Assembly (NCBI GenBank): GCA_033764315.1
Contig: JANRJA010000119.1
Coordinates: 1-40,308 of the forward strand
Length of the DNA stretch: 40,308 nucleotides
Direction of reading: 5' to 3'
Source of the DNA: Oculatellaceae cyanobacterium bins.114
GTDB taxonomy: Bacteria > Cyanobacteriota > Cyanobacteriia > Elainellales > Elainellaceae
The notes under the pieces are model-generated. The model was given only the letters and a program-made list of their open reading frames with translations. It searched no databases and was not told the origin of the DNA. Positions within the stretch are counted from its first letter, which is position 1. Every line of letters starts with the position of its first letter. Shown in pieces: positions 1-40,308 of this stretch. The position numbers and the translations under genes are program-made.

Positions 1-81
1 CTGAAAACAAATCAGCATACAGTTGGCAATACTCATCGACAAAGCGAATCGTTGGTCGAGCCTCTCTTGACGCAGGCATAG
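1..81 (+). CDS. Probable 3' end of an upstream gene, possibly a PatA/PixG-type response regulator of the taxis operon
   Basis: Frame 1 is open from base 1 to TAG at 79-81 (LKTNQHTVGNTHRQSESLVEPLLTQA*). Identity is inferred only from the usual gene order of cyanobacterial taxis operons. Confidence 0.3.
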   Translation: MKTNQHTVGNTHRQSESLVEPLLTQA

Positions 82-186
82 GATTCCTGGCACCCTCTCA
101 AATGGTCTATCCCTATTCTAAATTCCTCTCATTAATGTGACCAAAGAGGGTTACGAACGGTTCAGCAACTGATGCGAGGTTGAGGA

Positions 187-1068
187 ATGAGTGCCATTCA
201 AGCTGCCGATCGCCCCGGAGTTGCAGAGCCAGGGCAACCCAACGAGCAACAGCCCGATCCATTTGCGATCGCCACTTTTTTAAGACAGCACAATACTCAT
301 CCAGATATGAGTGTCACCGTCTGGAGACATGGCTGTATATGCATTCTGTTGGAGGGTGACGCGGTGCCTCCCCAAGCAGCCGCAACAACGTGGCTCAAAC
401 GCAGCCTTAGCCAATTCTCTGAGCTTAAAACAGTGCGCGTCTATGCCCGTCAAATAGGGCAAAATTTGCCGATTTGGCACGATAATCTCAATCTCAGTCA
501 GAGTGCGATCGCTGTATCTCAGCCCTCCTCTCTGCTAAATTGGCTCCATCAAGGTGACAGAGGTTCAGCCCCGCCAGCTACCCCAGCCGTCGATCTAGAG
601 GTGACGACTCAGCAAACCCGCTTTCTGCGGTTTTATTTAACGGAGCAAGAGACCGCTTTGCTTGCTCTAGAGTCGATTCAAGAGGTGTTAAGAGTTTCAG
701 TTGACAATATTCTACCCGTTCCCGGCACTGCCGATAGTGTATTAGGGGTCTATGACCACCGAGGTGAAATTTTATGGTTAGTAAACCTCAGTCAACCATT
801 AGGTTTTCCTGAGGCAGATGGGCAGTTCACGACGATATTAACAGTCATTGTTATAAAACAGGATGGAGTTTCTTTAGGTGCAGTCGTTAGGCGTGTCACT
901 GATATTGAAATGCACGATCTTCAGCATCTACAGCCTGTATCTGCTGATTTATTTTCACTCCCCCTGCGATCGTTTTTGCAAGGGTATTTTTTGCAACCCA
1001 CTAGCTTCGTCTTAGATGCCCAAGCTCTGATTTCACACATCACATCGTCACCCGCTGTAACACCCTAA
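187..1068 (+). CDS. cheW: CheW/PixI-type adaptor with an extra N-terminal domain
   Basis: C-terminal CheW motifs (FLRFYL, IQEVL, ILPVPG..SVLGVYDHRGEILWLVNL); RBS-like GAGGA before the ATG; directly upstream of an MCP. Confidence 0.9.
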   Translation: MSAIQAADRPGVAEPGQPNEQQPDPFAIATFLRQHNTHPDMSVTVWRHGCICILLEGDAVPPQAAATTWLKRSLSQFSELKTVRVYARQIGQNLPIWHDNLNLSQSAIAVSQPSSLLNWLHQGDRGSAPPATPAVDLEVTTQQTRFLRFYLTEQETALLALESIQEVLRVSVDNILPVPGTADSVLGVYDHRGEILWLVNLSQPLGFPEADGQFTTILTVIVIKQDGVSLGAVVRRVTDIEMHDLQHLQPVSADLFSLPLRSFLQGYFLQPTSFVLDAQALISHITSSPAVTP

Positions 1069-1151
1069 TTGACGTAATTTCCGACACTTCAGGTGCATTA
1101 CCATTTCTTCCGGCTTAAACCACCGAATCACACCTGAATGGAGTTTTCTAC

Positions 1152-4100
1152 ATGGTTAATCAACTCAGACCTGATATGCTCAACGAATTAGATCACATGG
1201 CAACCATCAATGAAATGGATGCTATGGATCACTCTCAATCTAGCTCTGCTAAAGCATCTGGAAACAATGCGTTAGGTAATGCATTAGGCAATGTCACAGG
1301 TAGTGATACAGCCTCTATCGGCAGCAATGGCGACAAACAAGATAGCACCTCACCCGATGGGAAAAACAGTTTAGATATCCGCCAAGCAACTACGGCTTTG
1401 ATCGCCATCAAAACAGAGTTAGAAAAGACTGGGGCACTGGAAAATCCAGAGATGCGCGAGAAGATTCAGCATCTTCTCAATATCATTCGGGGAGCGCATC
1501 AAACCACCAAAGGTCAAGTGAGTGATGCTGTACAGCAACAACTTAAAATGACTCGCCAGCAAGTCGAGGCGATCGCTCAACAGTTGCGTCAAGCCGTTGA
1601 GTCTGACACGCTGCTTTCAACCCTGGCTAAAACAGTCCGTGAGACTCTCAGGGCTGATCGAGCTGTGATTTATCGGTTTATCACCCCTGACCAAGGCACA
1701 GTCTCTGTGGAGTCGTTGACAGACGGTTGGACTCCCATGCTGGGAGAATCGCTGAAAGCTTTTTGCTTTGGGTTAGGGCAAGCCAGCGATTATGAGCGAC
1801 AAACAGTGGTGATTGAAGATGTCTATCAGCGATCGTTCTCACCTTACCAAATGCAATTGTTTGAAAAATTTCAAACCAAAGCTAGTTTGAGCCTTCCCAT
1901 CATGCTCAACCAGCAAGTTTGGGGCTTATTGGTGGTGCAACAGTGCAGCAAGGCTCGCCGTTGGCACGAAGTCGAGATCACACTTTTGCATCAATTGGTG
2001 GCTGAATTGGTAGCTATTTTGCAACAGCTAGAGTTTCATCACCATTTGAAAGAACAACTAGAGCAAGAACAGGCCATTCTGCGGGTGACCAACAAAATTC
2101 GTCAAGCCAAAGATGCTTTTACAGTTCTGCGAGCCGCCACTCAAGATATTCGCTATGCCTTGAAGTGCGATCGCGCGGTGGTGTATCGCTTTAACCTCGA
2201 TTGGAGCGGTGAATTTATTGCAGAGTCTGTGGGCAGTGGATGGGTATCTGTGCTCGAAGAGCAAAAGCATGAAACCCTGTTGCAAGGTAACCGCACTGAA
2301 AGCGATCGCTGTATCTTAAAAAATTGGGGTGAGTTTGGTGCACTCGATCAAGACACCTATCTCAAACAAACCAAAGGCGGCAAATATGCAGTGGGCGAAA
2401 AGTTTACTCGCATTGATGATGTGAGCAAGGCGGGTTTTTCTCCGTGTTATTTAGACTCGCTAGAGAAATATCAGGCAAAAGCTTACTTAATCGTTCCCAT
2501 TTTTCAAGACGATACGTTGTGGGGTTTGTTGGGGATCTATCAAAACTCAGGCCCTCGCACCTGGCATGACTATGAAGCCAACTTATTGTTGCAGGTGGGG
2601 GTTGCCATCGAAGTGGCACTGCAACGAACAGACTACATTAAGGCGATCGAGCGAGAACAAGCGATCGCCAGAGTGATTAACAAAATTCGGCGTCCGGATA
2701 ATGTTGAGGGAGTATTTCGGGCATCGGTTCAAGAGGTACGACAGTTGTTGGCGTGCGATCGCGCCGTGGTATATCGCTTTAACCCCGATTGGAGCGGTGA
2801 ATTTGTAGCAGAGTCGGTTGGCAACGGTTGGACCTCTATGTTGCAAGAACAGGACAACAGTCCCACCCTGCGAGACAATATCAGCCAGTGCAGCTCAGAA
2901 TTGCTGCCTAAAACCTTGTCCTATGACGACACCTACCTCCAAGCCAGTCAGGGAGGTTCGTTTAATCAGGGAGAGCTGTTTCGAGTTGAAGAAGATATTT
3001 ACACCGCAGGTTTTTCTCAGTGCTACATTGATGCGTTAGAGAAGTATCAAATCAAAGCCTACATGATTGTGGCGATCTATGCTGGGCAAACCTTGTGGGG
3101 TTTACTAGCCGCCTATCAAAATTCAGCTCCGCGCCGCTGGCAAGATACAGATAAAAACTTGGTGGTTCAAATTAGTACCCAAATTGGTTTGGCGTTACAA
3201 CAAGCCGCATTTGTCGCCCAACTGCAAGAAAAATCGGCTGAGCTAGCCAAAGAAGCAGAGCAAGAGAGAGCCGTTGCCAAAGTTATTGACCGAATTCGCA
3301 AAACCCTTGATTTGGATGCAATTTTCAACACGACAGCGCAAGAAGTCCGACGGTTTCTCAAAGTAGAACGCCTGACAATTTACAAATTTCGTCCAGATTA
3401 TTTCGGTGATTTTATTGTTGAAGCAGGAGCGGGTGATTTAAACCGTCTGGTGGGTAGTGGGTGGGAAGATCCTTACCTATCAGAGCATCAAGGAGGGCGA
3501 TTCCGCTATAACGAATCGTTGGTAGTGGATGATGTCTATCATGGCAATCTGACAGACTGCCATGTTGAAGCGTTGGAAAACTTTGGGGTTAAATCCTGTT
3601 TAGTTGTTGCTATTTTTCGCGGTAAAGAGTTGTGGGGATTGCTATCGGCGTTTCAGCACAGTGGTCCTCGCCATTGGGAAGAAAATGATGTGCAATTCAT
3701 GCATCAAATTGCAGCCCAGTTGGGCATTGCGCTGCAACAGGCAGAATATTTGCAGCAAATTCAAACCCAGTCACAGCAATTGGCCGCCGCGGCTGAACGA
3801 GAAAAAGTAGCGAAGGAAAAGCTGCAACAGGATGTGATTCAGTTGCTGTCATCCGTTCGACCAGTGCTGCAGGGCGATCTGACGGTGCGGGCAATTGTCA
3901 CCGAAGACGAAGTGGGCACTGTTGCTGATGCTTATAACAACACCATTCAGGCTCTTCGTCGGATTGTGACCCAGGTACAAAGCAGTGCCACCAAAGTAGG
4001 GCAAACATCAAGTGAAAACGGGATGGCGATCGCCGCTCTATCCCAACAAGCCCAACAAGAAGCGCAAGAAATCACCTCTGCGTTAGCTCAAATTGAGGTG

Positions 4101-4817
4101 ATGGTCAACGCGACTCAAACGGTCGCCGCCAACACCCACCAAATGGAAACCGCTGTGCAGCAGGCTAACCAGACGGTGCAGCAAGGCGATGCGGCCATGA
4201 ACCGGACAGTGAACGGCATTCTCACCATTCGTGAGACGGTGTCTGAAGCCACCAAAAAAATCAAGCGTCTCAGCGAATCGTCGCAAAAGATCTCGAAAGT
4301 CGTGAATTTGATTAACAACTTCACGACCCAAACCCAACTGCTTGCCTTGAATGCAGCGATTGAGGCAACCCGTGCCGGAGAATATGGACGAGGATTTGCA
4401 GTGGTGGCAGATGAGGTGCGGTCTTTGGCGCAGCAGTCAGCAGAGGCAACAACCGAGATTGAAAAGCTGGTGCAAGAGATTCAGGCAGAAACCAGTGCCG
4501 TTTCTATGGCAATGGATACGGGCATTCAACAGGTGGTGAGCGGCACCAATTTGGTGACCGAAACGCGCCAAAGCCTGAATGCGATCGTCACTGCGACCGG
4601 ACAAATCAGTGAATTGTTGCAGGGCATCACCCAATCGACTCAGGCTCAAATTCAACAGTCTCAAACGGTGATTCAGACCATGCAAAATGTGGTGGCGATC
4701 GCCAACAAAACCTCGGCTGACTCGACTCAGATCTCAACTTCCTTCCAAGATCTACTAACCACTGCCCAAGAACTGCAAGCCAGTGTGGGGCAATTTAAGG
4801 TGTCAGCATCGCTATAG
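1152..4817 (+). CDS. Cyanobacteriochrome methyl-accepting chemotaxis protein (PixJ/PtxD-like) with 4 GAF domains and an MCP signalling domain
   Basis: Four DRAV(I/V)[11 protein letters not shown]...WGLL GAF repeats; MCP hairpin [35 protein letters not shown]; no obvious transmembrane helix. Confidence 0.95.
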
Positions 4818-4910
4818 CCATCGAGACAGTTGAGACCAAGGGGTGTGGGGGTTTCTCCAGCCAGAGGTTCCCCTACACCCCCATCCTAACTAACCCTTTG
4901 ATTGCTATAG
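4812..4910. mobile_element. About 100-bp MITE-like element with CTATAGC...GCTATAG ends and GC-rich internal hairpins
   Basis: Ends CTATAGCCATC / GATTGCTATAG are inverted repeats with 1 mismatch; the core GGGGTGTGGGG..CCAGCCAG(A/G)GGTTC..CACCCC..TCCTAAC recurs at about 12715-12772. Confidence 0.7.
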
Positions 4911-4939
4911 ATGAATGACGGGAGAGGGAACGGTTTTAC

Positions 4940-4995
4940 CCCCCACTCTCTCACTCTCCTACCCTCCCACTCTCCTACCCTCCCACTCTCCCCTC
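4940..4995 (+). repeat. Pyrimidine-rich short tandem repeat (CCCACTCT/CCTACCCT units)
   Basis: Directly visible: ccccactctctcactctcctaccctcccactctcctaccctcccactctcccctc. Confidence 0.75.
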
Positions 4996-7900
4996 ATGTC
5001 TTCTCCTCGCCCTGAAAATTACGCCTACTTTCTTGAAGAAGCTCATGACCTGCTGCACGCCATTGAGCAGGATTTATTGAGTTTGCGAGCCGATCGCACC
5101 ATCACTAAAGTTCACAATCTGATGCGATCGGCACATACCCTCAAAGGAGCTGCTGCCAGCATTGGTTTAGAAACCATCAAAAACATATCCCATGTTTTAG
5201 AAGACATCTTTACGATGTTTTACAACCCAGATGTTGTGATCGATGCTGAGGTTGAGGCATTACTGTTTCAAGGATACGAATGTTTAAGAATGACCCTGTC
5301 TGCCGAATTTACAGGGGGTTCGGTCAATGAGTCAGATATGCTCGATCGCGCCGCATCGGTGATTGCCCAACTGCAAGACAAGTTAGGAGACTGTTTTGAT
5401 CGAGAGGCAACGATTCCCACATCGGCTGATTTGGGGTTCGACATTGTGCAATCAATGTTTGAAGCGGGAGTCAATCAACGACTCGAAGGGTTGGAAGAGG
5501 CTCTCCAGCAAAACAATACTCAAACATTGCAAACCACTTTGCAAACCACAGCCGAGGTGTTGTTGGGTTTAGCCGAGTCATTAGAATTACCAGGTTTTGA
5601 GGCGATCGCCCAAACAACATTAACGGCGTTAAACCAGCATCCCAAGCAAGTAGTGCAAATTGCTCAGTTGGCGTTGCAGGATTTTCGACAGGGACAAAGT
5701 GTTGTGCTCAGGGGCGATCGCACCGAAGGAGGGGCACCGTCTCAAGCCTTGCAGCAATTGGCAGCGACAGCCTCATCTCCCCCCGTAGAAGCACCTCCCT
5801 CATGGCAAGCAACTGCCGCAGAAGGAGAAGCTGAAGCAGATTTGTTTGAACAGATTGAGCACGAACTCGATCTCTTGTTGAACCCCGATGCTTCTGTCAG
5901 TGCTGTCTCAACAGCGGCAACCGATACAACGGCGATGCCCACCACAAGGGGTGTTCAGCCTGCTGCAGTGCCATCTAACAGCACCAGTCAGACGGCAGCC
6001 AGATCAGAGCCTATCATGTCAACTCGCTCTACCCAAACGATTCCAGCGATCGCCACAGAGCTTGAACCTGCCGACTCAGATTCCTCCGTTCTCAATCCAG
6101 ATCACCCCAAGACCATCTATCCAACTCCTATGGATGGGGCAAAATCAACGCATTCTGGTTCTACAGCATCCACCGTGCGCGTTGAAATTGACCAATTAGA
6201 GCAGTTAAATTACATCACAGCCGAGTTGTTGATCCATCAAAATCGCCAAGTCAGCCAGGATGACTCGTTGCGGTTTATCGTCAAGAAGTTGTTGTTAGAT
6301 TTGCAAAAACATCAGCAACTGATGGGAGATTTGCAAGATTTGTCTGAGCAGATGTTAGTCAGAAAAGGAACATGGGGATCGCCCGCTATCAAGGCAAGCT
6401 CTCCCTCTTTCTATTCACCAACAACCGCATTTGATTCACTAGAGCTAGACCACTACAGTGATCTTCATGTTTTAGTTCAACAAGCGTTGAATCAATTTGC
6501 TCAACTAAAAATGATCTCTGATGAGATCGATCAATCAACTCGACAGGCTCAACAAGGGCGATCGGCACAGCAACGGTTGCTCACCGATATGCGAGATGGG
6601 TTAACCGCAGCTCGTATGCAAGCTCTAGGAGATTTGTTTAATCGGTTTCCGCGCATGTTGCAGCAATTAAGCTCTGCCTACAACAAGCCAGTTGAGCTAG
6701 TTTTGAGAGGCACCGATGTTTTAGTAGACAAGGCGATCGCCGAGCGACTGTATGACCCCCTGCTGCATCTAGTGCGTAATGCCTTCGATCACGGCATCGA
6801 ACCTGTTGAGGTGCGGCGGGCACGGCATAAACCCGACGTTGGACGCATTGAAATCTGCGCTTATCATGATGGCAATCAAACCCTAATTGAGGTGCGTGAT
6901 GATGGCGGGGGCATTGCCTTAGAGCGAATTGCCCAGCGGGCAACCGAGCTTAATCTAGTATCAGCTGAACAATTGCAACAGAGTTCTAAAACCGATTTGC
7001 TCAATTTGTTGTTTGAGCCGGGTTTCTCTACCACCTTGCAAGTCAATGAGCTTTCAGGGCGTGGAGTGGGTTTAGATGTCGTGCGGGCACAGCTAGAAAC
7101 CCTCAAAGGACAAGTCAGCATTACCTCTGTGCCCCAACAAGGCACAACCATCACCCTGCGCTTACCCATCTCACTCACTATTGCAAAACTGCTGGTGTGT
7201 AGTGCCGATGAACAGGTCTATGCCTTGCCCGTAGATAGTATCGAACAGGTCATTGCTATTCGTTTAGACCAACTGCAACAAACGACTCATCAACAGTTTG
7301 CTCTACAGTGGCGTTTTCGAGGCACAGACCAATTGATTCCAATTCATTGGCTCTCAAAGTTAATGACATATAGTGCCAACCCCATTAGAAAACAAAGTGC
7401 TTATCGCCTGCCTCAATCGTTTCACACCCCAGAATCAACCATTACCGATTTATCAAAAGCTCTGACAGGGGAGCAACCCTTTGCAGTGCTTTTGCTCCAC
7501 ACAGCCGAGGGACTGAGTGGATTGGCCATCGATCAGGTGTTAGGCGAACAAGAACTGGTGATTCGTCCTTTAGGAGCCGCGATCGCCTCTCCAGCATATG
7601 TCTATGGGTGCTGCATTTTAGGGAACAGCCAGTTGGCATTAGTCATCGATGCCCGCAAATTAATTCAACCTCAATCGGCTTTGCCACAGTTGACAGATAA
7701 CCATCTTGCCCGATCGTGGCTACATCGCACAAATCAACTCAACAGTGCAAAAGCTAGTGAGCAACCCAGCATTTTGCTTGTGGTGGATGACTCGTTAACG
7801 CTCCGACAAACCCTGAGTAGCACACTTAACAAAAAAGGCTTTCGGGTGTTGCAAGCACAAGACGGGGTAGAGGCGATCGCCTATTTACAGCAGCATCCTG

Positions 7901-8136
7901 ACATTGCACTCGTCATTTGTGACATTGAAATGCCACGGATGAATGGATTTCAATTTCTCCACCAATCTCGACAAGACGGACGGCTCGCTCAGATTCCGGT
8001 GGTAATGCTCACCTCTCGTACCGCCGACAAACATCGCCAACTGGCTCTAGAGTTAGGAGCCACCGCTTATTTGACCAAACCCTACGCCGAAGATGAGTTG
8101 TTATCTACCGTCACTACGCTGATTCATACTAATTAA
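4996..8136 (+). CDS. cheA: Hybrid CheA-type histidine kinase (Hpt, HATPase, CheW, receiver; PixL/PtxE-like)
   Basis: Hpt MRSAHTLKG; N box HLVRNAFDHG; G boxes DDGGGI and SGRGVGLDVV; C-terminal receiver (VVDDS, CDIEMP, TKPY). Start moved to ATG 4996 because 4915-4995 translates repeat DNA. Confidence 0.95.
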   Translation: MSSPRPENYAYFLEEAHDLLHAIEQDLLSLRADRTITKVHNLMRSAHTLKGAAASIGLETIKNISHVLEDIFTMFYNPDVVIDAEVEALLFQGYECLRMTLSAEFTGGSVNESDMLDRAASVIAQLQDKLGDCFDREATIPTSADLGFDIVQSMFEAGVNQRLEGLEEALQQNNTQTLQTTLQTTAEVLLGLAESLELPGFEAIAQTTLTALNQHPKQVVQIAQLALQDFRQGQSVVLRGDRTEGGAPSQALQQLAATASSPPVEAPPSWQATAAEGEAEADLFEQIEHELDLLLNPDASVSAVSTAATDTTAMPTTRGVQPAAVPSNSTSQTAARSEPIMSTRSTQTIPAIATELEPADSDSSVLNPDHPKTIYPTPMDGAKSTHSGSTASTVRVEIDQLEQLNYITAELLIHQNRQVSQDDSLRFIVKKLLLDLQKHQQLMGDLQDLSEQMLVRKGTWGSPAIKASSPSFYSPTTAFDSLELDHYSDLHVLVQQALNQFAQLKMISDEIDQSTRQAQQGRSAQQRLLTDMRDGLTAARMQALGDLFNRFPRMLQQLSSAYNKPVELVLRGTDVLVDKAIAERLYDPLLHLVRNAFDHGIEPVEVRRARHKPDVGRIEICAYHDGNQTLIEVRDDGGGIALERIAQRATELNLVSAEQLQQSSKTDLLNLLFEPGFSTTLQVNELSGRGVGLDVVRAQLETLKGQVSITSVPQQGTTITLRLPISLTIAKLLVCSADEQVYALPVDSIEQVIAIRLDQLQQTTHQQFALQWRFRGTDQLIPIHWLSKLMTYSANPIRKQSAYRLPQSFHTPESTITDLSKALTGEQPFAVLLLHTAEGLSGLAIDQVLGEQELVIRPLGAAIASPAYVYGCCILGNSQLALVIDARKLIQPQSALPQLTDNHLARSWLHRTNQLNSAKASEQPSILLVVDDSLTLRQTLSSTLNKKGFRVLQAQDGVEAIAYLQQHPDIALVICDIEMPRMNGFQFLHQSRQDGRLAQIPVVMLTSRTADKHRQLALELGATAYLTKPYAEDELLSTVTTLIHTN

Positions 8137-8154
8137 TGTTGATGGATAGCTACT

Positions 8155-8640
8155 ATGTCTGATACTCTGATAGCCTTGACCTCTCAACCCACCACTCAGC
8201 CCCAAGAGACCTGCAAAGCAATTGTGTTTGCGATCGCCAATCACCTTTTAGCCTTGCCTGTTTCAGCCATCTTCAAGGTCGTGCAATATTCTCCGGCGTT
8301 GAGCCACAGCATTCACACCAAAGAGTTGATTTTGTTCTATCAGCAGCCCCTCACCCTATTAGATCTGCATCCGGTTCTGACTCAACCCTCTGACACGCCT
8401 CAGGAGCGATCGCCAACAGAGTGCTTGATTATTGCCCAAGCCCAACAGGGGTTGTATGCTATCCCGGTCGATCAACCCCCAACCCTGCAAGAGTTAGCCT
8501 TTTCTAGCATCCATCCACTGCCCACCCACTACAGCAAAGCGATCGCCCATATCGCTAGCCATTTTGCTCTGCTCTATCAGCACGATGCAGCACCTAAAAT
8601 CTTGTTGCTCGATCTCTATCAAGCCTCTCATCAGGAATAA
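8155..8640 (+). CDS. Divergent CheW-like protein
   Basis: IVFAIANHLLALPVSAIFKVV, LTLLDL and YAIPVDQPPTL pattern typical of the second CheW after cyanobacterial cheA genes; 18 bp after cheA. Confidence 0.75.
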   Translation: MSDTLIALTSQPTTQPQETCKAIVFAIANHLLALPVSAIFKVVQYSPALSHSIHTKELILFYQQPLTLLDLHPVLTQPSDTPQERSPTECLIIAQAQQGLYAIPVDQPPTLQELAFSSIHPLPTHYSKAIAHIASHFALLYQHDAAPKILLLDLYQASHQE

Positions 8641-8645
8641 GAGTG

Positions 8646-8672
8646 TCTCACAAATGATTTAGGACTTGCTAT
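8646..8672 (-). repeat. Solo terminal inverted repeat of the TATAGC MITE family
   Basis: TCTCACAAATGATTTAGGACTTGCTAT is the reverse complement, with one extra base, of ATAGCAGTCCTAAATCATTTGTGAGA at 40163-40188. Confidence 0.7.
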
Positions 8673-9404
8673 TGTTAATTCAAATTGTTAAGGCTTTTTA
8701 TACTTTTTTAGAAAAAAACAACTTCTTTTTTCCATCTCTTTTCGATTCATCAAGAGAGCCATCAAAATCATGGATGAGGTTCCTAAATTGTTATACTAGC
8801 AGGTGCTTCACAACCCAAAACGATTTATTTTCAAAAGAGGTAAATAGTAAGCTCTAGGCTTTTGCGATCGCTCAATTATCAGGATTTGTTCAGTAGAGCT
8901 ACATCAACCAAGTAGCGTTATTGCAATGGGTTGAGTGAGAGCCATGCCCTTATTCTCCACAGAGAAATGAATGCTGAGTATTCGATCTAATCAGTACTCA
9001 GCGATTGAATGCCTAAGTTGTTCAATCATAAGAACGGTCTTAATTCACACAACGATGATGGTGGACTCTCTTTGACTGAGTCTGCATCTAAATGAATGAC
9101 GGACGACACAGGCTGTATTGCCAAAGATGAAGACATTTTCGTCTGGTAAAGCCCCTCAGTGTTTACACGAGCCAAACGCATTCAAAACTGATAAAGTTCC
9201 GTAAACCTGCGTATTTATTTGGCTCAACACCTTCTTATGATTTGAGTCAACTCTGCCCTCAGTGATTCGTTTAGAACACTCAACCTTCCCTCAGTAGGTT
9301 ATTTTCTCTATTCATCATCAACGCCTTTTAATTCTCTACTTTGGGCTTTTAATTCTTTCATTGACTCACTTCTTTACCCCTTTGTAATCTCGCTACCACT
9401 GTAA

Positions 9405-12359
9405 ATGCACGACACCGACTGGACTGTTATTGAAACGGCTGAATCAACCTTCAATCCCACTCAGCTACATCACAAAGAGACTGTTTTTACACTCGGAAAT
9501 GGCTACTTAGGCACCCGTGGTGCTTTTGAAGAGGGTTATCCGGGAGCCTGTCCCGCAACTTTAATTAACGGCATATATGACGATGCTCCGTTGGTGGCGA
9601 CAGAACTGGCAAACTGCCCAGATTGGTTGCCACTGGTGATTATCATTGGGGGCGATCGCTTTCGGTTAGATCAGGGCGACGTTTTGAGTTATCAACGGTG
9701 GCTTGATCTACAACGGGGTGTGCTCAACCGTCAGGTGCGTTGGCGCAGTCCATCAGGGCACACTGTAGAACTGCTTTTTGAGCGGTTTGCGAGCCTAGCC
9801 GATCAACATGTTTTGGCATTACGCTGTCAGATCACCTCGATTGACTATACTGGGGCGATCGAAGTTCATACTAGCTTGAATGGATACCCAGATAATCAGG
9901 GGTTAATGCACTGGAACATCCTGAATCAGATGGCTTGTGGTCACGCCATTGGTTTACATGTGCGTTGTCGCCACTCTAAACACGAAGTAGCGATGGCAGC
10001 TCAGTTGCAGGTGGTTGGTGTAGACGACATCGACACACGGGCGATCGCTTTTCAAGGGTTTCCTACGCTGGTAACACAGTTTGAGATCCAGGTGGGGCAA
10101 GCGGTGACGCTAGAAAAACGGGTGACAGTCTTTACCTCCCGTGATAACCGAGTTCCTTTTGAGGCAGCTCTCGACAAGCTTAATCACCTGCCGGGATACG
10201 CCATTTTGTTAGCTAGCCACATTACCGCATGGGCCAAGATTTGGGAGAGCAATAATGTTGTGATTGAGGGCGATGCCACCGCTCAACTCGCCATTCGCTA
10301 TAACCTGTTTCAACTATTGTCAGCGGCTCCTCGTCACGACGATCGCGTCAGCATTCCAGCTAAAACACTCTCTGGCTTTGCCTATCGAGGACATGTCTTT
10401 TGGGACACTGAGATATTTTTGTTGCCCTGTCTCAACCTGACTCAACCGGCCTTGGCCCAAAATCTGCTGACCTACCGCTATCACAGTTTGCCAGGGGCAC
10501 GCCGCAAAGCGCAGACCCAAGGCTATGAAGGCGCGATGTATGCCTGGGAAAGTGCTGAGACGGGGGATGAAGTCACTCCCACCTGGGTGCCTGGTCCCGA
10601 TGGCAAAGGCTTAGTGCGCATCTGGTGCGGTGACATTGAGTTGCACATCAACACTGACATCGCCTATGCCATCTGGCACTATTGGCACGTCACTGGAGAT
10701 GATGCATGGATGCGGGCGTATGGTGCAGAAATCATCCTCGATACAGCCGTGTTTTGGGGCAGTCGGGCCGAGTGGAATCCAACCCATCACCGCTTTGAAA
10801 TCCGCGATGTGATTGGGCCTGATGAATACCACGAACAAGTTGATAACAATGCCTTTACCAATCGCATGGTGCAGTGGCATTTACAGATTGCTTTAGAGAC
10901 GTTGGAGTGGTTGCGTCAAGTTGATCCAACTCATGCCACAACGTTAGAGCAACAATTGGATCTGGGCAGCACTCGCCTCGCACACTGGCGCAACATGATT
11001 CGACATTTGTGGGTGCCCACCGATTTAATCACTGGATTGATTGAGCAGTTTGAGGGTTTCTTTGCGCGAGAAGACATTGACTTGATGGCATATGAACCTC
11101 GCACTCGCTCAATGCAAGCCATCTTGGGGATTGAAGGAGCCAAGGAACACCAAGTCCTCAAGCAAGCCGATGTGGTGATGCTACTGTACATGTTGCGAGA
11201 TGGGGTGTTTGGGGATGGGGCGGTGCATTACGATCGCCAAATTTTGCAAACTAATTGGGACTATTACGTTCCCCGCACCGATCACACCTATGGCTCATCT
11301 TTAGGTCCTCCAGTTCACGCCGTTCTGGCTTGTGAGATGGGCAAACCCGATGAGGCATACGAACACTTCATGCGCTCTGCTCTGGTAGATTTAGCAGACG
11401 TACGAGGCAATGCAGCGGAGGGAATTCATGCCGCTTCGACTGGAGGGGTGTGGCAAGCGGTGGTGTTTGGCTTTGGCGGTGTGCGGCTAACCCAAAATGG
11501 TCCTGTGGCAGACCCTAAACTCCCCCCTCACTGGACTCGCTTGCAGTTTAAGTTGGTGTGGCGCGGACAACCCTATGAGTTTGATTTGCGACCCTCTCTG
11601 CCACTCACGGTTCCATCTGATATTCAACCCAGAGTAGAGCGATCGCCCCTATTGCCAATCCAGGGTGTGATTTTTGACCTGGATGGAGTCCTCACTGATA
11701 CCTCTGAGTTTCACTATTTGGGCTGGAAACGCCTCGCCGATGAAGAACATCTTGCTTTTGATCGCACTGCCAATGAAGCGTTGCGGGGTGTCTCTCGACG
11801 TGATTCTTTGTTGCGACTGTTGCAGGGACGCTCTGTCAATGAAGATGAGTTGCAAGCCATGATGGCACGTAAAAACCGTTATTATCTGGACTTGATTCGT
11901 ACCATCACCCCTGACCATTTATTACCGGGTGTGAAGCAGTTGTTAACTGAGTTAAACACCGCTGGAATTCAGGTGGCACTTGGCTCTGCTAGCAAAAATG
12001 CACGAGAAGTGATTGAGCGATTGGGCATTGCTCATCATATTCAGGCGATCGCTGATGGTCACAGTGTGGCGCAGTCAAAACCTGCCCCAGATGTGTTTCT
12101 CTATGCCGCACAACAACTCGATTTAGCCCCTGCTAATTGCATCGTCGTTGAAGATGCGGCTTCTGGTATCGAGGCAGCACTCAGAGCAGGCATGTGGTCA
12201 GTCGGGTTAGGGCCTAATGAACGAGTCGGGGCGGCTCATCTAGTGTTGCCCAACCTGGCAGAAGTCCGGTGGGAAACATTGCTCAACCAACTAAGCCACG
12301 CTGTTTGTACAACCGCGATCGAGTTGTCAGTGCAAAATCTAGTACAACAACGACGTTAA
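9405..12359 (+). CDS. GH65 glycoside phosphorylase (kojibiose/trehalose/glucosylglycerol phosphorylase family) fused to a C-terminal beta-phosphoglucomutase (HAD)
   Basis: GH65 motifs GNGYLGTRG, GHVFWDTE, GPDEYHE, KQADV, SSL; HAD motifs IFDLDGVLTDT, SASKNA, KPAPDVF, VEDAASG. Confidence 0.92.
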   Translation: MHDTDWTVIETAESTFNPTQLHHKETVFTLGNGYLGTRGAFEEGYPGACPATLINGIYDDAPLVATELANCPDWLPLVIIIGGDRFRLDQGDVLSYQRWLDLQRGVLNRQVRWRSPSGHTVELLFERFASLADQHVLALRCQITSIDYTGAIEVHTSLNGYPDNQGLMHWNILNQMACGHAIGLHVRCRHSKHEVAMAAQLQVVGVDDIDTRAIAFQGFPTLVTQFEIQVGQAVTLEKRVTVFTSRDNRVPFEAALDKLNHLPGYAILLASHITAWAKIWESNNVVIEGDATAQLAIRYNLFQLLSAAPRHDDRVSIPAKTLSGFAYRGHVFWDTEIFLLPCLNLTQPALAQNLLTYRYHSLPGARRKAQTQGYEGAMYAWESAETGDEVTPTWVPGPDGKGLVRIWCGDIELHINTDIAYAIWHYWHVTGDDAWMRAYGAEIILDTAVFWGSRAEWNPTHHRFEIRDVIGPDEYHEQVDNNAFTNRMVQWHLQIALETLEWLRQVDPTHATTLEQQLDLGSTRLAHWRNMIRHLWVPTDLITGLIEQFEGFFAREDIDLMAYEPRTRSMQAILGIEGAKEHQVLKQADVVMLLYMLRDGVFGDGAVHYDRQILQTNWDYYVPRTDHTYGSSLGPPVHAVLACEMGKPDEAYEHFMRSALVDLADVRGNAAEGIHAASTGGVWQAVVFGFGGVRLTQNGPVADPKLPPHWTRLQFKLVWRGQPYEFDLRPSLPLTVPSDIQPRVERSPLLPIQGVIFDLDGVLTDTSEFHYLGWKRLADEEHLAFDRTANEALRGVSRRDSLLRLLQGRSVNEDELQAMMARKNRYYLDLIRTITPDHLLPGVKQLLTELNTAGIQVALGSASKNAREVIERLGIAHHIQAIADGHSVAQSKPAPDVFLYAAQQLDLAPANCIVVEDAASGIEAALRAGMWSVGLGPNERVGAAHLVLPNLAEVRWETLLNQLSHAVCTTAIELSVQNLVQQRR

Positions 12360-12422
12360 ATCAGGCAGTGAGCGTTTAGTAACGTAGCTTTACGATGAAT
12401 GCTGGATAGCATCCTTAATTTC

Positions 12423-12585
12423 ACGTCAGTTCGGTTTAAGAGCCTAGCGAATAAATTCGCAGCTATCAGAGCGAAGTTCGCCTTCGCGAACTACAGACAA
12501 TCAAGGGTTGAGTGAACCGACGCAGGTCGGTTTTGCTCCTGTAGTTGTGGTTTCAACCGCCAAAATCCTTATCCCGAATTCACGT
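12423..12585. mobile_element. MITE-like element with ACGT(C/G)A ends containing REP-like palindromes
   Basis: Left end ACGTCAGTTCGGTTTAAG versus reverse-complemented right end ACGTGAATTCGGGATAAG; internal hairpins GCGAATAAATTCGC, AGTTCGCCTTCGCGAACT, AACCGACGCAGGTCGGTT; TAATTTC on both flanks; homolog at about 28150-28726. Confidence 0.75.
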
Positions 12586-12686
12586 TAATTTCGGTGTTAT
12601 CCGGTATTTCTAATAATCAATACCCTTTCACGAATTGTCGCGTCTCCATTCAAAAGATGAAGTTCAAGACGGTCTGCGGCGGGTGT

Positions 12687-12791
12687 TGTAGCTGTGCTAG
12701 CTAACCTAGGACAAAGGGGGTGTGGGGGCACCGCCCCCAGCCAGGGGTTCCACCCCTGCACCCCGTCCTAACCTAAATGACTACAGCTATA
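12687..12791. mobile_element. MITE-like element related to 4812-4910
   Basis: Ends TGTAGCTGT / ACAGCTATA; shared GC-rich hairpin core; inner inverted repeat TAGGAC/GTCCTA. Confidence 0.7.
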
Positions 12792-12817
12792 TACCAAACC
12801 TCAAGGCAAATCAGCTA

Positions 12818-14326
12818 TCACACTCGACTATACAACTGTGTTAGCTGACGTAGCCGTTGGCTTAATTCATCTGTTAGCAGATCTGAACTGGTATATCGCC
12901 AACGCCAATTGCCAGGAATTTTGCTGGGGTCATTCATGCGGGCGCGATCGCCCAACCCCAACAAATCTTGTAGAGGCAAAATGGCGGAGTTGGCTACTGA
13001 TGCTAATGCCATGCGAATCAAAACCCAATTGATGTCGTGGATATCATCAGCCCTAGCGTAACCGAGATAGCTTGCCAAGTGATTTTTGGCTTGAGCACTG
13101 GCTTGATTCCACCAGCCAATTGCTGTGTCATTGTCATGCGTCCCCGAATAGACGATGCAATTTTGAATGTAGTGATGGGGCAAATGAATGCTATCTGAAC
13201 CATCAAAGGCAAACATCAAAATCCGCATGCCGGGGAAGTGAAAGCGATCGCGCAATTCCTCAACTTCGGGGGTAATGATGCCCAGATCTTCGGCCAAGAT
13301 TGGTAGGCTGCCCAATCGTTTTTGCAGCGTCTCAAAGAACTCTTGACCGGGGGCTTTGACCCACTCCCCATTGATGGCGGTGGGTTCTCCAGCCCGAACC
13401 TGCCAGTATGCCTCAAACCCGCGAAAGTGGTCTACCCGGACTAAATCGACATATTGCAACGTCGCCTTGAACCTCTGAATCCACCAATCAAACTGTGTTT
13501 GTTGCGATCGCTCCCACTCGTAAACCGGGTTGCCCCACAGTTGCCCTGTCTCACTAAAGTAATCGGGCGGCACTCCAGCAATATAGGCGGGTTCCAACGT
13601 GTGTGGATCGAGCTTAAATAGCTCTGGGTTTGCCCAAACATCGGCACTGTTGTGACACACATAAATCGAGACATCTCCAATAATCTGGATGTTGCGTTGA
13701 TTGGCATAGGCCCGTAATCGCGACCACTGCTCAAAAAATTTGAACTGCAAAAATCGCTGAAATTGAACACTGTCATGCAATATCCTGGCCTGCTCTTGCA
13801 ACGCCGCCGGATCACGTCGGGCAATACTAGACTCCCACTGGCTCCAGGGTTTGCCTCCGTTAGCATCGAGCAACGCCATGAACAAGACAAAATCATCTAG
13901 CCACCAAGCTTGTTGTTGACAAAACTGCTCAAATAAATGGTTTTGTTCGTGGGTGAGGGACTTCTGAAAGCGATCGCCCGCCCGTCTCAAAAACTCAAAC
14001 TTATAGGGAATGACCCGATCAAAATCCACCTGCTCTGGATTTGTATCTGCGAATGGCACCAGTTCATAAGCATCGAGTAATCCGTCTTCTGCCAATTGCT
14101 CCAAGCTAATTAACAGTGGATTGCCAGCAAACGCACTGAAATTCATGGTGTAGGGCGAATGATCATACCCTGTTGGCCCCAATGGCAAGATCTGCCACAA
14201 CCGTTGACCACTCCGCTCTAAAAAATCTACAAACGCATAGGCAGATTGCCCTAGATCTCCAATGCCAAAGGGACTGGGAAGAGACGTTGGATGCAACAAG
14301 ATTCCACTGGCGCGTTGAAAACCCAT
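12818..14326 (-). CDS. malQ: 4-alpha-glucanotransferase (amylomaltase, GH77)
   Basis: RASGILLHPTSL, GVPPDYFSETGQLWGNP, RVDHFRG, LAEDLG, GTHDNDT; start taken at MGFQRASG. Confidence 0.96.
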   Translation of the reverse strand: MGFQRASGILLHPTSLPSPFGIGDLGQSAYAFVDFLERSGQRLWQILPLGPTGYDHSPYTMNFSAFAGNPLLISLEQLAEDGLLDAYELVPFADTNPEQVDFDRVIPYKFEFLRRAGDRFQKSLTHEQNHLFEQFCQQQAWWLDDFVLFMALLDANGGKPWSQWESSIARRDPAALQEQARILHDSVQFQRFLQFKFFEQWSRLRAYANQRNIQIIGDVSIYVCHNSADVWANPELFKLDPHTLEPAYIAGVPPDYFSETGQLWGNPVYEWERSQQTQFDWWIQRFKATLQYVDLVRVDHFRGFEAYWQVRAGEPTAINGEWVKAPGQEFFETLQKRLGSLPILAEDLGIITPEVEELRDRFHFPGMRILMFAFDGSDSIHLPHHYIQNCIVYSGTHDNDTAIGWWNQASAQAKNHLASYLGYARADDIHDINWVLIRMALASVANSAILPLQDLLGLGDRARMNDPSKIPGNWRWRYTSSDLLTDELSQRLRQLTQLYSRV

Positions 14327-14519
14327 GATTTGTGTGGTGTAAACGAGGTGTAAACAAAGATAGAAGGAGTGGGTGAATATAGTGCTTCTGAGCAAACCGA
14401 AGTTCGTATCAACTCTAGTACAGGCAAGCTGGGGGCGAGATCTACCTAGAGGCTACCGTGTTCAGTTCACACCCAAAATAACTCGTAACTCCTGACCCAC
14501 ATGTGACCCATACGGGACT

Positions 14520-14616
14520 TACAGCGGTTGTGCACTTGTATAAGCCACACGTGCCTATCTACCCAACCACTCATCCACACTGCGTATTGGTGGTTTACTC
14601 ATCCGAAAATCACTGT
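14520..14616. mobile_element. Degenerate MITE-like element between the divergent malQ and treS genes
   Basis: Imperfect ends ACAGCGGTT / AATCACTGT. Confidence 0.4.
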
Positions 14617-14726
14617 GTAACCGTGACCACTGCGACTTAACATTGCAGGTCTCCTACCTCCGCAAGATGGGTAATGCAAAAATTTCGGTTATTTTCTTAT
14701 CGGAAGTATAGTCGGCTTTGTTAATT

Positions 14727-17700
14727 GTGATCTCAAGAAACGATCCACTTTGGTTCAAAAACGCCATTATTTACGAAGTTCCCGTTCGTGCCTTTGCAGA
14801 TAGCAATGGGGATGGGATTGGCGATTTTCAGGGATTAACTGAAAGGCTCGATTATCTTCAAGAACTGGGAGTTACCGCCCTTTGGATTTTGCCCTTTTTT
14901 CCATCGCCGCTGCGAGATGATGGATACGACATTGCCGACTACACCAGTGTTAACCCAATTTATGGGACGATCGCCGACTTTAAAGCGTTTCTAGAGGCAG
15001 CACACCAGCGCGACATTCGGGTGATCATCGAGTTGATTGTCAATCACACCTCCGATCAACATCCCTGGTTTCAGCGTGCCCGCAGAGCACCCAAAGGCAG
15101 TCCAGAACGTGACTTTTATGTGTGGAGTGACACGCCAGAGAAATATCAGGAAGCGCGTATCATCTTCCAAGATTTTGAGTCGTCTAACTGGGCCTGGGAT
15201 CCGATCGCCAAAGCCTATTACTGGCATCGGTTCTACTCTCATCAACCAGACTTAAATTATGACAATCCAGCAGTTCAGCAAGCGGTATTTGAGGTACTCG
15301 ATTTTTGGTTGAATATGGGAGTGGATGGGCTACGGATGGATGCGGTGCCCTATTTATATGAGCGAGAAGGGACGAACTGCGAAAACTTGCAAGAGACCCA
15401 CGACTTTTTAAAGCAGTTGCGGCAACGGGTTGATGCTAACTATCCCAACCGCATGTTGTTGGCGGAGGCAAACCAGTGGCCCGAAGATGCCGCCGCCTAC
15501 TACGGCGATGGCGATGAGTGCCATATGAACTTCCACTTTCCGCTGATGCCGCGTTTGTTTATGGCATTGCGAATGGAAGACAACTTTCCCATTGTGGATA
15601 TCCTTCAACAAACGCCGCCGATTCCTGATAACTGTCAGTGGGGGCTGTTTTTGCGAAACCACGATGAGTTGACCCTGGAAATGGTGACAGATGAAGATCG
15701 CGACTATATGTATCGCGTCTATGCCCATGACCCAGAAATGCGGTTGAATTTGGGGATTCGACGACGGTTAGCCCCTTTGCTGGGCAACGATCGCCGCCAG
15801 ATTGAACTGCTCAACAGTTTATTGCTATCGCTTCCAGGCACTCCGGTGCTATATTACGGCGATGAAATTGGCATGGGTGATAACGTCTATGTGGGCGATC
15901 GCAACGGGGTACGCACTCCCATGCAGTGGAGTCCTGATCGCAATGCGGGCTTTAGTCGAGCCAATCCGCAGCGATTATACTTGCCCCTAATTGTCGATTC
16001 CGAGTATCACTACAACACAGTCAACGTAGAAGCACAACGGGCTAATGCTAATTCGCTATTAAACTCAATGAGACGGTTAATCGCCACCCGCAAACGATTT
16101 CAAGCAATGGGGCGAGGTGATTTTCAACTGTTGCACCCCAACAATCGCAAAGTGCTTGCCTTTACACGCACCTACGATGATGAGCAAATTTTAGTGGTGG
16201 CAAATTTGTCTCGCTTTGTGCAAACGGTGGATCTGGATTTGTCTGGGTTTAAAGGATGGATACCAGAAGAAATCTTTGGGCGGACAGAGTTTCCAGCGAT
16301 TGAGGACATGCCCTATTTCCTCAGCATTGGGCCTTATGCTGTCTACTGGTTTAGGTTGAAACTACAACCGAGTGCGTTGCCCTCTAAAACCCAGTCTGAA
16401 ATCCCCACTCTGGCAATTACAGGTGAGTGGCAGTCTATCTTGACTCAAGCCGATGTGAGAAGCAAATTAGAGTCGCTGTTGCCAGACTATTTGTCAAACT
16501 TTTGGTGGTTTGGAGGCAGGACTCGCACCGTCCAAACCGCTCGAATGATTGAAGCGATCGCCCTGCCCTATGAAGACAAAACAGCCTATATTGTGGGGTT
16601 TCAAGTCGATTACATTCAAGGCGATCCGCAAATCTATCTGCTGTTTCTCACTGACGCCAAGGGAGAACAAGCCCTGCAATTGCTCAATGACTCTCCACAA
16701 TCGGTCGTCGCTCGATTGCGCGGCGCAGGACAAGATGAGGTTGCTATCTTGATCGATGCGATCGCTGATAAACCCTTTTTGAACTCGCTGCTCGATCGAG
16801 TGGCTCACACCCAAACCTACCCCGGCAAAATGGGTGAGTTGGTCATGGTGCCGACTGACTTATTTCACTCCCTCAGCGGCAGCGACGACGTAGAGCCCAC
16901 TCTCTTAAAAGGCGATCACAGCAATATCTCGGTGATTTACTGGGATCCCATGAAAGGCGCAACTTCGCCTCAACTCATCTTGAAACTGTTTCGCAAGATT
17001 GAGGAGGGTATCAACCCCGATTTAGAAATGCGGCAATTTTTGGATACCGATCAACGCTTTGCCAATATCACGTCGATCGCGGGCTATCTAGACTACCATC
17101 GAGAGAAAGCAGCACCCGTCACGGTGGGCATCTTGCAGGAATACATCCCCGATGCTCGAAACACCTGGGATTATACCCTAGACAGCCTGCGAGACTATTT
17201 TGAATATGTCCTGGTGCAGCACACTGATCTGGCTGAGGTGCCAGTGCCATCAGAGTCATTGTTAGAGCTGCAATCTGTGTTTGCAGCCGAAGCCAAGATC
17301 GAAGAAACGGGAGCACGGGGACATGGCGACACCGGGGCACTGTCAGCCGCTCATTCACTCCATGCAGCCGCAGGAATTGATGTGCAAACAGGCAGACTAT
17401 TTGCCGCTCAAATGGTCGGTTCCTATCTAGCCAATGTGCAACTGTTGGGACAGCGAACCGCTGAATTGCATATCGCTTTAGCATCTGCCCCAGATATCCC
17501 TGATTTTGCCCCAGAACCCTTCACCTCGTTGTATCAGCGATCGATCTATCAATATTGTCGCAATCTCACCGGACATGTCTTTTTGCAATTGCGCGATCGC
17601 CTCCACACCCTACCCGACGATACCCAAGCTCTGGCAAACACAGCGTTGAGTCAGCATGAGCGATATCTAGCGCGATTCCGGCTGATTTTAGACCAAAAGA

Positions 17701-18170
17701 TAACAGCCAAACGGACTCGTTATCATGGCGATTACCATTTAGGGCAAGTGCTTTATACCGGCAAAGACTTTATCATCATTGACTTTGAAGGCAACACAAC
17801 TCGCACCCTCAGCGAACGACGAATGAAGCGATCGCCCCTGCGAGATGTGGCTGGGATGTTGCAATCCTTCCACTATGCAGCTAGCTATGCATTACAGAGT
17901 GAGGTAAACAGTGGCATGATTCACCCCGATCAATATGCTCGAATGCACCAATGGAGTCAGTTTTGGGAGTATTGGGTAAGTGCTGCCTTTTTGCATACCT
18001 ATTTAGCAACGGCAAACCAGGACTCTTTCTTGCCTACAAATCAACAAGAGTTAAAAGTGTTGCTAGACCATTACCTGTTAGAACGAGCCATTCAAGACCT
18101 GAACTATGAACTCAATAATCGTCCAGAGCACATCAAAATTCCACTGCAACGCATCTTGCAATTTAAGTAA
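14727..18170 (+). CDS. treS: Trehalose synthase TreS fused to a maltokinase (Pep2/Mak) domain
   Basis: GH13 motifs NHTSDQHPWF, GLRMDAV, LAEANQW, FLRNHDELTLEMV; kinase motifs SN, LKLFR, HGDYHLGQVL, IIDFEG. GTG 14727 (or TTG 14718) start. Confidence 0.95.
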   Translation: MISRNDPLWFKNAIIYEVPVRAFADSNGDGIGDFQGLTERLDYLQELGVTALWILPFFPSPLRDDGYDIADYTSVNPIYGTIADFKAFLEAAHQRDIRVIIELIVNHTSDQHPWFQRARRAPKGSPERDFYVWSDTPEKYQEARIIFQDFESSNWAWDPIAKAYYWHRFYSHQPDLNYDNPAVQQAVFEVLDFWLNMGVDGLRMDAVPYLYEREGTNCENLQETHDFLKQLRQRVDANYPNRMLLAEANQWPEDAAAYYGDGDECHMNFHFPLMPRLFMALRMEDNFPIVDILQQTPPIPDNCQWGLFLRNHDELTLEMVTDEDRDYMYRVYAHDPEMRLNLGIRRRLAPLLGNDRRQIELLNSLLLSLPGTPVLYYGDEIGMGDNVYVGDRNGVRTPMQWSPDRNAGFSRANPQRLYLPLIVDSEYHYNTVNVEAQRANANSLLNSMRRLIATRKRFQAMGRGDFQLLHPNNRKVLAFTRTYDDEQILVVANLSRFVQTVDLDLSGFKGWIPEEIFGRTEFPAIEDMPYFLSIGPYAVYWFRLKLQPSALPSKTQSEIPTLAITGEWQSILTQADVRSKLESLLPDYLSNFWWFGGRTRTVQTARMIEAIALPYEDKTAYIVGFQVDYIQGDPQIYLLFLTDAKGEQALQLLNDSPQSVVARLRGAGQDEVAILIDAIADKPFLNSLLDRVAHTQTYPGKMGELVMVPTDLFHSLSGSDDVEPTLLKGDHSNISVIYWDPMKGATSPQLILKLFRKIEEGINPDLEMRQFLDTDQRFANITSIAGYLDYHREKAAPVTVGILQEYIPDARNTWDYTLDSLRDYFEYVLVQHTDLAEVPVPSESLLELQSVFAAEAKIEETGARGHGDTGALSAAHSLHAAAGIDVQTGRLFAAQMVGSYLANVQLLGQRTAELHIALASAPDIPDFAPEPFTSLYQRSIYQYCRNLTGHVFLQLRDRLHTLPDDTQALANTALSQHERYLARFRLILDQKITAKRTRYHGDYHLGQVLYTGKDFIIIDFEGNTTRTLSERRMKRSPLRDVAGMLQSFHYAASYALQSEVNSGMIHPDQYARMHQWSQFWEYWVSAAFLHTYLATANQDSFLPTNQQELKVLLDHYLLERAIQDLNYELNNRPEHIKIPLQRILQFK

Positions 18171-18181
18171 TTGACATCTGC

Positions 18182-18745
18182 TTAGACGCGATCGAGCGGT
18201 TGATGGGGTTCTGGAGGCAGTTCCACCCGAATGGCATCCCCCGGAAAAACCTCACCACTCAGCGAGACAATGCCCATAATGCCAGCCTTGCGGATCAACC
18301 GTCCCTGTTCATCGCGGCCTAACACGGCTGCCATCAATCCCGGTTGAAACTGATCCAACTGAGCACAGGGGTTGCGGAGTCCTGTCACCTGAACAACTGC
18401 CGTCTCACCCAAGTACAACCTGGTGTCTTTGGGTAACTTGAGCAGTTCAATGCCACGGGTGGTGATATTTTCACCCATCTGTCCTGCCGAGACGACAAAG
18501 CCAGCCACTCGCAACTCATCATGCAATTCGCTGTGAATCAAATGCACCTGGCGTAAGTTGGGCTGAGTTGGATCAGCAGCAACTCGCGATCGATGTTTAA
18601 CGGTCTCGCCCAGATGAGCATCCCCCTCAATGCCAAGCCCAGCCAGCAGTCGAATGCTCTCCTGAGTAGATTTGGCGAAGGTATGGGTAGCACTGCGACT
18701 GACTGCAACTACAACACCACGCATTCGTATTCTCCTGACAGCCAT
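18182..18745 (-). CDS. MOSC domain protein
   Basis: GLGIEGDAH, RQVHLI, GENITTRG, TGLRNPC (conserved Cys), GIMGIV..GEVFPGD. Confidence 0.9.
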   Translation of the reverse strand: MAVRRIRMRGVVVAVSRSATHTFAKSTQESIRLLAGLGIEGDAHLGETVKHRSRVAADPTQPNLRQVHLIHSELHDELRVAGFVVSAGQMGENITTRGIELLKLPKDTRLYLGETAVVQVTGLRNPCAQLDQFQPGLMAAVLGRDEQGRLIRKAGIMGIVSLSGEVFPGDAIRVELPPEPHQPLDRV

Positions 18746-18760
18746 GAGCCAATCTGCTGC

Positions 18761-19810
18761 TTAGAATACCAGCGTCCAGCCTTGATCGGCAATCTCTGCT
18801 TTGGTGTAAGACACACCATCCACTTTGGTGCCCTGTGCATCGAGCAGCGTAATCATGCCTCCTTGATTAGAGAGTTGTGCATCTCTGCCAGAGAGTTTAA
18901 CCGTCACAACGTCACCAGCCGCTACGGTGACTCCAATCAATTGATGCTTGCGCTTCAGACCATCCGCGATCGCCCACCCATCTAGATTCACCGTTTCTGA
19001 GGAGCGGTTGATTAACGTCACCGATTCCTTGCCAACATCATCGCCCGCCGGATTCGCCAACGCCGCAACGATTTTCACCTTGGCTTTTGTATCAACAATA
19101 TCCCCTAAAACATCTCCGCTCTGGTCATGGGTATGGGATGCCTGAGACGCAAACTTAAAGAAGACAGCTACCCAGGGTTGGGGAGACGACGGAAAGTGAA
19201 TCAGCAGTCCTCCGTCTTGCCAGACCCCGTTTTCTTTGGAAAAGTCTCGTTTTCCAGAACCTGGATCAGGCTTGGGGCTACCCTGATTCATGTGAAGGTT
19301 ATGCACCCCTCGACCGGGCTGAAAGTGAAACACTTTGTCGGGTTCAGGTTCTGGTCCCCACGGTTCGCCAAATGCATAAATCACCGCATCCTCTGACCGC
19401 ACGGCTCGTTGAATATACAAGTCAAGCAACTCATTCAAATCGTTGGGTGCTTGAGTGCTGCCACCTGAAACATTGAATGGCAAGGGGGTCATTTGAGCAA
19501 TGTCAAATAGATTTGCCCGAATGTAATCTAAGGCAATGCCGCCGGGTTGGCGATCGCCCTTCTCAATGGCAGTAAAACCAAACGCTAATGGTTCTAGTTT
19601 TGCCGTGATGGGGTGCTTAAAATCAGGATCTAACCAATACAACAAGTCATAGGGCTGTTCTACAGAGCGCACATTAACCGCTAGTCGATATGATGCTGAG
19701 TTATCTTTTACATGCACTTGATAGTGAGGAGACTGGGTCTTAAATTCCATCTCACCCGCGATCGCTCGACCCTTTAAAACACCATAACCTTCGCTCAAAC
19801 CATTCCCCAT
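18761..19810 (-). CDS. DUF2278 (YukJ-like) protein with a C-terminal lamin-tail-like domain
   Basis: YGVLKG, PHY, LDYIR, GVHNLHMNQG, WQDGGL; C-terminal IVAALANPAGDDVGKESVTLIN...LSNQGG; GGAG RBS before ATG at 19810. Confidence 0.8.
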   Translation of the reverse strand: MGNGLSEGYGVLKGRAIAGEMEFKTQSPHYQVHVKDNSASYRLAVNVRSVEQPYDLLYWLDPDFKHPITAKLEPLAFGFTAIEKGDRQPGGIALDYIRANLFDIAQMTPLPFNVSGGSTQAPNDLNELLDLYIQRAVRSEDAVIYAFGEPWGPEPEPDKVFHFQPGRGVHNLHMNQGSPKPDPGSGKRDFSKENGVWQDGGLLIHFPSSPQPWVAVFFKFASQASHTHDQSGDVLGDIVDTKAKVKIVAALANPAGDDVGKESVTLINRSSETVNLDGWAIADGLKRKHQLIGVTVAAGDVVTVKLSGRDAQLSNQGGMITLLDAQGTKVDGVSYTKAEIADQGWTLVF

Positions 19811-19869
19811 TGTTCTTCTCCAAATTAAATAAGGGTTATTAACTAAACACGATGTACAACTAAAATTTC

Positions 19870-20075
19870 TCCCACTCGGTGCGAAGGGGAGCAGATCTGG
19901 CTTTAGCCCCTCTCCCACTCTGGGCTACGGTGTACACAAGTCCCTAAAAACCAACACCCTCCTCAGGCTCTGCCTGGGAGCATAGATTTGGAGGCTCTGT
20001 CTCTATAACGTTCAGGAGGGACTTGGCAGTGCTAAGCCCGTAGGAATCTGTCGTGGTTTCAATTCAAATTGGTAT
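19870..20075. repeat. Mosaic of truncated repeat elements (MITE end and REP-like palindromes)
   Basis: CTACGGTGTACACAAGTCC at 19925-19943 matches the ends of the 28273-28555 element; also CAGGCTCTGCCTG and GGACTTGGCAGTGCTAAGCCC palindromes. Confidence 0.6.
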
Positions 20076-20287
20076 CCGTTAAGAGCGATCGCGACATCAC
20101 GACGCGGTCGAGCATTCTGCCCTTTCCGAAATGCAGCCATGTTGCAATCCGAGTCGAGTTGGCATTGTCTTGACCTGTCCAATGATTGTCGTATCCCCTG
20201 CTTTAAGGATGCGATCGCATCACCTGTAAGACAGTACCCAGTAGGGTACTTCTATGATCAGTGACAATTGAGTCAGTTTGAGCAACC

Positions 20288-20800
20288 TTATGAAGAGCTT
20301 GTCAGCATCGCTTGAGTGACTTCTATAAACTGATGAGGATGCTCCGGTGTAATCAGCAGCGGTGGCCCAGGCGATCGCTCAATCAAAATCAAACCATCAA
20401 CCGTTGAAACATAGAACTCAACCAATCCTCGCCTTCCAGTCCACAGCCAACCAAACCCACCCCACAACCCTCCTACCCCAATCCGAATTGCCCAGCCAAA
20501 CTCCTGGTTAAACTGCTCCTTGCTGACCCAATGAATATGGGATATATCTCTCATTGCAATTCTGCGTCGCCATCCTGGAAACACAATATCTAGATGATTT
20601 TGAGAAACTACAAAACGAGAGGGTCGGCACCATAGCCAAACAGCAATATATAAGGCAATGAGAAACAAAAATACACCAACCGGAGTGGGTTCGCGTGAGA
20701 TTAATGCCCAAACTCCAAACAGGGGTGGCAATAACAAAAGGATGATTGTTATGCCTTTAATTGCAGGTGACATCGGTGCAAACGCAAAGCTCTGGCTCAT
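20288..20800 (-). CDS. Membrane protein with two TM helices and a bacterial PH-like domain
   Basis: Two N-terminal hydrophobic segments then IRIGVGGLWGGFGW...LLITPE; start taken at MSQSFAF. Confidence 0.7.
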   Translation of the reverse strand: MSQSFAFAPMSPAIKGITIILLLLPPLFGVWALISREPTPVGVFLFLIALYIAVWLWCRPSRFVVSQNHLDIVFPGWRRRIAMRDISHIHWVSKEQFNQEFGWAIRIGVGGLWGGFGWLWTGRRGLVEFYVSTVDGLILIERSPGPPLLITPEHPHQFIEVTQAMLTSSS

Positions 20801-20854
20801 ATATAACAATCGCTTTAAGCAAATTAATGTAATTTCATTGGTAGTCCTCAACAA

Positions 20855-20891
20855 GTAAGGATGTGCCCCGCGCTGCGGGGCACATCCTTAC
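20855..20891. repeat. Perfect 17-bp inverted repeat
   Basis: GTAAGGATGTGCCCCGC-gct-GCGGGGCACATCCTTAC. Confidence 0.9.
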
Positions 20892-21027
20892 CCCAAAATC
20901 ATTACTTTTAGAGAAATACCATTTCATTAAAGTAATTTCATCAAAATTACTGGTAGAAATAGCCTAAACGATGTCACCGCTAACGCTCTTGTTACTTAAA
21001 AAACTCAACATATCTAGAGGCGAGTTC

Positions 21028-21198
21028 TTATGATCCAAACTTCTGTTTGGCTTGCTCATACACCTCAACCGTAATTTGAGTTGCGCCTAACTCCTGCGCT
21101 AACTTCTCAATTTTTTTACGAGCAGCCGGACGCACAAAAAAAGGAATTTCCTTTAGACGGGCTTCGGCTTCGGGTGTCCATTCCACTGCACTACTCAT
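21028..21198 (-). CDS. Stand-alone PCP_red (ChlB/BchB C-terminal-like) microprotein, 56 aa; absent from the ORF track
   Basis: Manual translation: MSSAVEWTPEAEARLKEIPFFVRPAARKKIEKLAQELGATQITVEVYEQAKQKFGS*. W-x-x-EA...L..IPFFVR...E..A...IT..V...AK is the PCP_red signature. Confidence 0.88.
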   Translation of the reverse strand: MSSAVEWTPEAEARLKEIPFFVRPAARKKIEKLAQELGATQITVEVYEQAKQKFGS

Positions 21199-21278
21199 AT
21201 CACTGCGATCGCCATATACAACTTCTCTACTTTACCTGGGTTCGCCTACGCATCCAATGCAGGGTTAAAGGGTGCGAT

Positions 21279-22151
21279 CTACTGAGTCTCCATCCAAAGC
21301 AGGCACTTTTGCATTTGTTCGGCCATCGTTTGGCGATCGCTCTGATAGCGGCGACCATGCCCCGGCAATACCCACTCAAATGAGTAGGTTGCCAGTCGTT
21401 TCATAGATTGGAGCAGGTCTGTCCAGGAATACCAGCAGGCTCTCCGAAACGCATACAAGTGCTCTAGCTCAGGAGACCAGGCAAGGTGATCGCCTGTAAA
21501 CAAAATGGTGTTGTTGTAGAGCAATACAGTGTGCCCTTTGGTGTGACCAGGCACAGGAATAATCAAGAGATCGGGCTCTAACTGCATGGGTTCAATGCCC
21601 GATGGTTGAATCTCAACCGCTTGCGTGGAGCGATTAATCTCATCTTTGTGCAGAATGCGATCGCAGCCAAAGTGCTGTTGAAATTTGTCATGATCTGCCA
21701 CATCATCTCGGTGAGTCAGATAGAGATAACGAATACCCCCCATCTCCTCTAAGCGTTTCACCAAAGGAGGGGCAAAACGAGGCGAATCGACCAACACGTT
21801 ACCCTCTGGGCGTTGAATCAAATAGCTGGCAGCCCCATAGGAATTGTCGGCATGATAGCCGCAATGATAGACCGTTTCAGTAATGGGAATCGGAAAACTG
21901 TGCTGTGCCTGCTTAACATCGTGCGGTTTTTCGATCGTGCCAATAGATGCGGTCGGGCAAGCCAACAATGCCTGCATTGCCCGCAGACGTTCTGCTGCAT
22001 TAGTAGGTTGATGGTACACAGCAGATTGATCGTCCGCTTCGTAAAATGTTTCTGGAGCCATCCACCGACAGGTATCGCAGTTAATGCAAGTGGAATCAAC
22101 GTAGAAGTCACCACTCACGTTTTCAGAACGGCGTTGAGTGAGGTGTGCCAT
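21279..22151 (-). CDS. Metallo-beta-lactamase-fold hydrolase with an N-terminal ferredoxin-like Fe-S domain
   Basis: CINCDTC...ACP Fe-S motif; MBL motifs LTHRDDVADH, PGHTKGH, FTGDH, PGHG; start at MAHLTQRR. Confidence 0.88.
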   Translation of the reverse strand: MAHLTQRRSENVSGDFYVDSTCINCDTCRWMAPETFYEADDQSAVYHQPTNAAERLRAMQALLACPTASIGTIEKPHDVKQAQHSFPIPITETVYHCGYHADNSYGAASYLIQRPEGNVLVDSPRFAPPLVKRLEEMGGIRYLYLTHRDDVADHDKFQQHFGCDRILHKDEINRSTQAVEIQPSGIEPMQLEPDLLIIPVPGHTKGHTVLLYNNTILFTGDHLAWSPELEHLYAFRRACWYSWTDLLQSMKRLATYSFEWVLPGHGRRYQSDRQTMAEQMQKCLLWMETQ

Positions 22152-22166
22152 AAAACTTAGGGTTTT

Positions 22167-22230
22167 GAAAAGACAAGGTTGTGAAAAGACAAGGTTGTAA
22201 AAAGACAAGGCTGTGAAAAGACAAGGCTGT
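22167..22230. repeat. 4 x 16-bp tandem repeat (RAAAAGACAAGGYTGT)
   Basis: Units start at 22167, 22183, 22199 and 22215. Confidence 0.92.
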
Positions 22231-22513
22231 GAGAACACGATGTAGTGAGCGTTACTTCCAGGCTACACATTAAGGCTCATTTTGTGGCTCATTTTATGGC
22301 AATCCTTCTCAATTCAGCGATGGATAAGAGGAGTTGACCGTTCCCTCAGTTGACTCTGGTAAACCACTTTAGCCACAATCCGCAGCCAAGGGTGTGCCAT
22401 CCTGCAACTGGCTTCAACAGTTCAGGCTAGTCAACCCACTATTTCAAAAGATGATCACAGGAGTGCTGGCACAGCGCAAAATCAGCGATCGCTCATCTTC
22501 AACTACATCCCGG

Positions 22514-23359
22514 TCAATTGCCGCCATATTTAACGGCAAGGCAGTTCAGTTCTTGTTGCATTTGGTGACGCACCTGCTCATAGCAGTCATCAACATAGGG
22601 GCGATCGCGAGCCGCATCCACCCCATAGCGATCAAAGTAGATTGGCGTACCGATCCGCGTTGCGATCGGGCAAGGCCAGGGAACATTGGGTAACGGCCCA
22701 ATGGCAAGCCCCCAAGGAAGACCCAGGTAAATGGGAAAAGTCTCAGGATCAATACCAAACAACCAGGGCATGCCCCGTTCGTGGAGTTGCTGCATCAAGG
22801 GATAGATGTTGGCTAACACTACCAGCGTATCGTGGGCACCCCAGGAGACCATAGGAATGATAGGCAGGTGGCGTTGAAGTGCAATTTTGATAAAGCCTTT
22901 GCGATTTGCCAGATGGATCTGATCGCGTTGGTAAAACGGTCGAAAGACATCTTGAGCACCACCAGGATAAACCAAAATACTGGCATGGCGGTCAAGGGCA
23001 GCCAACGCCATTTTAGGATGAGCCGCGATCGCTCCGGTGCGTTCTGCCATAAAAGCTAAGGGAGGGTAGACTTTCCATACATGAGGATGCATCAGACCAT
23101 AGACAAGTCGATCTGTACCAAATCGCTTAAACCAGTCATAGAGCATCATGAACATATCAGGAGCCGCAAATCCACCATTGTGAGATCCGACAAACATCAC
23201 CTGACCATCGGGAATCTGGTTCCACCCTTCAGTCTGGACATGAAAGTAGTGTTCATAGAACCAGGCCCATAGCGGCTGAAAGGATTGAATCAGGTCAGGA
23301 TTACGCAGATCTAATGACCAACCGGGACGATGCGTTGCCATGTAACCGTAACTTTTCAT
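22514..23359 (-). CDS. PlsC/DGAT2-like acyltransferase (possibly Slr2103-like)
   Basis: VGSHNGGFAAPD (H...D block), YPGG, RKGFIKIAL, PIIP blocks. Confidence 0.8.
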   Translation of the reverse strand: MKSYGYMATHRPGWSLDLRNPDLIQSFQPLWAWFYEHYFHVQTEGWNQIPDGQVMFVGSHNGGFAAPDMFMMLYDWFKRFGTDRLVYGLMHPHVWKVYPPLAFMAERTGAIAAHPKMALAALDRHASILVYPGGAQDVFRPFYQRDQIHLANRKGFIKIALQRHLPIIPMVSWGAHDTLVVLANIYPLMQQLHERGMPWLFGIDPETFPIYLGLPWGLAIGPLPNVPWPCPIATRIGTPIYFDRYGVDAARDRPYVDDCYEQVRHQMQQELNCLAVKYGGN

Positions 23360-23580
23360 CTAACAGTATTTGCTAACCATACTCTAGACAGATGCATTTT
23401 TCATTTTTGAGAGGCGATCGCCATTGACAGCCGTTTTATCCAAACCTTTCACCGCCCTTTCACCGCCAAGTAACTCACCCTGTCGGGCTAAATTTGGCTG
23501 AAATGGAGGCATGATCAGCCCAACCAATTCAGATTGGTATAGGTTTTAGTTTTTAAACACGAGATGCAAGTTAGGAGTTT

Positions 23581-23647
23581 AGATCCCCGGTTGCTGTGAC
23601 GCAAATCCAGACTACTTTGAGGATGCTGAATGAGCAACCGGGGATCT
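23581..23647. repeat. 15-bp inverted repeat element
   Basis: AGATCCCCGGTTGCT ... AGCAACCGGGGATCT. Confidence 0.8.
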
Positions 23648-23726
23648 GGGAGACAGTCGCACATAGGGTTTTTCAAGGTCAAACGTATGGCCGTTAAATC
23701 AGCAGAGTCAAGCCATGTTGATAAAG

Positions 23727-23768
23727 TGTATTGAAAAATACAGTTTTTCTTTTATGACTCTATATCCT
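23727..23768 (+). promoter_or_regulatory. NtcA-activated promoter: TGTA-N8-TACA box plus TAN3T -10 element
   Basis: TGTATTGAAAAATACA at 23727-23742; TATCCT at 23763-23768, 21 nt after the TAC; upstream of a nitrogen-scavenging operon. Confidence 0.8.
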
Positions 23769-24076
23769 GAATACTGTATACAATAGCTTTGTAAATAGCA
23801 TCTATCTGAAATGCCTCAATTCAACGTCGTACATAGTTCTCTAATGCCTCACACAACTCACACCTGAGCGATCGCGGTCTTGCTGATCGCCAGTGATTAA
23901 AGTGTTTAGAAGTTAGTTATGGCATTATTCTGTGAGGTGCAGCGTTAATTAGTCAAACCAATCTGACAATTCATAAAGTTCATAAAGTATTTAACGATTC
24001 AAACGATTAAGAGAAATCAAAATATTGTCTAAAGAGCAACCGACTTGACCACATTTAGCAGGCAATTCAAGCAATT

Positions 24077-25237
24077 ATGTATCACCTCAAGGTTGTCATT
24101 ATTGGGGCAGGCATTGGTGGGTTAACCACCGGAATCGCCCTTCATCAGGCGGGCTATCAAGTCGAGATTTACGATCGAGTTAGTCAACTGCGCCCAGCAG
24201 GGGCGGGCATTTCACTCTGGTCTAATGGGGTCAAGGTGCTCAATCGGCTGGGGTTGGGCGACAAGATCGCCAAAATCGGCGGGCAGATGGATCGAATGCA
24301 ATACATCCGCTACACCAACGAGTTGTTGAACGATATTGACCTGCATCCCTTGATTGAAACGGTTGGACAACGCCCCTATCCGGTTGCACGAACTGACTTG
24401 CAGCAGATGTTGTTAGAGGGGTTTCCAGGAGAGGTCAAGCTCAATTCTAAATGCGTTGGGGTTGAACAGGATGGTCAAAGTGTCACGGCAATTTTTGAAA
24501 ATGGACATCGGGCAACAGGGGATGTGTTAATTGCGGCGGATGGCGTTCGCTCGATTATCCGCAATCAGCTTTTAGGAGAGCCAATTCAGCCTCGCTATGC
24601 TGGGTATGTCAACTACAACGGTCTCGTGCCTGTCAGCGATGATCTGGGTGATAAAAACTCTTGGAGCATTTATGTCGGGGAACACAAGCGCGTTTCCATG
24701 ATGCCTGTCGGGGGCGATCGCTTCTACTTCTTTTTTGATGTGCCCTTACCCAAAAGCACAGAACCGCATCCTGATGGCATTCAGGTCGAGTTAACTCACT
24801 ATTTTCAAGGCTGGTGTCAGCCAGTTCAAACGTTGATTCAACGGCTTGATCCGGCTCAAACCAATCGGTTAGAGATTCATGATGTCGAACCCTTTCAGCA
24901 GTTTACACAAGGCAGAGTGGCATTGTTGGGCGATGCTGCCCACAGCACTACGCCAGACTTAGGGCAGGGCGGTTGTCAAGCGATGGAAGATGCGGAGGTG
25001 TTAACGCGCTATCTGCTCACCACCAATTTAGGCGTTGCCGATGCCCTCAAACGCTATGCCGCTGAACGGGCTGAACGGGCTAATGCGATCGTCTTAAAAG
25101 CCCGCAAACGCGCCGATCAGATCCACGGCAAAGACCCGGCTATTACAGAAGCCTGGTATGCCCAGTTGCAAACCGAACCCCCCACCGAAGTGACAGGGGC
25201 GATCGCCAAAACCATTTTAGGAGGCCCCCTGCGATAA
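24077..25237 (+). CDS. hpxO: FAD-dependent urate hydroxylase
   Basis: GAGIGG, GAGISLWSNG, ADG, RYAGYVNYNG, GDAAHSTTPDLGQGGCQAMED, C-terminal ILGGPL; clustered with uraH and uraD. Confidence 0.9.
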   Translation: MYHLKVVIIGAGIGGLTTGIALHQAGYQVEIYDRVSQLRPAGAGISLWSNGVKVLNRLGLGDKIAKIGGQMDRMQYIRYTNELLNDIDLHPLIETVGQRPYPVARTDLQQMLLEGFPGEVKLNSKCVGVEQDGQSVTAIFENGHRATGDVLIAADGVRSIIRNQLLGEPIQPRYAGYVNYNGLVPVSDDLGDKNSWSIYVGEHKRVSMMPVGGDRFYFFFDVPLPKSTEPHPDGIQVELTHYFQGWCQPVQTLIQRLDPAQTNRLEIHDVEPFQQFTQGRVALLGDAAHSTTPDLGQGGCQAMEDAEVLTRYLLTTNLGVADALKRYAAERAERANAIVLKARKRADQIHGKDPAITEAWYAQLQTEPPTEVTGAIAKTILGGPLR

Positions 25238-25239
25238 GC

Positions 25240-25380
25240 CAAGGATAAAGGCTAAAGGATGAACAATAAACATTAGAGTTGCCCTTTTATCCCTTATCCT
25301 TCATCCTTCAGCCTTTATTTCTCATCCTTTAGCCTTTGTTTTTCGTCCTTTTCTTCTCTTTTTCCTTCTTCTTTTTTCTT
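25240..25380. repeat. Heptamer short tandem repeats in inverted arrangement (AAGGATA/AAGGCTA versus TTCATCC/TTCAGCC)
   Basis: Directly visible between hpxO and the Rieske gene; resembles cyanobacterial STRR elements. Confidence 0.7.
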
Positions 25381-25396
25381 TACTCCCTGCTTCCCT

Positions 25397-26476
25397 ATGC
25401 TAGTTACCAAACAACCTGTTTTTCAACGATTCTGGTATCCTGTCATTCCGATGCAACAGTTAGCCGATGGGCCGCAAGCGTTTGAGCTATTGGGGCAACC
25501 CATTGTGGTGTGGCTCGACGCTGAGGGCAACCCTGCGGCAGTGCGCGATCGCTGTTGTCATCGCACCGCCAAATTGTCGTTAGGCAAAGTGATCGATGGC
25601 AAGTTGGCCTGTGCTTATCACGGGTGGGAATTCAACGGCACAGGAGCCTGCGTCCATGTTCCCCAGTCCAAGGATGGCTCCATTTCCCCCAGCTATAAAG
25701 TCACGGCTTATCACTGCACCGAGCGTTATGGCTATGCCTGGGTGTGTTTAGGAGAACCACTGACTGATATTCCTGCGATCGCAGAAGCGACTGACCCATC
25801 GTTTCGCTTAATTCACGAGTTTTATGAACCGTGGGCCTGTGCGGGTTTACGGGTGATGGAGAACGAATTAGACCTGGCGCATCCTACCTTCGTCCACACC
25901 ACCACCTTTGGTAGTGAAGAGCACCCAACTCCTGATTTCGTAGAAGTCACAGAGACCGACTTGGGAATTCATGTGAGTGCCACATTAGGAGTGGTCAATC
26001 CATCATTGCAACAGCAGAACTTGAAGATGGAGGACACCATCACCTATCGCACATTAGATATGGATTGGATCTTGCCATTCACCATTCGTTTACGGATCAA
26101 CTATCCCAACGGCATGTCTCATATCATTGTGAATACAATGACTCCCATTAATGATTCAACATCGCAAATGGTGCAGTTTTGTTTACGTAACGACACCGAA
26201 GTCGATACTAAAGCGAGTGATGTGATCGCGTTTGATCGGGCTGTGACATTGGAAGACAAACGTATTTTAGAATCAACTGATTACGATGTGCCTCTCGCAT
26301 TAAATGCAGAAGAGCACATGTTCACAGACAAACCTGGCATTGTTATTCGCAAAAAGATTGCAGCGTTGTTAAAAGCACATGGTGAAGTAGAACAAACGAA
26401 GCATCAATCCACTTCTGAAATACAACCAGCGAGTTACAGTGAAGCTAGTGAAACACGAGTGAAACAGTTGATTTAG
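25397..26476 (+). CDS. Rieske non-heme iron oxygenase (VanA/HpxD/Ndm-like), candidate (hypo)xanthine hydroxylase
   Basis: Rieske ligands DRCCHR...CAYHGW; mononuclear Fe motif ENELDLAHPTFVH...ED; purine operon context. Confidence 0.85.
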   Translation: MLVTKQPVFQRFWYPVIPMQQLADGPQAFELLGQPIVVWLDAEGNPAAVRDRCCHRTAKLSLGKVIDGKLACAYHGWEFNGTGACVHVPQSKDGSISPSYKVTAYHCTERYGYAWVCLGEPLTDIPAIAEATDPSFRLIHEFYEPWACAGLRVMENELDLAHPTFVHTTTFGSEEHPTPDFVEVTETDLGIHVSATLGVVNPSLQQQNLKMEDTITYRTLDMDWILPFTIRLRINYPNGMSHIIVNTMTPINDSTSQMVQFCLRNDTEVDTKASDVIAFDRAVTLEDKRILESTDYDVPLALNAEEHMFTDKPGIVIRKKIAALLKAHGEVEQTKHQSTSEIQPASYSEASETRVKQLI

Positions 26477-26491
26477 AGACAAACACGATCA

Positions 26492-26854
26492 ATGTCAGGA
26501 AAATTAACCACTCATGTCCTGGACACCGCACACGGATGTCCTGCCGCTGCGATGACCATTGAACTGTGGTCTATCGATCTCCACTCACCCGATAAACAAC
26601 TCCTTAAAACCATTCAAACCAACGCCGATGGACGCAGCGATCGCCCCCTCTTAGCCGATGCTGAGTTGCAAGTGGGCATCTATGAGTTGATATTTGTGGT
26701 AGGCGAGTACTTTGCTCAATGGGAGAAAACCTTACCACAACCTCCGTTTCTCGATCGCATTCCAATTCGCTTTGGCATCGCCGATCCAACCGTTCATTAC
26801 CACGTTCCGTTGCTAGTTTCTCCCTGGTCATATAGCACCTACCGTGGTAGTTAA
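26492..26854 (+). CDS. uraH: 5-hydroxyisourate hydrolase (transthyretin-like)
   Basis: [21 protein letters not shown]-terminal YRGS. Confidence 0.97.
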
Positions 26855-26899
26855 TTCAGCATTTTTTTAACGTTTCTGTAGGCTTAACTGCCTATAGTA

Positions 26900-27547
26900 G
26901 TGGTGTTGCTATTAGCAGAACCCTCAGTCGTGATCTTTTATGTATTAGAGCTATTAGGAGTTGCAGTTTTTGCAGTCAGCGGCGCATTAGCGGCAGGTCG
27001 CAAAAGTCTCGATTTACTAGGTGTCGTTGTGATTGCTGTCGTCACAGCGATCGGGGGCGGAACCTTGCGCGATGTGTTGCTCGATCGCCATCCCATTTTT
27101 TGGATTGAAAATCCGCTTTATTTACTTGTTATTCTTGTCTCAGCCGCTCTCACCCTGATCTATACTCAATTTCGCCAACCTCCTAACAGAGCCTTATTGA
27201 TCGCGGATGCCTTTGGGCTGGCCTTGTTTGCCATCAGTGGTGCTCAGTTATCAGAACGGGCAGATCTGACCGACATCATTGTGGTCTTGATGGGAACTAT
27301 CACAGGCGTTGCAGGGGGTGTCATTCGAGATGTTATTCTCGCCGAAATCCCCCTGATTTTGCGTCGAGGCAATATCTATGCCACAGCCGCGATCGCCGGA
27401 ATCATCGTCTATCTCATCCTGCAACATATTGGGGTCGATCGCTCCATTGCCTCACTGATTGGCATGACCACGATCGCCACTCTGCGACTGATCGCTATCA
27501 CCTGGGGCATCACACTTCCCGTCTATAGCCTGCCGCATGACCCATAA
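26900..27547 (+). CDS. UPF0126/TRIC family membrane protein
   Basis: Internal duplication FAVSGA..GGGTLRD and FAISGA..GGVIRD; about 7 hydrophobic helices. Confidence 0.9.
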
Positions 27548-27564
27548 CTCATGCTCACAAGCAT

Positions 27565-27592
27565 TCAAAATCCAAAATCCAAAATCCAGAAT
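27565..27592 (+). repeat. CAAAATC heptamer tandem repeat
   Basis: tcaaaatccaaaatccaaaatccagaat. Confidence 0.7.
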
Positions 27593-27600
27593 TCTCACCA

Positions 27601-28107
27601 ATGCCATACACCATCCCCGATCTCAACAAGATGAACCAGACCGACTTTGTTACGGCGATCGGAGATGTGTTTGAACATACCCCCGCGATCGCCGCTGTTG
27701 CCTGGAGCCAACGTCCTTTTACTGATGTCACCCATCTCCATCAAACACTCGTGGCAGTCATGCAAAGTCTCGATCTAGCCGAGCAGTTAGCCTTGATTCA
27801 GGCGCACCCCGACCTGGGGAGCAAGGCAAAGATGGCAGAAGCCTCGGTTCAAGAGCAAATTGGAGCCGGGTTAAAGCAACTCTCTGCCGATGAATATGAA
27901 CGGTTTTTGCACCTCAATCAGTCTTATAAAGACAAGTTTGGGTTTCCGTTTATCATTGCCGTCAAACATCACACCAAAGCCAGCATCTTAGATGAATTTG
28001 ATCGCCGTTTACTGAACTCAACTGAGGCAGAAATGCAGCAAGCGATCGCTGAAATCGCTGAAATCGCTCGTTTTCGGCTCTTGGAGCGGGTGGCATCTCA
28101 ACCATAA
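27601..28107 (+). CDS. uraD: OHCU decarboxylase
   Basis: FEH, AHPDLG, SVQEQ..AGL, Y..KFGFPFIIAV, IARFRL. Confidence 0.95.
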   Translation: MPYTIPDLNKMNQTDFVTAIGDVFEHTPAIAAVAWSQRPFTDVTHLHQTLVAVMQSLDLAEQLALIQAHPDLGSKAKMAEASVQEQIGAGLKQLSADEYERFLHLNQSYKDKFGFPFIIAVKHHTKASILDEFDRRLLNSTEAEMQQAIAEIAEIARFRLLERVASQP

Positions 28108-28231
28108 TGATTGCGTCTAAAAAAGCAGCATTGGCGACTCCTCAGCCAAACGCTACAAAACCAAAACCTGCCTCCGCAAGCTACAGAAAGCCTGGATTGG
28201 CTTGAATCTGCAACCGCAGACTTTGTTTTTG

Positions 28232-28665
28232 GGCGTTGCTGAATGCAAGTATGATTTCCCTCCTCGTGAAGCCTACTGTGTACACAGATCTCTGCTTCCT
28301 TCCAAATTAGGTGTAGGGTTGTTGCAAACATGTGACAATCAGGCATTGGGGGAGTCTCCCCCAAACCCCCATTGGGGGACGCCACTGCCTCCCCCAAACC
28401 CTCTAGCAGACAGTACTTGGATTCACTCAAAGACTCGCTTCGCATCGGTTCCAAATTCGGGTGTTTTGGGTGGGGGCAAGACCCTTGGCAAAGGCTCGAA
28501 GCCCTCCAAAGTTAGGGGATTTAGGAGGCTGATAGGACTTGTATGTACAAGGTAGTCCGCGAATCGAGGCAAAAGAGAAAGGCTCTAGAATCCGGTTCCC
28601 TCCCCCGTTGGGAGAGGGTTAGGGTGAGGGCGGCTCGGCAATTCATATCTCCGTTCAGCAACACT
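28232..28665. mobile_element. MITE with GGCGTTGCTGAA ends and an 8-bp target-site duplication
   Basis: Left GGCGTTGCTGAATGCAAGTATGA versus reverse-complemented right AGTGTTGCTGAACGGAGATATGA; TGTTTTTG at 28224-28231 and 28666-28673. Confidence 0.8.
28273..28555. mobile_element. Inner MITE with CTAC.GTGTACACA ends
   Basis: CTACTGTGTACACA ... TATGTACAAGGTAG; related end at 19925. Confidence 0.7.
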
Positions 28666-28816
28666 TGTTTTTGTAGTCATGGTTTTAGTGGTTTTAACCG
28701 CCACATCTTTATCCCAAACTCACGTTAATCTACACCTGATCTAGTCATTACCCACCAAATTCAGTTTCCAATTCACGCTTAAATAGGTAAGGTCTGTTCA
28801 ACATCCCTTATTATTT

Positions 28817-30445
28817 GTGACTGAGTCAAACAAACCCTCTCGCTCTCTCGCTGGCATTGCCGGAATTGTCGCGATCGCCACCCTGGTGAGCAAAATTTTT
28901 GGACTAGTGCGTCAACAAGCGATCGCCGCCGCTTTTGGGGTAGGTGCCGCCGCAGATGCCTACAACTATGCCTATGTGATTCCAGGGTTTTTGCTGGTGT
29001 TGCTGGGAGGCATCAACGGTCCCTTTCACAGTGCGATCGTCAGTGTCGTTGCCAAACGCCGCAGAGAAGACATTGCCCCCCTGGTAGAAACCATTACTAC
29101 GCTGGTGGGTGCAGTGTTGCTGGTCGTCACGGTGGTGCTGATTGTGTTTGCAGAACCACTAGTAGATCTGGTCGCACCCGGTTTGGGGCGATCGCCAGAG
29201 GGCTTAAATATTCGAGCGATCGCCATTCAGCAGTTTCGCATCATGTCACCGATGGCACTGCTAGCGGGTCTGATTGGCATTGGCTTTGGCACGTTGAATG
29301 CCGCCGACCACTACTGGCTTCCTTCCATTAGTCCCCTGTTTTCTAGTGTGACGGTGTTGATTGGGTTGGGGGTTTTAGCGATACAACTGGGTGGCAACAT
29401 CACCAATCCTGAATATGCTCTGTTGGGGGGCTTGGTGCTCGCCTGGGGCACGTTAGCCGGAGCCGTATTGCAATGGCTGGTACAAGTGCCTGCCCAATGG
29501 AAAGCGGGGTTAGGCAAGTTGCGATTGCGGTTTGACTTCAACCAACCTGCAATTCGTGAAGTCACCAAAATCATGGGACCCGCAACCCTCTCATCGGGGA
29601 TGATGCAAATCAACGTTTACACGGCTCTGTTTTTTGCATCCTTTATCCCTCAAGCGGCAGCGGCTCTGGGATATGCCAATCTTTTGGTACAAACCCCATT
29701 GGGGATTATCTCCAACGTCATTCTGGTTCCCTTGTTGCCGATCTTTTCACGGTTAGCCGCACCTGAACATTGGCCGGAGTTAAAAGGACGCATTCGCCAG
29801 GGATTAATTTTAACGGCTGTAACCATGTTGCCGTTGAGTGCGTTGATGATTACCCTCGCCTTTCCGATTGTGCGGGTGGTCTATGAGCGGTTTGCCTTTA
29901 ACGAAGATGCCTCACAACTGGTCACTTCCGTGCTCATCGCCTACGGCATTGGCATGTTCTTCTATTTAGGACGGGACGTTATTGTGCGCGTCTTTTATGG
30001 GTTAGGGGATGGCGATACTCCGTTTAAGGTCAGTGTCATTAACATTTTTCTTAATGCGCTGCTCTGCTATCTGTTTGTCGGGCCGTTTGGGGCACCGGGT
30101 CTAGTCTTTGCTACCGTTGGTGTCAACTTCTTCTCAATGGTGATGTTGTTGGTTTTGCTCGATCGCCGTTTGAATGGATTGCCGTGGCGCGAGTGGCTCA
30201 TTCCCACCGCTGGACTCACCCTCAGCAGCGCGATCGCTGGAGTTGCCTGCTGGGGCACATTGCAAGGCTGTGAAAAGCTGCTAGGCACCGAAGGGTTGCT
30301 GATTCAACTGACTCAACTCGTTGTAGCAGGCTCAGTTGGGGTGATTGTTTTTGCCTTGTGTGCGCTGCAATTGCGGTTACCAGAAGTCGAACAGGTGGGC
30401 GATCGCCTCCGTCAACGGTTCTTTAGAAGCCGCAATGGAAACTGA
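28817..30445 (+). CDS. murJ: Lipid II flippase MurJ (MviN)
   Basis: SKIFGLVR..IAAAFG..ADAY, GGINGPFHSA, many TM helices, RVFYGLGDGDTPF. Confidence 0.95.
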   Translation: MTESNKPSRSLAGIAGIVAIATLVSKIFGLVRQQAIAAAFGVGAAADAYNYAYVIPGFLLVLLGGINGPFHSAIVSVVAKRRREDIAPLVETITTLVGAVLLVVTVVLIVFAEPLVDLVAPGLGRSPEGLNIRAIAIQQFRIMSPMALLAGLIGIGFGTLNAADHYWLPSISPLFSSVTVLIGLGVLAIQLGGNITNPEYALLGGLVLAWGTLAGAVLQWLVQVPAQWKAGLGKLRLRFDFNQPAIREVTKIMGPATLSSGMMQINVYTALFFASFIPQAAAALGYANLLVQTPLGIISNVILVPLLPIFSRLAAPEHWPELKGRIRQGLILTAVTMLPLSALMITLAFPIVRVVYERFAFNEDASQLVTSVLIAYGIGMFFYLGRDVIVRVFYGLGDGDTPFKVSVINIFLNALLCYLFVGPFGAPGLVFATVGVNFFSMVMLLVLLDRRLNGLPWREWLIPTAGLTLSSAIAGVACWGTLQGCEKLLGTEGLLIQLTQLVVAGSVGVIVFALCALQLRLPEVEQVGDRLRQRFFRSRNGN

Positions 30446-30586
30446 TCCTGGCTGAAAGAGGCGCGATTAATTGCGTCTATTCTGTTGAAGGCTTGAACAA
30501 GAAAAAAGGGGCTGTACAAGACACCCCCAGGAGACAGTTTTTCCCAAGGCTTAGCTGTACTAAGCCTTGGCAACTCAAGCTCTGGT

Positions 30587-31939
30587 CTAGACGGTGACAG
30601 GCACCTTTGCCCCAAAATAGGCATCTTGCTCTGCCCGTAGCTTGTCACACAAGCGTCCTTCAGGAATTTCTACGTCGTCATAGGTGAGTGCTTGATCTTT
30701 AGCGATATCCCGCTTCAGGCGGCAACCCTCGGCTAAACCGATGGGCAGCAAACGCTCTGCTTGAGTGATTTCAGCCTTTTCACACTCTCCATAGGTCATG
30801 TAATAGCCCAAGCCGTCCAGGGTTTCGCCTGCTTTGAGATCGATCTTAGCCATCGTAATGACATCTACCTTGGGTCCGGCGATCGGAGCCATCACCGCGT
30901 CCTTAAAGAGCACCACCCGTGCAACGGATAGGGGCACTTCAAAGTGGCAGAGGTGATAGGGAGTGTAGAAGCTGTAGAGCGGGCCAGTACCCAACTTATA
31001 AAGGTTGAGGTAGTGCTGTTGTTTGGGGTCGTCATGCGTACCAAACACATATACCCCAGGGCCGGGACGAACCCCGACGACGTAATCAACAATGCCACCC
31101 AACTCCTTCAGTTCATCGACATCATACAGTTTGGTGCAGTCGTCGATGTGACCGGTGTAGTTGAGGTTAAACTTCTCGATTAACTCGTCTTTGTGGCGGT
31201 TAAAGTCATAGCCATACATGCCCCGTTTGGCAACCGTCATGCCTGTGGCGTTAGCGACGATCGCCTGTTCAAAGGAGATCTTGGTGCCATCGGCAAAACT
31301 CGTCACCATGTGGGCTTTTTGTCCCCACTGTTTGGCGAAACCCTCTTGGGTGGTGGGGTTGCGGTAAGGGTCTTGCAGACCTTTGATATTGCCGCAGAGC
31401 AGGGGGGTAACGCCAATGCTCTTGACAAACCGATAGAGGTTCATCTGCACACCGGGTTGGTCGCCATCGCACGCCGAGAGCACAACTCCCGCTTTGTCAG
31501 CATAGACTTTGAGGATGGGGCCAATGGTGCCGTCGAGTTCAGCATTCATCAAGACCACATGCTTTTTGTGGGCGATCGCCTCTAGCACCACCTGAGCACC
31601 AAACTCGATCGCGCCTGTCACTTCCACGATCGCGTCAATGCCCTCAGCCTGACAGATCAGCATCGCATCATCGGTAACGGCATATTTGCCTTGGGCGATC
31701 GCCGCTTCTAATTCACCAACGGTTTTGACTTCGCGCACATCCTCAACACCCGCCTCGGTATAAGCACGCTTTGCCCCATCAATGCTGCGATTGAAAATCG
31801 CCACCAATTCCATTCCCGGAACCGAGTTGACAATCTGATTACAGATGCCTCGTCCCATAAAGCCAGCACCGATCATGCCGACCCGCACCGGATTTCCCGC
31901 TTCAGCACGGGCTTTTAACGCTGTATCAACAATAAACAT
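30587..31939 (-). CDS. NAD(P)-dependent oxidoreductase with C-terminal SAF domain (homoserine-dehydrogenase-like, StrU-like)
   Basis: Rossmann GAGFMG; NAELDGTIGP, GDQPG, DGTK, PYHLCHFE; SAF tail AKIDLKAGETLDG..LPIGL..LTYDDV. Confidence 0.85.
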   Translation of the reverse strand: MFIVDTALKARAEAGNPVRVGMIGAGFMGRGICNQIVNSVPGMELVAIFNRSIDGAKRAYTEAGVEDVREVKTVGELEAAIAQGKYAVTDDAMLICQAEGIDAIVEVTGAIEFGAQVVLEAIAHKKHVVLMNAELDGTIGPILKVYADKAGVVLSACDGDQPGVQMNLYRFVKSIGVTPLLCGNIKGLQDPYRNPTTQEGFAKQWGQKAHMVTSFADGTKISFEQAIVANATGMTVAKRGMYGYDFNRHKDELIEKFNLNYTGHIDDCTKLYDVDELKELGGIVDYVVGVRPGPGVYVFGTHDDPKQQHYLNLYKLGTGPLYSFYTPYHLCHFEVPLSVARVVLFKDAVMAPIAGPKVDVITMAKIDLKAGETLDGLGYYMTYGECEKAEITQAERLLPIGLAEGCRLKRDIAKDQALTYDDVEIPEGRLCDKLRAEQDAYFGAKVPVTV

Positions 31940-31941
31940 GA

Positions 31942-32487
31942 TTAAACTCCTACTTTGGCGGGTTCAAACGGTGCCCAGGCTGCATCTTTATCAGAAATCA
32001 CAGCAACAGGCATAGGCCACTCAATGTTAAAGGCAGGGTCATCATAGCGAATCCCACGCTCATAGCCAGGAGTGTAAAATTCACCCACTTGATAACCCAC
32101 TTCTGCGCCATCGGTCAGTGCCAGATAACCATGAGCAAACAACTCAGGCACATAGAGTGCTCGACGATTATCTTCGGTCAACTCTACCCCGATGTATTCC
32201 ATATAGGTAGGAGAGTCAGGTCGCAGGTCAATAATGACATCGTAGATCGCACCACGAGTACACCGCACTAGCTTGGTTTCTGCCGCCGGAGGAATCTGGT
32301 AATGCATTCCCCGCATCGTGCCTGCTTTGTGGTTAAATGACAGGTTGCATTGCGCCACGGTGGGCTTTAGCCCGTGAGCTTCAAACTCGTTAGCACAAAA
32401 AGTGCGGGCAAAGAAACCGCGACTGTCTTCCCGGTGCTCTAGATCCAAAATAAAAGCACCTTTGAGTTTGGTTTCAGTAAAAATCAT
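31942..32487 (-). CDS. rfbC: NDP-4-keto-sugar 3,5-epimerase (RmlC/RfbC cupin, StrX-like)
   Basis: DSRGFF, RGMHYQ, ETKLVRC, DLRPDSPT, AHG, Y; 4-bp overlap with the upstream gene. Confidence 0.9.
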   Translation of the reverse strand: MIFTETKLKGAFILDLEHREDSRGFFARTFCANEFEAHGLKPTVAQCNLSFNHKAGTMRGMHYQIPPAAETKLVRCTRGAIYDVIIDLRPDSPTYMEYIGVELTEDNRRALYVPELFAHGYLALTDGAEVGYQVGEFYTPGYERGIRYDDPAFNIEWPMPVAVISDKDAAWAPFEPAKVGV

Positions 32488-33512
32488 GGCTTGCTCCAGA
32501 AGAAGTCTTTATCAATTTGTTGAGTGCGAATCAAGTATTCCAACTGTTTCAGACGAGTGAATCCTCTTGATTCAAACACGTCTTTGGTCATGTCAATCTG
32601 TTGGAACAACTTGTAGAGTTGCTCTGCGCCCCGACGAGCATTCCAATCGCACTTAAAGCCCGGTAGTTGAGTGTTGATCTTCTCAAACGAAACGCGGTAG
32701 CTGCGGTTGTCAGCCCCTTGATCGCCAAAACTCAAAGCACAATCTGGAAACACATCAGCGATGATTTCTGCAACTTCTTTAACGCGATAGTTGTTAGCCG
32801 TATCACCCACGTTAAACACTTGATTGTGAATGATGTCACGCGGTGCTTCTAACACACACAACAAGGCTTTAGCGATATCCAGCGCATGCACCAGGGGTCG
32901 CCAGGGTGTGCCATCGCTGATCATTTTGATTTCTTTGGTTGTCCAGGCAAGACCCGACAAGTTGTTCAACACGATGTCAAAGCGCATCCGGGGAGAAGCC
33001 CCAAAGGCAGTCGCATTGCGCATGAAGGTGGGCGAGAAGTTGTCGTCTGCCATGGGTTTAACGTCGCGTTCCACCAGCGTTTTGCACTCGGCGTAGGCAG
33101 TCTGAGGGTTGACAGCAGATTCCTCGGTGACATCCCCTTCCGTTGCAACGCCATACACGCTGCAAGAGGACATATAGACAAAGCGAGGCACTCCCGCTTG
33201 TTTGGCGAGTTCTGCTAACCGCACAGAGCCTTTGTGGTTGATGTCGTAGGTGATGGTGGGAGACAACTGCCCAGTGGGGTCGTTGGATAGCTCCGCCATG
33301 TGAACGATCGCATCAACCCCTGCTAAATCTTCAACCGCAATTTCACGAATGTCTTTGTTGAGAGTTTTAGGAGTGCGATCGGTGGCGTTATAGAGCCAAC
33401 CCACCTTATAGAAACCTGTATCAACACCAATCACATCGTGTCCGTGCTCCATTAAAAGAGGAGCAAAAAGAGAGCCAAGATAGCCTTCTGTTCCAGTTAC
33501 TAATACTTTCAT
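32484..33512 (-). CDS. NAD-dependent extended SDR nucleotide-sugar epimerase/dehydrogenase (StrP-like)
   Basis: TGTEGYLG, SNDP, SSCSVYG, YAECK, DGTPWRP. Confidence 0.9.
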   Translation of the reverse strand: MKVLVTGTEGYLGSLFAPLLMEHGHDVIGVDTGFYKVGWLYNATDRTPKTLNKDIREIAVEDLAGVDAIVHMAELSNDPTGQLSPTITYDINHKGSVRLAELAKQAGVPRFVYMSSCSVYGVATEGDVTEESAVNPQTAYAECKTLVERDVKPMADDNFSPTFMRNATAFGASPRMRFDIVLNNLSGLAWTTKEIKMISDGTPWRPLVHALDIAKALLCVLEAPRDIIHNQVFNVGDTANNYRVKEVAEIIADVFPDCALSFGDQGADNRSYRVSFEKINTQLPGFKCDWNARRGAEQLYKLFQQIDMTKDVFESRGFTRLKQLEYLIRTQQIDKDFFWSKP

Positions 33513-33520
33513 GGGTATTC

Positions 33521-34732
33521 CTATACAAATGCAGGTTTTAGATGATCAGGAGCGGGAACTTTCTCTACAACTGCTTTACCAATCTCTAACGAAGAGGTGG
33601 CAGCAGGAGAGGGAGCGTTACACACATGGATGGAGTTTTCTCCTTCAACAATTAAGAAATCATCGACTAATTTGCCATCGTTCATCAGTGCTTGTGCCCG
33701 CACTCCAGCGTGAGTTGGAATCACATCTTCAGAACGGACTTCCGGAATTAAACGCTGCAAGCTTTGAACGAATGCCGCTTTACTAAAGGAGCGAACAATC
33801 TCCTTGAAGCCCTCGTCATAATGTTTCGCCGCTAATTTCCAAAATCCGGGATAGGTCATGACTTCTGCGAAGTCACGCAGGTCAATGTCGGTTTTATGAT
33901 AGCCTTCCCGCTTGAGACTCAGAACCGCATTTGGGCCCGCGTGAACGGTGCCATCGATCATGCGGGTAAAGTGAACCCCCAAGAATGGAAAGTCGGGATT
34001 AGGAACAGGATAAATTAGGCCCTTGACTAAATGCCGTTTTTCAGGAACCAGTTCGTAATATTCTCCTCGGAAGGGGACGATTTTGGCTTCTGGATCGACG
34101 TTGTTGAGTTTGGCAACGCGATCGCTGTGTAGCCCTGCACAATTGATCACAAAGCGAGTCTCAAAGTCACCATTGGTTGTCTCTAACACCTGTCCTTTAG
34201 AGGTTTTGACAATTCTCAGAACCTTGGTGTTGAGGCGCAGGTCACCCCCGTGTTCACGAATCAAGTCAGCATATTTTTGGCAGACCTTCTTGTAATCTGC
34301 GATACCCGTAGACTCGACATGAATCCCGGCGATCGCACTCACATGAGGCTCATACTCCAACACCTCTTCACCCGTAATTCGGCGCACCGGAATGCCATTT
34401 TGTAGCCCCCGTTGAAACAAATTTTCGAGGAGGGGCAACTCCTTTTCTTGAGTGGCAATAATCACCTTGCCACACACTTCATGGGGAATATTGTATTCCT
34501 GGCAAAACGCCACCATCGACTGGCAACCATCACGGCAAAACTTTGCCTTAAAGCTACCTGGTTTGTAATAGACCCCAGAGTGAATCACCCCACTGTTATT
34601 GCCAGTTTGGTGAAACGCCCAGCGACTTTCTTTTTCAAGCACTAGAATTTTGGCATCAGGATAACGCCGACCCAGTGCCATTCCGGTGGAGAGGCCAACA
34701 ATGCCACCACCAATAATTGCAAAATCGTACAT
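33521..34732 (-). CDS. lhgO: L-2-hydroxyglutarate oxidase
   Basis: GGGIVG, HQTGNNSGVIHSG, PFRGEYY, FPFLGVHFT, GPNA, AGVRAQA, NAPSPAATSS. Confidence 0.92.
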   Translation of the reverse strand: MYDFAIIGGGIVGLSTGMALGRRYPDAKILVLEKESRWAFHQTGNNSGVIHSGVYYKPGSFKAKFCRDGCQSMVAFCQEYNIPHEVCGKVIIATQEKELPLLENLFQRGLQNGIPVRRITGEEVLEYEPHVSAIAGIHVESTGIADYKKVCQKYADLIREHGGDLRLNTKVLRIVKTSKGQVLETTNGDFETRFVINCAGLHSDRVAKLNNVDPEAKIVPFRGEYYELVPEKRHLVKGLIYPVPNPDFPFLGVHFTRMIDGTVHAGPNAVLSLKREGYHKTDIDLRDFAEVMTYPGFWKLAAKHYDEGFKEIVRSFSKAAFVQSLQRLIPEVRSEDVIPTHAGVRAQALMNDGKLVDDFLIVEGENSIHVCNAPSPAATSSLEIGKAVVEKVPAPDHLKPAFV

Positions 34733-34863
34733 AGCTGTCCTGCTTGATTTGAATATTGAATTAATTTGGCTCTCTACTGGTTAACCCGACGATTCGAGTA
34801 AAACATCAGGGAAATCCCTGAGTAGCTAGGGCGTGAGCCACCCATTATTATTCCCGCTCAGTC

Positions 34864-35640
34864 TTACTGCCACACCTTCCAGGGAGCTTTATTACCTTGC
34901 CACAGCCCTTCTAAATAGTTTTTGTCCTTCAGCGTATCCATAGGTTGCCAAAAGCCATCGTGCTTAAAGGCAGAGAGATGACCATCATGAGCCAACTTCT
35001 GAAGAGGCTCTTGTTCCCAAATTGTGGAATCATCTGCAATGTAGTTAATCACCTCTGGCTCTAGCACAAAATAGCCCCCATTAATCCAGGCTCCATCTCC
35101 ACCGGGTTTTTCATGGAAGCTTTCAATTTTGGTTTGCTCTTGTCCTAGAGAAATGGCTCCAAAACGACCAGGAGGTTGAACCGCCGTTAACGTGGCTAAC
35201 CCACCTTGAGTTTTGTGAAATTCGACTAATTTCGTAATATCAACATTGCTTACACCATCTCCGTAGGTAAAGCAAAAGGTTTCGTTGCCAATGTGCTCAC
35301 GCACCCGCTTTAAGCGGCCTCCAGTGAGCGTAGATTCACCCGTATCTACCAGCGTTACGCGCCACGGCTCAGCATAACCAGAGTGAATATTCATTTGATT
35401 AAATCGCATATCAAATGTGACATCTGACATACGCAAGAAGTAATTCGCAAAATACTCCTTGATGACGTAACCTTTGTAGCCACAACAGATAATGAAATCG
35501 TTAACTCCGTGGGCAGAATAAATTTTCATGATGTGCCAAAGAATGGGCTGTCCACCGACTTCAACCATTGGCTTTGGTTTAATAGTAGTCTCCTCGCTCA
35601 GGCGAGTTCCCAGTCCTCCAGCCAAAATTACTGCTTTCAT
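34864..35640 (-). CDS. rfbF: Glucose-1-phosphate cytidylyltransferase (StrQ-like)
   Basis: [56 protein letters not shown]. Confidence 0.95.
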
Positions 35641-36316
35641 GCGATTAACCTCATGGCTCACAAAGGGGTCAGAATCATTACTGATCTACAGTGAGGTTAG
35701 CAAGAACTTCAAAGATAGGCTATGAAGTCCCAGTGAATAAACTGATTATCTATGTAAAAACTGCATGAAAGCTCTTGATCAGAGGCTGAAAGATAAATAG
35801 GACTGATTTAACAGTAGAACCGCAGGATTGAAGCAACAGTTGGCGAACAAGTTGCAAAGCGATGGTGCACATATGACCGAGATCACCATCACTTTACTTA
35901 AGCTTTACAGATTTGGTAACAAAAATAGCAAATGTATAAAGAGTGCATAAAACAAATTCTTGCCCTATAGATTTCTTTTCTGCGTATTCGTTACTGTAGG
36001 ACTCACTGATGCGTGACTTTACGCAGAGATTATTTTTCTCATGATCGTGAGTAATAGCTCAATGTAGACAATGTGTTTTCACTGTCTTAACTGAGTTCAA
36101 TCTAGGTTCTCTCAGGTTTATATTCTAATTTTCATCCAAGGGTTGCTTCTCATTTCTGAGGTAGTACTAATCAGGATGATTTAAGTCACAGTTTCAGGGT
36201 GGTTGAACGTTGGTTCCCAATCCAGCTTTAGGCTTTGGGCTGCTGTCTCATAGCAGTCTAAAACTTGACTCTGAAAATTCGATCGTGTTGTGCAGAGTTA
36301 GAAGTGGATTTACATT

Positions 36317-39300
36317 ATGTCGTCAAATTTTAGAACTACAGTAGAGCAGTTGGCCACAGGTGCCAACTTGAGTCGTAACTTAGAACGCTCTGATGCCTTC
36401 ACATCAACGAGCTTAACTTCTGGTTTTAGTTTTAGATCCAGTGCTGACGCGGCAAAAGCAGTCACCGGTACAGGGCGCGATCGCATCGCTCCTCGTGCTG
36501 CGTTGGCCACTGGAGCCGTCACTACAGCAGGAGCCACCAATCATACTTTTCGCGTGGTCTTTAGCGATCGTAGTGGTTTAAATCGTCGCACCATTCGTTC
36601 TGGCAATTTACTTGTCACTGGACCCAACGGCTTTAGACAAGTAGCAACATTGGTGGGTAAAGCCGTTTTTAATCGTCCAGGTACACGGGCTACAGCAACT
36701 TACCGCATCAATGCACCGGGTGGAACCTGGGACTCTGGAGATAACGGAAACTACACCATTGCTGTCCTTCGTAATAAAGTGAGCGATATCAATCGCAACT
36801 TTGTCAGAGCAGGAGCATTAGGGCGTGGATTTCAAGTCAATGTGGTTAATCCTAACCAAAGCCCAACGGCTGTCTTAGGCACTGGCAATTTAGGTGGCAA
36901 TAACTACACCTTCAACATTACTTATTCTGACGACGTTGCAATTAATGCTGGCAGCTTAGATAACGGCGATATTCAAGTCACTGGACCAGGCGGTTTTAGC
37001 CAGTTTGCTCAGTTTGTTAGTGTTAACCCCGCAGGTGACGGCACTCCTCGCACAGCAACGTATCGGGTTAATTCACCAGGAGCATCCTGGACTGCCGCAA
37101 ATAACGGGACTTACACGATAGCTGTGGTCGCCAATCAGGTGAGTGATAACGCAGGGGCTAGTGTGGCAGCAAGTAACCTGGGCACTTTCGCCGTTGAATC
37201 GGGTCGGATTCCACCTACAGCGACTGTGACCGCAAGCAACATCACCAGCACTGGCGCAACAACTTACGACTTCACCGTTACCTATACTGACAGCGACTCT
37301 GTGAATGCATCCAGCCTTGGTGCAGGAGATATTCGCATTACTGGACCGAATGGCTTTAACGAACTCGCTTCATTTGTAAGTGTTGATGTTAATAGCAACG
37401 GCACACCCCGTGTTGCAACTTACCGCTTCAATGCTCCAGGAGGTCGTTGGGATGGCCCCGATGCAGGAACCTATACCATCGCGATGGAAGCCAATCAGGT
37501 CACTGACACTGTCGGCAACGCCGTTCCAGTGGGCAGCCTGGGCACCTTTGATGTGACAATTGAGTCAACCGCGCCCACGGCAACTCTCACCGCAGGACCT
37601 GTCTTTAACTTGGGTAGTGGGGCTTCCTACATCACGGTTAACTATGCCGATGCCGCTGGAATTACCCCTAACTTTGGTTCTCGTAACGTGCGGGTGACAG
37701 GGCCTAATGGATATAACCAGTTCGCTGATTTCGTCAGATCAGACGGATCAGGTAACGTCACTTACCGCATCAATGCGCCAGGGGGCATTTGGGATGGCAC
37801 GGTGGCTAAAGATGGCACCTACACCGTGGCACTGCAAGCAGGACAGGTGGTTGACCTGAATGGTAACTCAGCCCAAACCACCATCGGCGAGTTTCAGGTT
37901 CGTCTAGCCCCCTTCCGGGTTGAGGCAGAAACACTGACCCTGACCAACTATATTGTTGAGCAAGCCGTCAATACAGGGGTTCCCTTCTTCCCTGGAGTTG
38001 CATCAAACAATGGCTTGATTCGTCTGGCTGGCAACTCCGGCACTAACATCACAGGGAGCGCAACCACTACCTTCAGCGGTCCTGCTGGAACCTATAACTT
38101 GGTGGTGGGCTACTTTGACGAAAACGATGGAATTTCTAGAGTGCAAGTGCGGGTTAATGGTGCACTCGTAACTGGAGGTGAGTGGGACTTTGATAATGAC
38201 TTTGGAGTCAGCAATGTCAGTACACAAGGCTTTGCTCGTCGTCAAGTCAGCAATGTTCAACTTACTCCTGGTGCCACGATTGAAATCCGAGGATTCCAGG
38301 TTGCTCCTGGAACCAATAGTGCTCAAGAAACAGCCCGCGTTGACTATATCGATTTTGTTCCTCAAAGCAACACAGCGGGACCTGCTAACAGCGCACTTGG
38401 CGTCATTTTAGGAACAGCCGGTGACAACACCGTCACAGGAGGAGTCAATGCTAACACTGTTGACTATTCTCAACTCGCAAACGGCATTATTGCAAAACTG
38501 GCTGATAACGAAGTGTTTAAACCCATTTATGGTGGTTTGAACACAGCTCGGATCTTGCCCGTAGGTGACTCCATCACATTAGGAGAACACAACGCCACCC
38601 CAACCTATCCCGGTGCATATCGGATTCAACTTAATACTCGATTTACTCAAGAGGCGTTAGATATCGACTATGTCGGTTCCGTTGTGCAGACGACTGTCCC
38701 TAATAACCTCCTAACTGATAAAGAGGTTGAAGCTTATCGGGGTTCGCAAGGTGGAACGCTGGAAGGTCTAACAGCGATCGCTCAAGGAGCATCGTTTGGG
38801 TCTGGGGATCCAGATGTGATTTTGTTAATGGCGGGCAGTGCTAGCTCAGGTGGCTCTCTCTTCCAAATGAAGGCAAATCTAGAGGCACTCATCGCTGCCA
38901 TTACCACCAAGCTACCCGACACTAAATTGTTAGTGGCATCCATTCCGCCAACGAACACATTCTCAATTCCAGCCGATCCAGGTAGTCCTTTCATTCCTGG
39001 AGATCCCAATGCAGTTCCACCCATTCCTGATACTCCTGCGGTGCCGCCCAGCCCAGCGGCACAAAATGCAGATGATCTGGCTCGGACAGCTCGAACACTC
39101 GATTACAATTCACTCATTTCGGGCATCGTCGGCAATGCAACAGCTCAAGGTTACAACGTATCCTTTGTTGACATTGGCAGTCAGTTAACTAACAGCGACC
39201 TGATTGAAGATGGCGTTAACCTCAAAGCATCAGGTCACACCAAAGTTGGCAATGCTTGGTATAGTGCCATCATCGACAAAGACACCCTGAGCAACATTCA

Positions 39301-39724
39301 AAATGTGGTAGGCACAGCCCTGATCGACACCATTGTGGGCAATGCCAACGCCAACATTATCGAGGGTGGTCTTGGTGCAGACAACTTATCAGGTGGCAAC
39401 GGTGCTGATACCTTTGTGTATCGCAGTACGGCTGAAGGTGGCGATACTATCACTGACTTCACTGCAACTGACTTTATCCAGATCTCGGCCTCTGGCTTTG
39501 GCGGAGGGTTGGTCGCAGGAACAGCGTTAACAAACGGCACTGCATCGGCAACAGGCACCTTTGTGAATGGCAATACCGCTGTTGGCAATGGACCAAATTT
39601 CTTGTACAGCGGTGGTGTATTGAGATTTGATGCAGACGGTGCAGGAGCACAAGCCGCGGTGACGATCGCCACTCTAACAGGTGCGCCAGCTCTGACAGCT
39701 GCTCGAATCAACATCGTCGCCTAA
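36317..39724 (+). CDS. Large secreted repeat protein: 4 beta-sandwich repeats, CBM-like domain, SGNH-fold domain and RTX/serralysin-like C-terminus
   Basis: Four repeats of TGP(N/G)G(F/Y)...TYR(I/V/F)N(A/S)PG..W...GxYT; EAE...YFDENDG...ARVDYIDF CBM-like domain; ILPVGDSIT; GGLGADNL/GGNGADTF nonapeptides and DTITDF; no N-terminal signal peptide. Confidence 0.88.
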   Translation: MSSNFRTTVEQLATGANLSRNLERSDAFTSTSLTSGFSFRSSADAAKAVTGTGRDRIAPRAALATGAVTTAGATNHTFRVVFSDRSGLNRRTIRSGNLLVTGPNGFRQVATLVGKAVFNRPGTRATATYRINAPGGTWDSGDNGNYTIAVLRNKVSDINRNFVRAGALGRGFQVNVVNPNQSPTAVLGTGNLGGNNYTFNITYSDDVAINAGSLDNGDIQVTGPGGFSQFAQFVSVNPAGDGTPRTATYRVNSPGASWTAANNGTYTIAVVANQVSDNAGASVAASNLGTFAVESGRIPPTATVTASNITSTGATTYDFTVTYTDSDSVNASSLGAGDIRITGPNGFNELASFVSVDVNSNGTPRVATYRFNAPGGRWDGPDAGTYTIAMEANQVTDTVGNAVPVGSLGTFDVTIESTAPTATLTAGPVFNLGSGASYITVNYADAAGITPNFGSRNVRVTGPNGYNQFADFVRSDGSGNVTYRINAPGGIWDGTVAKDGTYTVALQAGQVVDLNGNSAQTTIGEFQVRLAPFRVEAETLTLTNYIVEQAVNTGVPFFPGVASNNGLIRLAGNSGTNITGSATTTFSGPAGTYNLVVGYFDENDGISRVQVRVNGALVTGGEWDFDNDFGVSNVSTQGFARRQVSNVQLTPGATIEIRGFQVAPGTNSAQETARVDYIDFVPQSNTAGPANSALGVILGTAGDNTVTGGVNANTVDYSQLANGIIAKLADNEVFKPIYGGLNTARILPVGDSITLGEHNATPTYPGAYRIQLNTRFTQEALDIDYVGSVVQTTVPNNLLTDKEVEAYRGSQGGTLEGLTAIAQGASFGSGDPDVILLMAGSASSGGSLFQMKANLEALIAAITTKLPDTKLLVASIPPTNTFSIPADPGSPFIPGDPNAVPPIPDTPAVPPSPAAQNADDLARTARTLDYNSLISGIVGNATAQGYNVSFVDIGSQLTNSDLIEDGVNLKASGHTKVGNAWYSAIIDKDTLSNIQNVVGTALIDTIVGNANANIIEGGLGADNLSGGNGADTFVYRSTAEGGDTITDFTATDFIQISASGFGGGLVAGTALTNGTASATGTFVNGNTAVGNGPNFLYSGGVLRFDADGAGAQAAVTIATLTGAPALTAARINIVA

Positions 39725-39733
39725 TTGAGGTTT

Positions 39734-39763
39734 TGTAGAGAGACAATCAGTTGTCTCTCTACA
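39734..39763 (+). terminator. 13-bp stem-loop just after the large repeat gene (REP-like GTAG...CTAC; possible terminator or mRNA stabiliser)
   Basis: TGTAGAGAGACAA-tcag-TTGTCTCTCTACA; no U tract. Confidence 0.6.
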
Positions 39764-39954
39764 GCAGTTGGGGTCAACGTGCGGAGGCAGATGACTAGTA
39801 ACAGATTACAGACGTTCTGTAGGCTGTTCTACTAATCACTGCCTCCCTTTTCTGCCATAAATTTTTAAATTGCGCCACCTCCAATCTCTGGGTGCGTTTT
39901 GAACCCTGTTGTTAAACAGTTCAACCACTCACACCCAAAGCTAAATCGGGAGTT

Positions 39955-40070
39955 ATAACCAATTCTCCATATGGGAGCTATTGATCAGACTGCCTTCGAC
40001 TGCGCTCGGTCAGCGTCCTCTGAGCGTAATCAAAGGAGACATCTGTAGCACTTTTTTAGGGAACTAGTAT
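39955..40070. repeat. Degenerate MITE/REP-like element
   Basis: Imperfect ends ACCAATTC / GAACTAGT enclosing CCTTCGACTGCGCTCGG...CTGAGCGTAATCAAAGG. Confidence 0.5.
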
Positions 40071-40160
40071 TCTGCCATTAGCCCCAAAATTTATTTCGGG
40101 GTGAGTGAGCAACGAAGCAATCAACCTTTCAAAACATTTATCAGTTAACCCGGTAAACAA

Positions 40161-40240
40161 CTATAGCAGTCCTAAATCATTTGTGAGATGGGTAGGTTGT
40201 GAGGGGTGCGTCTCTCACAACCCATTTGGGATTGCTATAG
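40161..40240. mobile_element. 80-bp MITE with CTATAGCA ends
   Basis: CTATAGCAGTCCTAAAT ... ATTTGGGATTGCTATAG (17-bp inverted repeat, 2 mismatches); inner GGTTGTGAG/CTCACAACC hairpin. Confidence 0.8.
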
Positions 40241-40308
40241 ATGATGGAGTTAAGACAATCCATTGATGCTCAACAGGTTTTATCAGGCTTTCCCATTAAA
40301 ATTACTGA

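Follow-up and report, generated by a model that had tools for sequence, protein, structure and literature searches.

Among the closest described systems is that of Campylobacter Cj1427, a C4-dehydrogenase whose bound NADH is reoxidised by 2-oxoglutarate with formation of L-2-hydroxyglutarate, as described in PMC10680097. This source and PMC7949155 describe the NADH as tightly held and the product as passing on to a 3,5-epimerase and a C4-reductase. For WbpB of P. aeruginosa, PMC8651671 also gives a tightly bound NADH, 2-oxoglutarate being reduced to D-2-hydroxyglutarate, and reports that loss of the D-2-hydroxyglutarate dehydrogenase lowers the O-antigen. The genes strP, strQ and strX are described as essential for streptomycin and as located outside the main cluster (PMC12498427). 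S. griseus NBRC 13350 has one protein of the DLO1 family (PMC3847144 Table S3), which is an uncharacterised sister of type II DXR (DXR-II or DRL; PMC3847144).

In the Nostocales, a gene set of the same kind as the one described here opens the heterocyst-polysaccharide (HEP) island (alr2825-alr2831 in Anabaena). The annotation table for Anabaena sp. PCC 7120 lists a cytidylyltransferase, a hypothetical protein, an epimerase/dehydratase, two unknowns, rfbC, an NAD(P) oxidoreductase and a glycosyltransferase, and alr2826 figures in this table of 2015 as "hypothetical" and not as LhgO (PMC4390870). HEP synthesis depends on this island according to the cited papers. As constituents of the heterocyst polysaccharide, a passage of PMC4148955 names glucose, mannose, xylose, galactose and arabinose but not any rare sugar, which speaks against the route to a rare L-hexose proposed below. 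The preliminary description of the locus knew of no characterisation of this kind in cyanobacteria, which holds for the biochemistry, as we found none for the alr2825-alr2831 gene set in the literature, but has to be qualified, since going by the annotation table the same gene set opens an island on which HEP synthesis is said to depend.

The analysed window is a stretch of 40,308 nucleotides from Oculatellaceae cyanobacterium bins.114 and contains the following features, the five genes being taken from the ORF list and its translations:

34864..35640, minus strand: rfbF, glucose-1-phosphate cytidylyltransferase making CDP-D-glucose (TIGR02623 equivalog)
34733..34863, minus strand: rfbF-lhgO gap of 131 bp with a terminator-like hairpin (34821..34806)
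33521..34732, minus strand: lhgO, FAD-dependent L-2-hydroxyglutarate oxidase/dehydrogenase (NF008726 equivalog, PF01266 DAO)
32484..33512, minus strand: extended SDR of the Cj1427 type (PF01370), proposed non-dehydrating CDP-glucose C4-dehydrogenase
31942..32487, minus strand: RmlC-type NDP-4-ketohexose 3,5-epimerase (TIGR01221, PF00908)
30587..31939, minus strand: DLO1-family NAD(P) oxidoreductase (Rossmann, DRL catalytic and SAF domains), proposed C4-ketoreductase
36317..39724, plus strand: divergent neighbour, GDSL/SGNH hydrolase and RTX repeat protein, possibly associated but outside the core

The coordinates agree with the five co-oriented genes described before, lhgO and the SDR gene being separated by 8 bp (33513-33520), the RmlC gene overlapping the SDR stop by 4 bp (32484-32487), and the RmlC and DLO1 genes being 2 bp apart (31940-31941). 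The rfbF ORF has a GTG start at 35661 (34864..35661), while the ATG at 35640, which coincides with position 1 of the TIGR02623 model, yields the form of 258 aa used in the preliminary description. The hairpin between rfbF and lhgO is weak evidence for a separation, because terminator-like sites are no more common in the region than in shuffled sequences (6 found vs. a mean of 6.0). RfbF scored 461.5 bits against TIGR02623 (cut-off 300.25, full length 1-257) and 76 bits against PF00483, and LhgO 617.3 bits against NF008726 (cut-off 299) and 212.9 bits against PF01266, with 8w75 as its best solved relative (355.9 bits over residues 2-392). The RmlC-type protein reached 174.5 bits with TIGR01221 (cut-off 155.75) and 213.6 bits with PF00908, its best PDB matches being dTDP-4-dehydrorhamnose 3,5-epimerases (150 bits). 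In keeping with the preliminary description, no glycosyltransferase family turned up in the 19 further ORFs scanned (all ORFs of at least 120 aa in 1..27000, plus three beyond 27000), and the ORF list and scanned ORFs of the window contain no aminotransferase. The divergent neighbour encodes 1135 aa with the hydrolase domain at the C-terminus; homologues of its C-terminal 439 aa are found between the RmlC and DLO genes in loci L007 and L051 and directly after the DLO gene in L050.

The SDR was assigned to PF01370 (154.9 bits) and stayed below the NCBIfam cut-off of every dehydratase, epimerase and reductase equivalog, passing no NCBIfam cut-off at all. Its scores were 23.8 bits with the CDP-glucose 4,6-dehydratase model TIGR02622 (cut-off 278.45) and 45.8 bits with TIGR01181 (cut-off 365.1). 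The translation contains the motifs SNDP, SSCSVYG and DGTPWRP, and SSCSVYG aligns with TSDKCYE of RfbG, so that Cys-Ser stands at the position of Asp-Lys in the true dehydratases from related loci. Going by the TIGR02622 score, the protein is not a CDP-glucose 4,6-dehydratase, in keeping with the earlier view that it does not resemble RfbG. The best PDB match is Cj1427 (6vo6), with 100.8 bits vs. 64.7 for the next entry using the single sequence and 157.8 vs. 98.9 bits using a family profile, and the five top Foldseek matches are all Cj1427 chains. Both proteins share the motif SPRMR(F/L)D, which is absent from the next two PDB matches shown and from RfbG, but the overall identity is only 27-31%, and GalE-type epimerases come close behind Cj1427 when ranked by fold (8.2e-22 vs. 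5.5e-23). Because the SDR lies outside RfbG/RmlB and, among solved structures, is closest to a C4-dehydrogenase that does not dehydrate, the sequence of oxidation, C3/C5 epimerisation and reduction with retention of the 6-hydroxyl, as suggested previously, is still the best reading.

We therefore propose, with about an even chance of being right, that the operon serves the synthesis of a CDP-activated L-hexose with a 6-hydroxyl and that LhgO recycles 2-oxoglutarate. RfbF, as expected from its family, would form CDP-D-glucose from CTP and glucose-1-phosphate, and the SDR would use a tightly held NAD to oxidise C4 to CDP-4-keto-D-glucose and hand the hydride to 2-oxoglutarate, thus freeing the enzyme and releasing L-2-hydroxyglutarate. 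LhgO would return the latter to 2-oxoglutarate, passing the electrons to quinone or oxygen, by which 2-oxoglutarate would become catalytic and inhibitory L-2-hydroxyglutarate would be kept from building up. The RmlC-type enzyme would then invert the 4-keto sugar at C3 and C5, and the DLO1 protein may carry out the C4 reduction, using NAD(P)H. The likely product is CDP-beta-L-mannose or CDP-beta-L-talose, as judged from the analogous dTDP-L-rhamnose and 6-deoxy-L-talose; of the L-glucose/L-mannose type expected previously, L-manno stands and L-gluco does not, since a gluco start is expected to give L-manno or L-talo. The donor would be used by glycosyltransferases encoded elsewhere in the genome, which in Nostocales are neighbours of the module within the HEP island. 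LhgO, which had been given no role before, is the most informative gene of the operon; it gains one because Cj1427-type enzymes produce L-2-hydroxyglutarate, and it probably regenerates the 2-oxoglutarate that the SDR step consumes.

We compared 80 related loci from six phyla, of which 9 are truncated and the other 71 were used for linkage counts. Most of the 80 show the gene order of the window, so that the five-gene arrangement is not due to chance. Nine loci carry a true CDP-glucose 4,6-dehydratase (RfbG; 515-525 bits with TIGR02622) in place of both LhgO and the SDR and retain the epimerase and the last oxidoreductase. On the DLO tree, this switch requires 4 changes, of which at least 2 fall on well-supported branches, and it implies that LhgO and the SDR together provide what the 4,6-dehydratase provides, namely a 4-keto sugar for RmlC.

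The same sugar pathway could also run with LhgO as a mere housekeeping neighbour, if the SDR exchanged NAD+ freely or used another acceptor. We regard this as unlikely, because LhgO and the SDR vanish together at every RfbG takeover and LhgO without the SDR occurs in none of the 71 untruncated loci, of which 52 have both genes, 13 neither and 6 only the SDR. Both genes lie on one strand in all 52 loci that hold them and less than 700 bp apart in 44, compared to 8 bp in the window, and their linkage is kept in rearranged clusters of Deinococcota, Actinomycetota, Gemmatimonadota and Chloroflexota (L069, L070, L073, L079, L076), as well as on a Deinococcus plasmid with an lhgO named in the annotation and 4-bp overlaps; a Gemmobacter cluster contains a distant LhgO-like gene. 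On the other side stand the gap of 131 bp with its hairpin and the 6 of 58 family-SDR loci (five alphaproteobacterial and L051, which has degenerate motifs) without any LhgO-like gene nearby even at E <=10, showing that LhgO is not obligatory in cis. The cyanobacterial majority of the loci with both genes probably share the arrangement by descent, and a sign test on the association (p about 0.5) is unable to reach significance, as there are only 2 independent contrasts on well-supported branches and 5 on all.

Other readings concern the last gene, for which we found both the Rossmann (PF01408, 31.7 bits) and SAF (22.2 bits, cut-off 21) domains of the preliminary description, which was incomplete in that the protein also matches DRL_cat (PF21135, 175.9 bits) and belongs to DLO1, judging from its residues and its orthologues. 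Its best solved relative is the Brucella DXR-II 3upy (238.4 bits over the full length), but a role in isoprenoid synthesis unrelated to sugars is hardly credible: Thr229 and His250 are replaced by Ile and Tyr, which is the DLO1 pattern, and four DLO representatives failed to complement DXR (PMC3847144). Moreover, Table S3 of that paper assigns the orthologues from Nostoc, Anabaena and Gloeobacter to DLO1, in genomes that also possess a normal DXR, and the gene, 2 bp from RmlC in the window, has RmlC as its neighbour in 77 of the 80 loci, the exceptions L008, L026 and L050 showing none. A swap of roles, with DLO1 as a WbpB-like, 2-oxoglutarate-using dehydrogenase and the SDR as final reductase, would fit the weak Gfo/Idh/MocA match of the N-terminus (PF01408), the family to which WbpB presumably belongs, and the recycling of NADH by WbpB. 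It is very improbable, because LhgO tracks the SDR (absent in 13 of 13 SDR-less loci) and not the DLO, which is present in 81 of 81 loci including the window; in addition, the DLO must be the reductase in the RfbG loci, and WbpB yields the D enantiomer (PMC8651671), whereas the LhgO family is L-specific. The SDR might instead oxidise C4 only transiently and regain the hydride once RmlC has acted, being oxidase and reductase in one, with LhgO merely removing the L-2-hydroxyglutarate formed when the keto sugar escapes and DLO1 performing a further redox step, e.g., at C2 or C3; its next-best relatives are GalE-type epimerases. In the protein P0194, RmlD is fused to a DRL catalytic domain, so that in some lineages a DLO-like enzyme accompanies a classical 4-reductase and may perform another step, and the DLO1 protein of S. 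griseus, a maker of an L-glucosamine unit, might suggest a further redox step towards such an amino sugar. This is distinctly unlikely, since only the DLO is left to reduce the 4-keto-6-deoxy sugar in RfbG loci, whose DLO proteins nest among the others with 71-77% identity to that of the window, and since the window lacks an aminotransferase. The clusters of the four RfbG loci scanned or annotated (L031, L055, L062, L083) contain no candidate reductase other than the DLO, and we propose from the gene context that DLO1, as the only reductase candidate, acts on sugar nucleotides.

The Anabaena HEP order agrees with the Nostocales loci, and in L012, Wzz-like, Bac_transf, ABC-transporter and GT4 genes come after the module. 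The window has its five biosynthetic genes in one tight block, unlike the HEP island with its unknown genes and glycosyltransferase, and no glycosyltransferase, hepA or hepC was found near it; its best protein match is from a strain of Oscillatoria, a non-heterocystous genus. StrQ, StrP, StrX and StrU of the N-methyl-L-glucosamine branch are, by description, putatively of the same enzyme types as the window proteins; that branch must also add a C2 amino group, whereas the window lacks an aminotransferase or methyltransferase. The S. griseus DLO1 protein matches the window protein at 32 of the first 54 aligned residues, as counted manually from printed rows. Brucella DRL has the same fold and domain order as the window protein, in which Thr229/His250 are not kept. 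With RmlA-RmlD of the dTDP-L-rhamnose pathway, the window shares a nucleotidyltransferase, a 4-keto intermediate, 3,5-epimerisation by RmlC and C4 reduction, yet it uses CDP and lacks 4,6-dehydration and RmlD, the closer 6-deoxy analogue being the RfbG variants (L031, L055, L062 and others).

The Cj1427 system likewise leads from a non-dehydrating extended-SDR C4-dehydrogenase via an RmlC-type 3,5-epimerase and a C4-reductase to an L-configured sugar keeping the 6-hydroxyl, as proposed here, but with GDP and a heptose instead of CDP and a hexose, and with an SDR as reductase instead of a DLO1 protein. To our knowledge, the C. jejuni capsule cluster has no L-2-hydroxyglutarate oxidase partner, unlike the window operon. 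WbpB with the D-2-hydroxyglutarate dehydrogenase PA0317 represents a sugar-nucleotide dehydrogenase recycled by 2-oxoglutarate together with a flavoprotein that restores the latter from 2-hydroxyglutarate, as proposed for the SDR and LhgO, and differs in acting at C3 of a UDP-sugar and in using the D enantiomer. For this pair, no gene linkage is mentioned in the passages of PMC8651671 that describe it, whereas the window carries the gene for an L-specific oxidase directly before that of the SDR.

The module comprises five co-oriented open reading frames on the minus strand of the window (30587..35661). The last four are separated by 8 bp, a 4-bp overlap and 2 bp, following a 131-bp gap after rfbF. 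All details of this gene run, its strand and its junctions in the preliminary description that were checked against ORF coordinates and family scans proved correct.

Genes of the module, in module order
34864..35640, minus strand: rfbF, glucose-1-phosphate cytidylyltransferase (TIGR02623, 461.5 bits; cut-off 300.25)
33521..34732, minus strand: lhgO, predicted L-2-hydroxyglutarate oxidase (NF008726, 617.3 bits; cut-off 299)
32484..33512, minus strand: extended SDR (PF01370, 154.9 bits; no curated NCBIfam model passed)
31942..32487, minus strand: predicted RmlC-type 3,5-epimerase (TIGR01221, 174.5 bits; cut-off 155.75)
30587..31939, minus strand: 450-aa oxidoreductase, the last gene (Rossmann N-terminus, PF21135 'DRL catalytic domain' at 175.9 bits, C-terminal SAF domain)

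The rfbF product falls into the RfbF family, passing the TIGR02623 equivalog. Likewise, the predicted 3,5-epimerase is a member of the RmlC family by the TIGR01221 equivalog, and solved RmlC enzymes match it at up to 150 bits. The NF008726 match of the lhgO product spans positions 1–389 of 389, and its solved relative 8w75 scores 355.9 bits; this full-length equivalog identifies it as a predicted L-2-hydroxyglutarate oxidase, LhgO. A scan for promoters and terminators gave sites no commoner than in shuffles, and an Rfam scan of the entire window gave no match. Four plus-strand ORFs of 88–130 aa lie antisense to the module (31193..31585, 32830..33096, 32886..33218 and 33511..33786) and are taken to be chance ORFs.

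We recognised the SDR fold by a glycine-rich NAD motif and a catalytic Ser ... YxxxK; besides its PF01370 match, the window protein shows GTEGYLG, SSCSVYG and YAECK, which are conserved across the SDR family. It stayed below the cut-offs of the dTDP-glucose dehydratase, GalE and RmlD models. The best match among solved proteins was 6vo6 (100.8 bits over the full length; runner-up 64.7 bits), and a profile of 12 members of the SDR family gave 157.8 bits for 6vo6 versus 98.9 bits for the runner-up. A Foldseek search with a model of the SDR (pLDDT 79.5) agreed with the sequence result, placing chains of 6vo8 and 6vo6, named as Cj1427 of Campylobacter jejuni, at ranks 1–5. Because GalE-type epimerases rank just below Cj1427 by a small margin, the fold alone is not decisive and separates Cj1427 from these enzymes weakly. 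In the one-way search from the window SDR, the protein is nearer to Cj1427 than to solved epimerases, dehydratases or reductases. The two also have a motif in common, SPRMRFD in the window SDR and SPRMRLD in Cj1427, which is missing from the next two of the PDB matches listed and from RfbG, the CDP-glucose 4,6-dehydratase.

The RfbG proteins of four related loci from our genome survey (L062, L031, L055 and L076) carry T(S/T)DK(C/A)Y(E/D) at the place where SSCSVYG stands in the window SDR and NTNSGYG in Cj1427. The Asp-Lys pair after the catalytic Ser/Thr, which defines the RfbG family, is presumably the acid/base pair of the dehydratase, and the window SDR would lack this pair because SSCSVYG replaces the Asp-Lys motif. 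The proposal in the preliminary description that the SDR does not resemble RfbG is borne out by this replacement and by a score of 23.8 bits on TIGR02622, the CDP-glucose 4,6-dehydratase model, against a cut-off of 278.45. With the equivalogs failed and the Asp-Lys motif missing, both RfbG and RmlB were rejected as identities of the SDR. We also rejected a CDP-tyvelose 2-epimerase (PDB entry 1orr), as this entry was not in the best 60 of 80 and of 74 matches. Alongside the SDR lie the RmlC-type gene, overlapping it by 4 bp, and a candidate reductase from a different family, DLO1.

According to PMC10680097 (Raushel laboratory, 2023), Cj1427 is a C4-dehydrogenase of the ping-pong type that purifies with non-exchangeable NADH, which is reoxidised by 2-oxoglutarate, yielding L-2-hydroxyglutarate. 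Its 4-keto product is epimerised at C3/C5 by Cj1430 and reduced at C4 by Cj1428 to an L-gluco heptose (PMC10680097), and PMC7949155 is consistent with this account of Cj1427. Based on the linked lhgO gene and the SPRMR(F/L)D motif, we propose that the window SDR would also hold its NADH tightly and have it reoxidised by 2-oxoglutarate, producing L-2-hydroxyglutarate. Since a Cj1427-like enzyme would form one L-2-hydroxyglutarate per sugar oxidised, the LhgO encoded 8 bp upstream would be the obvious route back to 2-oxoglutarate. A parallel for such recycling is WbpB of Pseudomonas aeruginosa, which contains tightly bound NADH and makes D-2-hydroxyglutarate from 2-oxoglutarate; cells lacking the D-2-hydroxyglutarate dehydrogenase have less O-antigen, apparently because D-2-hydroxyglutarate inhibits WbpB (PMC8651671). 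However, that system handles the D enantiomer, whereas the window gene belongs to the L-specific LhgO family.

The sole close solved relative of the last protein is DXR-II (DRL) of Brucella (238 bits). In the alignment to the Brucella structure 3upy, the window protein has Ile in place of Thr229 and Tyr in place of His250, two residues of importance in DXR-II according to Carretero-Paulet et al. 2013 (PMC3847144). In that study, Thr229 does not vary among DXR-II proteins, and the DLO1 clade has Leu, Ile or Val at this position. The Nostocales orthologues of the last protein are 73–81% identical to the window protein. Ile at position 229 and the identity to cyanobacterial orthologues labelled DLO1 assign the last gene, at the level of its predicted protein, to DLO1. 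A DXR-II was rejected, as Thr229 and His250 are not kept and the cyanobacterial orthologues carry the DLO1 label. PMC3847144 terms DLO1 and DLO2 'previously uncharacterized' and reports no complementation of a DXR mutant by four DLO1/DLO2 representatives. In its Table S3, DLO1 is listed for Nostoc sp. PCC 7120, A. variabilis, N. punctiforme, 'Nostoc azollae', Gloeobacter, Cyanothece PCC 7425, Deinococcus maricopensis, Kineococcus and Streptomyces griseus NBRC 13350; a normal DXR is listed too for the cyanobacteria, D. maricopensis, Kineococcus and S. griseus, and none appears in the rows for Chloroflexus, Coxiella and Methanosphaerula.

The best match to the last protein (98%) came from Oscillatoria sp. 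FACHB-1407. A full-library search gave 3454 matches at E ≤0.001, with seven long ones of 150 representatives scanned. One related protein (P0194, 722 aa) has an RmlD domain fused to the DRL catalytic domain, and another (P0210, 630 aa) has part of an RmlC domain in such a fusion. These fusions argue that the DLO1-like family belongs in sugar-nucleotide metabolism, and the RmlD fusion is also a warning that the step catalysed by the family need not always be C4 reduction. A further relative of 1276 aa (P0122) carries R3H and SUZ domains, a eukaryote-type pairing, before a DLO part sharing 57% identity with the window protein.

For the comparative survey, one genome per species was searched with an alignment of the last protein (five sequences), giving at least 601 matching stretches; 297 were confirmed, and the best 80 of these 297 were analysed. 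All 80 loci were searched by tblastn for the five module proteins and the RfbG of L062, and the loci were then classed, excluding from the class counts nine that were cut by a contig end.

Front-end genes in loci related to the module (best 80 of 297 confirmed relatives)
LhgO and family SDR: 52 loci (L076 additionally with RfbG)
RfbG only, without LhgO and SDR: 9 loci
Family SDR, no LhgO-like gene even at E ≤10: 6 loci
rfbF immediately ahead of RmlC and the last gene, without LhgO and SDR: 3 loci
No front-end gene: 1 locus
LhgO without SDR: 0 loci

Among these best 80 of 297, LhgO and SDR lie on the same strand in all 52 loci holding both, with a gap of less than 700 bp in 44, of 743–1269 bp in six, and with rfbF inside the gap in two. 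The 52 loci come from Cyanobacteriota (44), Actinomycetota (2), Deinococcota, Gemmatimonadota and Chloroflexota (1 each), with three lacking a usable phylum label; most are of cyanobacterial origin, and the arrangement in them is probably inherited from a shared ancestor. Streptomyces was absent from the best 80 of the 297 confirmed relatives. NF008726 was passed by the LhgO-like genes of L069, L070, L079, L061, L012 and L076 (533–628 bits), and that of L073 was borderline (296.3 vs. 299). In an independent-pairs test, LhgO always moved with the SDR in two contrasts on well-supported branches and in five on all branches, which are too few for a sign test to reach significance. Five of the six loci with an SDR and no LhgO are alphaproteobacterial, their SDRs being 30–62% identical to that of the window with the same motifs, and the sixth (L051) has degenerate SDR motifs; these loci indicate that LhgO in cis is common, not required.

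A relative of the last gene was present on 63 plasmid records, three of which were looked at. The Deinococcus taeanensis plasmid carries rfbF and then four genes joined by 4-bp overlaps: lhgO, which bears this name in the plasmid's annotation, the SDR gene, rfbC and one for a 'SAF domain-containing protein'. On the Gemmobacter plasmid, a flavoprotein distantly resembling LhgO (35% identical; NF008726 187.7, below the cut-off) is encoded two genes away from rfbF-SDR. The Persicobacter plasmid contains rfbG, two RmlC-type genes and the SAF protein, followed by glycosyltransferases, and no RmlD.

Evidence on the roles of LhgO, SDR and the last protein came from loci in which the front end is exchanged. 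In L055, L062 and L031, the gene in the LhgO/SDR slot passes the CDP-glucose 4,6-dehydratase equivalog at 515–525 bits. On a rapidly built maximum-likelihood tree of the last protein, the RfbG state required four changes, at least two of them forced by well-supported branches, and none of 500 shuffles gave as low a count. At each switch to RfbG, LhgO and SDR vanish jointly, and RmlC and the last gene remain. The simplest reading of this swap is that LhgO and SDR do the job of the dehydratase, supplying a CDP-4-ketohexose to RmlC, and that the last gene does the required follow-on step, C4 reduction. Among the neighbours scanned or annotated, no other candidate reductase gene was found in the clusters of L031, L055, L062 and L083. 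The product of the RfbG variant loci should be a CDP-6-deoxy-L-hexose, the 6-deoxy twin of the window product; we know of no such donor from the literature. This twin module, with a true RfbG instead of LhgO and SDR, was observed in L031, L047, L048, L055, L059, L062, L063, L065 and L066 as well as in L083, and occurs in Leptolyngbyaceae, some Nostocales and a Bacteroidota plasmid. Both front ends, RfbG and an adjacent SDR-LhgO pair, are present in an Anaerolineae MAG (L076, 5226–9087), where RfbG, SDR and LhgO lie on the strand opposite RmlC and DLO1.

The window holds no glycosyltransferase, as had been stated in the preliminary description: none was found in 19 further ORFs (those of at least 120 aa in 1..27000 and three beyond 27000), and no Bac_transf or ABC exporter gene was found near the module among the ORFs scanned. 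The arrangement of the heterocyst envelope polysaccharide (HEP) island, in which glycosyltransferase genes, hepC and hepA adjoin the sugar-nucleotide genes, was found in the related locus L012 and not in the window. In the Nostocales loci, an insert of two GT2 genes and one PhyH-like gene separates SDR from RmlC, and L012 continues downstream with GT4, then Wzz-like, Bac_transf, ABC-transporter and more GT4 genes. The PhyH-like protein in the SDR-RmlC insert of L012 (8248–9078) belongs to the 2-oxoglutarate/Fe(II) dioxygenase family and would be another consumer of 2-oxoglutarate in the HEP island.

Mutants of alr2825, alr2827 and alr2831 of this island in Anabaena are reportedly without HEP. 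The module order of the Nostocales loci equals that annotated for the Anabaena HEP island in the table of PMC4390870, namely alr2825 (glucose-1-P cytidylyltransferase), alr2826 (hypothetical), alr2827 (epimerase/dehydratase), alr2828/29 (unknown), alr2830 (rfbC), alr2831 (NAD(P) oxidoreductase), alr2832 (glycosyltransferase), alr2834 (hepC) and alr2835 (hepA). Three papers, PMC4390870 among them, describe HEP synthesis as dependent on the HEP island. In A. variabilis, the HEP backbone is described as 1,3-linked and glucosyl/mannosyl, its ends as xylosyl, galactosyl, glucosyl and arabinosyl (PMC4148955), D or L not being given in that description. For streptomycin, strP, strQ and strX are essential genes outside the main cluster according to a figure legend of PMC12498427. 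The 2013 alignment includes a single DLO1 sequence from S. griseus, which agrees with the window protein at 32 of the first 54 aligned residues, counted by eye.

The divergent neighbour of rfbF (36317..39724, plus strand) codes for a protein of 1135 aa, whose last 439 aa represent a GDSL/SGNH hydrolase and an RTX repeat and whose first 696 aa matched no Pfam family; it may be a putative secreted esterase acting on the glycan. Homologues of its C-terminal part (34–40% identity) occur in the related loci L007 (8778–9974), L051 (7999–9213) and L050 (1848–2990). In Aliterella and Chroococcidiopsis, the homologue of the C-terminal part is flanked by RmlC and DLO1, and in a Pleurocapsa MAG it comes directly behind DLO1. 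MurJ and OHCU decarboxylase, the other neighbours in the window, were dropped as module partners, being present in no related locus (best 80 of 297).

The remaining window contains, at 187..8640 (plus strand), a chemotaxis-like set consisting of a CheW-domain protein, a second CheW, a 1221-aa methyl-accepting protein with several GAF domains and a hybrid CheA-type kinase with Hpt, HATPase, CheW and receiver domains. Genes for glucan/disaccharide metabolism follow at 9405..18170 (a 984-aa GH65 phosphorylase-HAD hydrolase fusion, a GH77 4-alpha-glucanotransferase and a 1150-aa alpha-amylase-family protein). Candidate genes for urate degradation lie at 24077..28107 (FAD-binding monooxygenase, Rieske oxygenase, transthyretin-like HIU hydrolase and OHCU decarboxylase), among them one for a glycine-transporter-family membrane protein.

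We infer that C4 oxidation, C3/C5 inversion and C4 reduction of CDP-D-glucose would lead to an L-manno or L-talo sugar, with dTDP-L-rhamnose and dTDP-6-deoxy-L-talose as 6-deoxy parallels. The preliminary description had named products of the L-glucose or L-mannose type; L-mannose agrees with this expectation, and L-glucose would need an additional C2 inversion. To our knowledge, neither CDP-L-mannose nor CDP-L-talose is known as a sugar donor from any organism.

Taken jointly, these observations allow a reading of the operon as the founding example of a widespread CDP-L-hexose route with four consequences, which we consider rather unlikely to hold in its entirety. If it were true, a Cj1427-type oxidase would be wired to its own LhgO, making 2-oxoglutarate catalytic and passing electrons to the respiratory chain; the long-orphan DLO1 family would be non-SDR NDP-4-ketohexose reductases; StrP/StrX/StrU of the streptomycin producers would perform the same chemistry; and the 'mannose' of the HEP backbone, or alternatively that in sheath or EPS of non-heterocystous relatives, would really be L-mannose or L-talose. 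Synthesis of L-mannose or L-talose would then depend on 2-oxoglutarate, which is the nitrogen-starvation signal starting heterocyst development.

The proposed reading of the module, if it holds, would provide a concrete, testable function for DLO1, left uncharacterised when DXR-II was defined, account for alr2826, annotated as 'hypothetical', and for the genes beside it at the start of the Anabaena HEP island, and show a disposal route for the L-2-hydroxyglutarate that Cj1427-type dehydrogenases must make. It would further predict CDP-L-mannose or CDP-L-talose as a donor, together with its 6-deoxy counterpart for the RfbG variant loci, and offer a simple model of the unsolved branch by which streptomycin biosynthesis makes L-glucosamine. 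Because routine composition analysis does not distinguish L- from D-sugars, structures of cyanobacterial sheath, EPS or heterocyst polysaccharides may in that case need re-examination.

Within the openly accessible literature searched, we found no paper joining CDP-glucose with 2-hydroxyglutarate, and titles and abstract beginnings on hydroxyglutarate and heterocysts showed nothing on a link between LhgO and the module; the best-ranked matches of a broader search did not mention LhgO. Compared to known systems, four of the five module families have a defined function, and DLO1 is recognised yet uncharacterised. The logic of the module is that of the Cj1427 pathway, and a 2-hydroxyglutarate dehydrogenase backing a sugar-nucleotide dehydrogenase is already published for the D enantiomer. 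What appears to be new is the LhgO hard-wired to a Cj1427-type enzyme within a CDP-hexose operon, the role assigned to DLO1 and the reading of alr2826–alr2831.
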